Assembly: GCA_049322915.1 (NCBI GenBank)
Contig: JBMOPW010000014.1
Coordinates: 509,527-573,526 of the forward strand
DNA: 64,000 nucleotides
Direction: 5' to 3'
Source of the DNA: Candidatus Zhuqueibacterota bacterium
Lineage (GTDB): Bacteria > Zhuqueibacterota > Zhuqueibacteria > Thermofontimicrobiales > Thermofontimicrobiaceae
Made by a program: the position numbers and the translations under genes. The notes beneath the pieces are model-generated. The model saw nothing but the letters and a program-made list of their open reading frames with translations, made no database searches and was not told the origin of the DNA. Below are positions 1 to 64,000 of this stretch, piece after piece (position 1 is the stretch's first letter; every line of letters begins with the position of its first letter).

Positions 1-238
1 TAATGATTAGACCACCCCCCCCGCCCCCGCCCCCCCCCCCCCCCCCCACTACAGATATAAAAAAGCATCGAATTTATTGCACATGCTGTCAACTGGTCAT
101 TCATATTTCTAATGTACGTGTTATTCTGCTCTCCAGGCCAGGCGCTGTCACTTCCCGATACGGTAGTTGCCACAATTTTGTCCATCTATCCCAACGCCCT
201 TCGGCATCGGTAATCACTCACAGGATATTGTACGGCAT

Positions 239-267
239 AATATATAAAAACTCAGAGGGGTTGTCAA
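239..267 (-). promoter_or_regulatory. sigma70-type promoter facing the left window edge
   Basis: Minus strand reads TTGACA (267-262), a 17-nt spacer, then TATATT (244-239). Confidence 0.55.
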
Positions 268-352
268 TAAGTATTTTGCATCATCGGCAGAGAATTGCTG
301 CATTCAAAATTATGTCGCTCAAAATGTCGTGTTCGGCTATCAGCAGGGGATG

Positions 353-382
353 AAAAAAAAAGCGCTCCCCGGGGAGCGCTTT
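353..382 (-). terminator. intrinsic terminator of the transketolase gene
   Basis: Perfect palindrome AAAGCGCTCCCC/GGGGAGCGCTTT with an A-run on + (U-tract on -), 20 nt past the stop at 403. Confidence 0.75.
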
Positions 383-402
383 GGTGCACGTTCGAAGCCG
401 GT

Positions 403-2748
403 TTAGAGCATGGCTTTAATCCGCGTCAATCGGTGTTCCCTGTCGCGGGCAAACTTCTCGATGCCTTTGAACAGCCAATCCGGCGAGATATGCGCCTCCT
501 CGCAGAGCTCTTCCACAGACCCGCCAGTCCGCCATTTATTATCCCAATCCGATGACATGGCGTATTCTTCGGAGATTTTGCTGAACAGCCAGTCGTGCAT
601 GGTGCGTCGGGCGCCGTTGGTGATCACTGTCGAGTCGATCCAGTCGCTGTCGGAAATGATGGATTTCTGATAGCTCGCCGGCTGCATTTTGAACAGCTCG
701 TAGCTCGTCGCGGCGACCAGTTTCACGTTCAATCCAGCCTGATCCAGTTTGGGCAATATTTTAATGAGGTTGCTGGTGGTGCTGGTGCCCTGAACGAAAA
801 TCGTTCCCATTTTGGCCAGGCCCGGCTTGTAATCGCGAATGACATAGGCGCCTTTGGCCGCGTCAAAATAAGAGGCCATGCCCAGCTTGTCCCGATCCGG
901 GATTTCCACCGGCGGCCGCGTGAGATGGAGAGCGATGATGGGGACGTCTGTGGCCATTGCCGCGCCGATCATAGGCGCGACTTCGTTATGCTCCCAGGGA
1001 TAGAGGTTCAGAATCTGCCCCTCCGGAAATAGCTGGGTCACTCCCGGCGAAAAGATGCCGAAGTGGGTTCGGGAGTCCTCTGCTGTCTCCGGGCCGGAAT
1101 GGCCGGCGATCCAGAGCACTTTGCCCGTTTTTATCTCAGCATCCTGGCGCAACTGGCTGTACAGCCGCATCGCGCCGTATTTCAAGTACACGAACGAGCC
1201 ATACGTGGAGCACGCCGAATAAAATCCATTGAACTCCTCGAACGGTTTGGCTGACAGATTGACCGTGGCGATTCCAACGGAGATGCCGGCGTTGGCGAAC
1301 TCGGTGATGCCCTGAGGCAGAAGCACGCCTTTGGGATTGCTGGTTCGTTCGTAAGGTCCGAAGCCTTTGAATTCCCCATAGCCTTTGGCAAATCCGGCGA
1401 TGTTCGTTGAATCGGCCAGATCCGCGGACATGGCGATGAACAGGGGTCGGCCGTATTTTTGATGGCAGTAGGCATTGATCCACGCTCCGAATTTGGCAAG
1501 GCCGGCGCGGTTGGGCGCTTTCTCGCCCGGTTTGGCGAAGATATCGGTCGGATAATTTTTGTAGTCCGTGATAACCGGGTCGGCGATGGGATTTTTATCG
1601 AAGTTGTAGTAAAGGCTCGTCTTCTTCTCCGGCACGGCTTCGGCAAGTCCGAGCAGCGTATCGGCCACATAGTCCAGCAGCGCCTGATCCTGATCGTAGA
1701 GTTGAAATACCCGGCTCAGATTTTCCCGCGTCTGACTCAGTTTTTCATCGTTCGTCCCCGGCGCTGGTTGGCCCAATCCGACGAACTCGATGCCGTATCG
1801 TTCCGTGAAAATTTTGGTTGTGTCCCAGAAGCCCGGGCTGTTCATGGGTGTGTGCGGCGTGCCGTGAGATTTATTGTCAAATATGCCATACTCCCGGCCT
1901 TTGCGCGTTTTGAACCAGGCAAAGTTGGGCTGCTGATTTTTATTTTCCGAGTACACCATATCAAGAATTGTCCTGGTGACTGGCGCCCAGTCCATACCCT
2001 GCTCCGTGCCAAAAACCCGCCAGCCGTGCGCGCCGAACCATTCTGCCGGGGCGCCGGAGACGATGCTGCTCATGCGGTGATCGTCGATGCCGTAGTCATT
2101 CCAGTCCAATAAAAAGAACAGATTGTTCAGTCCCAATCCCCAGGCCGAATTCTGCGTTTCGTGGGTGACGCCGGTGGTTGCGCCGCCTTCGCCTTCAATG
2201 GCAAACACACGGATGTCGTGGGCGCCGGCGAGTTTCAGCGCCATGGCTTCGCCAGCGGCGACCGGAGTGCCGTGTCCGGACGGGCCTGTATTGAATTTCA
2301 GGAACATGGTTTTTCCGGCCATTTCAGCATGACCGGGCAGGCCCCCGTTGTGGCGCAGTGTGAGCAAATCCTCCCAATACAGGGCGGTCGTTGCATCGTT
2401 GGCGATTTGGTATTTTTTATCCCCGGTCTGTTTGAATTTTCTTCTCAGGGCTTCGTTCAAAACCGCCAGCGCTGCATACACCAAAGGAATCGTATGGCCG
2501 GCGACGAGGATAAATCGGTCGGCAAAACGTTTCTCCGGATTTCGGATATCATAGCGCATGACGCCGCTGAGCATGGTTGCAAGCAGCATGTGTACTTTCG
2601 AGCGAGAACCTCCGGGATGTCCGCTCTGGCGCAGGTTGAGCATCACGTCGATGCATTGATCCACCATGTCCTTGATTTTTTCCCATTGCGGAAAAAACTT
2701 TTCCATATTGTGATACATCTGTTCAATTGATTGGGAGGAAGAACTCAT
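403..2748 (-). CDS. tkt: transketolase (long, divergent type)
   Basis: SGHPGGS, DRFILVAGH, LPGH and TGPSGHG motifs; TPP motif reads EGEGG...DWN; SADLADS and GITEF; HSGPETAEDSRTH corresponds to H..GEDGPTH. Confidence 0.85.
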   Translation of the reverse strand: MSSSSQSIEQMYHNMEKFFPQWEKIKDMVDQCIDVMLNLRQSGHPGGSRSKVHMLLATMLSGVMRYDIRNPEKRFADRFILVAGHTIPLVYAALAVLNEALRRKFKQTGDKKYQIANDATTALYWEDLLTLRHNGGLPGHAEMAGKTMFLKFNTGPSGHGTPVAAGEAMALKLAGAHDIRVFAIEGEGGATTGVTHETQNSAWGLGLNNLFFLLDWNDYGIDDHRMSSIVSGAPAEWFGAHGWRVFGTEQGMDWAPVTRTILDMVYSENKNQQPNFAWFKTRKGREYGIFDNKSHGTPHTPMNSPGFWDTTKIFTERYGIEFVGLGQPAPGTNDEKLSQTRENLSRVFQLYDQDQALLDYVADTLLGLAEAVPEKKTSLYYNFDKNPIADPVITDYKNYPTDIFAKPGEKAPNRAGLAKFGAWINAYCHQKYGRPLFIAMSADLADSTNIAGFAKGYGEFKGFGPYERTSNPKGVLLPQGITEFANAGISVGIATVNLSAKPFEEFNGFYSACSTYGSFVYLKYGAMRLYSQLRQDAEIKTGKVLWIAGHSGPETAEDSRTHFGIFSPGVTQLFPEGQILNLYPWEHNEVAPMIGAAMATDVPIIALHLTRPPVEIPDRDKLGMASYFDAAKGAYVIRDYKPGLAKMGTIFVQGTSTTSNLIKILPKLDQAGLNVKLVAATSYELFKMQPASYQKSIISDSDWIDSTVITNGARRTMHDWLFSKISEEYAMSSDWDNKWRTGGSVEELCEEAHISPDWLFKGIEKFARDREHRLTRIKAML

Positions 2749-3103
2749 TTCTATTCTCCGTTTTTGTGATGGGTTAGAATAATTATAAACAGCTTTGCTA
2801 CTTTTATGTAATATTATTCCAAATTTAATGGGTTCAAAGTAATCATAATAAATGAAATTTTCAACTATTTTTTCAATGTCAAAGGAGAATATGACAGAAT
2901 AATAATATGGCGGATGCGACGGAAAAAGGCTCTCTCCATTGGCGCGAATCGCCGCGCAGTTTCGCGGCCGGGCATTGCCGGACTACTGCCCGGTTTTCCC
3001 TGAACAATGCAGGAATGAAACAGAACCGGAGACAGAGCAGAATGGCTGTACGATGGCTGTAAAAATGAAAAGCGAAATTTCCGGAAAGCCGTACCGATAG
3101 AAA

Positions 3104-4138
3104 TCAAAGATCAATCATGGCTTTCATCACGCCGTCACGATAACCGGCGGCCAATTCGAATGCTTGCGCCGCGGATTCGAACTGGAAATGATGGGTGACC
3201 AGAAAATCGATGCGGATGGCGCTGCTGACGATGGCATCGATGGCCGGCTGCACGCAGTCATTCTGGCGTCGCACGTGGTAGATGGACAGCTCCTTGCGCC
3301 GCAGCTTACCGGCGTCAAATGAAATCCGATCCTCGTCCGGAATGCCGGCGACGATCAATTTCCCGCCCGGTTTCAGCAGATCAATCGCCTGATCCAGCGC
3401 CTCCTGCTGGCCGCAGCATTCGAACACCGCGTCCAGACCGGCCGGCTCGATCCGGCTGACAGCGGTGACAATATCCGATGTCTCCGGATTGGCCGTCCAA
3501 ACCGGAATAGCAGCCCGCACCAGTTCCAATCGCGCATCGATTTTATCCGTGGCGTAAATCCGATCGACGCCGGCAGCCCGGGCCGCCAGTGAAACGCATG
3601 TTCCGATGGGGCCTGCTCCCAGAACGGCGATGGCCTGGGTTTCGGGCGCATTCAGGAACCGAACGGCGTACATGCCAATTGAAAGCGGCTCCACCAGCGC
3701 AGCCTGGACATGAGTCATCGACTCCGGGATTTTGTAGCAGCTTTCTTGCGGCATGACCAGATATTCGGACAGGCAGCCGTGCATCTGGCCGGGACAGCCC
3801 AAAAACGCGAGGCGTCGGCAGGTGTGGCGCCGTCCGGCCAGACACTGATCGCAGCGCTGGCAGGAGACGGCCGGATCGACTGCCACCCGATCTCCGATGC
3901 ACAGCCGATTCACGCTCTTTCCTGCAGCAATTACCGTCGCAGAACATTCATGCCCGATCGTGTAGGGGAATTGGACAACCTGATCGCCGATTCGCCCGGT
4001 GCGGTAATAGTGAACATCCGAGCCGCACACGCCTACGCAATTGATTTTCAACAGGACATCTGCATCGCTTTGGATTTCAGGATCAGGTCGATTCACAATT
4101 TCCAGCGAGCGAATGCCGGTCAGCATGAGAGATTTCAT
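3104..4138 (-). CDS. Zn-dependent polyol dehydrogenase (sorbitol/xylitol/L-iditol DH-like, MDR family)
   Basis: GVCGSDVH, GHE, structural Zn site CxxCxxC...C, GAGPIG Rossmann motif, VEPLS. Confidence 0.85.
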   Translation of the reverse strand: MKSLMLTGIRSLEIVNRPDPEIQSDADVLLKINCVGVCGSDVHYYRTGRIGDQVVQFPYTIGHECSATVIAAGKSVNRLCIGDRVAVDPAVSCQRCDQCLAGRRHTCRRLAFLGCPGQMHGCLSEYLVMPQESCYKIPESMTHVQAALVEPLSIGMYAVRFLNAPETQAIAVLGAGPIGTCVSLAARAAGVDRIYATDKIDARLELVRAAIPVWTANPETSDIVTAVSRIEPAGLDAVFECCGQQEALDQAIDLLKPGGKLIVAGIPDEDRISFDAGKLRRKELSIYHVRRQNDCVQPAIDAIVSSAIRIDFLVTHHFQFESAAQAFELAAGYRDGVMKAMIDL

Positions 4139-4164
4139 TCAATCCGCATTCGAATAAGTTTTTC

Positions 4165-5964
4165 TCAACCGGTGAAATAAAGGTACGCGGCCAAAATCAG
4201 CGCCAGGACAATGCCTGAACTGATGACATCTCTTGCATTCCAGCTTGACCGCGAAATTTTGTAATCCTCAGTCGACGTGGTGGCATAGGTCAGGCCGCTG
4301 ATTTTTTCATACGCCGGCTTTTCGGTCATGTAGCTGACGGCGATCATCACGGCCACACTGACCAGGAAAATCAACAGGCTGTAGTACTGGAAGAAGATAT
4401 TATTCATCACCCAGAAGAACGAGCCGTGCTCGTAGCTGAAGTTGTTCATCACTTTGACCGGCGTGTCGATGGCCATGCGGAACAGGCCTAAAATGAATCC
4501 GACGACCAGTGCTGACAGGCAGCCCTTACTATTCAGCCGTTTGTTGAATACTCCGAAAAAGAAGACGACGAAGATGGGAGGCGCCAGATACGATTGCACT
4601 CCCTGCAGATAATCGTACAACCCTTTGCCCCCTCGGATCACCGGAATCCACAACAGTCCGATCAGCACCATCACCGCAGTAGCCATGCGCCCGATCCAGA
4701 CCAGTTGCTGCTGACTCGCTTTGGGTTCCAGTCGCGAGTAAAAATCCATGGTGAACAGCGTCGATGACGCGTTGAAGACGCCGGCCAGTGAGCTCATGAG
4801 CGCGGCCAGCAAGCCAGCGACGACCATGCCGCGGACCCCGACCGGCAGCACTTTGGCGACGAGCAATGGGAACGCTTGCTGGGCATTCTCCCGAATGATG
4901 TTGCCGTTGGCATCCAGCAGCGTTTCCTGAATCGCCGGGAAGCTCCCGCTTTTGGCCAGCGCGAAACTGATCATCCCGGGAATGATGAAAATGAACACCG
5001 GCAGCAGTTTGAAGAATGCCGCCGCAATCGAACCGCGACGGGCTTCCCGTTCGTTGGGAGCGCCCAGAGTGCGCTGCACAATGTATTGGTCTGTGCACCA
5101 GTACCACAAGCCAATAATTGGCGCGCAGAACAGCATGCCCAGCCAGGGATAATTATCATTGAAGTACCAGGCCATCCGGCCAGCCTCTTTCACCGGCGCC
5201 CAGGTGCCCTGAATGCCGTCCGGCACCAGCGGCTTCCACAGGTTGAACATTTCCGAACCGGCCAGCACGCGCAATCGGGACCAGCCTTCGGCAACGGCAG
5301 CGCCGAATCCGAACTCCTGTCCTGCGCCGTGTCCCAACGCGGACAGGCCGAAAAGTGTCACCAGGAACGAACCGATGACCAATATGATCGTTTGCATCGC
5401 TTCGGTATAGGCGACAGCGCGCAGGCCGCCGACGATGGTGTACAATCCGGTCAGCACGATGACGAGGATCGAACCGATCCAGAAGCTGTCCATTCCTATA
5501 AAATTGAGATCTGGCAAAAGCACGCTGAACACGATGCCTCCGGCGAAAATGCCCACGGCAATTTTGGTCAGCACATAGGCGACGAGCGAAATCAGCGAGA
5601 GCACGGTTCGCGCTAATGGAGAAAACCGGCGCTCCAGAAATTCGGGCATGGTGAACACCTTAGAGCGCATGTAAAACGGGACCATCACCCAACCGAGAAC
5701 CAGCAAACACCACGCGTGCAATTCGTAATGCGCCATGGCAACACCGTCCGTGGCGCCGGAACCGGCCAGTCCGACAAGATGCTCGGACCCGATATTGGAC
5801 GCAAAGATCGATGCGCCAATCACAAACCAGCCCAGATGCCGGCCAGCCAGAAAGTAATCGGATGTGGTATTTTGTTTTTGTTTAATCACCCACCACGCAA
5901 TGCCCAGAATGATGATGAAATAGAAGGCGACAATCAGCCAATCGATTGTACTGAGAGCAGACAT
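4165..5964 (-). CDS. sodium:solute symporter (SSS/SLC5, sugar/polyol type)
   Basis: DYFLAGR, SIFASNIGSEH, FTMPEFLERRF, WYWCTDQYIVQR; many TM helices; AGGAG RBS. Confidence 0.92.
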   Translation of the reverse strand: MSALSTIDWLIVAFYFIIILGIAWWVIKQKQNTTSDYFLAGRHLGWFVIGASIFASNIGSEHLVGLAGSGATDGVAMAHYELHAWCLLVLGWVMVPFYMRSKVFTMPEFLERRFSPLARTVLSLISLVAYVLTKIAVGIFAGGIVFSVLLPDLNFIGMDSFWIGSILVIVLTGLYTIVGGLRAVAYTEAMQTIILVIGSFLVTLFGLSALGHGAGQEFGFGAAVAEGWSRLRVLAGSEMFNLWKPLVPDGIQGTWAPVKEAGRMAWYFNDNYPWLGMLFCAPIIGLWYWCTDQYIVQRTLGAPNEREARRGSIAAAFFKLLPVFIFIIPGMISFALAKSGSFPAIQETLLDANGNIIRENAQQAFPLLVAKVLPVGVRGMVVAGLLAALMSSLAGVFNASSTLFTMDFYSRLEPKASQQQLVWIGRMATAVMVLIGLLWIPVIRGGKGLYDYLQGVQSYLAPPIFVVFFFGVFNKRLNSKGCLSALVVGFILGLFRMAIDTPVKVMNNFSYEHGSFFWVMNNIFFQYYSLLIFLVSVAVMIAVSYMTEKPAYEKISGLTYATTSTEDYKISRSSWNARDVISSGIVLALILAAYLYFTG

Positions 5965-6281
5965 TGTTTCTCCTCATGTTAAATGTAAGAGCTTGCTGGT
6001 AAACCGTCATTTAATCAGATCTGAGCGGCTGGCAGCCGGGGAAGATTTCTGATCCGGAGAGAGAGCGAGAGCCCGCACCGAAAAGGAATGCGCCCCGGCG
6101 CGACTGGCCGTTTTAGCTTCATGAATTATCTTCGTTTCCAACAGCAATATCATTCGCAAGAGATGTGCGCTGATTTGGTTTATTCGATGAAACCCCCGGC
6201 ATGGATTCCGACTGCTTCCATCACGGACTGTCAGGGAAAAATAATTCACCCGGCTGACGGCCCCAACGCGAGTGGCGCTTG

Positions 6282-6992
6282 TCACTTTTGTCCATAGTAG
6301 GCATTCTGACCGTGCTTGCGCGAATAATGTTTCTGAATCAGCGTTTCTTTCAACCTCGGCAGTTCCGGATCAATGTGCAGTGTAAGCAGCGCCATTTTAG
6401 CCAGTTCTTCGAGAATGACGCAGTTATACACCGCCTTTTCCGGCGTTCTGCCCCACGCAAATGGGCCGTGGCCGGCGACGAGCACCATTTCCACTTCCTG
6501 GTAGGAGTGATGCTCAAATACCTTCAGTATCTGGTTGCCGGTTTCGATCTCATAGTCCCCCAGAATTTTCTCATCAGGCATGAACTTGGTGCAGGGAATA
6601 TCGGTATGGCAGTGGTCAGCGTGAGTTGTGCCCAGAATGGGGATCGGTTGCGCTGCCTGTGCCCAGGCCACGGCGTAAGTCGAATGGGTATGAACCACGC
6701 CTCCGATCTCAGGGAAACTGCGGTATAACACCAGATGCGTTTTGGTATCCGATGAGGGATTGAGTTCGCCCTCCACCACATTCCCGTCGAGATCCACGAT
6801 GACGATCTGGTCCGGTGTAAGCGACGCGTAATCCACGCCGCTCGGTTTGATCGCGATGACGCCTTTGCTCCGATCAATGGCGCTGGCATTGCCAAATGAA
6901 AATCGCACCACATGGTGTTTCGGCAATTCCATGTTGCAGTCGTACACCTGACGTTTCATTTTTTCGAAATCGCTCATGGTTGAATTTTCCAT
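6282..6992 (-). CDS. araD: L-ribulose-5-phosphate 4-epimerase
   Basis: FGNAS, IKPSGVDY, PSSDTKTH, GGVVHTHS, GTTHADH, HGPFAWG, C-terminal RKHGQNAYYGQ. Confidence 0.95.
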   Translation of the reverse strand: MENSTMSDFEKMKRQVYDCNMELPKHHVVRFSFGNASAIDRSKGVIAIKPSGVDYASLTPDQIVIVDLDGNVVEGELNPSSDTKTHLVLYRSFPEIGGVVHTHSTYAVAWAQAAQPIPILGTTHADHCHTDIPCTKFMPDEKILGDYEIETGNQILKVFEHHSYQEVEMVLVAGHGPFAWGRTPEKAVYNCVILEELAKMALLTLHIDPELPRLKETLIQKHYSRKHGQNAYYGQK

Positions 6993-7032
6993 ATTGGGAC
7001 ATATCGCGGCTCAGCCGCCCTCTGCGCCTGAA

Positions 7033-8715
7033 TTACAAAGTGAATTGATTTTCAATAAACCCGCACAGGGTCGAGTATCGTCTGTAAATGGCGCTATATT
7101 TTTTCGCGTTGTCAGCATTGGGGGAATAGATTTTTTCAAAGCCGCCGCCCATGGCTTTTTGCGCGGCCTGCATATTCGGATAAATGCCGGCGGCCGTGGC
7201 AGCAGCCATGGCCGAACCCAGCGCCACAGCCTGGTCCGAGGCCGCGACGTTGATGGGCATATTCAGCACATCCGCTGTGACCTGCATGACGAACGGCGAT
7301 TTTTTGGGGATTCCGCCAATGGCAATCACGCCCCGGATTTCGACGCCCTCGTCGATGAAGCGATCGATGATTTTTTTTGCGCCAAACGCTGTGGCTTCCA
7401 CCAGCGCGCGGAAAATTCGCGGCGCATCCGATCCCAGACTCAGCCCGATGATGGCGCCTTTGAGCGCCTGATTGGCGTCCGGGGTGCGCCGGCCATTCAT
7501 CCAATCCAGGGCCAGGACGCCGGTTTCATCAATGGGCGCGAGAGCTGCCTGTTCGGACAGGGCCGGGATAAGGCTGTCGGCCATCTCGTCCATCAGTTTC
7601 ATTTTGGATGCCTCGTCGATTGAAGTAATTCCGGGCAGAATATTTTGCAGCGGCCAGAGCAGCACATCCCTGAACCAGGCGTAAATATCGCCAAATGCCG
7701 ACTGGCCGGCTTCCATCCCGAGTACGCCGGGAATGATGGAGCCATCCACCTGGCCGCAGATGCCTTTAACCAGAAATTCACCCTGCGCAGGTATTTCGGT
7801 GGTAATCATGTCGCACGTGGATGTGCCCATCACTTTGACTAACATGTTCGGCTCGATCTCCGCTCCCACAGCGCCGAAATGCGCGTCAAAAGCGCCCACG
7901 CCCACAATCACGTCGGTGGACAGCCCCAACTGATCGGCCCATTCTTCAGTGAGATTTCCCACCGGCGTATCGCCGGTGAATGTGTCGACGTACAACCGGG
8001 ACCTGAGCCCGGCCAGGAGCGGGTCCAGTCCGGTGAGAAATTCCTCCGAAGGCAAACCATTCCACGACGCATGCCACATGGCCTTGTGCCCGGCGGCGCA
8101 ACGGCTGCGTTTCAACGTCAGGGGATTGGTGCTGCCGGTGATGAGCGCCGGCATCCAGTCGCAGTGCTCGACCCAGGAAAAGGCTGATTGGCGGACGGCC
8201 GGATCGACTCTCAGAATGTGGAGAATCTTTGACCAGAACCATTCGGAGGAATAGATTCCTCCCTCAAATTTTGTAAAATCCTCGCCTCCCCAGGTGTGAG
8301 CGAGGCGGTTGATCTCCTCGGCCTCTTTGACGCCGGTGTGGTCTTTCCAGAGGACGAACATGGCATTGGGATTGTCCCCGAATCCCGGCGTCAAAGCCAG
8401 GGGCGTGCCGTTTTTATCGACGGCGCACGGTGTTGACCCGGTGGTGTCAATTGTAATGCCCTTGATTTTTGCGGCGGTTCCGGTCGGCGCCTTTGCCAGG
8501 GCGCCTTTCACCGTAGCCACCAATCCCTCAATGTAATCCCCCGGGTGCTGGCGAAACTGGTTTCGGGAGGCATCGCAAAACTTGCCATCTTTCCAGCGGG
8601 GATAATGGAACACGTCAGAGGCGATTTCAGCGCCATCGGCCGCGTCGACAATGATGGCTCGCACGGAGTCCGTTCCGTAGTCAATTCCGATCACAAAATT
8701 CTGGTTCCTGTTCAT
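7033..8715 (-). CDS. araB: L-ribulokinase (FGGY kinase)
   Basis: GIDYGTDSVRA, LWKDHT, GGIYSSEWFWSK, RSRCAAGHKAMW, GAFDAH, GICGQVDGS, LDWMNGRRTP. Confidence 0.95.
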   Translation of the reverse strand: MNRNQNFVIGIDYGTDSVRAIIVDAADGAEIASDVFHYPRWKDGKFCDASRNQFRQHPGDYIEGLVATVKGALAKAPTGTAAKIKGITIDTTGSTPCAVDKNGTPLALTPGFGDNPNAMFVLWKDHTGVKEAEEINRLAHTWGGEDFTKFEGGIYSSEWFWSKILHILRVDPAVRQSAFSWVEHCDWMPALITGSTNPLTLKRSRCAAGHKAMWHASWNGLPSEEFLTGLDPLLAGLRSRLYVDTFTGDTPVGNLTEEWADQLGLSTDVIVGVGAFDAHFGAVGAEIEPNMLVKVMGTSTCDMITTEIPAQGEFLVKGICGQVDGSIIPGVLGMEAGQSAFGDIYAWFRDVLLWPLQNILPGITSIDEASKMKLMDEMADSLIPALSEQAALAPIDETGVLALDWMNGRRTPDANQALKGAIIGLSLGSDAPRIFRALVEATAFGAKKIIDRFIDEGVEIRGVIAIGGIPKKSPFVMQVTADVLNMPINVAASDQAVALGSAMAAATAAGIYPNMQAAQKAMGGGFEKIYSPNADNAKKYSAIYRRYSTLCGFIENQFTL

Positions 8716-8926
8716 TTCATACCCTTAATAATGATTCAGTGAATATAATTTTTGTCGTGGTTGAAAAAGAGCGCCGGGGCGGATTCAGCATTCGAAGCGC
8801 CGGCAATGGATTGAAAGTAGTGTCGAACAAAGAAATCGGTTGAGGACTGTAAGGATTGCATAACTGTTTTTTCATGTTCCGAATGAAAATTGAATTTCGG
8901 TCAATCTCAAAGGCGAATAAAGTGTG

Positions 8927-8959
8927 TTATCAATATAATGAATTTGATAATTAAGTCAA
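8927..8959 (-). promoter_or_regulatory. putative promoter of the araB cluster with overlapping inverted repeat
   Basis: Minus strand TTGACT-N16-TATATT (8959-8932), overlapped by TTATCAA-N10-TTGATAA (8927-8950). Confidence 0.45.
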
Positions 8960-9014
8960 GTTGAAAATGTCATTTTTTTTTCGAAGAAGCCCATGAGGCG
9001 CAGACTTCGCGCGA

Positions 9015-9977
9015 TCACATATTTTTCAGGGATTCGAAAAAGCTGTTGAAATCGACATTGCCTCCGGAGAAAATGATGCCAACTTTTTTATGAGCCACTG
9101 CCACTTTGTTGGAAAAAACCACTGCCGCCGGCACTGCCGAGGATGGCTCGATAATGATCTTCATTCGCTCAAAAATCAACCGCATGGCAGCGATGATTTC
9201 CTCCTCAGTGGCCAGGGCAATTTCGTCGACAAAATCGCGGATGATGGGAAATGTCCTGTCCCCGAGTGACGTCCGCAAGCCGTCGGCGATTGTTTTGGCG
9301 TTTGTTGGCGGAAAGATTCTGCCCTCCTGTTTGGAGTGAAACGCGTCGTCCGCGTTGCAGGGTTCGCCGGCGACCACCCGAATTTTTGGATTCAGCGATT
9401 TTGCCGCGATAGCAGTGCCGCTGATCAATCCGCCGCCGCCGACCGGAGCGAGGATGATGTCCAGGTCCGGCGCCTCTTCCAGCAATTCCAGCGCTGCCGT
9501 GCCCTGGCCGGCGATGATCCGGTAATCGTTGAACGGGTGAATCATCAAGGCGCCGGTCGTGTCGATGATCTGCTGCGCCGTGTCCTCGCGCGATTTGAGC
9601 GTGGGTTCACAAAACGTGATGACGCCGCCATAGTTTTTCACCGCAGCGATTTTCACGCCGGGCGCGTTGGACGGCATCACGATATAGGCTGTGATGCCGC
9701 GTTGTCTCGCTGCCAGCGCCAATGCCGCAGCGTGATTGCCGGAGGAATGGGTGACAACGCCGTTCTTTGCCTCTTCGTCGCTGAGCGAAAAAATCGTATT
9801 GCTGGCGCCGCGAAATTTGAACGCGCCCACTTTCTGGAAATTTTCACATTTGAAATAAAGCTGACTGTTAGTCATTTCGTTCAACGAAGCATTGGTGAGC
9901 ACGGGAGTTTTATGAATGTACGGCTTGATCCTGCCGTGAGCTTCCCGAATATCGCGTAAGGTAGGTTGGTTTGCCAC
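9015..9977 (-). CDS. PLP-dependent serine/threonine dehydratase / serine racemase-like (fold type II, no regulatory domain)
   Basis: FKCENFQKVGAFKFRGA, HSSGNHA, PVGGGGL, EPSSA, SGGNVD; GTG start with AAGGAG RBS. Confidence 0.9.
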   Translation of the reverse strand: MANQPTLRDIREAHGRIKPYIHKTPVLTNASLNEMTNSQLYFKCENFQKVGAFKFRGASNTIFSLSDEEAKNGVVTHSSGNHAAALALAARQRGITAYIVMPSNAPGVKIAAVKNYGGVITFCEPTLKSREDTAQQIIDTTGALMIHPFNDYRIIAGQGTAALELLEEAPDLDIILAPVGGGGLISGTAIAAKSLNPKIRVVAGEPCNADDAFHSKQEGRIFPPTNAKTIADGLRTSLGDRTFPIIRDFVDEIALATEEEIIAAMRLIFERMKIIIEPSSAVPAAVVFSNKVAVAHKKVGIIFSGGNVDFNSFFESLKNM

Positions 9978-10072
9978 GTTTGTTTTCTCCTTAAATTCTC
10001 ACTATTCGGAAACCGTGAATTTTGTTCACGACTTCCTGGAAAAATAGAAATGGACTTGAAAGAAAATTTTAT

Positions 10073-10220
10073 GTAGCCGTTCAGAGGTTCCGGATTCAGC
10101 GCTCTCGGTTGGGGTTATAGCTGTGGTTGCTCGAAACATTTTTTATGCTCAATTAGTTCGTCATCAACGATACGTTATCATTAACCTTTAACCCTGAACG
10201 ATGAACCTGTGAACGGTTAC
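10073..10220. mobile_element. MITE (148 bp) with IS66-like ends
   Basis: Terminal inverted repeats GTAGCCGTTCAGAGGTTC / GAACCTGTGAACGGTTAC (16/18), flanked by an exact 8-bp direct repeat AATTTTAT (10065-10072, 10221-10228); no ORF. Confidence 0.75.
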
Positions 10221-10226
10221 AATTTT

Positions 10227-10260
10227 ATCCGTGTCATCTGCGTTTCATGATTTGCCTGGA
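10227..10260 (-). repeat. dispersed repeat copy 1 (inverted relative to 12505-12538)
   Basis: Reverse complement TCCAGGCAAATCATGAAACGCAGATGACACGGAT matches 12505-12538 at 32/34. Confidence 0.8.
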
Positions 10261-10311
10261 ATTTAATCAGTGAGGCGCCCGGATGTAGCGATCCTCAGCA
10301 TTGGGACGGTT

Positions 10312-11064
10312 TCAGCCGCACAGGACGCTGCCTCCGTTCACATTGAGAATTTCACCGGTGATGTGCACCGCCATGTTCGACGCGAGAAAAGCGACCGATG
10401 GCGCGATGTCTTCCGGCTCCGGGATTCGGCGCAGCGGAATGGTGTTTTCAATCTCTTTCAGGTACGCGCCGACGAGCAGATCGCGCGTCATGTCCGTCAT
10501 CACCCAGCCTGGCGCGACCGAATTCACACGTATTTTTCGCGGGGCCAATTCCACGGCCAGCGATTTGGTCAATGAAATCATGCCGCCTTTGGATGCGGCG
10601 TAATGCGAATGAAATGCCTCGCCGCGCTGGCCGGCCGTGCTGGAGACGAACACGATGGAGCCGCCTGTCCCGGGAAACAGCGGCAGGGACTCGCGCGTGA
10701 GATAGAACAGGCTGTTCAAATTGAGGTCGATAGTTCGGCGCAGGTTTTCTGCCGTCATTTTATCGATGTCGCCATCTTCCCAGATGCCGTGATTGACGAC
10801 CAGAATATCCATTCCGCCGAACGTCGTTTTCATCGCAGCGATTAATTTTATGCAGCCGTCCTCTGTGGCCAGGTCAGCCTGAAAAATCGCTGCCTCGGTT
10901 TGCAGCGATTGCTGCACCTGACGGGCGGCCGCTTCATGGCTCGTGAAGTGGATGCCGATCTTGCAGCCCAATTCTGAGAATAGCTCAGCGCAGGCTTTGC
11001 CGATGCCGCGGGAAGAGCCGGTGATCAGGACGCGTTTTCCGTTCAAATCTTCTAAAATTTTCAT
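10312..11064 (-). CDS. short-chain dehydrogenase/reductase (FabG-like)
   Basis: TGSSRGIG, YAASK catalytic motif, RVNSVAPGW, GEILNVNGG. Confidence 0.9.
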   Translation of the reverse strand: MKILEDLNGKRVLITGSSRGIGKACAELFSELGCKIGIHFTSHEAAARQVQQSLQTEAAIFQADLATEDGCIKLIAAMKTTFGGMDILVVNHGIWEDGDIDKMTAENLRRTIDLNLNSLFYLTRESLPLFPGTGGSIVFVSSTAGQRGEAFHSHYAASKGGMISLTKSLAVELAPRKIRVNSVAPGWVMTDMTRDLLVGAYLKEIENTIPLRRIPEPEDIAPSVAFLASNMAVHITGEILNVNGGSVLCG

Positions 11065-11344
11065 TCGGGAATTCCCTCTTTCGTAACTGAGTAGTGTCCG
11101 GGATTAGCATCGATGGAAGCAACGATGTTGGCTAAATGTAATGAATTTGCTCAACATTTTCAATACATATCTGTGGTTATTTGGTCTGGAAAATTCTGAG
11201 CGCCGCTGGCGTCGGCGTTGCATCGCCATAATTTTCCCTTGACTTGCAACCATGTTTGTGGTTATATTGATGCTGTTGCTGCATGAAATATAATTTCCTT
11301 TCAGTGAGTATTCATTAAACCGTTACGAATAAAAGGAGTGTTGC

Positions 11345-12343
11345 ATGGGATCAGCTAATAATTTCAGGGCCTATCTTGTCACAAAGACGGATGGGGAAAA
11401 GGCGACCGGCGCCATCGTGACGCGCACGGTGAATGACCTTCCGCCGGGCGATGTGCTCATTCGTGTCGCGTACTCGTCGTTGAATTACAAAGATGGGCTG
11501 TCCGCGACCGGTTCGCCCGGAGTGACCAAGAATTATCCTCATGTGCCCGGAATCGACGCGGCTGGTGAAGTGGCAGAAAGTCAGGATTCCCGGTACGCGC
11601 CAGGCGATTACGTGCTGGTGACCGGCTACGATCTCGGCGCCAACACGGACGGCGGTTATTCCGAGTACATCCGCGTGCCGGGCGAGTGGGTTGTGCCCCT
11701 GCCGAAAAATCTATCGCTGCACCAGTGCATGATGATCGGCACGGCCGGGTTCACGGCTGCAATTGGCGTGTCGCTCATTCAGCGGAACGGCGTGCTGCCG
11801 GACAGCGGCGAAGTTGTCGTCACCGGCGCGACCGGCGGTGTGGGTAGCATTGCGGTTGCGCTTCTGGCCAAATTGGGCTATCGGGTTGTGGCCAGTACCG
11901 GCAAATCCGATGCTCACGATTTTCTGATGCAATTGGGCGCGACGCGGATCATCGATCGCTCGGAAATGGAGGACATCTCCGGCCGGCCCCTGCTCAAAAG
12001 CGTCTGGGCCGGCGGCATCGACACCGTTGGCGGCAATACGCTGACCACGCTCATCAAATCGGTGAATGTGCAGGGCAGCGTGGCGGCCTGCGGCGTTGTG
12101 GCCGGGCCAAAACTAGACCTGACGGTCTTCCCGTTCATCCTGCGCGGCGTCAATCTGCTCGGCATCGATTCAGCCCTGTGGCCACGGGAACCCCGCCATG
12201 AAATCTGGCGTAAATTTGCCAGCGACTGGAAACTGGATGTTCTGGAAACGATCTCACAAACAATTGTTCTGGACGATGTGGAAGAATATGTGGGCCGGAT
12301 TTTGAAGGGAAAAATTCAGGGCCGAATCGTCATTAAAATGTAA
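11345..12343 (+). CDS. acuI: YhdH/AcuI-family NADPH oxidoreductase (acryloyl-CoA reductase-like)
   Basis: YSSLNYKD, PGIDAAG, IGTAGFTAA, VTGATGGVGS, TVFPFILRGVNLLGIDS. Confidence 0.85.
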   Translation: MGSANNFRAYLVTKTDGEKATGAIVTRTVNDLPPGDVLIRVAYSSLNYKDGLSATGSPGVTKNYPHVPGIDAAGEVAESQDSRYAPGDYVLVTGYDLGANTDGGYSEYIRVPGEWVVPLPKNLSLHQCMMIGTAGFTAAIGVSLIQRNGVLPDSGEVVVTGATGGVGSIAVALLAKLGYRVVASTGKSDAHDFLMQLGATRIIDRSEMEDISGRPLLKSVWAGGIDTVGGNTLTTLIKSVNVQGSVAACGVVAGPKLDLTVFPFILRGVNLLGIDSALWPREPRHEIWRKFASDWKLDVLETISQTIVLDDVEEYVGRILKGKIQGRIVIKM

Positions 12344-12374
12344 TGGAGGCAACTATCAGCTCATGTATTCCAGA

Positions 12375-12437
12375 AGCCGCTGAAGCGGCTCGTTAGCTGG
12401 CTGGTTGATTTTTACACACCACGATAAATCGTGGTGT
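12375..12437. repeat. REP-like palindrome doublet 1
   Basis: AGCCGCT-GA-AGCGGCT, 25-nt spacer, ACACCACGAT-AA-ATCGTGGTGT. Confidence 0.6.
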
Positions 12438-12504
12438 TGATACAATTTTAATCCTGCGCCCATCTTCAGCTTGGTCACTGGAGTATTTAGGAATGGAGAA
12501 AATC

Positions 12505-12538
12505 TCCAGGCAACTCATGGAACGCAGATGACACGGAT
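12505..12538 (+). repeat. dispersed repeat copy 2 (inverted relative to 10227-10260)
   Basis: TCCAGGCAACTCATGGAACGCAGATGACACGGAT, 32/34 to the reverse complement of 10227-10260. Confidence 0.8.
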
Positions 12539-12641
12539 GCTACGCCAAAAAGATGGCCGCGGATCATGCCAGAGGCAGATGCGTCCTTCGGCGGATTTGC
12601 ACAGATAAAATTTTTTTAATGAACGGGTCGATTTTTAAAAG

Positions 12642-12697
12642 AGGCTAAAGCCTAAAAGTCAAAGGTAAATTTATGTTCCCCGACTTAAAAGTCGGGG
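12642..12697. repeat. REP-like palindrome doublet 2
   Basis: AGGCT-AA-AGCCT, 24-nt spacer, CCCCGACTT-AA-AAGTCGGGG. Confidence 0.6.
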
Positions 12698-12715
12698 CTA
12701 TTCAATGTCACGATA

Positions 12716-13000
12716 CTGGAGCAGGCGCGGGCCAAGTATGGCGAGAAGGTCATCGAAGACCTGTCGGCGCGGTTAACGGAACGAAATGGGGCAGGATTCT
12801 CCGAGCGTAACCTGCAGTGGTTCCGACAGTTCCATTTGGCTTACAAAGAACGCATCGCGATTCCGTACCCGCTGGGTACTGAATCTTCGGAGTCGGCAAT
12901 TCTCCACCAAGCGGGTGGAGAATCTTCATCACCCGCACGGACGCACAAAAGGTTTTCGAGAACTTCCCCGAGGCGTGAGTTACGGAAGATGATGAAATAG
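12716..13000 (+). pseudogene. fragment of a DUF1016/YhcG-family (PD-(D/E)XK nuclease-associated) N-terminal domain
   Basis: Frame not in the ORF track reads LEQARAKYGEKVIEDLSARLTERNGAGFSERNLQWFRQFHLAY, matching the RA.YG...LS..L...G.GFS.RNL..RQFY pattern; in-frame TAA at 12686, no start codon, no nuclease domain. Confidence 0.7.
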
Positions 13001-13097
13001 GCTAATCAATCTCTTGCAGAGGACTCGGACAAGCTGCGCCGCACAAGGATGTTTATAAATAGTTTGCAGATTGAATTATTTTACAGAGGAGGACATC

Positions 13098-14252
13098 ATG
13101 GATTTTTCAATTCCTGAACAATATAAAGATGAAGTAATGCGTCTCAGTGAGTTTCTCAGGAACAATGTGAAACCGCAGTTGAATGCCTGGATTGAATCCG
13201 GCGTTATTCCGGATTCGTTTTTCAGGGACATGGGTGAAAACAACTGGCTCGGTTTCACCAGAGCGAACGGACAGTGGACTGAGCAGTCGGTTCTGCTGCA
13301 ATCGCTGCTCATGGAAGAGATTGCGAAATTGTCGCCCGGCCTGGCCATTGCCGTGCTGGTTCAGATTTCATTGGGACTGAAGGGGCTGCACCTTTTTGGG
13401 ACGACCGACCAGAAAAAGCAATTGCTGGGTTCTTCGGCATCGGGTACAATGTTGCTGTGCGTCGGTAACACCGAAAATCTGGCGGGCAGCGATGTGGCCG
13501 GTATTTCCACCTCGGCTGAAAAAGTGACGGACGGCTGGCTGCTCACCGGGGCAAAGGCATTTGTCACCAATGGCAATATTGCCGATTTTTGCCTGGTCAC
13601 CGCAGTCACCGATCCGGATGCTGGGCGCACAAGGCGACTGTCCCTGTTTTTGGTGGACCTGTCGTCGCCGGGTATTTCCAGGCACAAGCTGAATAAGGGC
13701 GTTTGGTACCCTTCAGATCTGACGCGGATTCAGTTGGAAAAGGTACGGGTTCCGGACGAGAATTTGATGGGAACGCGCGGAAAGGGACTCAGCCATATTC
13801 TGGAAATTTTCATGAACAGCCGCATCACCATCAGCGCGCTGGCGTTGGGAACAGCGGTCGGCGCGTTCAATATGGGAATCGAGCGGGCGAAAAAGCGCAG
13901 GGTGTTCGGCAGCCGCGTGATCGATTTTCAGGCGAAGTCGTTCGAAGCCGCGGATTTATATTCTAAAATCGAAGCGGCCCGGCTGATGCTATACCGCGCC
14001 TGCTGGCTCAAGGATCAGGGCATTCGCGATGTGAAACTGGAGGCATCCATGGCCAAGTACCTGAGTGTGGAGATTGCCAAACAGACCAGCATGTGGGCCG
14101 CAGATTTGTTCGGCGCTGTGTCCATTGTGGCCGATCATCCGGTGCACAAATTCCCATTGGATGCCTGGGCAGTGGCGCTTGGAGAGGGGACGCAGGATGT
14201 GCAGAAGCTGGTGATCTCACGGGAAATTCTGAACGAACAGGTGAGAGAATAG
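13098..14252 (+). CDS. acyl-CoA dehydrogenase
   Basis: TENLAGSDV, GAKAFVTNG, RRVFGSRVIDFQ, EASMAK, LGEGTQDVQK; ATG 13098 follows GGAGG. Confidence 0.9.
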   Translation: MDFSIPEQYKDEVMRLSEFLRNNVKPQLNAWIESGVIPDSFFRDMGENNWLGFTRANGQWTEQSVLLQSLLMEEIAKLSPGLAIAVLVQISLGLKGLHLFGTTDQKKQLLGSSASGTMLLCVGNTENLAGSDVAGISTSAEKVTDGWLLTGAKAFVTNGNIADFCLVTAVTDPDAGRTRRLSLFLVDLSSPGISRHKLNKGVWYPSDLTRIQLEKVRVPDENLMGTRGKGLSHILEIFMNSRITISALALGTAVGAFNMGIERAKKRRVFGSRVIDFQAKSFEAADLYSKIEAARLMLYRACWLKDQGIRDVKLEASMAKYLSVEIAKQTSMWAADLFGAVSIVADHPVHKFPLDAWAVALGEGTQDVQKLVISREILNEQVRE

Positions 14253-14317
14253 GCCAGGTCGGTGCGCCTGAATGTGCGGGGAGCGATCTGCAGCCGGGCA
14301 GCCCTTTCAAAACAGGG

Positions 14318-15505
14318 CTATTCGTCCGTCGGCGAATTCTGACTGAAGGCTTCCAGTAGAATTTTAGCCTGAGTGAAAACCATATCCACAGAGATGTTCT
14401 TCATGCATTCCAAATAGTTCGGGTTGGTGCAGGTGACGTACGAGCTGAACGGCTTGTAACAGGGACTGCAAGGCAACTCCACGCGAACCACTTTCATTTT
14501 TGCGGGATCACCCCAGGGACGATTTTTAGCCGGATTGGTCGGGCCGAAAATGCCAATTGTGGGTGTACCCACGGCGGCGGCCATGTGCATTGGCCCGCTG
14601 TCGTTGCTGATAAACAGGCTGCATCGCTGGATGATTGCAGCGGATTGCTTCAGCGAGTACAGGTTGACGATGTTCAGGCAAACCCCATTGGCGCCGATCA
14701 GTTTTTGAAACTGGGATGCCAATTCAATCTCTCCGCTGCCGCCGTCCACGATGATTGAAGCGTTGTAGTCGTTGAATAATCTCATCGCCAGTTCAGCGAA
14801 TCGTTCGAGCGGCCATCGTTTTTCCGGCACCTGGGACAATGACCCGATATGCATTCCGATGATCGGTGGTTTGAGGCCGTTACGCTTAAAGAAATCACGG
14901 GCAAATGCAGTGTGGGATGAGTCCAGATGAAAGAACTGGTCGCGCACCACGACGGATTCCGTCGGTTGAATCAAACGGTACAGATCGAAATATTGATCGA
15001 CCTCGTGTTTTTGATGGTCAACGTGGCAGGCGCGATAGCACAGGAAATCGCTCTGCGAAGTGATTCCGAACGAGTAGGTGAATGATACCAGAAAGCGGGC
15101 GCCGGATAATTTGGCAAGGCAGGCGCCGTAAAATGTTTCGCAATTGAAAGCCAGATCGAACCTGGGCAACGGCGTCCTTCGGGCGAAGCGGAACAGCGCT
15201 GCCAGGTTGTTGAAGTTAAATTCGATGACGTCGCAGTCCGGATAGCCCTGAATGACCTGGCTGGCGCCCCGCGATCGGATGATCACCGTGAAATGTGCGT
15301 TCGGATACCTCGCGCGGAGCGCGGTAATGAGCGGCGTGAACATGATGAAATTGCCGATGCCTCCGATCGGAAGCAGCAGAATATGCTGAATATTCTCCGG
15401 CAGTTTTCTTCTCACATGAAAAATCCGGACGCTCTTCCAGATGCCGTAGAGCGCTGTCTGCCAGAATTTCCTCCAGCCTTTTTTTAACAGATAATTCAAA
15501 TTCAC
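14318..15505 (-). CDS. GT9 glycosyltransferase (ADP-heptose:LPS heptosyltransferase-like)
   Basis: GGIGNFIMFTP..ALRARYP, KRWPLERFAEL, FISNDSGPMHMAAAVGTPTIGIFGPT, C-terminal CSPC...C...CM. Confidence 0.9.
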   Translation of the reverse strand: MNLNYLLKKGWRKFWQTALYGIWKSVRIFHVRRKLPENIQHILLLPIGGIGNFIMFTPLITALRARYPNAHFTVIIRSRGASQVIQGYPDCDVIEFNFNNLAALFRFARRTPLPRFDLAFNCETFYGACLAKLSGARFLVSFTYSFGITSQSDFLCYRACHVDHQKHEVDQYFDLYRLIQPTESVVVRDQFFHLDSSHTAFARDFFKRNGLKPPIIGMHIGSLSQVPEKRWPLERFAELAMRLFNDYNASIIVDGGSGEIELASQFQKLIGANGVCLNIVNLYSLKQSAAIIQRCSLFISNDSGPMHMAAAVGTPTIGIFGPTNPAKNRPWGDPAKMKVVRVELPCSPCYKPFSSYVTCTNPNYLECMKNISVDMVFTQAKILLEAFSQNSPTDE

Positions 15506-15572
15506 AGTGATTCCTCATCGTGAAGGCATGTCGGACTGCAGGATGTCGCCGGGAACGGGTGGATGTCCCGGC

Positions 15573-16709
15573 TCAGTTTTTCATCCGATGCAGCTTCGAT
15601 CCGCCGTAGTAGGTTTTGTACAATTCCATTGCCTGAGACGCCTCCTCCGTTCGATTTCCCTGTGTCAGATAGTCGATCCATTCAGTCAGGATGCGTTGCT
15701 GAAAAACGGATCCGGCATCATCGAGAATGTTCAGGTCGCCCATTTCCAGAATAATCGATCGCGCCCCGGCCCAATCTTTTTGAGCCCACAATTCTTCCAA
15801 CGCCTTCAAAAAAGCTGTATGGCAATTGTTTCGAAAGTCAGAATTGTCCGGGTAGCGATAAAAGGCGTCGGCGAGAATTTCGAACGCTTTATCGAACTGT
15901 CGCTGCCTGAACAGCGCTTCGCCCCAGCGATAGTACAGCGAGAGTTCGAACTTACGGTTGGAACGGGAGTCCTCGTTGAAGCACTGGGCGATTTTCACAT
16001 AGTCGTACGCCTTTTCATAATTGCTTTGTTCGGCATTGAAGATCGCGAGATTGTAGCACATCAGACCCAACAACTCCGTGTTGTCAATTTGCCGGCCGTG
16101 CGAATTTTCAAAGGCATAAAGTCGATGCAGGCCAATCTTCAGTCGCTCCTGTTCCGGGTAGTACTGCGCCAGATAACGCGAGTAGTTGGCCAGATTTTTA
16201 ATGATGTTGAAGCCCATGGACGTTGTGTTTTCAACCATCACCTGCTCGGAGAAATTCGAGAAAATTGTATAGACATGGGTTGGCGTTTCAAAGGCGTCTG
16301 TGTTCAAACCGAATTCATCGCACGCCAAGTTGTAGAGCACAGTGGCGCTCACGCAGTTGAACTCGCGCCGATCTTTAATATCCAACAGCGTGGTGGATTT
16401 CTCCTTGTACTGCCGGAGCCAGGTCGTGTGAAAATAGAGAAACAGGCTTTCCGCGGACGGGAGCCGCTCGAATCGGATGATATTTTTCTCCCGGATATCC
16501 GTCAGAATCGAGTTGTACCAGTCCATCATCTCCCTGAGTGCGTCCGGGGAATCGCTGCCTGAAATGATGCACGCCGCCTCAATGCGGGAAAAAGCATCCA
16601 GTTGGCCGTCGGCGATATCGTCGCTGAGTTTTTCCAGCAACGTCTGGCCCGGGAGATAGGCCGCCCAAAGAAAGAGACACGCCATGAGGAGAATGTGATT
16701 TTTTCGCAT
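15573..16709 (-). CDS. exported transglutaminase-like domain + TPR protein
   Basis: Signal peptide; FNCVSAT (Cys), PTHVY (His), VENT (acid) fit a transglutaminase-like triad; helical TPR-like C-terminal half. Confidence 0.6.
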   Translation of the reverse strand: MRKNHILLMACLFLWAAYLPGQTLLEKLSDDIADGQLDAFSRIEAACIISGSDSPDALREMMDWYNSILTDIREKNIIRFERLPSAESLFLYFHTTWLRQYKEKSTTLLDIKDRREFNCVSATVLYNLACDEFGLNTDAFETPTHVYTIFSNFSEQVMVENTTSMGFNIIKNLANYSRYLAQYYPEQERLKIGLHRLYAFENSHGRQIDNTELLGLMCYNLAIFNAEQSNYEKAYDYVKIAQCFNEDSRSNRKFELSLYYRWGEALFRQRQFDKAFEILADAFYRYPDNSDFRNNCHTAFLKALEELWAQKDWAGARSIILEMGDLNILDDAGSVFQQRILTEWIDYLTQGNRTEEASQAMELYKTYYGGSKLHRMKN

Positions 16710-17091
16710 ATGGACTCCAGCGATTCTTTTGAAAAAATGTGAGGCTTAATGTAGGAAATGTGCAGCAAAATATCAAGCGAATAAATGGATGATGTCCGTC
16801 TTCCTGCTACCGAACCGCGCTGTAATTTCGAAGGGCCTGCCAGCGGAGTAGTTCCGCGCGACTGTTCGCAAACAAGCTTGCGCCCAGCCGGCGCGCTCGC
16901 GGGCAGCGCCGTGAATATTCCAATAATTTCATGAAACAACGGCTGCGCAGGCATATCGTTTGCTTCGGATTGCACAGCAGGCGCTGATTGGTGTTGATTC
17001 TCCGGAATGCGGCGATAAAAATGAAGGCGGTAATTCCTGCCGCGACATCAGTTTTCAATCAGGCTTTCCAAACAACAAATCATAAAGCGAG

Positions 17092-19890
17092 GTGAGAACC
17101 ATGCGTTGCAAAACATGGTGTTTGTGTTTGGCCATCAGTATCTTCGGATCGTCAATGGTCTGGTCTCAACAATCCGTTACTTTTTCATTGAAGCCGGCGC
17201 CAGCGACGCAGTCGGTGTATATCGCCGGCAGTTTCAATGATTGGTCGAAAAAAGCCAATCCCATGACGGATGCGGACGGAGACGGCGTGCTGGAGGCAAC
17301 GCTGTTTCTCGATCCGGGCAGGTACGAGTACCGTTTTCTGGTGGACGATCTGATCTGGATCAAGGATCCGCTGAATCCGGACTGGGGTGGCGAGCGCAGC
17401 AATTCCATCCTCCGGGTGATGTCGAATAAACAGCCGCGATTGACCAATCTTCAGCCGGCCATCGGTTCAGGCGTGACGACGGGACAGCCGTTCATTTCAG
17501 CCAATTACCACGATGGAATTATCCCGAACGGCATTGACATGGCGAACACAAAAGTCCTGGTCAATGGCCGGGAAGTGCAATGCGCGTTCAACGAGAAAAT
17601 GAGTCGAATCGAAGCGTTCCGGCAGACGCTGGAAGACGGTGAGTATCGGGTGGAGATACGCGCCCGCGATTTAGCCGGGAATGAAGCCCGGCCAATCGAG
17701 GGCTACTTCATTGTCAATCAGCAAAATGCCGCGCCCCGCGTTGATGCCGGGTACACGATCATTCGCGCGATCAACTCGGACGTGTATCTGAACAGCGGCG
17801 TCTATTTCGATCCGGACAAGGACCGGATGAGCCGCTACCAATGGAAGCTGATTTCCAAACCGGCGGAGAGCAACGCCAAATTGCGGGACTCGGATACGCC
17901 ATTTCCGCATTTCACGCCGGATGCAGTAGGGCGATATCTGTTCACCCTACACGTGAGCGACGGCAAGGCTGTGAGCGATCCCGATAGCGTGGATGTGTAC
18001 GCGTTCATCGAGCGGGACTATCCGGTGCAATTCCGCCTGTCCGATTCCTTGTTTTCCGGGACGTATGAGGCGTCCATTGAGTCGGTTTCCGTTGTCGGCG
18101 AATTCAACGGCTGGAATCCCGGCGTGAATCCCATGACCAATTTCAACCGGGATGATGAGTGGTCGGCCTGGATCGATCTCGACCCCGGCGAATACGAATA
18201 TAAATTTGTCGTCAATGGCAAACACTGGATTCCGGATCCGGCAAATCCGGCCAGAATTGCCGATGGCTGGAATGGATTCAATTCCATCATGTCCGCGCGG
18301 CTCAATCTGGCGCCGGTGGTTGAGGTGAACGCGGTATTCGGGCCTGGCAAAATTATACTTGACGGTTCCACAAGTCATAGCCAGACCGGGAAAAACCTGA
18401 CTTTTTCCTGGTATCAGGATATCAATAATCCCCAGCGGTACGAAATGGCTCAGACTGATAAAATTGAGTTGACCACGCCGAAAAAAGTGGGCACGTATTA
18501 TTTCTATCTGGTAGTTGTCGATCAATTTGGCAACAGCGCCAGGAAGACCGCTGTGCTCAATGTGGACAAAGGGCGCGTGGATATTCGTGATTTCAGTGAC
18601 TCGCCGGATTGGCCGAGGGACGCGATTGTGTATGAAGTTTTTGTTCGGAATTTCACCCCCGGGGGCGACTTTTCCGGCCTCATGCAAAAGCTGCCCTACC
18701 TGAAAGCGCTGGGGATTAACTGCATCTGGCTGATGCCGGTGATGGAAGGACCCACGAGTCACGGCTATGGCCCGTCTGATTTTTTCACGTCTGAAATCGA
18801 TTACGGAACACTGAATGAATTCCGCACCCTGGTGCAGCAGGCAAAAGCCGCAGGCATCCGGGTCATATTCGATTTTGTCGCCAACCACTCATCGGACCAG
18901 CATCCCTATTTTCTGTCGGCTTTTCAAAATCCGAATTCACCGTACCGCGATTGGTACTGCTGGCAGGATCATCAACAAACAGGGGGCTATTATAGCTATC
19001 AGTTTCACAACGACTGGGACACATTGCCAAATTTAAATTACGAAAATCCCAATGTCCGCCGGTATATATTGGATGTAGCAGAATTCTGGACAAAGACAGG
19101 GATCGACGGTTTTCGGTGCGATGTGGCCTGGGCAGTGCCTCATGATTTTTGGAAATTATTCCGGCGCACTATCAAAAATATCAATCCGGATCTGGTGCTG
19201 CTCAACGAGGTTTTGCCGCGCTCCCCGGCTTTTCACAAGGATGAGTTTGACATGTCCTATGACACGGATTTCTACGGCAACTTGCTGGACGTGCTGAACA
19301 AACGGAAGCCACTGAGCGCCATCGATTTTGGGCTTCAAAAAACTAAAAAGAATTATTCCGCAGCAGCCCAGGATTTTCGCTACATCGAAAATCACGATAT
19401 GGATCGGTTCATCAGTCAATTCGGGTTGGTGAAGACAAAGTTGGCTGCGACGCTATTGCTCACAATTCCCGGAACACCGCTCATTTATTATGGGCAGGAA
19501 ATCGGCCTGCGCGAGAAAACGCCGCTCATGGACTGGTCGCGGCAGGACGATCCGCTGCTGGATTATTACAGGAAACTGATTCTGCTCCGGCGGAATCAAC
19601 TGAGTCTGCGGCGCGGGGACATGGTGAAAGTAGCGACCAATGCGGACGATCAGGTCTATGCCTATCTGCGGAAAAACCAGGGTGAGTCGCTGCTGGTTGT
19701 CCTGAATTTCGGCGATGAACTGGATGCCTGTCAGTTGCTTTTGCCCGACGGAGCTGTTCAGCCAAAAAAACAATTGCGCGTCGAAGACGCCATTACGCTG
19801 GAAAAATATAACATCAATTTTGTGCAGTCGTTGCAGATTCAAATGGCGCTGAAAAAAGAGATGGCCTATGTTTTCAGGATTTTGAACTGA
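17092..19890 (+). CDS. secreted multidomain GH13 alpha-amylase (CBM48 + Ig/PKD + CBM48 + PKD + GH13)
   Basis: Signal peptide; two glycogen-binding modules (VYIAGSFNDW...GRYEYRFLVD; VVGEFNGW...GEYEYKFVVNG); DFVANH, DGFRCDVA, LNEV, IENHD catalytic regions. Confidence 0.9.
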   Translation: MRTMRCKTWCLCLAISIFGSSMVWSQQSVTFSLKPAPATQSVYIAGSFNDWSKKANPMTDADGDGVLEATLFLDPGRYEYRFLVDDLIWIKDPLNPDWGGERSNSILRVMSNKQPRLTNLQPAIGSGVTTGQPFISANYHDGIIPNGIDMANTKVLVNGREVQCAFNEKMSRIEAFRQTLEDGEYRVEIRARDLAGNEARPIEGYFIVNQQNAAPRVDAGYTIIRAINSDVYLNSGVYFDPDKDRMSRYQWKLISKPAESNAKLRDSDTPFPHFTPDAVGRYLFTLHVSDGKAVSDPDSVDVYAFIERDYPVQFRLSDSLFSGTYEASIESVSVVGEFNGWNPGVNPMTNFNRDDEWSAWIDLDPGEYEYKFVVNGKHWIPDPANPARIADGWNGFNSIMSARLNLAPVVEVNAVFGPGKIILDGSTSHSQTGKNLTFSWYQDINNPQRYEMAQTDKIELTTPKKVGTYYFYLVVVDQFGNSARKTAVLNVDKGRVDIRDFSDSPDWPRDAIVYEVFVRNFTPGGDFSGLMQKLPYLKALGINCIWLMPVMEGPTSHGYGPSDFFTSEIDYGTLNEFRTLVQQAKAAGIRVIFDFVANHSSDQHPYFLSAFQNPNSPYRDWYCWQDHQQTGGYYSYQFHNDWDTLPNLNYENPNVRRYILDVAEFWTKTGIDGFRCDVAWAVPHDFWKLFRRTIKNINPDLVLLNEVLPRSPAFHKDEFDMSYDTDFYGNLLDVLNKRKPLSAIDFGLQKTKKNYSAAAQDFRYIENHDMDRFISQFGLVKTKLAATLLLTIPGTPLIYYGQEIGLREKTPLMDWSRQDDPLLDYYRKLILLRRNQLSLRRGDMVKVATNADDQVYAYLRKNQGESLLVVLNFGDELDACQLLLPDGAVQPKKQLRVEDAITLEKYNINFVQSLQIQMALKKEMAYVFRILN

Positions 19891-20076
19891 TTGCGGAGAC
19901 CCTGTTCATAAAAAATGAAAGGATATCGAGGGCGCCCATCGGCCTGAATTTTTTTAAGAAATGCCTGAATCCCGGACCCAATTTCATACCGGACATTCGG
20001 CATAACCACGACATATAGTTCCCAGTTAACCAAAAATTCAATAAAATCTGTAAATGAAATAAAGGAGACGCTTCAG

Positions 20077-20997
20077 TTGAGACGGACTACAGTTTTATTG
20101 ATCATTACTTTATCCTGTTTTGGCCGCCAGAGCGTGGCTCAGAATAATACCCCTGAAGCTCAGGATAGTAAAGTAATTATCATCCCGCAAAATCAGAGTC
20201 GGACGTTCATGTTCACCAATCAGAGCGGACTTTTTTATTGCGGCGAAACAAGTCTTCCCAATACCTCTCAGTTTCATGGTTTAAGCTATTTAACCCATGA
20301 GTTTTTAGAGGATTATATTGTTGACATCGGCGGGACAGAATTGAAGCGGTCGGCTTCGGAAGTGCATTTGTTCAGCAAGAAGTTCATTCGCTTCTTCAAA
20401 AATACGGCTATTCAGGAAGAGGTCGCCATTGCCGATTCTCTGCCAGCGCTGATTGTGAAAATCACTTCCGACCAGAAAGCGCCCATGACCATTGCGCCGG
20501 TCATTGCCGGTTCGAACCAGGCTCAGGACTATGTGCTTTATTGGTCCACGTCGGATAAAATTCTGTACATCGCCAAAAAGCATCACCTGGTTCGGGACGA
20601 TGATAACAATTATCCAATCTGGATCGGCGTGTGCACTTTCCCCAATGGCGAATACACCACAGGATACGAGTCCCTGCCGGACCGCGACGCGATTATCGAG
20701 GACGCAACATTCGTCCCCGGCAAACTCAATGTGTACCTGGAAGGGGACGCTTACATTTTTTTCATCATTGATGACAGCAAGGCCGGGATTTTGCGGAAGA
20801 GAAATCGAATACTCAAAAAGCTGGAGATCGATTTTGAAAAATCGAATTCGCAGATCGATGGCGTTCGGCAGGCGTGGTTTCAGGACACATCCCGGTACAT
20901 ACGTACCAATTCTCAAATACCAAATTACATGTATATTCCAACAAGCAAAGAGACACATTCAAAGCTCAAGCAAAACATGATTTCTTGCATGAAGTGA
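20077..20997 (+). CDS. exported hypothetical protein, possibly like the N-terminal region of amylo-alpha-1,6-glucosidase-type proteins
   Basis: AAGGAG RBS, TTG start, signal peptide; directly follows the GH13 gene; no catalytic domain recognisable. Confidence 0.45.
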   Translation: MRRTTVLLIITLSCFGRQSVAQNNTPEAQDSKVIIIPQNQSRTFMFTNQSGLFYCGETSLPNTSQFHGLSYLTHEFLEDYIVDIGGTELKRSASEVHLFSKKFIRFFKNTAIQEEVAIADSLPALIVKITSDQKAPMTIAPVIAGSNQAQDYVLYWSTSDKILYIAKKHHLVRDDDNNYPIWIGVCTFPNGEYTTGYESLPDRDAIIEDATFVPGKLNVYLEGDAYIFFIIDDSKAGILRKRNRILKKLEIDFEKSNSQIDGVRQAWFQDTSRYIRTNSQIPNYMYIPTSKETHSKLKQNMISCMK

Positions 20998-21114
20998 ACA
21001 GCAGCCTGAAAATTGAAATTTTGAAGTTCAGGTATTATGTTTTCCAGCATTGGAAAAATCCGATCGCTGTGACAGCGAACTGCCCGTTCATTTCCCGAGC
21101 GTTCATCCCATACG

Positions 21115-21963
21115 CTAAAATACTTTCCTGAATGTCTTCTTCAACACCGACTGATGACGCATGATTTTAATTTTCGATTTGAAGTATTTGAACCGGCTAA
21201 AGGTTCGAAGCACTTTGAGATAGGATTGAATCAGAGGCTTCATATCGGAGAGACCGCGAGGCAGTAATTCCAGGTTGATCACACCCCGGTAGTTTTGTTT
21301 TTTGAGCGTGGCAAGAATTTCCTCGACCGGCAGCGTCCCGCCCATATCGAATGGCAAATGGGCGTCGTAATCGGCTTTACAATCCGACAGGTGCATGAAT
21401 CGTATTTCGCCATTGGACTGCTGTAAAAATGTCACAGGATCCTCTCCCTGCAGATAGTAATGGGACGCATCGAAACACTGTCCCAGCAGCTTCGCACCCA
21501 ATCGTTCTTTAGCCCGTTTGTAGAATGCGTCGAAACGCGCCTGAGGCCAGCCCTGCACATTTTCAAGGATGATTGGCGGTTCCAGCGCGGCCAAATTATT
21601 CAATAAATATTCCGTCGCAGCTTCTTCAGAGGAGGAGGTGCGTCTTTTTTCCGGGGGATGTGAGAGACAGTATTTGACATGCAGGTCCTTGTGGTAGGTA
21701 TTGATAAGCCGAATCAGTTCCTGTATTTCGTCGTCCCGTTCGTGGCAGGAAAAATCGAAACCATCGTCATGACTATTGGGCAGATGAAAGCCGGTTTCAA
21801 TGTCGCCAATGTGTTTGACGAACTCGGAGATGTCCTCAAACACCGGCCGAGAAATTTCGACGAACTCCAGCCCCATTTTTTGAACGAGTTTCAAAAAGAA
21901 GGTCGGAGATATTCCCTTGAATTTGTTGATGGTAATACCTACTAATGTTCGGTTTGTTTTCAC
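21115..21963 (-). CDS. sugar-phosphate isomerase/epimerase family TIM barrel (AP endonuclease 2-like)
   Basis: Metal ligand motifs ILENV, FDASH, MHLSD, HLP, INLE. Confidence 0.75.
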   Translation of the reverse strand: MKTNRTLVGITINKFKGISPTFFLKLVQKMGLEFVEISRPVFEDISEFVKHIGDIETGFHLPNSHDDGFDFSCHERDDEIQELIRLINTYHKDLHVKYCLSHPPEKRRTSSSEEAATEYLLNNLAALEPPIILENVQGWPQARFDAFYKRAKERLGAKLLGQCFDASHYYLQGEDPVTFLQQSNGEIRFMHLSDCKADYDAHLPFDMGGTLPVEEILATLKKQNYRGVINLELLPRGLSDMKPLIQSYLKVLRTFSRFKYFKSKIKIMRHQSVLKKTFRKVF

Positions 21964-22324
21964 GTGCCTGCCCTTCGATCAAAATTTCTGTGCGGTGAAA
22001 AGAATATACGTTGCCTGCGATTGAAATGCAAGGTGAATATCTCAATTTTATATTCGCCGGAAAAATCGCCCGATAAAAGCATCGCTCCCGGTCGACCCTG
22101 TCGTAAGGATAGTTTAACCGAATTTGCCGTCGCTTGTTCCGGCCAGGGCCAGCATATTTCGACAGCACCGGGTTACGAAAAGGGAACGGCCTGATCGCGT
22201 TGGAATCCGCAGCAATGCCAGCCCATTGGTGAAGCCGTTAAATTCGATTAACGACTGATTTTTCTCTTGTATTTTAAACAGATATTTTTATATTTTACGT
22301 GACCTTAAAAAACAGGAGCACGAA

Positions 22325-22951
22325 ATGACGCACGTTTCAGTGATTGACCATCCGCTGATCAGTGATAAGTTAACCCGACTGCGCGATAAAGACGCGCCGT
22401 TTTTCACGTTTCGGAATCTGGTTCGGGAGATAGCCACCATACTCGCCGTTCAATCGTCCTTCCATTGTTCGCTGAAGGAAACGCCGGTGGAAACGCCGCT
22501 TGAATCCACTGCCGGAAAAATTCTGGCGCGGGAGATTGTGATTGTTCCGATCCTGCGCGCCGGCCTGGGCATGGTCGAAGGCTTTTTGAGCATTTTCCCG
22601 GGGGCGAAAATCAGTTTTCTTGGCGTGTACCGCGATGAGGAGACATTGAAGCCGGTCGCGTATTATAAAAATATTCAGGCGTCTGTCGGGGAGGCGGAGA
22701 TCTTTTTGCTCGATCCGATGCTGGCGACGGGCGGCAGCGCCGAGTATTGTCTTTCGCTCATCAAAAAACATGGCGGGAAAAATATTACGCTGGTGACAAT
22801 CATTTCAGCGCCGGAGGGAATTGCGCATATTCATGAAACGCATCCGGACGTGAGGATTGTAACCGCGTGCGTGGACAGGGAACTCAACGATGATGGGTAT
22901 ATTTTGCCGGGATTGGGTGATGCAGGGGATCGACTGAATGGGACGATTTAG
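22325..22951 (+). CDS. upp: uracil phosphoribosyltransferase
   Basis: HPLI, VPILRAGLGM, YRDEETL, LDPMLATGGS, YILPGLGDAGDRL. Confidence 0.97.
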   Translation: MTHVSVIDHPLISDKLTRLRDKDAPFFTFRNLVREIATILAVQSSFHCSLKETPVETPLESTAGKILAREIVIVPILRAGLGMVEGFLSIFPGAKISFLGVYRDEETLKPVAYYKNIQASVGEAEIFLLDPMLATGGSAEYCLSLIKKHGGKNITLVTIISAPEGIAHIHETHPDVRIVTACVDRELNDDGYILPGLGDAGDRLNGTI

Positions 22952-24011
22952 CACGTATTTTTGGGCCGCTTTTTTCATCTTCATCAACATGCAGATCGGC
23001 CTGGCAAGCGACAGTGACAGTCTGATTCAGCGCGGGATTGAGCTGTCGATCAACCATCGTTACGCCGAAGCGGAATCGATTTTCGCGCAAATCATCTCAG
23101 AAAATCCGGACCAGCCTGAAGGCTACTTTTTCATGGCGGCGACGATTCAATCCAAAATGATGGATTATGAATCAGATACCTGGGACAGGGATTTTCACCA
23201 TTACATCGAACTGGCCATTGCCACATCGGAAAAACAACTGGCCGAACACCCGGGGGACAATCTGAGCCTGTTCTACCAGGGCAGCGCGCTCAGTTATCTC
23301 GCGTTTTACCAGGGTCGAAAGCAGGAATACGTTGCCGCGCTTCGAAACGCAATGGCCGGTATTTCCAGATTGAAGCGCATCGCCGGGACAGACCCTGAGT
23401 TTGCGGACGTCTATTTCGGGCTTGGCTCGTACAAATACTGGTGGAGTCGCGCCACGAAATATCTGAACTGGCTGCCGCTGCTGTCCGATGATCGCCGGGA
23501 TGGCATTCGCATGGTGGAACGCGCCGTTGAACAGGGACAGTTCACGCGCTATGCAGCGATGAATGAACTGATCTGGATGCTGCTGGATGCCAGCCTGTCT
23601 GGCGAGGCTTTTGCCTGGTCGCTGCGCGGTTTGGAAAAATTTCCGGACAGCCGATTCTTCCTCTGGGGCGCGGCGAAAAGCGCATTGGCCCTGGACAAAA
23701 TCAACGACGCAGAACGCTACTTCACCCGGCTCCTGAATTCCATCACCGCTGAGCCAATCAATAACGGCTACAACGAGTCCATCTGCCGCATCAATCTGGC
23801 TGAAATAAATTTTGAACTGAAACACTTCGAGCACGCGCAGAGCCAACTGGATCGATTGACCGGCATGCAATTGGCCCCGGGGATTGAGAAAAGACTGGTT
23901 GACCAGCGGGAGAGGGCCAGCCAACTTCAAAAGAAATTGTCGAAATCAGCCAGCCAGTCGCGCGCATCAGTTTTCGAAAACAAGCTTACAAATGTACAGA
24001 GCGGCAAGTAA
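22938..24011 (+). CDS. exported TPR-repeat protein
   Basis: Signal peptide, helical TPR-like repeats (DVYFGLGSY); overlaps the upp stop by 14 nt. Confidence 0.7.
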   Translation: MGRFSTYFWAAFFIFINMQIGLASDSDSLIQRGIELSINHRYAEAESIFAQIISENPDQPEGYFFMAATIQSKMMDYESDTWDRDFHHYIELAIATSEKQLAEHPGDNLSLFYQGSALSYLAFYQGRKQEYVAALRNAMAGISRLKRIAGTDPEFADVYFGLGSYKYWWSRATKYLNWLPLLSDDRRDGIRMVERAVEQGQFTRYAAMNELIWMLLDASLSGEAFAWSLRGLEKFPDSRFFLWGAAKSALALDKINDAERYFTRLLNSITAEPINNGYNESICRINLAEINFELKHFEHAQSQLDRLTGMQLAPGIEKRLVDQRERASQLQKKLSKSASQSRASVFENKLTNVQSGK

Positions 24012-24506
24012 TCCGGCTGTATCGGCGATCAAACCGACCGGGACGGCATGCCGCGTTTTTTTAATGCCGACGGCGCCAAAATAGACCGCGACGACATAAA
24101 AGGTGGTTTCGGAACAGCCGAAGAAGGTGGAAACCAGCCGGCCAATGAACGAATCCGGGCCGTGCTCCTTCATCAGCTCCGTGGCAATGCCGAGCGTTCC
24201 GCTGCCGGAGAGAGGGCGCATCAGCGCTGCCGGCAGGGCTTCGGCCGGCATCCCCAGCAGATTTGTGAGAGGCGAAATAATTTTCACGAAGATATCCATG
24301 GCCCCGGACGCGCGAAACATTCCGATGGCGACCAGTATCGCGACCAGATAGGGGATGATTTTCACAGCGACTTCAAATCCCCCTTTGGCGCCGTCGATGA
24401 AGGATTCGTACACTTTGACTTTGTTTTTCATGGCCAGCACAGGGATGATGAAGAGCAGCAAGGGGATCGACCAGACCGAGACGATTGTAATGATTTTTTC
24501 GAACAT
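23967..24506 (-). CDS. spmB: SpmB-like (nucleoside recognition gate) membrane protein
   Basis: VYESFIDGAKGGF, PAALMRPLSGSG, SETTFYVVAVYFGAVGIKKTRHA. Confidence 0.9.
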   Translation of the reverse strand: MFEKIITIVSVWSIPLLLFIIPVLAMKNKVKVYESFIDGAKGGFEVAVKIIPYLVAILVAIGMFRASGAMDIFVKIISPLTNLLGMPAEALPAALMRPLSGSGTLGIATELMKEHGPDSFIGRLVSTFFGCSETTFYVVAVYFGAVGIKKTRHAVPVGLIADTAGLLAALYICKLVFEN

Positions 24507-25153
24507 TATTTTTCCTCCTCAGCTTGAGCGTTGTCCTGAGCAATGGCCTTATCCTTTGGGGCTTCATTGATTCTGAAAACAGGCAGTCGCTGCAGCACCT
24601 TGGCGGCGATGACGGCGACAACCGTGGCGCACGACGACGCGAAGATGGTCGTGCCGATGATTTCCGCCGGATTGGCCGAACCCAACGTGACGCGGACGCC
24701 GATGACCGTCGCCGGGATCAGCGTGATGCTGCCCGTGTTCAACGCCAAAAATGTGGCCATAGAGTTGGACGCCGTGTCTTTGGTCGGATTCAGTTTTTGC
24801 AGCTCTTCCATTGCTTTGAGTCCCAGGGGAGTGGCCGCATTGGAAAGCCCCAGCCAGTTGGCGGCGATGTTCAGCACCATCGATCCCATGGCCGGATGGT
24901 CTGATGGAATTTCAGGAAACAGCCGCTTGCTGATGGGGCTGACGGCTTTGGCCAACATTCGAACAAGTCCGGCTTTATTGGCAATTTCCATGATTCCCAA
25001 CCACAGCGTCATCATGCCGATTAATCCAATTGCAATTTCAACGGCTGTGTTGGCATAGGAAAATGCCGCTTTGGTGACATCATCAATTTTGCCGTTAATG
25101 GCGCCAACAATGAGCGCGATGATCATCAATCCGAACCAGATGTAATTGAGCAT
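24506..25153 (-). CDS. spmA: SpmA-like (nucleoside recognition gate) membrane protein
   Basis: MLNYIW, LWLGIM, ANWLGLSNAATPLGLKAM, LIPATVIGVR; ATG at 25153 after AAGGAG; stop overlaps the spmB start. Confidence 0.9.
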   Translation of the reverse strand: MLNYIWFGLMIIALIVGAINGKIDDVTKAAFSYANTAVEIAIGLIGMMTLWLGIMEIANKAGLVRMLAKAVSPISKRLFPEIPSDHPAMGSMVLNIAANWLGLSNAATPLGLKAMEELQKLNPTKDTASNSMATFLALNTGSITLIPATVIGVRVTLGSANPAEIIGTTIFASSCATVVAVIAAKVLQRLPVFRINEAPKDKAIAQDNAQAEEEK

Positions 25154-25608
25154 ACAAGTCTCCTTGATTCTTTGAGTTCGTAATACGTGAATTAGGCTAA
25201 CCCGACCAGACACCGTGCAGGGACCCGGGCATGGTGACCCGACGAATCCGGCGCAGCGATATGGTGCATGATTTTTACATGGAGTTAAATCTATCATTTT
25301 TTTTCAGAGAAGCAAGTGTTTTTTCCGGCGAGTAGATCTGGCCGGATGCGGCGCTGTTGGTTCAGGCTAACTCTGAAAAATGTTCTTGATTTTTAATTGT
25401 ATAAATAATATGTTAGGTTTCTCGGAGATTCATTTTAAAAAAAATCGCAGATGAAGATCATTTGTGTTCATTGCAGGCCTGTGGAACAGGCGCTTAGTTA
25501 TATCAAGTATATGTGAACTTGAAAAGTTGTTGCGTTATTCTCATTTTGATTTATGGTTAACATTACAAGGAAAGCCTGATAAATTTACATAAAAAACAAG
25601 AGGTCTTT

Positions 25609-25851
25609 ATGAAGACAATAACGTTGCCGGCTCATTTTGATGGTAAAAAAATCTGCCTGGATGAACCTTTTGATCTAGAACCAAATACAAAACTGATAGT
25701 GACAATCTTGCCGATGAATGAACACGATAATGAACATGACGCCTGGTTACTCCTATCAAGAAAAAGATTAGTAGATTCATATGCTGAGGACGAACCTGAA
25801 TATTCCTTAGATTTAATCAAAGAGAAGGACTCTGATGATGAAGGAAGGTAA
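25609..25851 (+). CDS. putative antitoxin
   Basis: Small acidic protein (AHFDGKKICLDEP...DEPEY) overlapping the start of a PemK-like toxin gene. Confidence 0.6.
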   Translation: MKTITLPAHFDGKKICLDEPFDLEPNTKLIVTILPMNEHDNEHDAWLLLSRKRLVDSYAEDEPEYSLDLIKEKDSDDEGR

Positions 25852-26190
25852 TGTAGTCCTTACACCTGTTCCCCAGGCAGATGGAAAGATAAAAAACAGA
25901 CCAGCAATAATCTTACGTGAGATGCCACTTTACCGTGATTTTCTTGTTTGCGGTATAAGCACACAATTAAATAATGTGTCAAAGATTTTGATGAAATTAT
26001 TTCTACTGTTGATACTGACTTTGAGCCGAGTGGCTTATTGGAAGAATCGTTAATACGGCTTGGTTTTCTTGCAGTGTTGCCTCGTAGCAGCATCTTGGGT
26101 TCAATCGGTTCAATTTCGGTTGAACGACATAGACGCTTATTGAAAACTCTGAGCGAATTTCTGATGGATAATCCTAATAATATCGCCTGA
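25838..26190 (+). pseudogene. PemK/MazF-family toxin, frameshifted
   Basis: MKEGNVVLTPVPQADGKIKNRPAIIL...VCGISTQ continues in a shifted frame after about 25973 as VKDFDEII...SGLLEESLIRLGFL...LGSIG...LLKTLSEFL, ending at TGA 26188-26190. Confidence 0.75.
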
Positions 26191-26312
26191 CAAAAAGAAC
26201 AACCTGAGCAAACCGATGGGCTTCCATTGAACTTTAGTTGATACGTTTCAAGTTTTCTTCTTTAAATAGCCTTTGCTGTAAGCAGTTTGGCAGGTTAATG
26301 TTGGCATTGGGC
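26185..26312 (+). repeat. attC site (degenerate core boxes)
   Basis: R'' GCCTGAC contains the toxin stop; AACCTG-A-GCAAAC pairs with GTTTGG-CAGGTT; R' ATTGGGC. Confidence 0.6.
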
Positions 26313-26451
26313 TGTCGGTCTGATTTTGTCAAACATGCAAAATTATCCCATGAAGAGGCAATGTTATTTTTGTTGTTCCGGGCTGAAGTCTTAAATTGTT
26401 TCGGGATGTTATGCAGTAACTATTTAATCACTTGTTGGGTGAAAGGGAACA

Positions 26452-27258
26452 ATGAAGAGAATATCAACAGCGTGGGTGTTCGTCTCCCACTCGACGAAGG
26501 ACATGGAGAAGGTGCGACGCGTCCGCGACGCCATCGAGGATGCGGGTAGCGAGCCGATTCTGTTCTTCCTCAAATGTCTCGGCGACCACGATGAGATTGA
26601 CGACCTGATTGCGCGGGAGATTCAAGCCCGGAATTTTTTCCTGCTCTGCGATAGTTCAAACGCCCGAGATTCCGATTGGGTTCAGGCCGAGATTGCCCAC
26701 GTCAAGTCTCTCGGGGATAAGAGAGTCGAGAACATCGACCTCGACGGTGACAGGGAGCGCCAGATCAACGGGATTCAATCTCAGATGAAACAAGCGACGG
26801 TCTTTCTCTCGTACGCAAGAAAGGACGAGGCATTGGTTGCACAAGTCCGGTCTGCTCTGATCGCGAACGACTTTAGCGTATGGGACCCGTCAGATGACTT
26901 GGATGCGGGCGATGACTGGGGGAAACAACTGTCCGCTGCTGTTGAAGCGTCCGCGAGGTTTGGGTACTTCCTCCACTTCCTCAGCACGGCATCTCTATCG
27001 TCGAAATGGGTTGCTCGTGAGACTCAGAAAGCGTTGGCGGCGGGTATAGGTCGATACTTACCTATCCTTCTTGATCCCATATCTCCCAGCCAAGTCGTGC
27101 CTCCATTCCTCCGCGAACGCCAGTGGATTGATTTCACATCCCGAAACCTGGATGTCACATTGTCCGTCCTGCTTCGAGCGATGGGAGTCAAAAACACCGA
27201 ACAACAGGGTGGTGGGTATTCACCGCCCGCTACGCGGCTGCCAAAACCCGCACCCTGA
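26452..27258 (+). CDS. tandem TIR-TIR domain protein
   Basis: Two TIR units: VFVSHSTKD...SDWVQAEI and VFLSYARKD...SKWVARE...QWIDF; both keep the catalytic-position Glu; the C-terminus reads through an attC. Confidence 0.8.
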   Translation: MKRISTAWVFVSHSTKDMEKVRRVRDAIEDAGSEPILFFLKCLGDHDEIDDLIAREIQARNFFLLCDSSNARDSDWVQAEIAHVKSLGDKRVENIDLDGDRERQINGIQSQMKQATVFLSYARKDEALVAQVRSALIANDFSVWDPSDDLDAGDDWGKQLSAAVEASARFGYFLHFLSTASLSSKWVARETQKALAAGIGRYLPILLDPISPSQVVPPFLRERQWIDFTSRNLDVTLSVLLRAMGVKNTEQQGGGYSPPATRLPKPAP

Positions 27259-27274
27259 ACATTATATGTTAGGC
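27196..27274 (+). repeat. attC site
   Basis: R'' ACCGAAC; CAGGGTG-G-TGGGT pairs with ACCCGCACCCTG; inner hairpin; followed by ATTATAT and a perfect GTTAGGC. Confidence 0.7.
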
Positions 27275-27282
27275 ACAGCAAA

Positions 27283-27789
27283 ATGGGATACATCTACGTA
27301 CTTTCGAACCCTTCGATGCCCGGTCTCGTCAAGATCGGTTGCACTGATCGCGCTCCAGACGAACGGATAGCAGAACTGTCAAATTCAACGGGAGTTCCTA
27401 CGCCATTTAACTTGGAGTTTGCCGTATTCCTGCGCGATCATTCCGAAGCGGAAAAAGAAATCCACCAGACACTCGTTGCGCATCGAGTAAGTGGTTCGCG
27501 CGAGTTTTTTCGAGTTTCAGTTGAATCTGCAAAAGAGGCGCTTCTCGACCAGCTACAGGTCCAGATGGTCAGTGACATAGATGGATGGGATGACAGGGCT
27601 GTTGTGCAGATGGTCGAAACGATCCTTAACAAGCGCCCTCGCGTTCGTCAGGCGATCCGGCCCACCCTCACCGTAAAGTTACCAGCGGTGGAGAAAGCCG
27701 CCATCTTATCTTGGAATGATGAAAAATTGATGGAGCTCGTCGATGCAATTTTCTCGGCACGCCCAGTTGTCCGTCGGGAGTTTAAGTAG
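27283..27789 (+). CDS. T5orf172/MUG113-family GIY-YIG nuclease with a short helical C-terminal extension
   Basis: GYIYVLSNPSMPGLVKIGCT, ER..EL..STGVPTPF, EKEIH, REFF. Confidence 0.85.
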   Translation: MGYIYVLSNPSMPGLVKIGCTDRAPDERIAELSNSTGVPTPFNLEFAVFLRDHSEAEKEIHQTLVAHRVSGSREFFRVSVESAKEALLDQLQVQMVSDIDGWDDRAVVQMVETILNKRPRVRQAIRPTLTVKLPAVEKAAILSWNDEKLMELVDAIFSARPVVRREFK

Positions 27790-27808
27790 AGGGACGCTTC
27801 CCCATGTA

Positions 27809-27883
27809 CCCTAATTCGGGGTTCCATGATACGGTCACAAGCCGTGCTGCGCTTGCTTCCGCCCTTGAGCCCCGACGTATGGC
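27809..27883 (+). repeat. attC site (degenerate)
   Basis: R'' CCCTAAT; TCGGGGTTC-C-A pairs with TGAGCCCCGA; inner CAAGC/GCTTG stem; R' GTATGGC. Confidence 0.55.
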
Positions 27884-27995
27884 GGATCATGCCAATTGAC
27901 CCTATTGCGCTGGCTGTTCTTCCCACAAGCTTGACTCCCAGCGAGCGGGCTTGCGGGCTAGCGCCGCGATTAGCTCGTAAAATAAAGGAGAAACA

Positions 27996-28679
27996 ATGAA
28001 CGAAAAAGAAGTTATCAGTTATTTGAAAACCACGGTCCGTGATATGATTATTGACGATGTGATAAGTGTTGCTGAATTCCATTGTAATCAAAATGTAGGA
28101 AGAAATGAAGGATTTTTTGACATTCCACGTCAGGTATTTTGTATAGTGGATTTTCTTGGCTATTTATTAAATCCACCAAGAAAAAACAAAGGACATGATA
28201 CAAGTTATAGAGCAATAAAATTTATAACAGCTTTCTTTCCTGAAACTTATAAAAATATTGCGCCACTTATTTATCAACAATGGAGACATGATACAGTTCA
28301 TACATTACTACCCAAAAAATATATTACTAGACATAATAATGAGGAAATTAAATTATATTGGCTAAGTTCACGTTCAAGATCAAAAGTAAGTCTTGATGTT
28401 CATATGCTCCCAATGTATCAAAAAGGAAAGAGAAATTGCATTACAATTATAGTAAATATGGTCCAATTAGCTGCTGACTTATTAAATGCATTTGATAAAT
28501 TTTTAAAAAAAATTGAAACAGATGATAAAGTAAAAGCAGACAGTATAAAAAGATTTAATGAATTATTTGAGTATCAAGAACCTATTGATGATTATAAGGA
28601 AATAATAGTTAACGTGTGGAAAAATCCTTGCGGTATTTTAGATGGTAAAAACGTCATAGAAAGATTTAATACTTGTTGA
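27996..28679 (+). CDS. hypothetical protein with an R-X4-H motif (candidate HEPN RNase)
   Basis: AAGGAG RBS; very AT-rich; helical; VDFLG...FITAFF...IYQQWRHDTVH. Confidence 0.55.
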   Translation: MNEKEVISYLKTTVRDMIIDDVISVAEFHCNQNVGRNEGFFDIPRQVFCIVDFLGYLLNPPRKNKGHDTSYRAIKFITAFFPETYKNIAPLIYQQWRHDTVHTLLPKKYITRHNNEEIKLYWLSSRSRSKVSLDVHMLPMYQKGKRNCITIIVNMVQLAADLLNAFDKFLKKIETDDKVKADSIKRFNELFEYQEPIDDYKEIIVNVWKNPCGILDGKNVIERFNTC

Positions 28680-28771
28680 TTCTTATCTATAGGTTTTACA
28701 AAATCGTTTTTTTGCTTTTGTTAGAATTTAGTGTTTTAAAATTACTTAAAAATGTTGTCCAATGTTTGCTG

Positions 28772-28897
28772 GGCTAGCATCGGTTTCAACCTGACAAAAC
28801 CGCCTTGTTTTAAATCAAGTTTAGTGGTGAAATTGGAAGTCCTGTGCGTTGTATTAGTTTCAGTGTAGCGGTTTTGCAGGTTAAACCAGCGTTCGGC
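28772..28897 (+). repeat. attC site
   Basis: GGTTT-C-AACCTG-A-CAAAACCGC pairs with GCGGTTTTG-CAGGTT-AAACC, leaving two unpaired bases (G and T on the bottom strand); R' GTTCGGC followed at once by AGGAGA and ATG 28911. Confidence 0.8.
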
Positions 28898-28910
28898 AGG
28901 AGAAATTATC

Positions 28911-29276
28911 ATGATAGAAAAATACGAGCGAGTACCTGAATGGCTGAGGTGGATACTATTGTTGCCGCTGTGCATCATATTTTCTTTTCTCGCTATCTTG
29001 CTTCTATCCCTTTTAAGAGATGACTTTGTTCTCATTCATTCCATTGTCGCCATTGTCAGTTTTGCAGTCGCAATCTACACACTTGCGCCCAGATGGAAAA
29101 GCGGTCTTGTTATGACTTCCCTGATTCTCCGCATGGTTTTCTCTATCGCCATGGTATCCCTGATATTCTTCCTCGGGGAAACCCCTGACCGGACAACATG
29201 GTATGAGATGGGACGAGAGGTCTTGGGGTGGATTGCTGGCTGGACTCTGTACTTCTCCATATTCAGGAATAGGTGA
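28911..29276 (+). CDS. small multi-pass membrane protein (cassette gene)
   Basis: About four hydrophobic segments; RBS directly after an attC R' box. Confidence 0.7.
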   Translation: MIEKYERVPEWLRWILLLPLCIIFSFLAILLLSLLRDDFVLIHSIVAIVSFAVAIYTLAPRWKSGLVMTSLILRMVFSIAMVSLIFFLGETPDRTTWYEMGREVLGWIAGWTLYFSIFRNR

Positions 29277-29280
29277 TCAT

Positions 29281-29616
29281 ATGTGTGAGAGACGGACGTG
29301 GACAGTCATCTGGAAGCCGCAAAGTGTTGCCATCCTTAGCTTAGTCTGGGCGTTTTATCCGGGCACTCCCTATGAGTACTACATTTTGCTTCGCTGGGTC
29401 TCTTGTGGGGTCTTCGCGTTCTTGGCTTTCAAGGCACTTGATGCTAAACAGCAAGGCTGGATTTGGGTGCTCGGGATAACAGCCGCAGTCTACAACCCTA
29501 TCATCCGCTTGCATCTCACTAAAGAGATATGGTCTTTCGTCAATGTTGTTACAATCGGAATCGCAGTGGCATCGGTTTTTGCTCTCAGGATCAAGAATGG
29601 GAGAGACTCTGCCTAA
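29281..29616 (+). CDS. DUF6804-like membrane protein (cassette gene)
   Basis: PYEYYILLRWV and YNPIIRLHL..EIW motifs; the TAA stop lies inside the R'' box GCCTAAC. Confidence 0.65.
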   Translation: MCERRTWTVIWKPQSVAILSLVWAFYPGTPYEYYILLRWVSCGVFAFLAFKALDAKQQGWIWVLGITAAVYNPIIRLHLTKEIWSFVNVVTIGIAVASVFALRIKNGRDSA

Positions 29617-29682
29617 CAAATCGCTGCACCGGACGGTAAAAACGCTGCGCGTTTTTCACGCCGGTTAGCTCAAGCGTTACCC
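29611..29682 (+). repeat. attC site (last of the array)
   Basis: Perfect R'' GCCTAAC; GCTGCACCGGACG pairs with CGCCGGTTAGC; AAAAACGC-TGC-GCGTTTTT apical stem; R' GTTACCC. Confidence 0.85.
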
Positions 29683-29893
29683 AGCCGAACTTCAAAATTG
29701 ACTTTGAAAAATATAACTTAACCAGTCATTCTTGAAATTTATCCGGAGCGAGATGCCTTTAGACATCGAAGCGCATAAAGGCGATGCCCTCCATGGAAAC
29801 ATTTTATTATAGACCTTTCACCTCGTTTCATTTTAGTTGTTACGTGCCCCGAGAGAGGCATTAAAAATTTGATATTTGGAAAGTCATTTTCCT

Positions 29894-31291
29894 ATGATCC
29901 CAATTCCGGAAAAATTTGTCGCACGACTGGAGCAGGCCATTGGCGCGAAGTACGTGTCGGCGGAACAGGAGCGGCTGGAGGCCTATAATTTCGACGGAAC
30001 CGAGTCCCGATTTCTGCCGGGACTCGTGGTTGAGCCGGATACGGCGGACCAGATTTCAGCGCTGATGAAACTGGCCAGCGAATTCAATGTGCCGGTGATT
30101 CCCCGCGGGGCCGGCACCGGATTGAGCGGCGGCGCTCTGGCCGTGAATGGCGGCGTCATTTTGTCCAGCTTGCGAATGAGCAGAATTCTGGAAATCAATG
30201 AAGTCGATATGATCGCCAGGGTCCAGCCGGGCGTCATCAATCTCCATCTGCATGAAGCAGTCGAGGAAAAAGGGCTGTATTATCCGCCGGACCCGGCCAG
30301 TTACGAAACATCGTCCATTGGCGGGAATATCGCCGAGGACGCCGGCGGGCCGCATTGCTACAAATACGGAACCACGCGGGACTATGTGCTGGGGATGAAG
30401 GTCGTGCTGCCGGACGGGACAATGCTGGCGACCGGGGTTCAAACCAGAAAAGGCGTGGTGGGATATGATCTGGCCGATCTCATCATCGGCTCGGAAGGCA
30501 CGCTGGCTGTTGTCACCGAAGCCACGTTGCGATTGATTCCATTGCCGGCAAAGGTGGTCACGCTGCTGGCGTTCTTCCCGGATATTCATTCGTTGACGGC
30601 AAGTCTTGCCGGAATTACCCGGGCCAGGATTGTGCCGGCAGCTCTGGAATTTCTTGACCCTGCCTGCGTGGACGTGATTCGCAACCGCATTCCCATCAAT
30701 CTGCCGCAAGCGACCTCATCGCTGCTGCTCATCGATCTGGACGGCGAGCCTGAAGCGCTGGATCGGCACATTGAAATCGTCGGAGAAATTTGTATGGAGC
30801 ATTTGGCCGATGATGTGCTGATTGCGGAGAGTTCCACCAAACGAAAGGGACTGTGGGATGTGCGGCGCAAGCTGCGGGACGTCATCAAAGAACAGGTCGC
30901 CTTCAAACGGGGCGAGGATGTGACCGTTCCCATCCATGCCATACCAGCGCTGATTGAGGGGTGTTCCCTGATCTCGAAAAAATTTGGGCTGGATAATTAC
31001 AATTTCGGTCATCTGGGCGATGGCAATGTGCACGTGAACCTGACGCATCCGGAGAAGAACGAGCGCATTGTCAACCTGGGAGAACTGGCTGCTGAGGAAA
31101 TTTTCAGGTTGACGCTGGAACTGGGCGGCACAATTTCCGGGGAGCATGGCATTGGCATTTTGAAAAAGCCATTCATCGGCCTGGAATTGTCGCCGCGCTC
31201 CCTTGAACTGCAACGCGCCATCAAACGGGTGTTCGATCCCAAAAACATTTTAAATCCGGGGAAGATATTTCCAGATCCGATGGGAAAATGA
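29894..31291 (+). CDS. glcD: FAD-linked oxidase, GlcD/D-2-hydroxyacid dehydrogenase family (paralog 1)
   Basis: PRGAGTGLSGGA, YPPDPAS, SIGGNIAEDAGG, GSEGTLA, GHLGDGNVH, ISGEHGIG, NPGKI. Confidence 0.85.
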   Translation: MIPIPEKFVARLEQAIGAKYVSAEQERLEAYNFDGTESRFLPGLVVEPDTADQISALMKLASEFNVPVIPRGAGTGLSGGALAVNGGVILSSLRMSRILEINEVDMIARVQPGVINLHLHEAVEEKGLYYPPDPASYETSSIGGNIAEDAGGPHCYKYGTTRDYVLGMKVVLPDGTMLATGVQTRKGVVGYDLADLIIGSEGTLAVVTEATLRLIPLPAKVVTLLAFFPDIHSLTASLAGITRARIVPAALEFLDPACVDVIRNRIPINLPQATSSLLLIDLDGEPEALDRHIEIVGEICMEHLADDVLIAESSTKRKGLWDVRRKLRDVIKEQVAFKRGEDVTVPIHAIPALIEGCSLISKKFGLDNYNFGHLGDGNVHVNLTHPEKNERIVNLGELAAEEIFRLTLELGGTISGEHGIGILKKPFIGLELSPRSLELQRAIKRVFDPKNILNPGKIFPDPMGK

Positions 31292-31384
31292 GGCGGAAAG
31301 AAAAAGCCCCGGAAGCCTGCAAGACAACTTCTCTGGAAATTAACCAGCGTCGTCCCGCCAGATTCCGGGGCGGAAAATCGAAAC

Positions 31385-31891
31385 CTATCGTAGCATGAGA
31401 TTGATACCGGCCAGCAGCGAGAAGTAATCCTGTTTTTCGAAGAAAGTCCAGCGAGCTTCAATGTAGGGCGAAATAGGCTTGACCGGCCCGCCGAAATTGA
31501 GACCGAGCAACACATTCCCGCCGAATTTCTCCTTCTGATCGGAAGTGAGATACTGCGCTGCCACGCCGGCGCCGAAGAACATGGGGCCCCGGGGACGTGG
31601 CTTGAACAGAAAATCGCCGTTGAATTGCCACTGTTTGTATTTTTCGTCGGTGAAGAAGTATTCAAATCCGGGGACAAAATTCCAGAAAATCCCCATGGGT
31701 AGCCAGAAGTGAGCGCCGGCAAAGTAGTTGTCATTTTCAAAATCATTGCCGAACCGAACGCCGATCGCTGACGCCGGCTGGAATCGCGTTGGCTGGGGGA
31801 ATCGCCGGCCGCGCGGTTGCGCGCTCACCGCATTGATGAGAATGACCAGACTTAATACTGTTAAACCCAAACGGATGATGGTGTTCTTCAT
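31385..31891 (-). CDS. small exported protein, probable outer-membrane beta-barrel
   Basis: Signal peptide, alternating aromatic/Gly beta-strand pattern, AGGAG RBS. Confidence 0.6.
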   Translation of the reverse strand: MKNTIIRLGLTVLSLVILINAVSAQPRGRRFPQPTRFQPASAIGVRFGNDFENDNYFAGAHFWLPMGIFWNFVPGFEYFFTDEKYKQWQFNGDFLFKPRPRGPMFFGAGVAAQYLTSDQKEKFGGNVLLGLNFGGPVKPISPYIEARWTFFEKQDYFSLLAGINLMLR

Positions 31892-32559
31892 GGTAGTTGC
31901 TCCTGTAAAGAAGTTATGTTCAGGATGAAGAGGCTTTCGACCATGGGTGAAACGCCTCCCCGCAAATTTGCCAGATGATGGATGACGGTCGTGGAAAAAT
32001 CCAGCGCAGCATCGTCTCCAACTTGAATTGCCTCTGTGTTCACCCAGTCATTTTACAAACCCCGTTCCATAAAAGTGGAGGTCATCCGCGGTCAGGCGCA
32101 TTGCCTCCGAATTTCAGCGGACTCAGAAATTGCTCAAAATGTTGTGGAATGATTTTTCTCGACATACAAGATATTGAAAGCAGCCGGCAGAGGTGAAGGG
32201 TCGTCGGGAATTCATGCCTGTTTTTTGATCTGAAAAATCACCTTTCTGTCCCTGTGCGTACAGAAAAAGTGTACGCCGCAGGCCGGTTCGGTTCAATTCT
32301 CATGGCGCGGGACCATTGGCATTGTCGGGCGCCGGGATTTTGTGTCAGGCCGGAGTGGCTTTGAAAAACGCCCGAAAGAAGCTCTGTCCGTTGGTGAAGG
32401 AAGTTAAAATCATCAATGACAATTCTTAGATTGGATGCGCCGACATCGTTTGATTTCAGTCCGCCGCTGTGTGGCGTGGGCGAAAATTATGAAAATACTT
32501 CTTGTCAGAGAAAAAAAGTTATAGTATATTTCGATCTTTCAAAAATGCGCGGAACCAGG

Positions 32560-33960
32560 GTGGATAAATTGGAAAAAAAATTAGTCAAACAGTTGAGAAA
32601 AATATGCGGCGCGGACAAAGTGCTGACCGATTACCGCGACCGTGTATTTTATCAGTACGATGCGTCACTGGAAACCGGATTGCCGGATGCGGTTGTCTTT
32701 CCTGAGAGCACGGGGCAGGTTGCTGAAGTCGTGAAATTGTGTCGCGAGCGAAATGTGCCGCTGGTGGCTCGCGGTTCCGGGACAAATTTGAGCGGTGGCT
32801 CCGTGGCGATCTGGGGCGGAATTATCCTCCAGCTCTCCAGGATGAACCGAATTCTGGAAATCGATGTGGCGAATCACTGCGCTGTGGTGGAAGCCGGCGT
32901 CTACAATCAGGATCTGCAGGATGCGCTGGCGCCGCACGGATTTTACTTCGCCCCGGACCCGGCCAGCATGCGCGTTTCTACGATTGGCGGCAACATCGCT
33001 GAGAATGCCGGCGGTCCGCACTGTCTGAAATACGGCGTGACGTTCAATCATGTCCTCGGGATGGAACTCGTCACCTCAGACGGGGAGGTGATTCAGCTCG
33101 GCGGCAAGGCGTACGACTATCCCGGCTACGATCTGATGGGTTTGCTCATTGGTTCGGAAGGCACGCTGGGCATTATCACACAGGCCACGCTGAAAATTAT
33201 TCCGCTGCCGGAGAACGTTAAAACCATGCTGGCCATTTTCAACAGCATGGAACAGGCGGCGCACACCGTGACCGATATTATTGCCCGCGGCATCATTCCG
33301 GCCACGCTGGAGATGATGGACAAGCCGATCATTCAGACCGTGGAAGCGACCCATCACCTGGGCTATCCGGCAGACGCCGAGGCCATTTTGTTGCTGGAAT
33401 TGGACGGCCCGGCGGTCGGCATGGATGATCAGGCCGAGGAGATCATGGCCATTTGTCGGCAAAACGGATCCCGAAGCATTGAAGTAGCCCAAACCTCTCG
33501 GCAGCGCGATTCCCTCTGGCAGGGGCGCCGGCTTTCGTTTGGTTCGCTGGCCATGCTTGAGCCATCCATCATGATCGCCGATGGCACAGTCCCCCGCAGC
33601 AAGGTGCCGGCGGTTCTGACCAAAGTGATGGAAATCTGCAATCGATATAACCTCAAGGTCGGCAATGTCTTTCATGCCGGCGATGGCAATCTCCATCCGT
33701 TCATTGTTTTTGATGATCGCAACGCGACAGAAAAAGCGAAAGTCATACGGGCCAGTGAAGAAATTCTCGAAGAGTGCATTCGGGTGGGCGGCACAATCAG
33801 CGGAGAGCACGGGATTGGGCTGGAGAAAAAGCCATCCATGAAGGTGCTTTTTAACGGGACAGAACTCCGGGCGATGCAACAGATGAAGCAGGTATTCGAT
33901 CCGGAGGATTTTCTCAATCCCAATAAAATTTTCCCGGTAACTGAGAAAGATAGTATTTAA
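32560..33960 (+). CDS. glcD: glycolate oxidase subunit GlcD (paralog 2)
   Basis: RGSGTNLSGGS, FAPDPAS, IAENAGGPHCLKYGVT, FHAGDGNLHP, ISGEHGIG; start uncertain (32545/32560); TTGTCA-N17-TATATT at 32502-32530. Confidence 0.9.
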   Translation: MDKLEKKLVKQLRKICGADKVLTDYRDRVFYQYDASLETGLPDAVVFPESTGQVAEVVKLCRERNVPLVARGSGTNLSGGSVAIWGGIILQLSRMNRILEIDVANHCAVVEAGVYNQDLQDALAPHGFYFAPDPASMRVSTIGGNIAENAGGPHCLKYGVTFNHVLGMELVTSDGEVIQLGGKAYDYPGYDLMGLLIGSEGTLGIITQATLKIIPLPENVKTMLAIFNSMEQAAHTVTDIIARGIIPATLEMMDKPIIQTVEATHHLGYPADAEAILLLELDGPAVGMDDQAEEIMAICRQNGSRSIEVAQTSRQRDSLWQGRRLSFGSLAMLEPSIMIADGTVPRSKVPAVLTKVMEICNRYNLKVGNVFHAGDGNLHPFIVFDDRNATEKAKVIRASEEILEECIRVGGTISGEHGIGLEKKPSMKVLFNGTELRAMQQMKQVFDPEDFLNPNKIFPVTEKDSI

Positions 33961-34117
33961 CCTGAATTATTCATGAATTCTACAATAGCCCAACTTAACA
34001 TTATGTTTTCATAATGTGTGAATGTGTATGCAAAATCAAACTCAGTTTTATATTCGAATTTTAAATTTATGCACCATTCAGGTTATCCCGCTTCCTTTAA
34101 AAATACAATGAATAATG

Positions 34118-34384
34118 GTAACCGATCACAGGGATTGAATGTTGTCAGGAGTTTTATTGACAGGATAACAGGATCGAAAGGATTTACAGGATAAATTTCT
34201 GGCGTTTTATGTCTAATAAACATAGACAATGGCTTCTCTGATAGCCTTGCCTGTTTCTTGAACAAAGATCACTTGACTATCAGACCCGTGCCTTGATCAA
34301 CGAGACAAAAACCTAGATCAATTATCCTGTCCATCCTTAACATCCTGTTATCCTGTCAGCTTTTGCATCCCTGTGATCGGTTAC
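34118..34384. mobile_element. MITE-like element (267 bp) with IS66-like ends and a nested inverted repeat
   Basis: Perfect 18-bp TIR GTAACCGATCACAGGGAT / ATCCCTGTGATCGGTTAC; internal TGACAGGATAACAGGAT / ATCCTGTTATCCTGTCA; no clear target duplication. Confidence 0.7.
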
Positions 34385-34447
34385 AACGGATGCACGCCTG
34401 GTCCCGAAACGAAAACATCGTGCTGAAATTAAGGTGATCTAACAAAT

Positions 34448-35782
34448 ATGGGTGAAAGAGTGATTCCCCAAAGCGGACATAGTGATAGAATCAGTACCCC
34501 GGAGGAACTGGCCAGATTTGAAATCGCGGGCAGAGCCGCATCGCAGTTGCTCTACCCTGAGGATAATGCGCAGGTCGCTGAAATATTGACCGCAGCGACC
34601 CGGGAAGGCAGAAAAGTGCTCATCGCCGGGAACAACAGCCAGCGCGATATTGGCGCCGCGATCGAGCGACCTGACTGGGTCATTTCCGTGACGAAAATGA
34701 ACTCGGTCGTAGAACATGATGTGGCGGATCTCATTGTCACGGTTCAGGCCGGCGCGCGACTGCCGTTCATGCAGAATTATCTCAGAAAATCGAATCAGCA
34801 ATTGTCACTGGAAATCCCTGGAGCGGAGGCCCGCACACTCGGAGGTATTGTGGCGACGAACAGTCCGAATGTCTGGCATTCTAGCTACGGCGGCTGTCGC
34901 GATTCAGTCCTGGGTATGAAAGTTGTCTTGCCCGATGGAAGTCTGATCCGCGCCGGGGGCAAGACGGTGAAAAATGTCGCCGGCTATGATTTGAGCAAGC
35001 TTTTCATCGGCACGTTCGGCACGCTGGGTGCGATTACTGAAGTCACCTTCAAATTGTCGCCCATCCCGGCCAGCCGTCAATCGCTCATCGTGGCGTTCGA
35101 TCAGGTTGCTGACGCGTTTTCATTTTCTCAAAAAATTTCCGCAATGAATTTTATAATCAGTCGATATGAATATTATAATCGCGCCTGCGCAGCGACAAAG
35201 TTGAAAGGTCTGATTTCCTCGCCGCAACAACATGGGGTGATTCTGACTGTGATCGGCCATCCGGCCATGGTGCAGGACAGCTCCGGTCGAATCAGAGACA
35301 TTGCCTCCGGGCATGGCGCTGTGGCTGTTCGCGCCATGACCGGGAGCGAGGAAGAATTCCTGCCGAAGCGAATTGCTGAAAATGGAATCACCTCCCACGA
35401 AGCGAATGTCAGGTTCAGCGTGCGCATCAGCGTTCCCAAAGCGAAACTGGCCGAGGCGGCGGCGGTCATCGAAGAGTTCGCCGGACAGCAGAATCTGACC
35501 GCGGCCATCCAGGCTCACATGTTCAGCGGCGTTCTGGACGCTGCATTTACGGCGCAGGAGGTGACTGGTGCTATTTTTCAGCCAATCTACCTGGAGTCGA
35601 TCCGGGAGAAAATCGCTGCGCTGCACGGATCGGTGACCGGGCTGCTCCTGCCTCTGGAACATCGAACGCCGGAGATGGTCTGGGGAAAGACCGGCGGTCA
35701 TTTCGGGCTGATGGCCGCAATCAAAAAGAAATACGACCCGAATGGCATTTTGGTCGCCGGCAGATTCGTCGGCGGGCTGTGA
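34448..35782 (+). CDS. glcE: glycolate oxidase FAD subunit GlcE
   Basis: TLGGIVATN, GGKTVKNVAGYDLSKLFIGTFGTLG, IKKKYDPNGIL..GRF. Confidence 0.85.
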   Translation: MGERVIPQSGHSDRISTPEELARFEIAGRAASQLLYPEDNAQVAEILTAATREGRKVLIAGNNSQRDIGAAIERPDWVISVTKMNSVVEHDVADLIVTVQAGARLPFMQNYLRKSNQQLSLEIPGAEARTLGGIVATNSPNVWHSSYGGCRDSVLGMKVVLPDGSLIRAGGKTVKNVAGYDLSKLFIGTFGTLGAITEVTFKLSPIPASRQSLIVAFDQVADAFSFSQKISAMNFIISRYEYYNRACAATKLKGLISSPQQHGVILTVIGHPAMVQDSSGRIRDIASGHGAVAVRAMTGSEEEFLPKRIAENGITSHEANVRFSVRISVPKAKLAEAAAVIEEFAGQQNLTAAIQAHMFSGVLDAAFTAQEVTGAIFQPIYLESIREKIAALHGSVTGLLLPLEHRTPEMVWGKTGGHFGLMAAIKKKYDPNGILVAGRFVGGL

Positions 35783-36009
35783 CAGGTCACCGATGAATTC
35801 GGGCACAATGGCCTTTTCGCTAGATTGAAAAGAGAGCCCTGTTTTCGAAGAGCGGACTTCAGGTTCTTTGTAATAATGGCCCACATTAGCATTTCTAAAA
35901 TCACCCGAACCGTGAGCGATATTTCTGAAATACCTTACGAATAAGCAACACGATAAATCAACTGGTATCCATTACCGAACAATTGAACTGCAATCGAGGA
36001 GCTTCAGCT

Positions 36010-36732
36010 ATGGGAAACAAAATCAGGATTATGGTATTGGTTTTTTTGATGTTTAGTTCGATGCATCTTTTCGCTCAGTCGTTTGAAGGGAGCATTTCTC
36101 AGAAAGAGACCAACAAAATGGTCGGAGAAGAACCCGATGTCACGATGAGTACGGTTCACGTGAAAAATAATATGATCTGTATGGAAGACGGCAAGGGCAA
36201 TTCCTATATCGTCCGTCCCGAGAAAAATGTCATGTGGCTGGTGTTGAACGAGCAGAAGGCGTATGTTGAAATGGATTTCGATTCATCCATGCCCAGGGAC
36301 ATTCCCGACGATATAGTGGAAGAAGACGAAGTGAAGCCAACTCTGAAGAAAACCGGTGTGACGAAAATGATCAATGGCTTTCAATGCGAACAGGTGATTG
36401 AAAGCAATGAAACCGGAAATGAGGTTGCTGAGTACTGGGTCACAAACAAGAAGTCGCTCAAAGAAGTGCTCATCTCCCTTTCGAACGTCATGGCGAATGT
36501 CATTGGCGATGATTCCGAGTCCGGGGTCCACGGGAATGCATCTGAGTTGGACGGCATCCCGATTTTGACAATCACGCGGTTCTTCGATTCGGAAAACATC
36601 AGCGAGATTTTGAGCATCGTTGAAAAACCGGTTCCGGATGACAAATTCAATATCCCGGCCGGCTATAAAAAAATCACGCTGGAGGATATGATCCGGAAAG
36701 AGATGGAAGACATGAGCAAATTTGATGGCTAA
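36010..36732 (+). CDS. exported DUF4412-like protein
   Basis: GAGGAG RBS, signal peptide, KKTGVTKMINGFQCEQ, EYWVT, DDKFNIPAGYKK. Confidence 0.7.
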   Translation: MGNKIRIMVLVFLMFSSMHLFAQSFEGSISQKETNKMVGEEPDVTMSTVHVKNNMICMEDGKGNSYIVRPEKNVMWLVLNEQKAYVEMDFDSSMPRDIPDDIVEEDEVKPTLKKTGVTKMINGFQCEQVIESNETGNEVAEYWVTNKKSLKEVLISLSNVMANVIGDDSESGVHGNASELDGIPILTITRFFDSENISEILSIVEKPVPDDKFNIPAGYKKITLEDMIRKEMEDMSKFDG

Positions 36733-36878
36733 TCCTAATCCATGGATCATGTCGTGAAATATTTTTTGCCCTTTGTAGTAATTTGATTTTGGGAAATACA
36801 AATGAGCATTTCAGAGGTGCTGGTTTTTCGGGAGAACGAAATTTTTCCATCCATTGGAGTTTTGCCGCGAGAGAAGAA

Positions 36879-38153
36879 ATGACCGAACGCGAACTGGAAA
36901 TTTTAGGGGAGCAAGCGTATCAGGAGGCGATCCGTTGCATTCGCTGCGGGTATTGTCAACCGACCTGTCCGACATACGTTGTGACCGGCATCGAGCATTC
37001 TGTGGCGCGCGGTCGGAATTATCTGGCGCGAAAGATCTACGAAAAAGAAATCCCCCTGACAAAAGATTTCAAAGATCCCATTTTCGAATGCCTGCTGTGT
37101 GGGGCATGCAACACGAACTGCGCGCCGGTGGTGAAGACGCAGCAGATCATGGCTGCGGCGCGCGCCATGTACATTCATACATTTGGCCAGCCGCCGCTGC
37201 AGCGGTTTGTTTTCAATGAACTGCTGCCAAATCCGCGACGAATGACCCGACTGATGAAACTGGCGTCGCTGGGAAAGCGTTCGGGAATATCCGGACTGGC
37301 GCAGGCATTGCGGGTGTTCAAATGGATCGGGAAGAATATTGCCAATGCCGAAGGTTTGCTTAAGACGCTGCCCGGGAAATTCCTTCGCGAACGATTGACA
37401 GAGATACAATTTCCCGCCCGGGATAGCAATTTGAAAATAGGCTATTTTGTGGGATGCGGCATCAATTACGCATTCCCCGACGTCGGGCTGGCGACGCTCC
37501 ACTATTTGACGCGAAATAAGTATTCCGTCGAAGTGCTGGAAAATCTGTGCTGCGGACTGCCTGCCTCCGGGTACGGCGACGTGGCCGCCGCAAAACGAAT
37601 GGCGCAGCGGAATATCGAAATCGTTGAAAAATCCGGCTGCGACATTGTGGTCAGTGAATGCGGAAGCTGCTCGTCGTTTCTGAGCGAGTACGTCCATCTC
37701 CTGGCCGGCGAGCCGGCTTGGGAGCGCCGCGCGCAGGAGTTCTCCAGGCGGGTCATGGACATCAATGTGTTCCTGACGCAGTTTCCGCGCGCGCGGGAAT
37801 TGAAGGCCACACAGGCTATTGTGACCTATCACGATCCGTGTCATCTGGGACATTACATGAAAATCAAGGAACAGCCGCGTCAACTGCTCCAGCAGATTGA
37901 GGGGATCGAATTTCGCGAAATGGCTGAAGCGGATTGGTGCTGCGGAGGCGCCGGTACGTACAACATCGCGCATTATGATTTGTCCATGAAAATCCTCAAA
38001 CGGAAGATTGAAAACGTGAGGCGAACCGAAGCGTCGGTGCTGACGTCGTCCTGCCCCGGGTGTTTGATTCAGCTTTCCTATGGCATCCGAAAGTACAATC
38101 ACAACGCCCAGGTGAAGCATATTATCCAGATTCTCAATGAGTCACTGGAATGA
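36879..38153 (+). CDS. glcF: glycolate oxidase Fe-S subunit GlcF
   Basis: Two 4Fe-4S motifs (CIRCGYCQPTCP, CLLCGACNTNC) and two CCG domains (YHDPCHL, CCGGAGTY, SCPGC). Confidence 0.9.
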   Translation: MTERELEILGEQAYQEAIRCIRCGYCQPTCPTYVVTGIEHSVARGRNYLARKIYEKEIPLTKDFKDPIFECLLCGACNTNCAPVVKTQQIMAAARAMYIHTFGQPPLQRFVFNELLPNPRRMTRLMKLASLGKRSGISGLAQALRVFKWIGKNIANAEGLLKTLPGKFLRERLTEIQFPARDSNLKIGYFVGCGINYAFPDVGLATLHYLTRNKYSVEVLENLCCGLPASGYGDVAAAKRMAQRNIEIVEKSGCDIVVSECGSCSSFLSEYVHLLAGEPAWERRAQEFSRRVMDINVFLTQFPRARELKATQAIVTYHDPCHLGHYMKIKEQPRQLLQQIEGIEFREMAEADWCCGGAGTYNIAHYDLSMKILKRKIENVRRTEASVLTSSCPGCLIQLSYGIRKYNHNAQVKHIIQILNESLE

Positions 38154-38262
38154 TGAAAATGGGACAAATAGGCAATTCGGGGTTTTGTAGTTACCTGTTT
38201 TTATGAGATTAACCCCTGTAATAATTAACAGTGAATATTTTTATTTTGTTGAAAATTTATCC

Positions 38263-38291
38263 TTGCATTTCTCAAATTAATTTTTTATCTT
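38263..38291 (+). promoter_or_regulatory. promoter of the acidic microprotein gene
   Basis: TTGCAT-N17-TATCTT, about 50 nt upstream of ATG 38341. Confidence 0.55.
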
Positions 38292-38340
38292 TGCCCGTTA
38301 AATAAGAAATTTTCAGGCCTAAATATTTGAGGTTCAGACA

Positions 38341-38619
38341 ATGAAACATAACGAATTCGAAGAAATTAAAAAGGTAAATGACATGTTCAATTTCACCAAT
38401 GAAGAAGAAAATTGGGAAGAGTCTTCCTGGGAAGAGGAAGATTGGAGCGAAGAAGACGACGATGACTGGAGCGAGGAAGACGACGAAGACTGGGAAGATG
38501 AAGAAGAATGGGAAGATGATGAAGAAGAATGGGAAGACGAAGAAGAATGGTCAGACGAAGAAGAAGAATGGGAAGACGAAGAAGAATGGGAAAATGACGA
38601 CCCAATGAATTGGAATTAA
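38341..38619 (+). CDS. small, extremely acidic Trp-periodic low-complexity protein
   Basis: 92 aa with 54 D/E and 11 W; GAGGT RBS; own promoter and terminator; third-position variation among GAR/GAY codons supports this frame. Confidence 0.7.
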   Translation: MKHNEFEEIKKVNDMFNFTNEEENWEESSWEEEDWSEEDDDDWSEEDDEDWEDEEEWEDDEEEWEDEEEWSDEEEEWEDEEEWENDDPMNWN

Positions 38620-38682
38620 ACCAGGTTATCCAGGGTAGTTTGGCATATTGATAATTCAACCTTTTGTAACACATGAAAATTT

Positions 38683-38715
38683 AAAAGAAGGGCTTTGACG
38701 CCCTTCTTTTTTTTT
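38683..38715 (+). terminator. intrinsic terminator
   Basis: AAAAGAAGGGC-TTTGAC-GCCCTTCTTTT followed by a T-run. Confidence 0.85.
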
Positions 38716-38957
38716 ACCTCCCCCTGAGGCAGACAGGATTCGATCCGTGAAAATGATATGCTTCTCCCGCGCCCCCCGCATCCTTGCTGTTCCAATGCAG
38801 GATCACTTCCATCTGAAAAAATACATTTCGCATGACCGGCGCTCTAATGTGTGCTGATACCGTTTCAGCAAAAATCCCGCAATACAATCCTTTGCAGAAT
38901 TAATAGTCCATTAGGCGCCATGTGTGGAAATATTATTTCATTCTCCGGATTTTTTTC

Positions 38958-38985
38958 TTGACATTTATGAATTTAATGTTATATT
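38958..38985 (+). promoter_or_regulatory. promoter of the TonB receptor operon
   Basis: TTGACA-N16-TATATT with an extended TG. Confidence 0.6.
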
Positions 38986-39025
38986 CTTTTAAAACCATAG
39001 TACTAAAAGGCTGGAGAGAAGCACT

Positions 39026-39112
39026 ATGCGCATTAAAATAGAACGTGCAATTCTTGTGGTAACACATGAATTGCATTTTTTTTTCACAAGAGAAATGGAA
39101 AGGAGTGCCTAA
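39026..39112 (+). promoter_or_regulatory. candidate leader peptide / attenuator
   Basis: 28-codon uORF MRIKIERAILVVTHELHFFFTREMERSA after GGAG; contains the hairpin TGCAATTC-T-TGTG-GTAA-CACA-T-GAATTGCA + T9; its stop overlaps the receptor ATG (TAATG). Confidence 0.45.
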
Positions 39113-42100
39113 TGGCTAAACTCAAATACTTCCTTTCAATTGGTTTGATCGTGTCATTCGTTTTGCCGGCGTTTCTGCTGTCCCAGACAACGGGTAAGAT
39201 CGATGGCTATGTCAAGGATAAGAAGACAGGCGATCCGCTCCCAGGCGTCAATGTGACGCTGAAAACGACGGCAATTGGAGCGGCTACCGGGGCTGATGGT
39301 TATTACTATATGATCAACGTCCCGGCCGGGGACTATACTGTCACCGCCTCCATGATGGGCTACAAAACCTATTCTGTCCAGAACGTTCAGGTGGTCATTG
39401 ATCAGACAACCCGGGTTGATTTTAGTCTGGACGAGACGGTACTGGATGTCGGTGAGGAAATTGTCGTTACGGCTGAGCGACCGCTCATCGATCCCAGTGT
39501 GACGTCCAAAGTCTCCACCATGTCTTTTGATGAAATTAAAAATATGCCGGCGGAAGATATCAGCCGGGTCCTGGCGCTGCAATCGAACATCACCGTGCTC
39601 ACCAACACCCCGTATGCGAAGAGTGGCTACAACATCAGGGGGATTGAAGACATCCGGATGCGCGGAGGACGAAACAATGAGCTTGGCTTATTCATCGATG
39701 GCATGAAAGTGGGCAATCCTCTCTTCGGCGGATTTGGCACACGGATAAACAACAACGCCGTCAACCAGATGACAGTCGCTGCCGGCGGATTCAGCCCGGA
39801 GTACGGCAATGCGTTATCCGGCGTGATCAACCTGACCACGCGCGAAGGCGGCTCCAAATTATCCGGTCAATTGGAATATGGCACGTCCGTCCCATTTGGC
39901 CTTACTGCCCTGGCGTCTCAACGGCAGGAGGAGCGAAATTATCAGAATGTGCAATTCAGCATGAACGGACCTGTGCCATTCATCCCCAATCTGTCCTTCT
40001 TCTTTTCGACAGACCTGAGTTCGGAAGCAGGTACGCTCTATGAATTCGATGATATTATCTGGGATGACAACAGAGGCGATCTCCCCACATCCGCTGAGCT
40101 ATTCCAGGATTTCATTGAGGATGGTTCCATGGATTTGATCACCAAATCCCAGGTGGAGAGCGTACTTTCGCCAGTCGATGTGGGCGGAAAGCGCCGGTTC
40201 ATCAATCCCATGGATACATGGAAGGGCTGGCACGGCATGGGCTGGGATAATAGTTTCGATTATCTGGGCAAGCTCACCTACCGCATCAGTCCCATGATAA
40301 AACTGTCTCTCAGTTTGTCCCAATCCCAGAGCTACTCCCAGATCAATGACTATCACGCCGGGTATTATTACCATTTGCCCGGAGAGTGGTACAATGTGGA
40401 TGCGAGTCCCGTGGATACCCGAACCAATATTGACCGGCTCCTGGTGAGCGAAACCAGCGGGGAGACGTATTACCTCGAATCTGGATTGCCCTTCCCGGAC
40501 GAGTTCCCCGGCAGCGGCGGCGCGTATCAGGTATGGCACAGAAACGGCTCCGGCATGGCTGCGAGAAACGTCCAGTTTCGCCAGAGCAATCGTCAGGGTC
40601 TTGTCTGGAACCATACGATAAATCCATCCAATTTCTACACCATTCGTATTCAGCGATTCTTCCAGTCGCGGCGCATCCGCGTCATCAACGATTACAATCA
40701 TGTCTATGATGAAATTTTTGGGATGAAGAATATCTTCTCACCGGACTGGGATAACATCAAACAAAAGGATCAGTACAATCATTACAGCACCTACGGCGTC
40801 CTGGATCCCTGGGAAGGTTACTTCCGGGTCCGATACGACAATGTGTATTTTGAGGGAGATTCGAGCATCACGTACGACGTTCGGCTGGACTTCACGTCGC
40901 AGATCAACCGAAATCATCAACTGAAATTTGGCGGACAATTCGTGTATTACGATCTCAGCCGCCACGATGATCAGGGTTCATCCGGCCCATCGGATCATCC
41001 GACGGTGTACCACATGTTCCCCAAAGAGGGCGCGTTGTATTTGATGGATAAAATTGAATACGGCACTGTGGTGTTGAATGCGGGTATGCGCATTGACTAC
41101 GCCAATGCTGAAGGGGAAATGTACGCGGATCCATTGGATCCCATTGGCGAACAGGATATTGAAACGCCGATGATCGAATACAACGATTTTGAACGATCAA
41201 AAAAGAAATTCAAGGTAAGCCCGAGAATTGGCATGGCCTATCCGCTCACTTCCAAATCTGTCGTTCATTTTAATTTCGGGCATTTTTATCAGACGCCCAA
41301 TTATCGGGATTTATACCGCGCAACCGGCCAAGCGCGCGAACTGACCCTCAGAAGCGGCGAACTGATGGGCAACAACAATCTGGAACATGAAAAATCCATT
41401 CAGTACGAAGTCGGTTATCAGCAACAGATCGGCGATATCTACGGGCTTAATTTGACACTGTGGTCCAAGGAGACCACCAACCAGGTTGGCTCGGTGTACG
41501 TGCCGCCCTACTCCGATCCGGGAGGCGAAAATCCATTTGGCTATTACGTCTTTTTGAATAACAATTTTGGATCTGCGCGTGGACTGGATGTGACCCTGCA
41601 GCGGCGTTATCGCGACTTCTTCTCCGGGACGCTGAATTACACCTGGTCACGAGCCCGGGTATTGAAGCAAACTTCCTGGGATGGCTACTGGGATGACGAA
41701 AGTTCCAATACCTTGCCCAAACGGGAATCCATTGCCTCCTGGGATCAGCCTCATTCCGTTCGAATCAACCTCAATTTCAGCATTCCAAAAGACGCCGGCC
41801 CCACTGTGTTCAATCAAAAAGTGCTCTCCAACTTTGGCGTGAGTCTGGTGTACTTCGGAGAAAGTGGACGCGTTTACACGCCATACATGGGCGAAGCCGG
41901 TTATCTGGAAGAGGAGAATTCAGCGCGCTGGCCGTTCTTTCACCAGTTCGATTTGCGCGCCTATAAAAATGTCGAAATCTTCGGCTTGACCTATTCCTTC
42001 TTCGCCCAGGTGCGAAACCTGTTCGATCGGCAGAATGTCATTGATGGGTATTCGCAAACCGGATCGGCGACCGATCCCGGCACTGCCAATGCCGATTATA

Positions 42101-42183
42101 GCGCAACGAGCATGGATGGCATCAGCATCAATAATTTTGGACCGCGTCGGGCAGTCACGTTTGGCGTGAGAATTCTGTGGTGA
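39112..42183 (+). CDS. TonB-dependent receptor with N-terminal carboxypeptidase-regulatory-like domain
   Basis: Signal peptide, GKIDGYVKDKKTGDPLPGVNV, IVVTAERP, plug motifs MRGGR and GGFSPEYGNALSGVINLTT, SPRIGMAYP, terminal beta-strand ending in W. Confidence 0.9.
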   Translation: MAKLKYFLSIGLIVSFVLPAFLLSQTTGKIDGYVKDKKTGDPLPGVNVTLKTTAIGAATGADGYYYMINVPAGDYTVTASMMGYKTYSVQNVQVVIDQTTRVDFSLDETVLDVGEEIVVTAERPLIDPSVTSKVSTMSFDEIKNMPAEDISRVLALQSNITVLTNTPYAKSGYNIRGIEDIRMRGGRNNELGLFIDGMKVGNPLFGGFGTRINNNAVNQMTVAAGGFSPEYGNALSGVINLTTREGGSKLSGQLEYGTSVPFGLTALASQRQEERNYQNVQFSMNGPVPFIPNLSFFFSTDLSSEAGTLYEFDDIIWDDNRGDLPTSAELFQDFIEDGSMDLITKSQVESVLSPVDVGGKRRFINPMDTWKGWHGMGWDNSFDYLGKLTYRISPMIKLSLSLSQSQSYSQINDYHAGYYYHLPGEWYNVDASPVDTRTNIDRLLVSETSGETYYLESGLPFPDEFPGSGGAYQVWHRNGSGMAARNVQFRQSNRQGLVWNHTINPSNFYTIRIQRFFQSRRIRVINDYNHVYDEIFGMKNIFSPDWDNIKQKDQYNHYSTYGVLDPWEGYFRVRYDNVYFEGDSSITYDVRLDFTSQINRNHQLKFGGQFVYYDLSRHDDQGSSGPSDHPTVYHMFPKEGALYLMDKIEYGTVVLNAGMRIDYANAEGEMYADPLDPIGEQDIETPMIEYNDFERSKKKFKVSPRIGMAYPLTSKSVVHFNFGHFYQTPNYRDLYRATGQARELTLRSGELMGNNNLEHEKSIQYEVGYQQQIGDIYGLNLTLWSKETTNQVGSVYVPPYSDPGGENPFGYYVFLNNNFGSARGLDVTLQRRYRDFFSGTLNYTWSRARVLKQTSWDGYWDDESSNTLPKRESIASWDQPHSVRINLNFSIPKDAGPTVFNQKVLSNFGVSLVYFGESGRVYTPYMGEAGYLEEENSARWPFFHQFDLRAYKNVEIFGLTYSFFAQVRNLFDRQNVIDGYSQTGSATDPGTANADYSATSMDGISINNFGPRRAVTFGVRILW

Positions 42184-42253
42184 ACAGCCTGTTGGACCAT
42201 GCAGCCAGGTGAGGTTTGGAGATTAGCAAGAACAGAAAAATTGGAGACTTGAA

Positions 42254-45200
42254 ATGGCAAAACCAAAAAATATAACGATATGGATATTGGCATTGATAAT
42301 AGTGTCACTGACAGGCCCCATTTCAGGCATCGCTCAGGAAAGATTGCCAGTCATTGATGATCAGAAAATTTTTCCAACTGACTTGAAAAAGCCGGCAAGC
42401 TTGTTTGATCGCGGAATCGCGTTTATGGATGCCGGAGAAATGCAGGTGAATGGCGTGGAAAATTTTGGCGTGATCGGCAATCAGGGTCTGCCTTATTGTA
42501 AACACGGCTTTTGGGGTGAAGTCCGTTGGATCATTCCCTATCTGGCGGTTCCGCCCCAACCGTGGGCTACCGCTATTCGGACGGAAGAGGGCGATATCGT
42601 CGATCGAAGTCAGTATTACAACGTCATCGAAAGCATCACCATGCATTTCGGCGTCGGCGTTCAGGGTTGGGGCTACACTGACTGGGAGGCGCAGGACCTG
42701 GGCAGCACGCAATTGATGGGCGATGACACCTGGTCTGATGTGCCGTTGATTGCTACCAGCACCCGTCCCAATTCCTGGCCGATGGGATATTTTGATAAAG
42801 ATCCGCTGTCGCCAACCTACAAGCAGTTCATTGAAACGCCCGACGTGCGGCATTGGCCTGGCTACTGGGCGCTGGACCCGGATCAGGAATCGCCCACGTT
42901 CGGACAGCCGCTGGAGGGCAAATTCGTTTCGGATAAAGATATTTTTTATATCATGAACGACAAGTACAATGGCATTCGCTGGGGCGATGAGGTCAATGTG
43001 GGCTTCCCCATTGGCTTTGATATGGAAGTCTCTGGCTATTGCTATTCGACCCGATCGTACAAAGATATTGTATTCTTCAACTACAATCTAATCTACCGGG
43101 ATGATATTACCGATCCCAACAGGCAGTCTCACACCGGCACAATCGATAGTCTCTATTTCGGTTTCCTGATCGATCCGGATCTTCCCGGACGCGATCCCTG
43201 GGGAAATACCGGCTACGAGCCCGGCTGGGCTGAAGACGATTACTGCATTGCCGATACGGTGCGCGACATTTTTGTAATGTTCGATAAAGACGGGTACGCG
43301 AAGGATGTCGATTCGCCGTACAGTGAAGGCCCTGTGTCCGCGCATGGCATTGCATATTTGAAGACGCCGAAGGATATCGGACTGACATCATTCCATTACT
43401 TCACACAGGAGGATTTCGACGCGGAATCCGGCGGGCAGAAAATGGAAAATATCATCTACGCTATGGCCAGCGGCCGTAAAGAAATTCTCACAGCGCAGGA
43501 TCAGCAGAAATATTTCCACGGCAGCGATCCGTTATTCGATGACTTGAATCTGCTGCGCGACTTGCAGGAGAGTCAGCCGAACGGAAGCCGTCCTGACCCG
43601 TGGTTTATCATGTCCTCCGGGCCATTCAGCGCAACGCCGGGAGACACCATCGCGCTGCATTTCTGCATCGTCGGCGGGGATGATGACCCCGGCGCTCTGG
43701 ACGCCGATGGCTTTCCGACCAATCCCTACGAAGTCCGTTTCGCAGATATCATCAATAATTTTGAAAAGGCCATGGAGTTGTACAGCAACAGCTTCCAGGG
43801 TACCGGCCCACCATTGACACCGACATTGAGCGCCGTGGGCACCAAAGTCCTGGATGAAAACGATATCCCGGTCATTTACGCCGAGGATGGCAAAGTCACG
43901 TTGTATTGGGATAATATCGCTGAAGAGACCATTGATATTTTGACGAAAGAGAAGGACTTCGAAGGCTATAAAATCTACAAAGCCTACTTCGATCGGGACC
44001 TGGATTATATCGATTGGGGGCAGGAGATTTATGAAATAACGGAGAAAGGTACTGTGGGCGATGTGCTCGCCTATGAACCAGTCTTCCAGTGCGATGTAAT
44101 CAATGACTACGAAGGTCTGGACCCCTATCAATCCTGGTTCTACCTGGGCGATAATAGCGGCATCGTTCATTCGTGGACGGATACCGATGTGACCAACGGC
44201 GTTCGCTATCGCTATTGCATCACGGCCTATGATCATCCGTATCCGGATCGATTGTTCAATGCGAATGAGACAGCCAAAGGCACGTCATCCAAGGACCTGT
44301 GCGTTGTGGACGTCATTCCCGGCGTTCGGCCCGGCGGCTATGTGCCAGCCAATATCGACACGGCATTTAAGCGCGTCTCCGGCCTTGGCAACGGCGTGCT
44401 GCAACTGAACGTGGTGGATGATAACGAGGTGTTGGGCCATACGTATCGGATTTCATTCAGCGATTCATCGGGCAAGCTCGCTTACAGCGTGTTTGATGAA
44501 GATGCTAAAATTTTCAAAGTGACCGACCATTCGCCCATCACAAACGAAAGCAGCGGCATCGATCCGGAGCCATTCCCGTTCTTCGACGGTGTTGGCATCA
44601 AAGTGATCAATTACGATAAGCCGGAGTATCTGGCCAATGAGTCGGGTTGGACGAAAATCCTGGGACCTGATACGAGCGATTATCGGATTAATGTTGTTCC
44701 ATTCACCCCCATTGCCGCGGACTATGAAATTCGGTTCCTCGGCGAAAACGCGGACACCAACGCCATTGGCGCCATGACGTTCCCATTCCAGGTATGGAAG
44801 GTGAGCGTTACCCCGCCGAAGCAAATGGATGTCTTGTATACCCCGCCCACCGGCGTGTATCCGAGCGGGGGACAAATTCGAATCTGGGAATATCTCACGC
44901 CGGGTTCGACTGTCCGAACGTTCACCTGGGTCTTTTCCATTACATGGGCCCCGGATACTGTCGTTGTTGGAACGGACACGACGTTCGTCAAAACATGGGG
45001 AGCCAGCCAAGAGCCGGCTGTTGGCGATGTCTACACGTTCAGGACCAAGAAACCCTTCAGTAATGATGTGTTCACATTCAGCACGTACAAGTTATCGACG
45101 AAAGCGGTGACCGAAGATGAACTGGACGCGATCAAAGCTGTGCCCAATCCCTATATTGTCGCATCGAAGACTGAACTTTACACTGGATCCTCAAAATGGG

Positions 45201-45430
45201 ACCAGCACGATGTCCGCTTCACGCACTTACCTCCAAAATGCACGATACGAATTTTTACTCTGACGGGCGACCTCATTCGGGAAATTCAGCACGATAATCC
45301 ATCGTACGGTGAGGCTCACTGGAATTTGCTGACCGAAGAAAATCTGGAAATTTCTTACGGCATCTACATCTACGTGGTGAAAACCCCGGAAGGCAAAACG
45401 AAAATCGGAAAATTGGCAGTAGTCAAGTGA
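42254..45430 (+). CDS. large secreted protein with FN3-like domain and T9SS type-A-like C-terminal domain
   Basis: Signal peptide; VTLYWD, DFEGYKIYK, WTDTDVTNGVRYRYCITAYD; CTD IKAVPNPY...CTIRIFTLTGDLI...WNL...GIYIY...GKLAVVK. Confidence 0.75.
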   Translation: MAKPKNITIWILALIIVSLTGPISGIAQERLPVIDDQKIFPTDLKKPASLFDRGIAFMDAGEMQVNGVENFGVIGNQGLPYCKHGFWGEVRWIIPYLAVPPQPWATAIRTEEGDIVDRSQYYNVIESITMHFGVGVQGWGYTDWEAQDLGSTQLMGDDTWSDVPLIATSTRPNSWPMGYFDKDPLSPTYKQFIETPDVRHWPGYWALDPDQESPTFGQPLEGKFVSDKDIFYIMNDKYNGIRWGDEVNVGFPIGFDMEVSGYCYSTRSYKDIVFFNYNLIYRDDITDPNRQSHTGTIDSLYFGFLIDPDLPGRDPWGNTGYEPGWAEDDYCIADTVRDIFVMFDKDGYAKDVDSPYSEGPVSAHGIAYLKTPKDIGLTSFHYFTQEDFDAESGGQKMENIIYAMASGRKEILTAQDQQKYFHGSDPLFDDLNLLRDLQESQPNGSRPDPWFIMSSGPFSATPGDTIALHFCIVGGDDDPGALDADGFPTNPYEVRFADIINNFEKAMELYSNSFQGTGPPLTPTLSAVGTKVLDENDIPVIYAEDGKVTLYWDNIAEETIDILTKEKDFEGYKIYKAYFDRDLDYIDWGQEIYEITEKGTVGDVLAYEPVFQCDVINDYEGLDPYQSWFYLGDNSGIVHSWTDTDVTNGVRYRYCITAYDHPYPDRLFNANETAKGTSSKDLCVVDVIPGVRPGGYVPANIDTAFKRVSGLGNGVLQLNVVDDNEVLGHTYRISFSDSSGKLAYSVFDEDAKIFKVTDHSPITNESSGIDPEPFPFFDGVGIKVINYDKPEYLANESGWTKILGPDTSDYRINVVPFTPIAADYEIRFLGENADTNAIGAMTFPFQVWKVSVTPPKQMDVLYTPPTGVYPSGGQIRIWEYLTPGSTVRTFTWVFSITWAPDTVVVGTDTTFVKTWGASQEPAVGDVYTFRTKKPFSNDVFTFSTYKLSTKAVTEDELDAIKAVPNPYIVASKTELYTGSSKWDQHDVRFTHLPPKCTIRIFTLTGDLIREIQHDNPSYGEAHWNLLTEENLEISYGIYIYVVKTPEGKTKIGKLAVVK

Positions 45431-45459
45431 TTTCTATCGTCTATTAAGGAGGCAATACC

Positions 45460-46491
45460 ATGAAAAAAGTTATTTTATTGATAGTGATCGCGGTGAGTGC
45501 TCAGGCGCTTTTCGGGCAGGGAGAAGTGAATAAGGTCGGCACGACGGCTGCAAATTTCCTGAAGCTCGAAGTTGGCGCGCGCGCGATGTCCCTGGCGGGC
45601 GCGTACACGGCCGTCGCCAATGACGTCACTGCGCTGCAATGGAATCCGGCCGGGATTTCCTCGCTGGGAAGAATCACGGCTTCGTACAACAACACCAACC
45701 TGTACGCCGGCATCAAACATCAATTCCTCGGCGTGGTGGTCCCGATGGGAATTAACAATTTCTTCGGATTTTCATTGAACTACGTGGATATCGGACGCAT
45801 CGAAAAAACAACCGTGGATGACCCGGATGGCACCGGCATTATGTTCGATAATTACAACATGTCCGCCGGCGTGAGCTATTCGCGCATGCTGACCGACCGC
45901 GTCACGTTTGGCGTGACCGGGCGCTGGGTGCATGAACAAATCTGGGAGCAGGGCGCCGATGGCGTCAGCATGGATATGGGAATCATTTTCGCGCCTCAGG
46001 TGAGCGGCCTCAAAATTGGAATGAGCATCACCAATTTCGGACCGGATATGACCATGGATAACGGCCCGTTGACGACGTTCGCCTACGAACCACAGGAAGA
46101 AATGGAAGGCGTCGGCAACCGGGACCTGGACGCCCAGCTTCAGGTTGAAAAATATGCGCTGCCCATCAGCTTTCAGTTGGGGGCGTCCGTCGATATTATG
46201 GGAGCGAACAGCTCGTTCGTATCGGATAAATCCAATCGCATATCCGCTATTTTCGAGCTGAACGACTCGTTCGATAATGCCATGCGCGCGAAATATGCCC
46301 TGGAATATGAGTGGCGACATCTGTTGGCCTTGCGCGCCGGCTACAAACAAAATTACGATCTGGCCACCTTCTCCTGGGGCGGTGGTTTGAAAATTCCGGT
46401 CCGTGGAATGGACCTGCGATTCGATTACGGCATGGCCGATTATGGCGATCTGGGATATGTCAATGTCACGTCGATTCAGATCGGTTTTTGA
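45460..46491 (+). CDS. PorV/PorQ-family (UPF0164-like) outer-membrane barrel
   Basis: GTTAANFLKLEVGARAMSLAGA, WNPAGI, LRAGY, FDYG, terminal F. Confidence 0.85.
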   Translation: MKKVILLIVIAVSAQALFGQGEVNKVGTTAANFLKLEVGARAMSLAGAYTAVANDVTALQWNPAGISSLGRITASYNNTNLYAGIKHQFLGVVVPMGINNFFGFSLNYVDIGRIEKTTVDDPDGTGIMFDNYNMSAGVSYSRMLTDRVTFGVTGRWVHEQIWEQGADGVSMDMGIIFAPQVSGLKIGMSITNFGPDMTMDNGPLTTFAYEPQEEMEGVGNRDLDAQLQVEKYALPISFQLGASVDIMGANSSFVSDKSNRISAIFELNDSFDNAMRAKYALEYEWRHLLALRAGYKQNYDLATFSWGGGLKIPVRGMDLRFDYGMADYGDLGYVNVTSIQIGF

Positions 46492-46722
46492 TTTCGCTGT
46501 ATGTTCTCTCTGACCGCTTTTTTGTCGAGTGATTAGCGTTTCGTTTGTATCAAATGAATTCACATTTTGAACGATGAGAAATCTGTCCAAAAACCCGGGC
46601 GCCCGGTGGGACAGATTTCTCATTTTAACCGGTTTTGGTCAAATGACTTCGGCCGTCCGACAGAATTTTACATGGCCCGTGCCGGCAAAAACATACCTTC
46701 AAAAAATAGGAGTGATGTGCCC

Positions 46723-47364
46723 ATGAAAAATAGACTTGTTCTGCTGATGCCTCTCGTCCTGTTTATGCTGAACTGCGCCGGTGGAATTCCCTCTATGGAA
46801 GAACCAATGCAGGGAAAAAACCTGATCATTGGATCCATCATTTTTGAAAACAAGGGTTACGAAAATAGAAATGATGTCTATTTCGAGAATCTGGATGTCG
46901 CCATCATCGGCATTTATGAGGAAAATGGCAAAGAAAAAATATTCGGAAAATGGACGACCACAGATAAGAATGGTTATTTCTTTCTGCCCAATGTGCCGGA
47001 TGGAAAATACGCGCTCAAAGCATTTCGTATCAATATGTCCGGCCAGGCCTATTTGACCGTCGCCAATGAATTTCGCTCCAACGTGGATAATTACAAAGTC
47101 TGGCCCACGGAGAACATCGCGTTCAGCGGGACATTTTTCGAGACCCGGCCGGTGAATCATGTCATCAATCTCAAACACAACTATTTCACATTTTACCTCA
47201 ACCAGGAAATTCGGCACGGGGCTTACGATAAAATCGATCAGTTCAAAGCCGCCAATGGCGAGGTGCTGAGCCGACCCATGATCTTTCAATATGTTATCGA
47301 TACCTATCCCCAGAGCGGCTGGAACCCAACTCTCAAAGCAATTCTGGATACTTACGAATATTAG
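46723..47364 (+). CDS. putative lipoprotein with a prealbumin-like/carboxypeptidase-regulatory module
   Basis: AGGAG RBS; lipobox-like LNC; TTDKNGYFFLPNVPDGKYAL. Confidence 0.65.
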   Translation: MKNRLVLLMPLVLFMLNCAGGIPSMEEPMQGKNLIIGSIIFENKGYENRNDVYFENLDVAIIGIYEENGKEKIFGKWTTTDKNGYFFLPNVPDGKYALKAFRINMSGQAYLTVANEFRSNVDNYKVWPTENIAFSGTFFETRPVNHVINLKHNYFTFYLNQEIRHGAYDKIDQFKAANGEVLSRPMIFQYVIDTYPQSGWNPTLKAILDTYEY

Positions 47365-47374
47365 GGCAATCGCA

Positions 47375-48718
47375 ATGGCCAGTTCAAGATCAATCATCGC
47401 CGTCGCTGTGCTCGGAATGATGGCGATGGCGTTTGCAGCCCACGCATCAACCGACCCGATTCGGTTTTATACGGATAATGCGGGCTTCAAAAATTTCAGC
47501 GATGACCGGAAAACCTACCAGGAAATTTATATTTCCTTTGCTAACTATCAATTGACCTACAAGCAGGTCGGCGACCGCTTTCTGGCCGGCTACAAATTGA
47601 CTGTTTTGATACAGGATTCCACCGGCAAGCCTGCCGCGGAAAAGACATGGCAGAACATGAGTCAGGTGGATTCGCTCCGTCAGGTCGATGATTTGACCAC
47701 GCTGGAACTTGCCGGATTTTTATTGCAGCCCGGCAGGTACACCGCCGAAATCATTGTGCAGGATATGGAATCCCTGGCGGCCGGCTCCGACGAGCGAACC
47801 ATTGTGGCGCCCTCGTTCGAAGGCGCGACGCTCCGGATCAGCGGGATTGAATTTGCCCGTTCCATTGAACGGAGCGAAGGGAAAAATCAATTCACGAAAA
47901 ATGCAGTGGAAGTCGTTCCCAATCCATCCCGCGTATTTGGCATTGAATCGCCCTTTGTTTATTTTTACACAGAAATCTATCATCTCCAGGCTGACTCGCT
48001 GCAAGCCGGGAATATCACGAAAGAATACATGATCCGCGATTTCAATGGCAATGTGCTGATTTCATCCCGGAAAGAGGCTGCGCCAGGAACCAGCTTCGCT
48101 TTATGGGCGGATAAGATCAATGTGCTGGATCTGGTTTCCGGCAAGTACCAGTTGAATTTGAAGGTGACAGACAATCGCTCCGGCGCCGGCGCAGAAACGA
48201 CAGGTGAATTCTGGATACACAATCCGTTCAAAACCATTTCGCTGGCGCAATACAGGGAAGAGGATATTGAGGAATTCCGCGCGCAGATCATGCACATCAC
48301 CGATCAAGGGGAACTCGAGCTGTTTGACCAATTGAATACCCCGGCCAGGATTGAATTTATCAACAACTACTGGCGCGGCAAAGACCCAAATTTTCGGACC
48401 GAGCATCTCAAGCGATTTTACCTGGCCTCCGAGCGATTCAATTCGCCTTCTCTGCCTGGCTGGAAATCGGATCGCGGGCGCGTCTTCATCATGTATGGGC
48501 CGCCGGACGAGATCGAGCGCGAGCCGGCCGGCATGGAAAAACGGGCCTATGAAGTCTGGACGTACGAGACTCTCGACCAGCAGGGGCAGGTGCATTTTGT
48601 GTTCTGCGACTTTGGCACCTTTGGCAACTATCAACTCATTCACTCGAATATCAAAAGCAGTCAGCGCTCGGAAATCTACAATGAGAACTGGTACGACGAC
48701 ATAAAGATTGCAAAATAA
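47375..48718 (+). CDS. GWxTD-domain exported protein
   Basis: Signal peptide; VVPNPSR; EHLKRF..A..F; GWKSDRGRVFIMYGPPDEIE; YEVWTY. Confidence 0.85.
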   Translation: MASSRSIIAVAVLGMMAMAFAAHASTDPIRFYTDNAGFKNFSDDRKTYQEIYISFANYQLTYKQVGDRFLAGYKLTVLIQDSTGKPAAEKTWQNMSQVDSLRQVDDLTTLELAGFLLQPGRYTAEIIVQDMESLAAGSDERTIVAPSFEGATLRISGIEFARSIERSEGKNQFTKNAVEVVPNPSRVFGIESPFVYFYTEIYHLQADSLQAGNITKEYMIRDFNGNVLISSRKEAAPGTSFALWADKINVLDLVSGKYQLNLKVTDNRSGAGAETTGEFWIHNPFKTISLAQYREEDIEEFRAQIMHITDQGELELFDQLNTPARIEFINNYWRGKDPNFRTEHLKRFYLASERFNSPSLPGWKSDRGRVFIMYGPPDEIEREPAGMEKRAYEVWTYETLDQQGQVHFVFCDFGTFGNYQLIHSNIKSSQRSEIYNENWYDDIKIAK

Positions 48719-48822
48719 TGAGAGCCAACTCCTGGCGCCATTGGAGCGCCTGCGTCCCTGGCAGGCGACCTTCCCTTCCGAAAAAGCCATTGTCATACTG
48801 TGAGTAGATTCAGAGGTTCAGG

Positions 48823-51084
48823 TTGAAACGCGACAACATCAAAACCACAATCGGGCAAAAAGTCCTATTGATCAGCTTCGGGATTTTTATCCTTTTCCTG
48901 ATCGAAGCGGGGCTGCGAATCTTTCATGTGAGCGAGCGCGGGACACAGTCCGATCCCTTTGTTGGGTTCGAAAAAATTTACCCGCTGTTTGGCGAAAAAA
49001 CCAATGCGGAGGGGAAGACCGTATTGGCGACCAACCCCAATAAACTGTCCTTCTTCAATCACCAGGAATTCGAACGAGCGAAGTCGGCCAACGCCTATCG
49101 GATATTTTGCTTTGGCGGCTCGACGACCTACGGCAGTCCCTATCGCGCTGAGACGGCATTCCCGAATTGGATGAAGCTGATACTGGCTTCGATCGATTCG
49201 ACGCGAACGTACGAAGTGATAAACGCCGGCGGCATCTCGTATGCCAGCTATCGCATTATTCACCTTGTCGAAGAGGCGCTTCAATACCAGCCGGATCTGT
49301 TCGTGCTGTACACCGGGCATAATGAATTTCTTGAGGCGCGCACGTATGAAAATATTTTGCAGCAGCATTCCACCCTGAAAAAGATTCGCATCGCGCTGGA
49401 CAGGTCGCATGCGTATCGCCTGCTGCGCGACATTGTATCGCCTGCCGATCACGCATCGAATTCAATCAATCCCCAAAACAATCTGGCTCAGGAAGTGCAG
49501 ACCATTCTGGACGAGAGTGCCGGTCTGGATCGGTACACACGGGCTACCCTGCAGCAGAAGAAGACATTCAGTCATTTTCGGTTCAATCTGGAAAAAATTA
49601 TCCGACTTGCCCGGGCCAATGGCGTGGGCATCATGTTCGTGACTCCCGGGAGCAATGTCCGGGATTTTTCTCCGTTCAAATCTGAGCACGAACAGGGCCT
49701 TTCTGAAAGCGAGCGCGTTGCATGGGAAGAATCGTTTCGGATCGGGCAAATCAATCAGCGCCAGTCCCGCTTCAAAGACGCGCTGATAGCGTACGAAAAA
49801 TGCCTGCAAATCGACAACCAGTATGCGGAACTGGTTTACAACATCGCTATTTGCATGGACAAGACAGGGCAATTCGACCTGGCAGGAAAGTATTTCGACA
49901 TGGCGAAAGAGCTCGATGTCTGCCCGCTGCGCGCGCCGAATGCCATCCATGCAATCATCAAAGAAAATTGTGAGAAATATAATGCGCCGGTCATTGATAT
50001 GGCGGCGGAATTTCAAAACCTGTGTCCGAATCAGATTTCCGATAATACCATGTTTATCGATCACGTTCATCCGACCATTCGCGGAAACCAGGTTATCGCC
50101 GAACGGCTGGTGGAAGCGATGCAACGGGAAGGCTGGATTTCTTCAGCGAATAAGCTGAGTCCGCAGACCCTGCAGCCGGTTTACGACACATTGCTTTCAT
50201 CTTTGCCAAATGACTACTACCTGGCAGGGCTCATCAACCTGGCCAAAGTGCTTGGCTGGGCCGGCAAAGAGCAGGAAAAACTGGCCATTCTCATTGCCAA
50301 TGCTGGTAAGCTGACCGGCTTTTTCGAGTATCATTCCATGATCGGAACCAGCGCGCTCCGGGTCGGAAAATTCGATGAGGCCATCGGGCATTTCAGGGAG
50401 TCGATCCGGCTCAATCCCGGGCATAGTGCAGGATACACCAATCTCGGCTTTGCATTGGAAATGTCCGGCTCGCCGGATGAGGCGCAAAAATTCTACGAGC
50501 AGGCCCTGTCCCTGAATCCGGAAGATTACGTGGCCAGGGCTAATGTGGCGCGGATTTTTTTCATCAAAAGTGAGTTCGACAAAGCGGTTACTGAATATAA
50601 AAAAGCCATAACGCTGAACGAAGATTACGCGGTCGCGCGCCAGGGATTGGGCGTGGTGTATTTCAAACAGGGCAATACCGCGCGGGCGCTGGAAGAGCTC
50701 AATGAGGCCGTGCGCCTGGACCCCAATTATGCCGAGGCGTATTATGACATGGGACTTGTCTATCTCGAAACACGGCGAATCGATGACGCCATGGTACAAT
50801 TTCAAAAGGCCATAAAAATCGATCCCTTTTATGCAGACGCCTATTCCAGTCTTGGCGTGTGTTTGTATTCGAAGCATCAGTTGGAAGACGCCATCGCCAA
50901 TTTGAAACGAGCCGTGGACATCAATCCGAACCTGGGCAAGGCGCACAACAATCTGGCCATTGCCTATCACAGCGCCGGGAATTTAGAATTGGCCCTGCAT
51001 CACGTCCGCGAAGCGCAGCGAAATAATTACACGGTTCACCCCCAATTTTGGGAACTGCTGCAAAATGAGGCGAGGCAGAAATAG
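48823..51084 (+). CDS. membrane-anchored SGNH/GDSL hydrolase + TPR protein
   Basis: N-terminal TM; FGGSTTYG, INAGG, GHNEF, DHVHP blocks; several C-terminal TPRs. Confidence 0.85.
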   Translation: MKRDNIKTTIGQKVLLISFGIFILFLIEAGLRIFHVSERGTQSDPFVGFEKIYPLFGEKTNAEGKTVLATNPNKLSFFNHQEFERAKSANAYRIFCFGGSTTYGSPYRAETAFPNWMKLILASIDSTRTYEVINAGGISYASYRIIHLVEEALQYQPDLFVLYTGHNEFLEARTYENILQQHSTLKKIRIALDRSHAYRLLRDIVSPADHASNSINPQNNLAQEVQTILDESAGLDRYTRATLQQKKTFSHFRFNLEKIIRLARANGVGIMFVTPGSNVRDFSPFKSEHEQGLSESERVAWEESFRIGQINQRQSRFKDALIAYEKCLQIDNQYAELVYNIAICMDKTGQFDLAGKYFDMAKELDVCPLRAPNAIHAIIKENCEKYNAPVIDMAAEFQNLCPNQISDNTMFIDHVHPTIRGNQVIAERLVEAMQREGWISSANKLSPQTLQPVYDTLLSSLPNDYYLAGLINLAKVLGWAGKEQEKLAILIANAGKLTGFFEYHSMIGTSALRVGKFDEAIGHFRESIRLNPGHSAGYTNLGFALEMSGSPDEAQKFYEQALSLNPEDYVARANVARIFFIKSEFDKAVTEYKKAITLNEDYAVARQGLGVVYFKQGNTARALEELNEAVRLDPNYAEAYYDMGLVYLETRRIDDAMVQFQKAIKIDPFYADAYSSLGVCLYSKHQLEDAIANLKRAVDINPNLGKAHNNLAIAYHSAGNLELALHHVREAQRNNYTVHPQFWELLQNEARQK

Positions 51085-51204
51085 AGAAAAGAGAGGAACC
51101 ACAGAGCGCTCAGAGTTTTCACTGAAGGCGTTGAGTTTTTTTATAACTTAAATTTATAAAATGGATTTTTATAATCAAATTTAGCTATTTAATTTCTAAA
51201 AACA

Positions 51205-51260
51205 TATGGAGTGAATTGACTGTGTCAATACATGCATCGACACAGTCGATGCACTCCATA
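51205..51260. repeat. long imperfect palindrome (REP-like)
   Basis: TATGGAGTGAATTGACTGTGTCAAT / ATCGACACAGTCGATGCACTCCATA, 22/25 complementary with a 6-nt loop. Confidence 0.6.
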
Positions 51261-51332
51261 CAAAAATAATACGTTATACGCGTATTAGAAATTCCTCCTG
51301 AATTTTACCCCTGCCGCGTGTAAATTCTCTGC

Positions 51333-51361
51333 TTGACATTTGTCTGAATATTAAATATATT
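51333..51361 (+). promoter_or_regulatory. sigma70-type promoter upstream of nifS-selD
   Basis: TTGACA-N17-TATATT. Confidence 0.6.
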
Positions 51362-51517
51362 CATAAAAATGTGAATCATATAGAGATATCTCCCCACGAA
51401 ATAGGCGGAAGAACACGGAATTGAATACCGAAATGCTTCATCCGCGATTTTTCGTATTTTCAGCGGGCAAAATATTTTTCTTTCTTTGTATTTCAGGATA
51501 ACTAAAAAAGGGCTTGA

Positions 51518-53728
51518 ATGAAACCGATTTATTTAGACCACAACGCAACCACTCCCATCGATTCGGCGGTTGCGGACGCCATGATGCCGTATTTAAAGGA
51601 GGGATTCGGCAATCCATCCAGCTCGCACTGGTACGGCGTGCAAACCAAAAAGGCGGTGGAAAATGCGCGCCGGCAGGTGGCTGCGTTGTTAGGCTGCGAC
51701 TCGGACGAAATCATTTTCACCAGCGGCGGGACTGAGTCCAACAACTACGCCATTCGCGGCGTCGCTGAAACATTTCGCGAAAAGGGCAATCACATCATCA
51801 CGTCGTCGGTGGAACATCCGGCTGTGATCAATGTCTGCAATTATCTGGAAAGACATGGCTTCGAGGTGACCTATCTGCCGGTGGATTCCTACGGCATGGT
51901 TCAGGCCGAAGAAGTTGAAAAAGCCATCCGACCGGGCACCGTTCTGATTACCATAATGCACGCGAATAACGAAGTCGGCACGATTCAGCCCATTTCGGAG
52001 GTTGCCGAGATCGCGAAAAAACATGGGATTTTATTTCACACCGACGCGGCGCAGTCGGTTGGCAAAATCGCGACGCGCGTGAAAGAACTGGGCGTGGATA
52101 TGATGTCCATCGCCGGGCACAAACTGTACGCACCAAAAGGCATCGGCGCGCTGTACCTTCGCCGCGGGTTGAAATTACAGTCGTTGATGCTGGGCGCCAA
52201 TCACGAGGCCGGCCGCCGCGCCGGCACTGAAAATGTGCTGGAAATTGTGGGATTGGGTAAAGCATGCGATTTGGCTGGACAGCATTTTGAAGCGAATCAA
52301 CAGCACATGAAAAAACTGCGCGACCGTTTGTGGGATGGATTTCAGCGCCAATTGCCGGACACGATTTTGAATGGTCACCCGGAAAAACGGCTGCCCAACA
52401 CGCTCAACGTGTCGTTCCCCGGCATCGACGCCAACACCCTGTTGGACGAATTGACCGAAGTGGCAGCTTCCCCCGGCGCTGCCTGCCATACCGATGTAGC
52501 GGAACCGTCGCCGGTACTTCTGGCCATGAAAGTGCCGATCGAGCGGGCGCTGGGCACCATTCGTTTTTCCACCGGCAAATTGAACGACGAGGAACAGATC
52601 GACCGGGCAATCGACTTTATCGCGAGCGCCGTGAAGCGGCTCCGCCCGGACAGCGCGGAGGAAGCGCCGATTATTTCGGTCGGCAAAGAAATTAAACTGA
52701 CCCATTTCACGCACGGTCTGGGCTGCGCCTGCAAATTGCGGCCGCAAAATCTGGAGGAGGTGCTGTCCTCGTTCGCTGCCATCACCGATCCCAATGTGCT
52801 GGTGGGAATTAATACGTCGGACGACGCGGCTGTGTACCGTTTGAGCGACAGCCTCGCCATTGTGCAGACTGTCGATTTTTTCACGCCCATTGTGGACGAT
52901 CCCTACCATTTCGGCGCCATCGCCGCGACCAATTCGCTGAGTGATATTTATGCCATGGGCGGCCGTCCCATTTTCGCGCTGAACATTGTCGGTTTTCCGG
53001 AGAAGCGTTTGCCCATGCAGGTGCTGAAGCAAATCCTCCAGGGCGCAGCGGATAAAGCGCACGAGGCCGGTATCGAAATTTTGGGCGGCCACACAGTGGA
53101 GGATTCAGAGCCCAAGTTCGGATTGACCGTGACCGGGACGATACATCCGCAGAAAGTATGGACCAACGCCGGCGCCCAACCGGGGGACGCTTTAATTTTG
53201 ACCAAGCCCATCGGACTGGGAATAATCACCACTGGCATCAAGCGGGGACTTGTGAATGAAGATATTGAAGCATTGGCCATTCACATCATGAGTCGCCTGA
53301 ACAAGGACGCGGCTCAGGTCGGTAAAAATTATACCATCCATGCCTGCACTGATGTGACGGGATTTGGGTTGCTGGGCCATTTGAAAGAAATGACTGCCGG
53401 CAGCAAAGTGAATGCGACAATCTATGTCGAAAGCGTTCCGTTCATCCCCGAGGCCCGCGAACTGGCCGCTGCCGATGTAATTCCCGGCGGCACCAGAGCG
53501 AACATGGAATATGTCGCTCCGTACGTTCGCTGGGGCGACGCTGTCTCCGAAATTGACAGGGTGCTGCTATGCGACGCCCAAACCTCCGGCGGATTGATAC
53601 TGGCTGTGCCGCAGAATGAAGAGGACGCACTGTTAGCCGACCTGGTGCAGCGAGGATTGACAGATACCCAAATTATTGGGGAAATGACGGAAGCGGGTAA
53701 GGGGATGATCACAGTAAATACGAAATGA
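51518..53728 (+). CDS. selD: fusion of NifS/IscS-type cysteine desulfurase (selenocysteine lyase) and selenide,water dikinase
   Basis: N-half: YLDHNATTP, FTSGGTESNN, HTDAAQS, AGHKLYAPKG, GAACH. C-half: GLGCACK, SDDAAVY, TVDFFTPIVDDP, GGHT, TDVTGFGLLGH, DAQTSGGL. Single uninterrupted ORF. Confidence 0.92.
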   Translation: MKPIYLDHNATTPIDSAVADAMMPYLKEGFGNPSSSHWYGVQTKKAVENARRQVAALLGCDSDEIIFTSGGTESNNYAIRGVAETFREKGNHIITSSVEHPAVINVCNYLERHGFEVTYLPVDSYGMVQAEEVEKAIRPGTVLITIMHANNEVGTIQPISEVAEIAKKHGILFHTDAAQSVGKIATRVKELGVDMMSIAGHKLYAPKGIGALYLRRGLKLQSLMLGANHEAGRRAGTENVLEIVGLGKACDLAGQHFEANQQHMKKLRDRLWDGFQRQLPDTILNGHPEKRLPNTLNVSFPGIDANTLLDELTEVAASPGAACHTDVAEPSPVLLAMKVPIERALGTIRFSTGKLNDEEQIDRAIDFIASAVKRLRPDSAEEAPIISVGKEIKLTHFTHGLGCACKLRPQNLEEVLSSFAAITDPNVLVGINTSDDAAVYRLSDSLAIVQTVDFFTPIVDDPYHFGAIAATNSLSDIYAMGGRPIFALNIVGFPEKRLPMQVLKQILQGAADKAHEAGIEILGGHTVEDSEPKFGLTVTGTIHPQKVWTNAGAQPGDALILTKPIGLGIITTGIKRGLVNEDIEALAIHIMSRLNKDAAQVGKNYTIHACTDVTGFGLLGHLKEMTAGSKVNATIYVESVPFIPEARELAAADVIPGGTRANMEYVAPYVRWGDAVSEIDRVLLCDAQTSGGLILAVPQNEEDALLADLVQRGLTDTQIIGEMTEAGKGMITVNTK

Positions 53729-53865
53729 AAAAGATTGCAGACTAAGCGGTAGCAATCCAACGTACTTATTTAATTGAATCATTTGAATGATGACTGAAAT
53801 TGGATTTGGTTTTGGTATTTGAATTTTTTTATTCGATTCAGTCGTTCATTAAAAAGGAGGGTACC

Positions 53866-55011
53866 ATGAACCGTTCAATGCTGGCTGTTTTTCTGTTTTT
53901 CATCGCTGCTCATGCCGGGGATAACTGGAAAGGCGAAATTAAAATCATCGATGGCGTTACCCATGTTTTGAATACTACAGAGCCGCTCAATCCGAAATTC
54001 ACCATTTCATTGGAGAAGCAAGTCGTTCTGGGCGATGATATTAACGCCGAAGAATTCGTTTTCGAGCAGATCATCGACGGTGATGCGGACGAAAACGGAA
54101 ACATTTACCTGCTGGACTTCACCGCGTGTCACGTGCTCGTATTCGACAAAACCGGAGAATTGATCAAAACCATCGGGCGCAAGGGACAGGGACCAGGAGA
54201 ATTCACCTATCCCATGTCGATTTCAATAGTCGGGCCGGATACATTTTTTGTGGCCCAGGCAAATCCCAATCGCTTCACGTTTTTCAATTTTCAGGGCGAA
54301 CACATCAAGGATTTTACACTCGTTTTTACGGGCACATTTACCAAGGCGCGGCTTTTTTCACCCGGCAAACTCATTTATTCCAAATCAGAATTTTCAATGA
54401 AGGGCGAAAAATCATTCATGAAATTGAGCCTGAATACACGGGATATTGGGCAGGAAAATGATGCCGTTTTTTTTGAGACGGAAAAAGAAATGGATTTCAT
54501 GCGAACGAAAAAAGTATCTCAAAAAAGTACGCCCACTCTGCTGTGGACCTTCGATAAATCTGGAAGTGTGTACGCTGTCGATGATGTTTTTGATTACAAA
54601 ATCAAGGTCGCAGACTGCGCCGGTGAGGTGTTTCGCCTCATCGTGAAAAAATTCAGCCCGGTGAAAAAGACCAAAGAGGAAGTCGAAAAGGAAATGAAGC
54701 AGTTCGATGAAATACAGGAGCGAATGGGCGTGCAAATCGATTTTGATTATGAGACATCGCCGGAGAAGAGCATCATCAGCACGCTGCTGACGGATGAAAA
54801 AGGACGCTTGTGGGTAATCACACCGGAGGACGCGCCCAAAGACGGGATGGCGTTCGACGTATTTAACAGCGACGGAAAATTTTTGAACAAGATAAAAATC
54901 GAATCCATGAAGCCCGGGAATTTATTCATCAAGGGGAATCATTTATACAGCATTTACAGGGATGAGGATGAGCTATCGAAATTTGCGCGGTATAAGATTA
55001 TTGAGAAGTAG
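53866..55011 (+). CDS. exported 6-bladed beta-propeller (NHL-like) protein
   Basis: AGGAGG RBS, signal peptide, DENGNIYLLD, IGRKGQGPGEF, DEKGRLWV, FDVFNSDGKFL. Confidence 0.8.
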   Translation: MNRSMLAVFLFFIAAHAGDNWKGEIKIIDGVTHVLNTTEPLNPKFTISLEKQVVLGDDINAEEFVFEQIIDGDADENGNIYLLDFTACHVLVFDKTGELIKTIGRKGQGPGEFTYPMSISIVGPDTFFVAQANPNRFTFFNFQGEHIKDFTLVFTGTFTKARLFSPGKLIYSKSEFSMKGEKSFMKLSLNTRDIGQENDAVFFETEKEMDFMRTKKVSQKSTPTLLWTFDKSGSVYAVDDVFDYKIKVADCAGEVFRLIVKKFSPVKKTKEEVEKEMKQFDEIQERMGVQIDFDYETSPEKSIISTLLTDEKGRLWVITPEDAPKDGMAFDVFNSDGKFLNKIKIESMKPGNLFIKGNHLYSIYRDEDELSKFARYKIIEK

Positions 55012-55082
55012 AGTTGAATTTTCTTTCGTTCGGGGAAACAATCACCCCTGTTGTCCGAAGGACGCCGGGTGTGTTAGCCGGT

Positions 55083-56543
55083 TCACCGCGAAACTATAAG
55101 CAATTTTTCTGAATAATGTTCAATCCCATTGTGCAGCGCTCTGGCCACGCTCTGACAGTATGATTCTGATGTCAACAATTGTTCATCCATGGAGTTGGTC
55201 AAAAATCCAACCTCGACGAGAATGGCCGGCATCTCGGCGCCAATGAGCACGACAAATCCTGCCTGTCGGACGCCGCGGTTATTCTGGTTGGTTCCCGCGA
55301 TCAAATGATACTGGATTAACTCTGCAAATTCCCGGCTCTCTTCTGTCTTGCAATTTTTCAATATATCACTGAGAGTCGACTCCAACTGGCTGAACGAAAT
55401 ATGCGCGGTTGTATTCTCGAAAGCGGCCACGCGCCGGGCTTCTTCATCTTTGGCAAGCGACAGATAATAGGTCTCGATCCCGTTTCGGTCGCTGAATTGA
55501 TGCGCATTCGCATGGATGCTGATGAACAGGTCGCCGTGTTTCTGATTGGCAAACGCGGTACGTTCCTCCAGCGGGAGATACACATCCGATTCCCGGGTCA
55601 GATGAACAGCGACATGTTTATCCTGTTTCAGTAAAGCGGCCAACTGTTTGGCGATGTGCAGGGTAATGTCTTTTTCCTGAACGCCGGTGGGACTCACCGC
55701 GCCGGGGTCTTTTCCGCCGTGCCCGGGATCGATGATAATGGTGTTCACTTTCAAACCCAACTCCTGCGCCAGTGTGCTTTCAGAATGGGGAGCAGAGCTA
55801 TTTACTTCGGAAGCGAACCCCAAATTTTTCGAGGCCGAGTTTGCAGCCACCCGGGTGGAACCATCGGCGCGGGGCGTGAGAGGACCGGCGAACGAAAAAT
55901 CAACGTACATCTGGTTCAGACGGCTGTCCTGCGTGATAGCGAAGGCGACTGCCTGGCTCAGGTCCAGGACAATGCGGGCGGTGTTTTTATCGAACTGACC
56001 GGCGCGTATCATTTTGACAAAGCCATCATTAATTTCAACGACCTTTTTATTCGGTTCGAGATAAGTTTGGTTGAGGTCAATGTAAAGCCTGTCCGGCTGT
56101 TTCAATACATTGGCCTTATATTCTGGCAGATAGTCGAGCAGAATGGTGAGCCGATAATGATCAGGCTCTGCCGAGAGATAAAAGTCTTTGATGTGAGTCG
56201 ACCGGTTGTCCCGTGACAAATCCAAATGGTTTGCATCATTGCGGTCCCGCAAATGCGCTGTTGCCGGCTGGCTGTCCGATCCATTGCGCCGTGCATTGTT
56301 CTTATTTTTTGACGAAGCGACGTCCAGCGTCCCTTCGATTGCCTCGGAGGATAGCGTCGGATACTGAAACGGCGCAGGTCGAATTTCATCGGAGGCAGCG
56401 TTGTAATTTTGAACAGAGTGGATGAATGTTCGGAGTCTGGCGCCCGGGGTGCACGAGAAAATTAAAATCAAAATGCTGACCCCCAGACGCATTCCTGATT
56501 TCAATAGCTCTTCTACCATGGGTATTCGACCTTTTTTCAACAT
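55083..56543 (-). CDS. N-acetylmuramoyl-L-alanine amidase with AMIN domain (AmiC-like)
   Basis: PDRLYIDL, RIVLDL, IIDPGHGGKDPGA, FISIHAN, MPAILVEVGF; exact start uncertain. Confidence 0.9.
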   Translation of the reverse strand: MLKKGRIPMVEELLKSGMRLGVSILILIFSCTPGARLRTFIHSVQNYNAASDEIRPAPFQYPTLSSEAIEGTLDVASSKNKNNARRNGSDSQPATAHLRDRNDANHLDLSRDNRSTHIKDFYLSAEPDHYRLTILLDYLPEYKANVLKQPDRLYIDLNQTYLEPNKKVVEINDGFVKMIRAGQFDKNTARIVLDLSQAVAFAITQDSRLNQMYVDFSFAGPLTPRADGSTRVAANSASKNLGFASEVNSSAPHSESTLAQELGLKVNTIIIDPGHGGKDPGAVSPTGVQEKDITLHIAKQLAALLKQDKHVAVHLTRESDVYLPLEERTAFANQKHGDLFISIHANAHQFSDRNGIETYYLSLAKDEEARRVAAFENTTAHISFSQLESTLSDILKNCKTEESREFAELIQYHLIAGTNQNNRGVRQAGFVVLIGAEMPAILVEVGFLTNSMDEQLLTSESYCQSVARALHNGIEHYSEKLLIVSR

Positions 56544-56820
56544 TTGTATCAGCGAATTAACCCTACTCCGTCATTTAGCAAGTTCTGCACAATATATTGT
56601 ATGTTATGTTGTCAGAAAAAACGATATATTGTGCTAATAATTCTAAGTGACGTTGTAGGGTTAATATGAAAAGCATCTACTATATTTTCGACACACTCAT
56701 TGAAAAACCTTAACAATTGGCAGTGAACTTTGCACGGAATGATGGTGTTTAATCGGCAACACGTGTTGTTACAAAAATATATAATATTCTCTACCGGGCA
56801 ATTTCAGGAAAGGAAGAAGG

Positions 56821-58065
56821 ATGAGCACTCTGGCCTGTCTGGGCGGCGCGCCGATCTCAGAAAATGTATTGCAGCAGTCAGAACTGGTAAAGCGACCGGA
56901 TTTGGAAAAAAAGTACCTGCTGGAGGTGTACGACTCCGGCGCCTGGGACGATTGGCCCGGTGAAAATTCCATGGCGTCGCTTTTTCAAAAAGAATGGGCG
57001 GAATTCAATAATTCCAGGCATTGCGCGTTGCTCACCAATGGGACCCATACGCTGCAAGTGGCGCTGGAATCACTGGATATTGGGGTTGGCGACGAAGTGA
57101 TTGTGCCCGGGCTCACCTGGCAGGCGACTGCCAGCGCCGTGTGCGATGTGAACGCAACTCCGGTTCTGGTCGATGTGGAACCGGACACGCTCTGCATTGA
57201 TCCGCAGAAAGTGGAGCAGGCGATTACATCGCGGACGCGGGCGATTATTCCTGTGCATTTGTATCATCGCATGGCTGACATGGACCGGTTTCTGGCAATC
57301 GCTAAAAAGCACAATCTGCATCTCATTGAAGACAGCGCCCACAGTCACGGTTCGCTATGGCGGGGCAAGAACGCCGGCACCATGGGGGTGTTCGGCTCGT
57401 TCAGTTTTCAGCGGTCAAAATTAATGAACGCCGGCGAAGGCGGTGCGCTGCTGATGCAGGATGAATCGCTCTATTGGAAAGTGGTGAGCCAGCGCAGTTG
57501 CGGCCGGGAATACCAGACTACAAAAGTTCACAGCGGAAATTATCGCATCACCAGCTTTCAGGCTGCTGTGCTGCGGGGACAGTTAGCAGCGCTGAAACAA
57601 AATATTGACACCATCAATTCGCGCGGGCTGTCCTTAGATAGGGCAATCGCCGACGCGCCAGGCGTGACGCCCCTGCGCCGCGACCCGAATATCACGCGGC
57701 AATGCAGCTACGCGTTCATTTTCCTGTTCGATCCCGAAGCATTCAACGGGCTGGACGTCGCTCATTTCCGGGAGGCATTATCGGCGGAGCTGGGCATCCC
57801 GTTTTACACGACGTACACCCCGCTCTCCCATAGCGAGGTCTATTACCCGCACACGAAAAGGCGGCATTCTCTCTCCGAAGCTTATTTAAAAGCGATCACG
57901 CCATCGCGCTGGGAATTGCCGGTGGCCGATGATATCTGGAAAAACAGAGCGGTGCTGACCCAATGGAACGTGTTCGGCTGCCCGGCGGAAAAGACGAAAT
58001 TGTTCACCGATGCTGTGGCCAAAATTTATGAACATCGCGGCGAGCTACTCCGCGCCCGCGCGTGA
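56821..58065 (+). CDS. DegT/DnrJ/EryC1/StrS-family PLP aminotransferase (aminocyclitol/AHBA-synthase-like branch)
   Basis: TNGTHTL, GVGDEVIVPGLTWQAT, IIPVHLY, IEDSAHSHG, SFSFQRSKLMNAGEGG, SGNYR. Confidence 0.88.
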   Translation: MSTLACLGGAPISENVLQQSELVKRPDLEKKYLLEVYDSGAWDDWPGENSMASLFQKEWAEFNNSRHCALLTNGTHTLQVALESLDIGVGDEVIVPGLTWQATASAVCDVNATPVLVDVEPDTLCIDPQKVEQAITSRTRAIIPVHLYHRMADMDRFLAIAKKHNLHLIEDSAHSHGSLWRGKNAGTMGVFGSFSFQRSKLMNAGEGGALLMQDESLYWKVVSQRSCGREYQTTKVHSGNYRITSFQAAVLRGQLAALKQNIDTINSRGLSLDRAIADAPGVTPLRRDPNITRQCSYAFIFLFDPEAFNGLDVAHFREALSAELGIPFYTTYTPLSHSEVYYPHTKRRHSLSEAYLKAITPSRWELPVADDIWKNRAVLTQWNVFGCPAEKTKLFTDAVAKIYEHRGELLRARA

Positions 58066-58086
58066 GAATTATTCACTGGTACGACT

Positions 58087-58839
58087 ATGAATTTGAATGA
58101 ATTCTGGAGCCCGTTTTGTGGCGCCGTCTCCATTACGTTCGACGACGGGACGGATAATCAACTGGAAAAAGCAGTCCCCCTCCTGGATAGCCACAGGATT
58201 TTGGGGACGTTCTATCTTCATCCCCATGGTTCGCACTGGGAGCGCCATCAGAAAACGTGGCAGGCAATTGGCGAGACAGGGCATGAAATTGGCAATCATT
58301 CGCTGTCCCATTATTGCCCCAACAATCTGACGGGCCGGCGCGGCAATCTAGAGGATTTGACGCTGGCCGATATCGAAAAGGATATTCGAATCGCGCAGGA
58401 GCGGCTATCGCCAATCGCCCCGCATCAGAAAAACTGGACATTTGCCTATCCGTGTTACTGCACCTATGTGGGACAGGGAATCGCGCAGCAAAGCTACGTC
58501 CCGCTGGTTGCGCAGCACTTTCTTGCCGGTCGGGCTGGCGGCGAATATGGCTTTGGCAACTGGCCGGGACTGATCGATCTGGCAAACATATCGGCCATGG
58601 CAACGGACCGCATGAGTGGATTCGAAATGATCGGTTTGGTCGAAGAACTGACGACGCGGGGGCAATGGGTCGTGCTGGTCTTTCACGAAATTAATGGCCC
58701 GCGGCTCACTGTGGGGAGCCATGATTTTCAAATGCTTCTCAACTACTTGCAGCGAAAATCGAACGAAATTTGGACCGCTCCGGTCGCTGCTGTCGCTTCG
58801 AAAATTGCTGAATATAACGACGAATTTTCAGCCCCATGA
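58087..58839 (+). CDS. polysaccharide deacetylase (CE4/NodB-like)
   Basis: SITFDDG, HEIGNHSLSH, TFAYP, LVFH, WTAPV. Confidence 0.85.
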   Translation: MNLNEFWSPFCGAVSITFDDGTDNQLEKAVPLLDSHRILGTFYLHPHGSHWERHQKTWQAIGETGHEIGNHSLSHYCPNNLTGRRGNLEDLTLADIEKDIRIAQERLSPIAPHQKNWTFAYPCYCTYVGQGIAQQSYVPLVAQHFLAGRAGGEYGFGNWPGLIDLANISAMATDRMSGFEMIGLVEELTTRGQWVVLVFHEINGPRLTVGSHDFQMLLNYLQRKSNEIWTAPVAAVASKIAEYNDEFSAP

Positions 58840-59024
58840 TTCAGTGGATCTGATGCTCGCTTGCACGACGTCCATTCATCTTCTTTTCAACCATAACGAC
58901 GCCAAAAAGAAAACGCTATTACCCGGGTTTGGCGTCGCCGGGTAAGCCTCATGACAAAAATTTTAAACCCATCGAACTGTCCTGCAATTGCCATTAAATG
59001 TTAACCATGAAAAGGAGCGCGTTG

Positions 59025-61931
59025 ATGAGGAAATTTCTGAATAGCTTCCAGTACAATATGAACTTGCTGCTCGTTGCAATAATTCCCTGGGTGAGTTGTC
59101 ACCGGAGCGGCAGCCGCGAACTGGTCAAAAAGAATTCTGTGTTTTACTCGCCCCGTGTTGTGGAAAAAATGCAGCGCGCAATCGGCTCGGATCCCTGGGC
59201 AGCCGACGTAAAAACGACCTGTCTCGAAAATGCCCGGCCGTGGCTGGAGTGCCCGGATGAAAAACTATGGTCAGCCATGTTCGGGCCCACCATTTCCCGA
59301 ACGTGGATGGTGTGGTCCAATGGCTATTGCCCATCGTGTAAAAAGTCCGTGCCCATGTACACCTGGAAAGTCGACCCGCTCCGGAATCCCTGGAAAGTGC
59401 AGTGCCCCCATTGCGCCGAAAATTTTCCCAGGAATGATTTTCTGGCTTTTTATCAATCCGGGCTGGACGAGCACGGCGTGTTCGATCCCCAGCGCGGCGA
59501 CAGGTCGCTGCTGTTCAATAGCGAGCATTCGGCTGTGGGCGATTCGCTTCGCACATTCGGCGTGGACGATGGCGAAGGATATGTCAACGGCCCCAATCGC
59601 TGGCGGTTCATCGGCGCGTACCTCATTCACGGCCAGTGGAAACGATTCGTGTACGACGGCATATTGAACCTCGCTCTGGCGTATCTGGTCAGTCAGGATT
59701 CGGTCAATGCGCACAAAGCCGGGATTCTGCTGGATCGCGTGGCAGATCTGTATCCGGGCTTCGATTTCGTCACCCAGGGGTACTCGTACGAAAGACAGGA
59801 CCCGATTTTGGGGCACGGCTATATTTCTGTCTGGCATGACGCCTGCGCCGAGACGCGCGAGATGGCCCTGGCCTACGATGCGATTTTCGATGCGCTGAAA
59901 AAGGACAAAGCGCTCGTTTCGTTTTTGGCGGAAAAAGCCCGGCAGCATAAACTGGCCAATGCCAAGTCGTCCTTCCAACTGATTCAGAAAAATATCGAGG
60001 ATCGAATATTCAGCGATGCGCTTCAGAATCGCCATAAGATCGAAAGCAATTTCCCGCAAACAGAAATCACTCAGGCGATTATTGAAACGGTGCTGCACTG
60101 GCCGGAGCAGCGCAGTCGCACGCTGGAGGCAATCGACGCGTTCATTTCACCCGGGCTGAGAAATGATGGACTGAGCGGCGAGAAGGGGCTCGCCGGCTAT
60201 GCAGTCGGCTTTCCGCGGTCGTTAGCGCAATTCCTGTCGCTGTACAATCAAATCGATGAAGGCCTGTTGAAGTCATTGTTCGAACGGCGCCCGGGCATCC
60301 AAAAGGCGTTCCGATTTCATGTCGATACCTGGGTTGACCAGTCGTATTACCCCAAAGTGGGTGATACCGGCGTCATCGGACAGAAGGACAGCCATTACGT
60401 CGGCGCGCAATTTTTGAAAAAGCCCATGCAGGAGCGGCCATCGATGTACGCGTTTCTCTCCATGTACTCGTTTTTCTGGAAGTTGTTCGAGCTGACAAAC
60501 GACACGGTCTACGTTCAGATTCTGTTCCGGGAAAATGAAAGCAATGCAGAGGGGCTGCCTTTTGATCTGCTGTGCGACGATCAGTCCGGATTCCAGGCCC
60601 GGGTGCAGCGCGTCATCGATGAGGCAGGGGAAAACGTGCCGGAATCGTCGGTGAATAAAACCGGATGGTGTCTGGGATTGCTTCGCGCCGGGACCAGTCC
60701 TCATCAGCGGACGGTGTGGCTCGACTACGATGTGGGCGGAAACCACTGTCACGCAGATGGCATGAATATGGGTTTGTTCGCGTACGGACTGGATATGATC
60801 CCCGGTTTTGGCTATCCCCCGGTGCAATTCGGCGGCTGGCATTCCCCCCGGGCCATCTGGTATCGCAAAACCGCTGCGCACAATACAGTGGTTGTCGATG
60901 GTATGGATCAGATTCCACATGTTGGGCAGCGCGAAACCGAACCATTGGCCGTGCAATTGAACCCGGAGAAGCGACTCGTACGCGGCAAAACAACGCTGTG
61001 GGCTGTGGGCGAGCATGTTCAGGCAATTCGGGCGACCGGGCCGGATTTGTACGGCGCCGGAAAATTGAAGCAATACGAACGCATGCTGATGCTGGTGGAT
61101 ATTTCAGAAAATGCAAGCTATGTGCTCGATGTCTTTCGCGTCGTCGGAGGGAGCGATCACGCGAAGTTTTTGCACGGCCATTTCGGAACCATGGAAACGA
61201 CCGGGCTCAATCTGTCGCCTCATCCTGATTTTGGCATGGAGACCCAGATGCGAAATTTCAATCGGGACGCCAACCCGGCGAGCGGATGGAGCGCCACGTG
61301 GCGTTTGCGCGACGTCCATTCCTATCTGCCGGATAGCGCCTCGGTATTCCTCCGCTATTTTGATCTCACGCGGAACGCTGCTGCTTTCACGGCAGAGACC
61401 TGGGTGGCGTTCGGATTTAATGACAGCAATGAGGCATGGCTGCCGTCGCTGGTGGTGCGGAATCACAGCGATGCTGCGTCACTTGCCACGAACTTCGTCG
61501 GTATTCTCGAACCATTCGAAACAGCGCCCCTGGTCAGATCTGTCAAACGGTACGACGTCATCAACAAACAGGGTGCACTCTATTCGGACATGAATGTCGC
61601 CCTCGAGGTGGAACTGGTGAATGGTTCGAGAGACATCCTCGTGTCGGTGGATGCGGAAAATCCACTGGCTGTTGAGCCATCGTGCACCGTGGAGAAATAC
61701 ATCAGGCTCCCGGAGTGGGATCTGGAAACGGATGCAGCGCTCTGTTTCATCCGCTTGAACCGGGAGCGTCAGATTCAGTCGATCGCCATTGCCGGTGGAA
61801 GCTTCGTGAACTGCGCCGGGGCGTCCCTGTCGCTGACTCGCCGGTCGGATTTTTTTGAAATCATAGTTGAAAATGGCAGACCGATTGTCCTGACCGGGGA
61901 CGAAGCTGACATTGAGCATATCTCCCTGTAG
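59025..61931 (+). CDS. heparinase II/III-family protein with an N-terminal CxxC...CxxC insert
   Basis: CPSC and CPHC pair; helical core; HCHADGMNMGLFAYG and AHNTVVVDG motifs; possible lipoprotein signal; start uncertain (58998/59025). Confidence 0.75.
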   Translation: MRKFLNSFQYNMNLLLVAIIPWVSCHRSGSRELVKKNSVFYSPRVVEKMQRAIGSDPWAADVKTTCLENARPWLECPDEKLWSAMFGPTISRTWMVWSNGYCPSCKKSVPMYTWKVDPLRNPWKVQCPHCAENFPRNDFLAFYQSGLDEHGVFDPQRGDRSLLFNSEHSAVGDSLRTFGVDDGEGYVNGPNRWRFIGAYLIHGQWKRFVYDGILNLALAYLVSQDSVNAHKAGILLDRVADLYPGFDFVTQGYSYERQDPILGHGYISVWHDACAETREMALAYDAIFDALKKDKALVSFLAEKARQHKLANAKSSFQLIQKNIEDRIFSDALQNRHKIESNFPQTEITQAIIETVLHWPEQRSRTLEAIDAFISPGLRNDGLSGEKGLAGYAVGFPRSLAQFLSLYNQIDEGLLKSLFERRPGIQKAFRFHVDTWVDQSYYPKVGDTGVIGQKDSHYVGAQFLKKPMQERPSMYAFLSMYSFFWKLFELTNDTVYVQILFRENESNAEGLPFDLLCDDQSGFQARVQRVIDEAGENVPESSVNKTGWCLGLLRAGTSPHQRTVWLDYDVGGNHCHADGMNMGLFAYGLDMIPGFGYPPVQFGGWHSPRAIWYRKTAAHNTVVVDGMDQIPHVGQRETEPLAVQLNPEKRLVRGKTTLWAVGEHVQAIRATGPDLYGAGKLKQYERMLMLVDISENASYVLDVFRVVGGSDHAKFLHGHFGTMETTGLNLSPHPDFGMETQMRNFNRDANPASGWSATWRLRDVHSYLPDSASVFLRYFDLTRNAAAFTAETWVAFGFNDSNEAWLPSLVVRNHSDAASLATNFVGILEPFETAPLVRSVKRYDVINKQGALYSDMNVALEVELVNGSRDILVSVDAENPLAVEPSCTVEKYIRLPEWDLETDAALCFIRLNRERQIQSIAIAGGSFVNCAGASLSLTRRSDFFEIIVENGRPIVLTGDEADIEHISL

Positions 61932-62222
61932 CGCTTCCCGCTGGCGTGTCGGGGTTAATGCAGGTAACCGTAGAAACTGGTCATTTCATCGGCAGCACAT
62001 TGAGACGAAGAAATCGCTTGATTTTTTGGACATCTTTGTGTAGTTTATCGTCAACTTTTTCAATAAGACCGATAGGTTATTTTTAAGAACTTTACCAGGT
62101 CAGATTGAGCCAATGTGGACATCAGAAATTAACTTTCGCAACGTGTGCAGGCGTTGTAACATAGCGTCGCATACCATTGCTGTGAAAATTAGTCGAAGTA
62201 AAAATAACAGTTGGAGGGTAAC

Positions 62223-62639
62223 GTGACACTTCATTTCTCAAACCTGAATCTCTGGGCTATTCTTGTCTGTATCGTCAGCAATATGGTCATTGGTGGACTG
62301 TGGTATTCGCCGATTCTGTTCGGGAACATCTGGCTGAAAAGCATCAACAAGAAAGCGAGCGACATCAGCAGAGAAGACGCTAACAAAACCATGATGATTA
62401 GCCTTATCCCGGCGATCCTGACGGTCTTCTTTCTGGCAGTCACCATCTCTTTCGTCAACGCTGTGACTGTAGTCGATGCGTTGGTTATTGGAACACTGGT
62501 GAGCCTGGGTTTCATCGGGATGAATCTCATAAATTTGGTTTTGTTCGAAAATCGCTCGATGAAACTCACGCTGATTAGCATCGGGTATTCATTTGTCTCA
62601 CTGAATATTGCCGCTGTCATTCTCACTCTGTGGAAATAG
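62223..62639 (+). CDS. DUF1761-like membrane protein
   Basis: NLWAILV, IGGLWYSPILFGNIW, LFENRS..L.LI..GY; about four TM helices. Confidence 0.75.
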   Translation: MTLHFSNLNLWAILVCIVSNMVIGGLWYSPILFGNIWLKSINKKASDISREDANKTMMISLIPAILTVFFLAVTISFVNAVTVVDALVIGTLVSLGFIGMNLINLVLFENRSMKLTLISIGYSFVSLNIAAVILTLWK

Positions 62640-62670
62640 CCGCGATTTACCAATTGGGCGCCGGGACACG

Positions 62671-62715
62671 TGCACGGGATGGCGCTGTCGGAATGAACTT
62701 GCGCCGTCCCGTACA
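62671..62715. repeat. GC-rich palindrome downstream of the DUF1761 gene
   Basis: TGCACGGGATGGCGC / GCGCCGTCCCGTACA. Confidence 0.45.
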
Positions 62716-63099
62716 ATGTGTGGCGTGCCGGAAAAATTACCGACCTGAAATTGCATCGGTTGCCCTGTGTCAATTGACCGCTTTTAACTCATTGCCTCAG
62801 TGAGACTCGTATCCCCCCATGATTCGATTCAGCCCCCAATTCGAAAATTAGCTGTGCGTCGTAGTTCACGGGACGATTCGATTGCGCCTGGTTTTTGTAA
62901 ACGTGAATAACGCAGCAGTGATCCAATTTTAACAGCATCGGAGTCCTGAAAAAATAGCGCAAGGTTTTTTCGCAGATGCCGTCTAATGAATTGAAACAGG
63001 ATGAAATTGTCCGAGTGGTCGGCGTCGCCGCCCTGTTGATGTTTCAAGTCGCATGCACTATTTTAACAAAAAATAATTATAACCTGAAAGGAAAAACGT

Positions 63100-63609
63100 A
63101 TGAAAACAAAACTGAGTTTGGGACTGGCAATCGCTGTCATCGTGATTGCGACTGTGGTGTTTGCCCAGATTCCGATCAAAGAGCGACAGGCCAGACAGCC
63201 TCGTCTGGATAAGCTTGAATTGACGGATGAGCAGGAATCGAAAATTCAGGATCTCCATCTTGCTTTGCAGAAAGAAATTCTTCCGATGACGAGTAAAATT
63301 CGCTCACTCGGGGATGAGATCAAACAGGAAATGATCGCTGAAAAATTCAACCAGTCCAAAGTGAAAGGCCTCATTGAACAGAAAGAGCAGATTCGAACTG
63401 AGATTCAGTTCAAACGAGCGCTCAATCAACGGGCAGTTCGCGAAATTCTGACTCCGGAACAGCAGAAGAAATTTGACCTGGGTGTGCTGCGCATGGGAAA
63501 GAGAATGGGAATGCGATTCCACGGCGAAGACAGGCGGCCCGGCCGACCCATGCGCATGGGCATGGATCAGCCGGAACCGGAAGCCCCACTGCCTGATCGG
63601 GAACAATAA
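63100..63609 (+). CDS. Spy/CpxP-family periplasmic protein
   Basis: Signal peptide, LELTDEQ and ILTPEQ LTxxQ motifs, Met/Arg/Gly-rich tail. Confidence 0.85.
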   Translation: MKTKLSLGLAIAVIVIATVVFAQIPIKERQARQPRLDKLELTDEQESKIQDLHLALQKEILPMTSKIRSLGDEIKQEMIAEKFNQSKVKGLIEQKEQIRTEIQFKRALNQRAVREILTPEQQKKFDLGVLRMGKRMGMRFHGEDRRPGRPMRMGMDQPEPEAPLPDREQ

Positions 63610-63640
63610 CGCGATTGGCGCCTGTGTCGAATGAAAATAG

Positions 63641-63675
63641 AATGGAGCAGATTGAGTTTTGCTCCATTTTTTTTT
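63641..63675 (+). terminator. intrinsic terminator of the Spy/CpxP gene
   Basis: AATGGAGCA...TGCTCCATT followed by a T-run. Confidence 0.65.
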
Positions 63676-63876
63676 GTTTGTCCGAAACGCGCAGTGAGCG
63701 TATGGAGAATAGGAAGTGAAAAATTCGTGACTGTTTAGTCATTTTCAGTACACAAAGACTGCCCTCCGATCGTTCGGGATATTCATCCCGAACCGTGCGC
63801 ACATTCCGGGACATAGGTCCCAGCCATTGCCCGCGCTGGAAGGATGTGAACCATCCGGAAAAATGTAATTAAAACG

Positions 63877-63909
63877 AAACCGGGTCTTGAAAAGAGGCCC
63901 GGTTTTTTT
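63877..63909 (+). terminator. terminator-like hairpin
   Basis: AAACCGGGTCT...AGGCCCGGTTT followed by a T-run. Confidence 0.5.
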
Positions 63910-64000
63910 ATGAGATGTCAATATTGTTTTCAAATAATGAGTTGATTCTTGGAAAAATTTTATTAAATTATCAAAATTACACCGAACAGGAATGTCGAAG

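Follow-up and report, generated by a model that had tools for sequence, protein, structure and literature searches.

An integrase-less cassette array with an internal attI fragment in the putative promoter of a glcD-like gene of Candidatus Zhuqueibacterota

The 64,000-nucleotide stretch of a Candidatus Zhuqueibacterota genome analyzed here (the window) raises the question of how a cassette array came to lie between two host genes, and of what its cargo may do. The array is flanked by an spmA-like gene (24506 to 25153, reverse strand; Pfam Gate, spmA being the label of an earlier note on the bare sequence), present in 28 of the 31 genomes searched, and by a glcD-like FAD oxidase gene (29894 to 31291, forward strand, like all features given below; Pfam and NCBIfam matches, under the glcD cut-off) with 83% identity to the copy of a congener. 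In this congener the interval is empty and homology stops at the GTT at 25412, thus marking the insertion point. The left edge of the array, the G of this GTT, falls within the -10 box of a putative glcD promoter (25386 to 25414; -35 box at 25386 to 25391, 17 nt, -10 box at 25409 to 25414), so that the array would sit within the promoter of a housekeeping gene. We infer the promoter activity from sequence; equal spacing of the two boxes was seen by eye in two further relatives, and a promoter scan, uninformative with 9 sites against 9.0 expected, placed the site under its threshold. The probable right junction (29839 to 29845) is a GTT located 55 nt before the glcD start, compared to 53 nt in the congener; it was placed by this distance, the 5' leaders being too diverged to align.

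Comparison of the interval in relatives, as the earlier note had advised, revealed spmA and glcD adjacent without any array in 3 of 10 relatives' loci, and the cargo genes were found in none of the 10. The attC model found no match better than E 0.13 in the three empty-site relatives, and Rfam gave no match within positions 20000 to 36000. Among sequencing runs, one contained this DNA and no RNA run was listed; a single 21-kb contig of it spans the array with neither differences nor joints but, coming from what is probably the source of the DNA, gives no independent support.

Five attC sites had been proposed, and three of them were matched by a covariance model. Model R2 was built from five long attC sites of other genomes and model R1 from seven short ones. 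R2 matched, always on the bottom strand and at the coordinates first proposed, attC1 (26185 to 26312, long type; E 2.5e-5), attC4 (28772 to 28897, long type, well preserved; E 3.7e-14), and attC5 (29611 to 29682, short type with a canonical core; E 8.1e-6), the next match in the 64 kb having an E value of 1.3. The sole R1 match in the array was attC5 (E 4.8e-8). The core of attC1 is degenerate (R'' GCCTGAC, R' ATTGGGC), R'' having lost its AAC and R' its G, and attC4 has an 86% identical copy on contig C32. The other two sites, attC2 (27196 to 27274) and attC3 (27809 to 27883), are degenerate, were matched by neither model, and scored below 13 in an anatomy scan that gave 18.0 to the 28772 site and 14.0 to the 29611 site, two shuffles reaching 13.5 and 14.0 and a probable chance site in a housekeeping gene 16.5. 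To judge from its intact homolog in L119, which lies behind an 80%-identical TIR gene and has its R' 7 nt earlier, attC2 is a genuine but damaged attC with a damaged right end, carrying 7 extra nt and an in-register R' that begins with A. The decayed attC3 was recognized, through visual inspection and folding, by its hairpin and the anatomy of its boxes.

Finer details of the first description were confirmed as well: reading frames stop inside the R'' boxes of attC1 (26185) and attC5 (29611), AGGAG and an ATG directly follow the R' box at 28891 to 28897, and the R2 alignment of the 28772 site shows its two unpaired bases, an extrahelical T and G. Complementarity between cassette 5' ends and R'' reaches 4 to 6 of 7 positions, six of them in the fit of the TIR-TIR cassette's 5' end, GTTGGGT, to the attC2 R''. 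Off-diagonal cassette pairs score equally, however, and the complementarity hence gives no proof. An A-type crossover as a genome-wide trait was rejected, R' beginning with G in 20 of 21 model matches. A relaxed scan for A-type crossovers was dominated by noise.

The first claim, a CALIN arrangement, is supported: a model confirms three of the attC sites, which share one strand and lie within 3.5 kb, intI was not found, and three relatives have the site empty. The call is based on at least two close attC sites on one strand judged by a home-made covariance model. Against this claim, the earlier note would have set a lack of attC matches together with a gene order conserved in relatives, and neither was observed. 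Its statement that the 64 kb hold no integrase was borne out, and the search for intI in the assembled genome (96% complete, 45 contigs) was likewise empty. The array is genuine and partly decayed, and we consider it likely that it was made by an integron integrase since lost from the genome.

What does the array carry? The reading frames of seven co-oriented genes were confirmed at 25609 to 29616; their base composition differs as described (GC 0.285 to 0.55), except that three of the seven (0.50 to 0.55) are host-like. The first cassette consists of an 80-aa antitoxin-like gene (25609 to 25851; weak RelN-antitoxin match, E 0.072), homologs of which lie upstream of pemK in L247 and L248, and of a pemK/mazF-family toxin gene (25838 to 26190), frameshifted near 25967 by a one-base gap relative to an intact 119-aa homolog that matches PF02452 at E 1e-6. 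The C-terminal piece falls in an Atlas PemK cluster (0.95), and a PF02452 search of the genome itself did not recover the frameshifted gene. Of the PemK toxin-antitoxin module proposed, the family and the small partner gene ahead of the toxin therefore stand, but not an intact toxin frame.

The next cassette encodes a tandem TIR-TIR protein of 268 aa (26452 to 27258; two Pfam TIR_2 domains). In an alignment of 40 homologs, E80 is invariant and E190 is kept in at least 90%; from known TIR anatomy, we take both to be putative catalytic residues. The predicted model (pLDDT 85) has the SPARTA TIR, AbTir, and SARM1 as nearest structures, and profile searches gave weak ThsB matches, with a score far under the cut-offs of named TIR systems. 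The protein resembles Thoeris ThsB and other bacterial TIR NADases in its TIR fold and conserved putative catalytic glutamates but, unlike them, it has two TIR domains in one short chain and no adjacent effector gene of the ThsA type. A PF18185 (ThsA) search gave no match anywhere, controls included. No recurring partner emerged from 77 neighboring frames, and attC was seen at only 8 of 68 homolog loci. Further on, a T5orf172 protein of the GIY-YIG clan (27283 to 27789, 168 aa; PF10544, E 4e-18) matches PADLOC PDC-S57 at E 2.5e-33 over 141 of 212 model positions, PDC systems being described as predictions in the available part of their report (10.1101/2024.01.29.577857).

The 227-aa AT-rich protein that follows (27996 to 28679) has a conserved R-X4-H motif: across 78 aligned relatives, none of them with a Pfam family, H102 is invariant, and both R97 and H98 are kept in at least 90%. 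Its predicted model (pLDDT 95) is weakly HEPN-like: comparison with HEPN toxins gave Z 5.2 to 5.9, below the level that the tool treats as meaningful, and the best of them (Z 5.9, rmsd 3.9, 124 aligned) tied with unrelated bundles. Foldseek gave no match and VIA only weak ones, and the Atlas clusters are unnamed. The last cassette holds two genes 7 nt apart, for a 121-aa membrane protein (28911 to 29276; three hydrophobic peaks, no Pfam or PADLOC match) and for a DUF6804 membrane protein of 110 aa (29284 to 29616; PF20619, E 5e-22), neither having a defense match in Pfam or PADLOC.

Thus, the defense island first suggested is reduced to three plausible candidate defense genes, for the TIR-TIR, T5orf172, and HEPN-like proteins, the likeliest modes of which would be NAD+ cleavage, DNA nicking, and RNA cleavage. 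We put at about one half the probability that at least one of them protects against phage. The strongest rival reading keeps the structure as described and takes the cargo for non-defensive, i.e., a dead addiction module plus stray metagenomic cassettes left in place for want of an integrase to remove them, and we rate it as a serious possibility somewhat short of even. The broken pemK, the two membrane genes, the low score and missing partner of the TIR-TIR protein, and the marginal HEPN likeness are all in line with it, whereas the conserved putative catalytic residues of the TIR-TIR and 227-aa proteins and the PADLOC match of T5orf172 speak for defense. So do the genes headed by other copies of the attI described next, namely a cyclase and 2TM pair (E 2e-101 and 2e-57), a methyltransferase-restriction fusion, and an AAA ATPase.

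An attI inside the array was overlooked in the earlier note. This element A (26303 to 26440), directly ahead of the TIR-TIR cassette, shows an extra GTT box at 26408, an L-like box at 26422 to 26428, a 5-nt spacer, and a crossover G at 26434. It has 12 copies at 10 loci in the genome, three of them inside arrays, with homology ending at the GTT, which is kept in 9 of the 12 copies between a fixed sequence before and a variable cassette sequence after. Seven exact copies of the motif occur in the genome, and none in the reversed control. Decayed intI 5' stubs were detected beside 4 of the 12 copies (two by profile, two by eye); upstream of the window's own copy, there is neither the intI that a complete integron would have nor a stub. 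Two other readings, a dif site and a LexA box, were set aside by eye against the consensus forms of these sites, the right arm of the motif being variable cassette sequence.

In complete integrons elsewhere, the motif lies upstream of a divergent long-type intI in L096, L202/L230, L204/L228, and L229: ~200 nt from the gene of a 461-aa IntI with an N-terminal extension in L096, and 123 to 124 nt in L228, L229, and L230. In L202 and L204, R'' of the first attC and the R box of the motif are exactly complementary. The motif was found at none of nine short-type intI loci, and the IntI tree separates both types by a branch of 1.29 (support 99/95); among eight intI loci of at least 430 aa, it is clear in only three (one by eye), two being cut by contig ends and three having none. 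Altogether, we predict that element A is the attI of the long-type IntI group. Phrase searching of the open-access literature found no description of such multicopy solo attI sites, which does not imply their absence from print.

Is an integrase still at work? It may be present but unassembled, or often supplied by another element, the attI copies then being live satellite platforms served in trans, which we regard as unlikely. The genome is a 96% complete draft in which several arrays run into contig ends, with copies of attI or attC at those of C3, C4, C32, C34, and C36, so intI could be in the unassembled part; CALINs are stated to be overestimated by draft assemblies in the available part of PMC9024848. 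Integrons are common in the phylum, 71 of its 167 genomes having an IntI above the cut-off, which also speaks for this reading; a literature search found no relevant paper on integrons in KSB1. Against an integrase still at work, six-frame profile searches of all contigs, small ones included, gave only XerC/XerD-like recombinases, the intI stubs beside attI copies contain stops and frameshifts, and the congener also has no IntI with the query used. An N-terminal piece of the long IntI, searched in five genomes without a positive control, had no match.

Two further repeats had escaped the first description. Element B, a gene-less cassette, is represented by a remnant of its right part at 27872 to 27975; its attC terminates in A-TT and not in the G-TT expected of an attC. 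All seven genome copies with this right end have A-TT, as do 9 of 11 right ends among the matches listed from other genomes, the family occurring in four of these genomes; the three longest other copies are 92 to 96% identical to the C12 copy, suggesting recent movement, a point in favor of a live integrase. Element C (29689 to 29836) is a terminal repeat with a hairpin (profile from four strong copies, 20 weaker matches), also found in tandem. A reading of all three elements as miniature transposons or REP-like repeats, with an island built by transposition and an incidental attC likeness, is very improbable: it would fit the 15- to 16-nt perfect inverted repeat of element B, the multicopy hairpin of element C, and the IS91-like and other transposases near some copies, but element A stops precisely at GTT without any terminal inverted repeats and adjoins intI elsewhere, element B begins at the G-TT of attI in two copies of this genome and after attI-like motifs in two other genomes, and no target duplications were seen by eye, leaving this reading for element C alone.

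For the likely reading, a CALIN left by a lost integrase, we propose the following course. The genome would earlier have held or copied many long-IntI platforms. A cassette circle may have recombined via its attC into the GTT at 25412, used as an attG-type secondary site, which would direct the host promoter into the array in the role of Pc; that cassettes insert at GWT sites and are expressed from promoters nearby is reported in the available part of 10.1101/2022.09.11.507474. The attI would have been carried as a passenger, joined at an upstream GTT box to attC1, and would have received the TIR-TIR cassette. The intI genes would have decayed to stubs or vanished, whereas attI sites and cassettes persisted. 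With attC1 to attC3 damaged and the toxin broken, the array is probably frozen in its left part; the last cassette, from attC4 to attC5, should, on its sequence, be excisable by an incoming IntI. A bolder hypothesis, doubtful but worth stating, is a distributed integron: a long-type IntI platform copied to many chromosomal places, the copies shedding the integrase and keeping attI, which also travels as a passenger in arrays; these pads would be loaded in trans, often with defense genes, beside borrowed host promoters, and gene-less cassettes would undergo repeated recombination despite an A at the crossover position of the usual G, a change that IntI1 rules should penalize a thousandfold or more.

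As far as the sources compared extend, the locus is like known CALINs in its small size, its degenerate sites, and its combination of two or more attC sites on a single strand with the lack of a nearby intI, and half of them are likewise in genomes without intI. Unlike them, it encloses an attI whose integrase group is defined, and it has a mapped insertion point and an empty site in relatives. It resembles the attG insertions and SALINs of 10.1101/2022.09.11.507474 by its short GWT site outside an integron and a nearby host promoter that may express the cassettes; attI1 showed no significant genome insertion in the part of that work compared, so the attI copies dispersed here must come from platform copies or ride in cassette circles. 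The available part of PMC2426708 notes an IntI group ~120 aa longer, frequent intI pseudogenes, and intragenomic duplicates, but gives there neither an attI for the long group nor a dozen integrase-less platforms per genome, and we do not assume that the present long IntI belongs to its clade 15. In the Shewanella prophage M16-3 CALIN, an attI also heads an array without integrase (PMC9892861, in part); there, one extra attI lies beside a complete integron, in contrast to 12 copies at 10 loci with no intI found.

CALINs with defense cargo are already known; less usual is the network of dispersed attI sites. The origin of CALINs and the expression of their genes are stated as open questions in the portion of PMC4889954 at hand, and attI sites outside class 1 as poorly described in that of PMC9024848. 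The locus offers a natural case, with an insertion mapped in a putative host promoter and an empty site in the congener, together with an attI motif that can be searched for and is linked to a single integrase group. Moreover, 22 of the 26 phylum motif loci have no intI within the upstream DNA fetched, and many "integrase-less" arrays thus retain a landing pad. The cargo is like the integron phage-defense cassettes of 10.1101/2024.07.02.601719 and 10.64898/2026.03.17.712381 (compared in part), which are small, single-gene, and nuclease-like or of unknown domains; the main text of the former, to which the comparison is limited, has no TIR, GIY-YIG, T5orf172, or HEPN. The three candidate defense genes are useful and, for integrons, ordinary.

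The locus described in the earlier note as a CALIN (an attC array without integrase) with candidate anti-phage cargo appears weaker as a defence island than first thought, and stands instead as a well-resolved record of how an integrase-less array is formed. Its attC sites were searched for with two home-made covariance models, R1 for short and R2 for long sites, both trained on attC sites from other genomes with structures assigned by hand; across the 7 training sites of R1, both-sided changes support 9 of 16 pairs. Five sites had been proposed, and R2 recovers three of them, at the proposed coordinates and on the bottom strand of the 64 kb: attC4 (28772-28897, E = 3.7e-14), attC5 (29611-29682, E = 8.1e-6, also the sole R1 match in the window) and attC1 (26185-26312, E = 2.5e-5), the next-best R2 match standing at E = 1.3. 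The other two, attC2 (27196-27274) and attC3 (27809-27883), are matched by neither model in the 64 kb. attC2 is homologous to an intact attC that follows an 80%-identical TIR gene in another locus (L119) but is 7 bases longer than it at the right, and attC3 is a decayed attC recognised by eye from its anatomy (boxes R'', L'', L' and R' of the consensus nomenclature). An anatomy scan gave its top score, 18.0, to 28772 and 14.0 to 29611, a value also attained by one of two shuffles; 16.5 went to a site within a housekeeping gene that probably arose by chance. Genome-wide, with 150 candidates scored in each search, R1 and R2 together found at least 21 distinct attC sites at E ≤ 1. Further clusters or single sites lie at C36:220365-230672, C14:311522-314993, C12:72422, C32:242119, C2:107295 and C27:39762, some accompanied by toxin-antitoxin-like, Fic and AAA-13 genes.

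The absence of an integrase from the 64 kb, also claimed earlier, is borne out and extends to the whole assembly, a 6.25-Mb draft of 45 contigs, 96% complete, in which the window is C14:509527-573526. TIGR02249 and PF00589 detected just two recombinases, both under the IntI cut-off and one of them (the one scanned) XerD-like, and a six-frame search with profiles of relatives' short and long IntI returned the same two genes and no others. In the phylum, 71 of 167 genomes, counting the unpublished G158, have an IntI above cut-off. The lineage is probably candidate division KSB1, judging from a single housekeeping gene close by, whose homologs with organism names comprise four from KSB1, two from Calditrichaeota, one from Bacteroidales and two labelled simply 'bacterium'.

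Comparison of the spmA-glcD interval with relatives, as proposed in the earlier note, agrees with the arrival of an array: these flanking host genes adjoin each other in 3 of 10 relatives' loci, array-free and with 300-500 bases between, glcD is not adjacent to spmA within the fetched DNA of the other 7, and the cargo genes are present in 0 of 10. Window 25376-25415 aligns at 80% with the interval of the congener, a close relative with an empty site, and similarity ends at GTT 25412, which falls within the -10 box of a putative promoter (TTGATT, 17 nt, TATGTT). This element lies under the threshold of the promoter scan and was read by eye in two other relatives with an empty site. From GTT to the start of glcD there are 53 nt in the congener and 55 nt in the window when counted from GTT 29839, the probable right junction of the array. 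Integration into short GWT sites, with neighbouring promoters driving expression, is on record (10.1101/2022.09.11.507474).

The array contains an internal attI (26303-26440), of which positions 26303-26437 recur elsewhere in the genome, homology breaking off at the crossover position in every copy. A profile search found 12 copies at 10 loci (13 matches, one copy being split over two; 7 of the copies had served to train the profile), with GTT retained in 9 of 12, and the exact pattern gave 7 copies vs 0 in a reversed control. The broken start of a long-type intI lies on the opposite strand ~170 nt upstream of four copies: a profile picked out two of the 12 (domain E = 2.4e-5 and 0.01), and reading 5 by eye added another two. 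These stub-bearing copies are what is left of platforms that were once complete. The window copy is without such a stub and begins at R' of attC1, and therefore it most likely came in already linked to cassettes. Inside the arrays on contigs C19 and C34, too, there are second attI copies. The other copies head a cyclase and 2TM pair, a methyltransferase-restriction fusion, an HNH-like gene, an AAA ATPase and genes without assignment, as seen in 30 hand-picked frames of the 65 listed. At L250:1597-3015 (C7), a degenerate attI stands immediately before genes for a nucleotidyl cyclase (SMODS) and a 2TM SLATT protein, which together resemble a type I CBASS pair (PADLOC E = 2e-101 and 2e-57). On C19 (L251:11416-12639), an IS91-family transposase gene is the first cassette after attI, followed by an attC, and the end of C4 shows an attI followed by the same cassette start.

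When the motif was sought more widely, in a single genome for each species, 16 loci turned up, of which five coincide with DNA of relatives' loci. In one of the 16, L096, the motif heads an attC array and lies ~200 nt upstream of a 461-aa IntI in divergent orientation. At L202 and L204 the R box of the motif is the exact complement of the first attC R''. A looser pattern occurs in 20 of 167 phylum genomes (G158 counted) and 0 in the control. Of its 32 matches, 26 were examined (omitting four from the source genome, the one of G158 and one without locus): the start of a long-type intI lies 123-124 nt upstream in 3, a deleted remnant in 1, and no intI within up to 1.5 kb upstream in 22, four of these with <1 kb available. 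The remnant-type arrangement at L108/L233 (G004:C453) has an internally deleted long-type intI 237-533 nt upstream of attI. Among 20 intI loci, 3 of the 8 with a gene of ≥430 aa clearly carry the motif vs 0 of the 9 with a short-type gene, and a long branch (1.29; 99/95) parts long from short IntI in the tree, one 363-aa frame falling among the long. IntI ~120 aa longer are on record (PMC2426708), a clade to which the long type may belong. Relatives' short-type intI (L046, L049, L050, L051, L055) mostly have no attC in the 1.5 kb retrieved; behind them comes a small conserved frame of ~110-135 aa.

Published work already covers CALINs, attG insertion, intI decay and defence cassettes, and one case of a CALIN carrying its own attI is on record (PMC9892861; related literature in PMC8876359 and PMC9024848). 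A phrase search of the open-access literature brought up no account of integrase-less attI platforms occurring by the dozen in one genome, which does not prove that none is in print.

Positions 27872-27975 represent the right-hand portion of a ~170-nt gene-less unit (element B), a cassette remnant whose full copies start with G-TT, twice at an attI. Its right ends in the genome are A-TT in 7 of 7, followed by six different known neighbours and one contig end. On C28, the cassette behind element B opens TTATGT and the R'' of its attC reads ACATAAC, so that the crossover is fixed at A. A-type cores as a general trait of the genome are ruled out by the G found in 20 of 21 model matches. Members of this element B family are present in 4 further genomes, with A-TT in 9 of the 11 right ends printed. 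For IntI1, partners mismatched at the first base recombine 10^3 to 10^4-fold less (PMC2811028); where R'' is still AAC, exchange of element B would need a single G-T wobble, a possible way out. A weak remnant of element B (16861-16919, E = 0.039), starting with G-TT, lies between two host genes. Element C (29689-29836), a hairpin-containing repeat, has 24 matches, 4 of them strong and 20 weaker; it is also found at the end of C34 and as tandem copies on two small contigs, C17 and C38. After an element B copy on C19 (L251:3061-7187) come a Csx27-like membrane gene, a metallo-beta-lactamase-fold gene and a 795-aa E1/ThiF-JAB fusion, possibly a ubiquitin-like conjugation defence module.

The proposed defence cargo holds only in part. 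The pemK frame has a one-base gap relative to an intact homolog, and the antitoxin/pemK pair is thus unlikely to hold the array by addiction; the two membrane genes of the last cassette gave no defence match. The T5orf172 gene matches PADLOC PDC-S57, the PDC systems as a class being predictions (10.1101/2024.01.29.577857). For the 227-aa protein, 110 relatives were found; its R-X4-H is conserved and its predicted model confident, but the likeness to HEPN is weak. TIR-TIR has 87 matches, its own sequence counted, and both glutamates are conserved among 40 aligned homologs; in known TIR enzymes this glutamate is catalytic, and the predicted model matches TIR NADases and adaptors. Among 68 metagenome loci (80 fetched, less 6 whose frame was incomplete and 6 with <130 nt of room, two of the latter with attC), no recurring partner gene was found and an attC follows the TIR-TIR gene in 8, two of which look like duplicates. 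At L173, L138, L179, L170 and L191, a few of the homologs, TIR-TIR genes adjoin those for long proteins of ~1100-1250 aa, one opening TIR-like and one with a P-loop NTPase motif, as read by eye.
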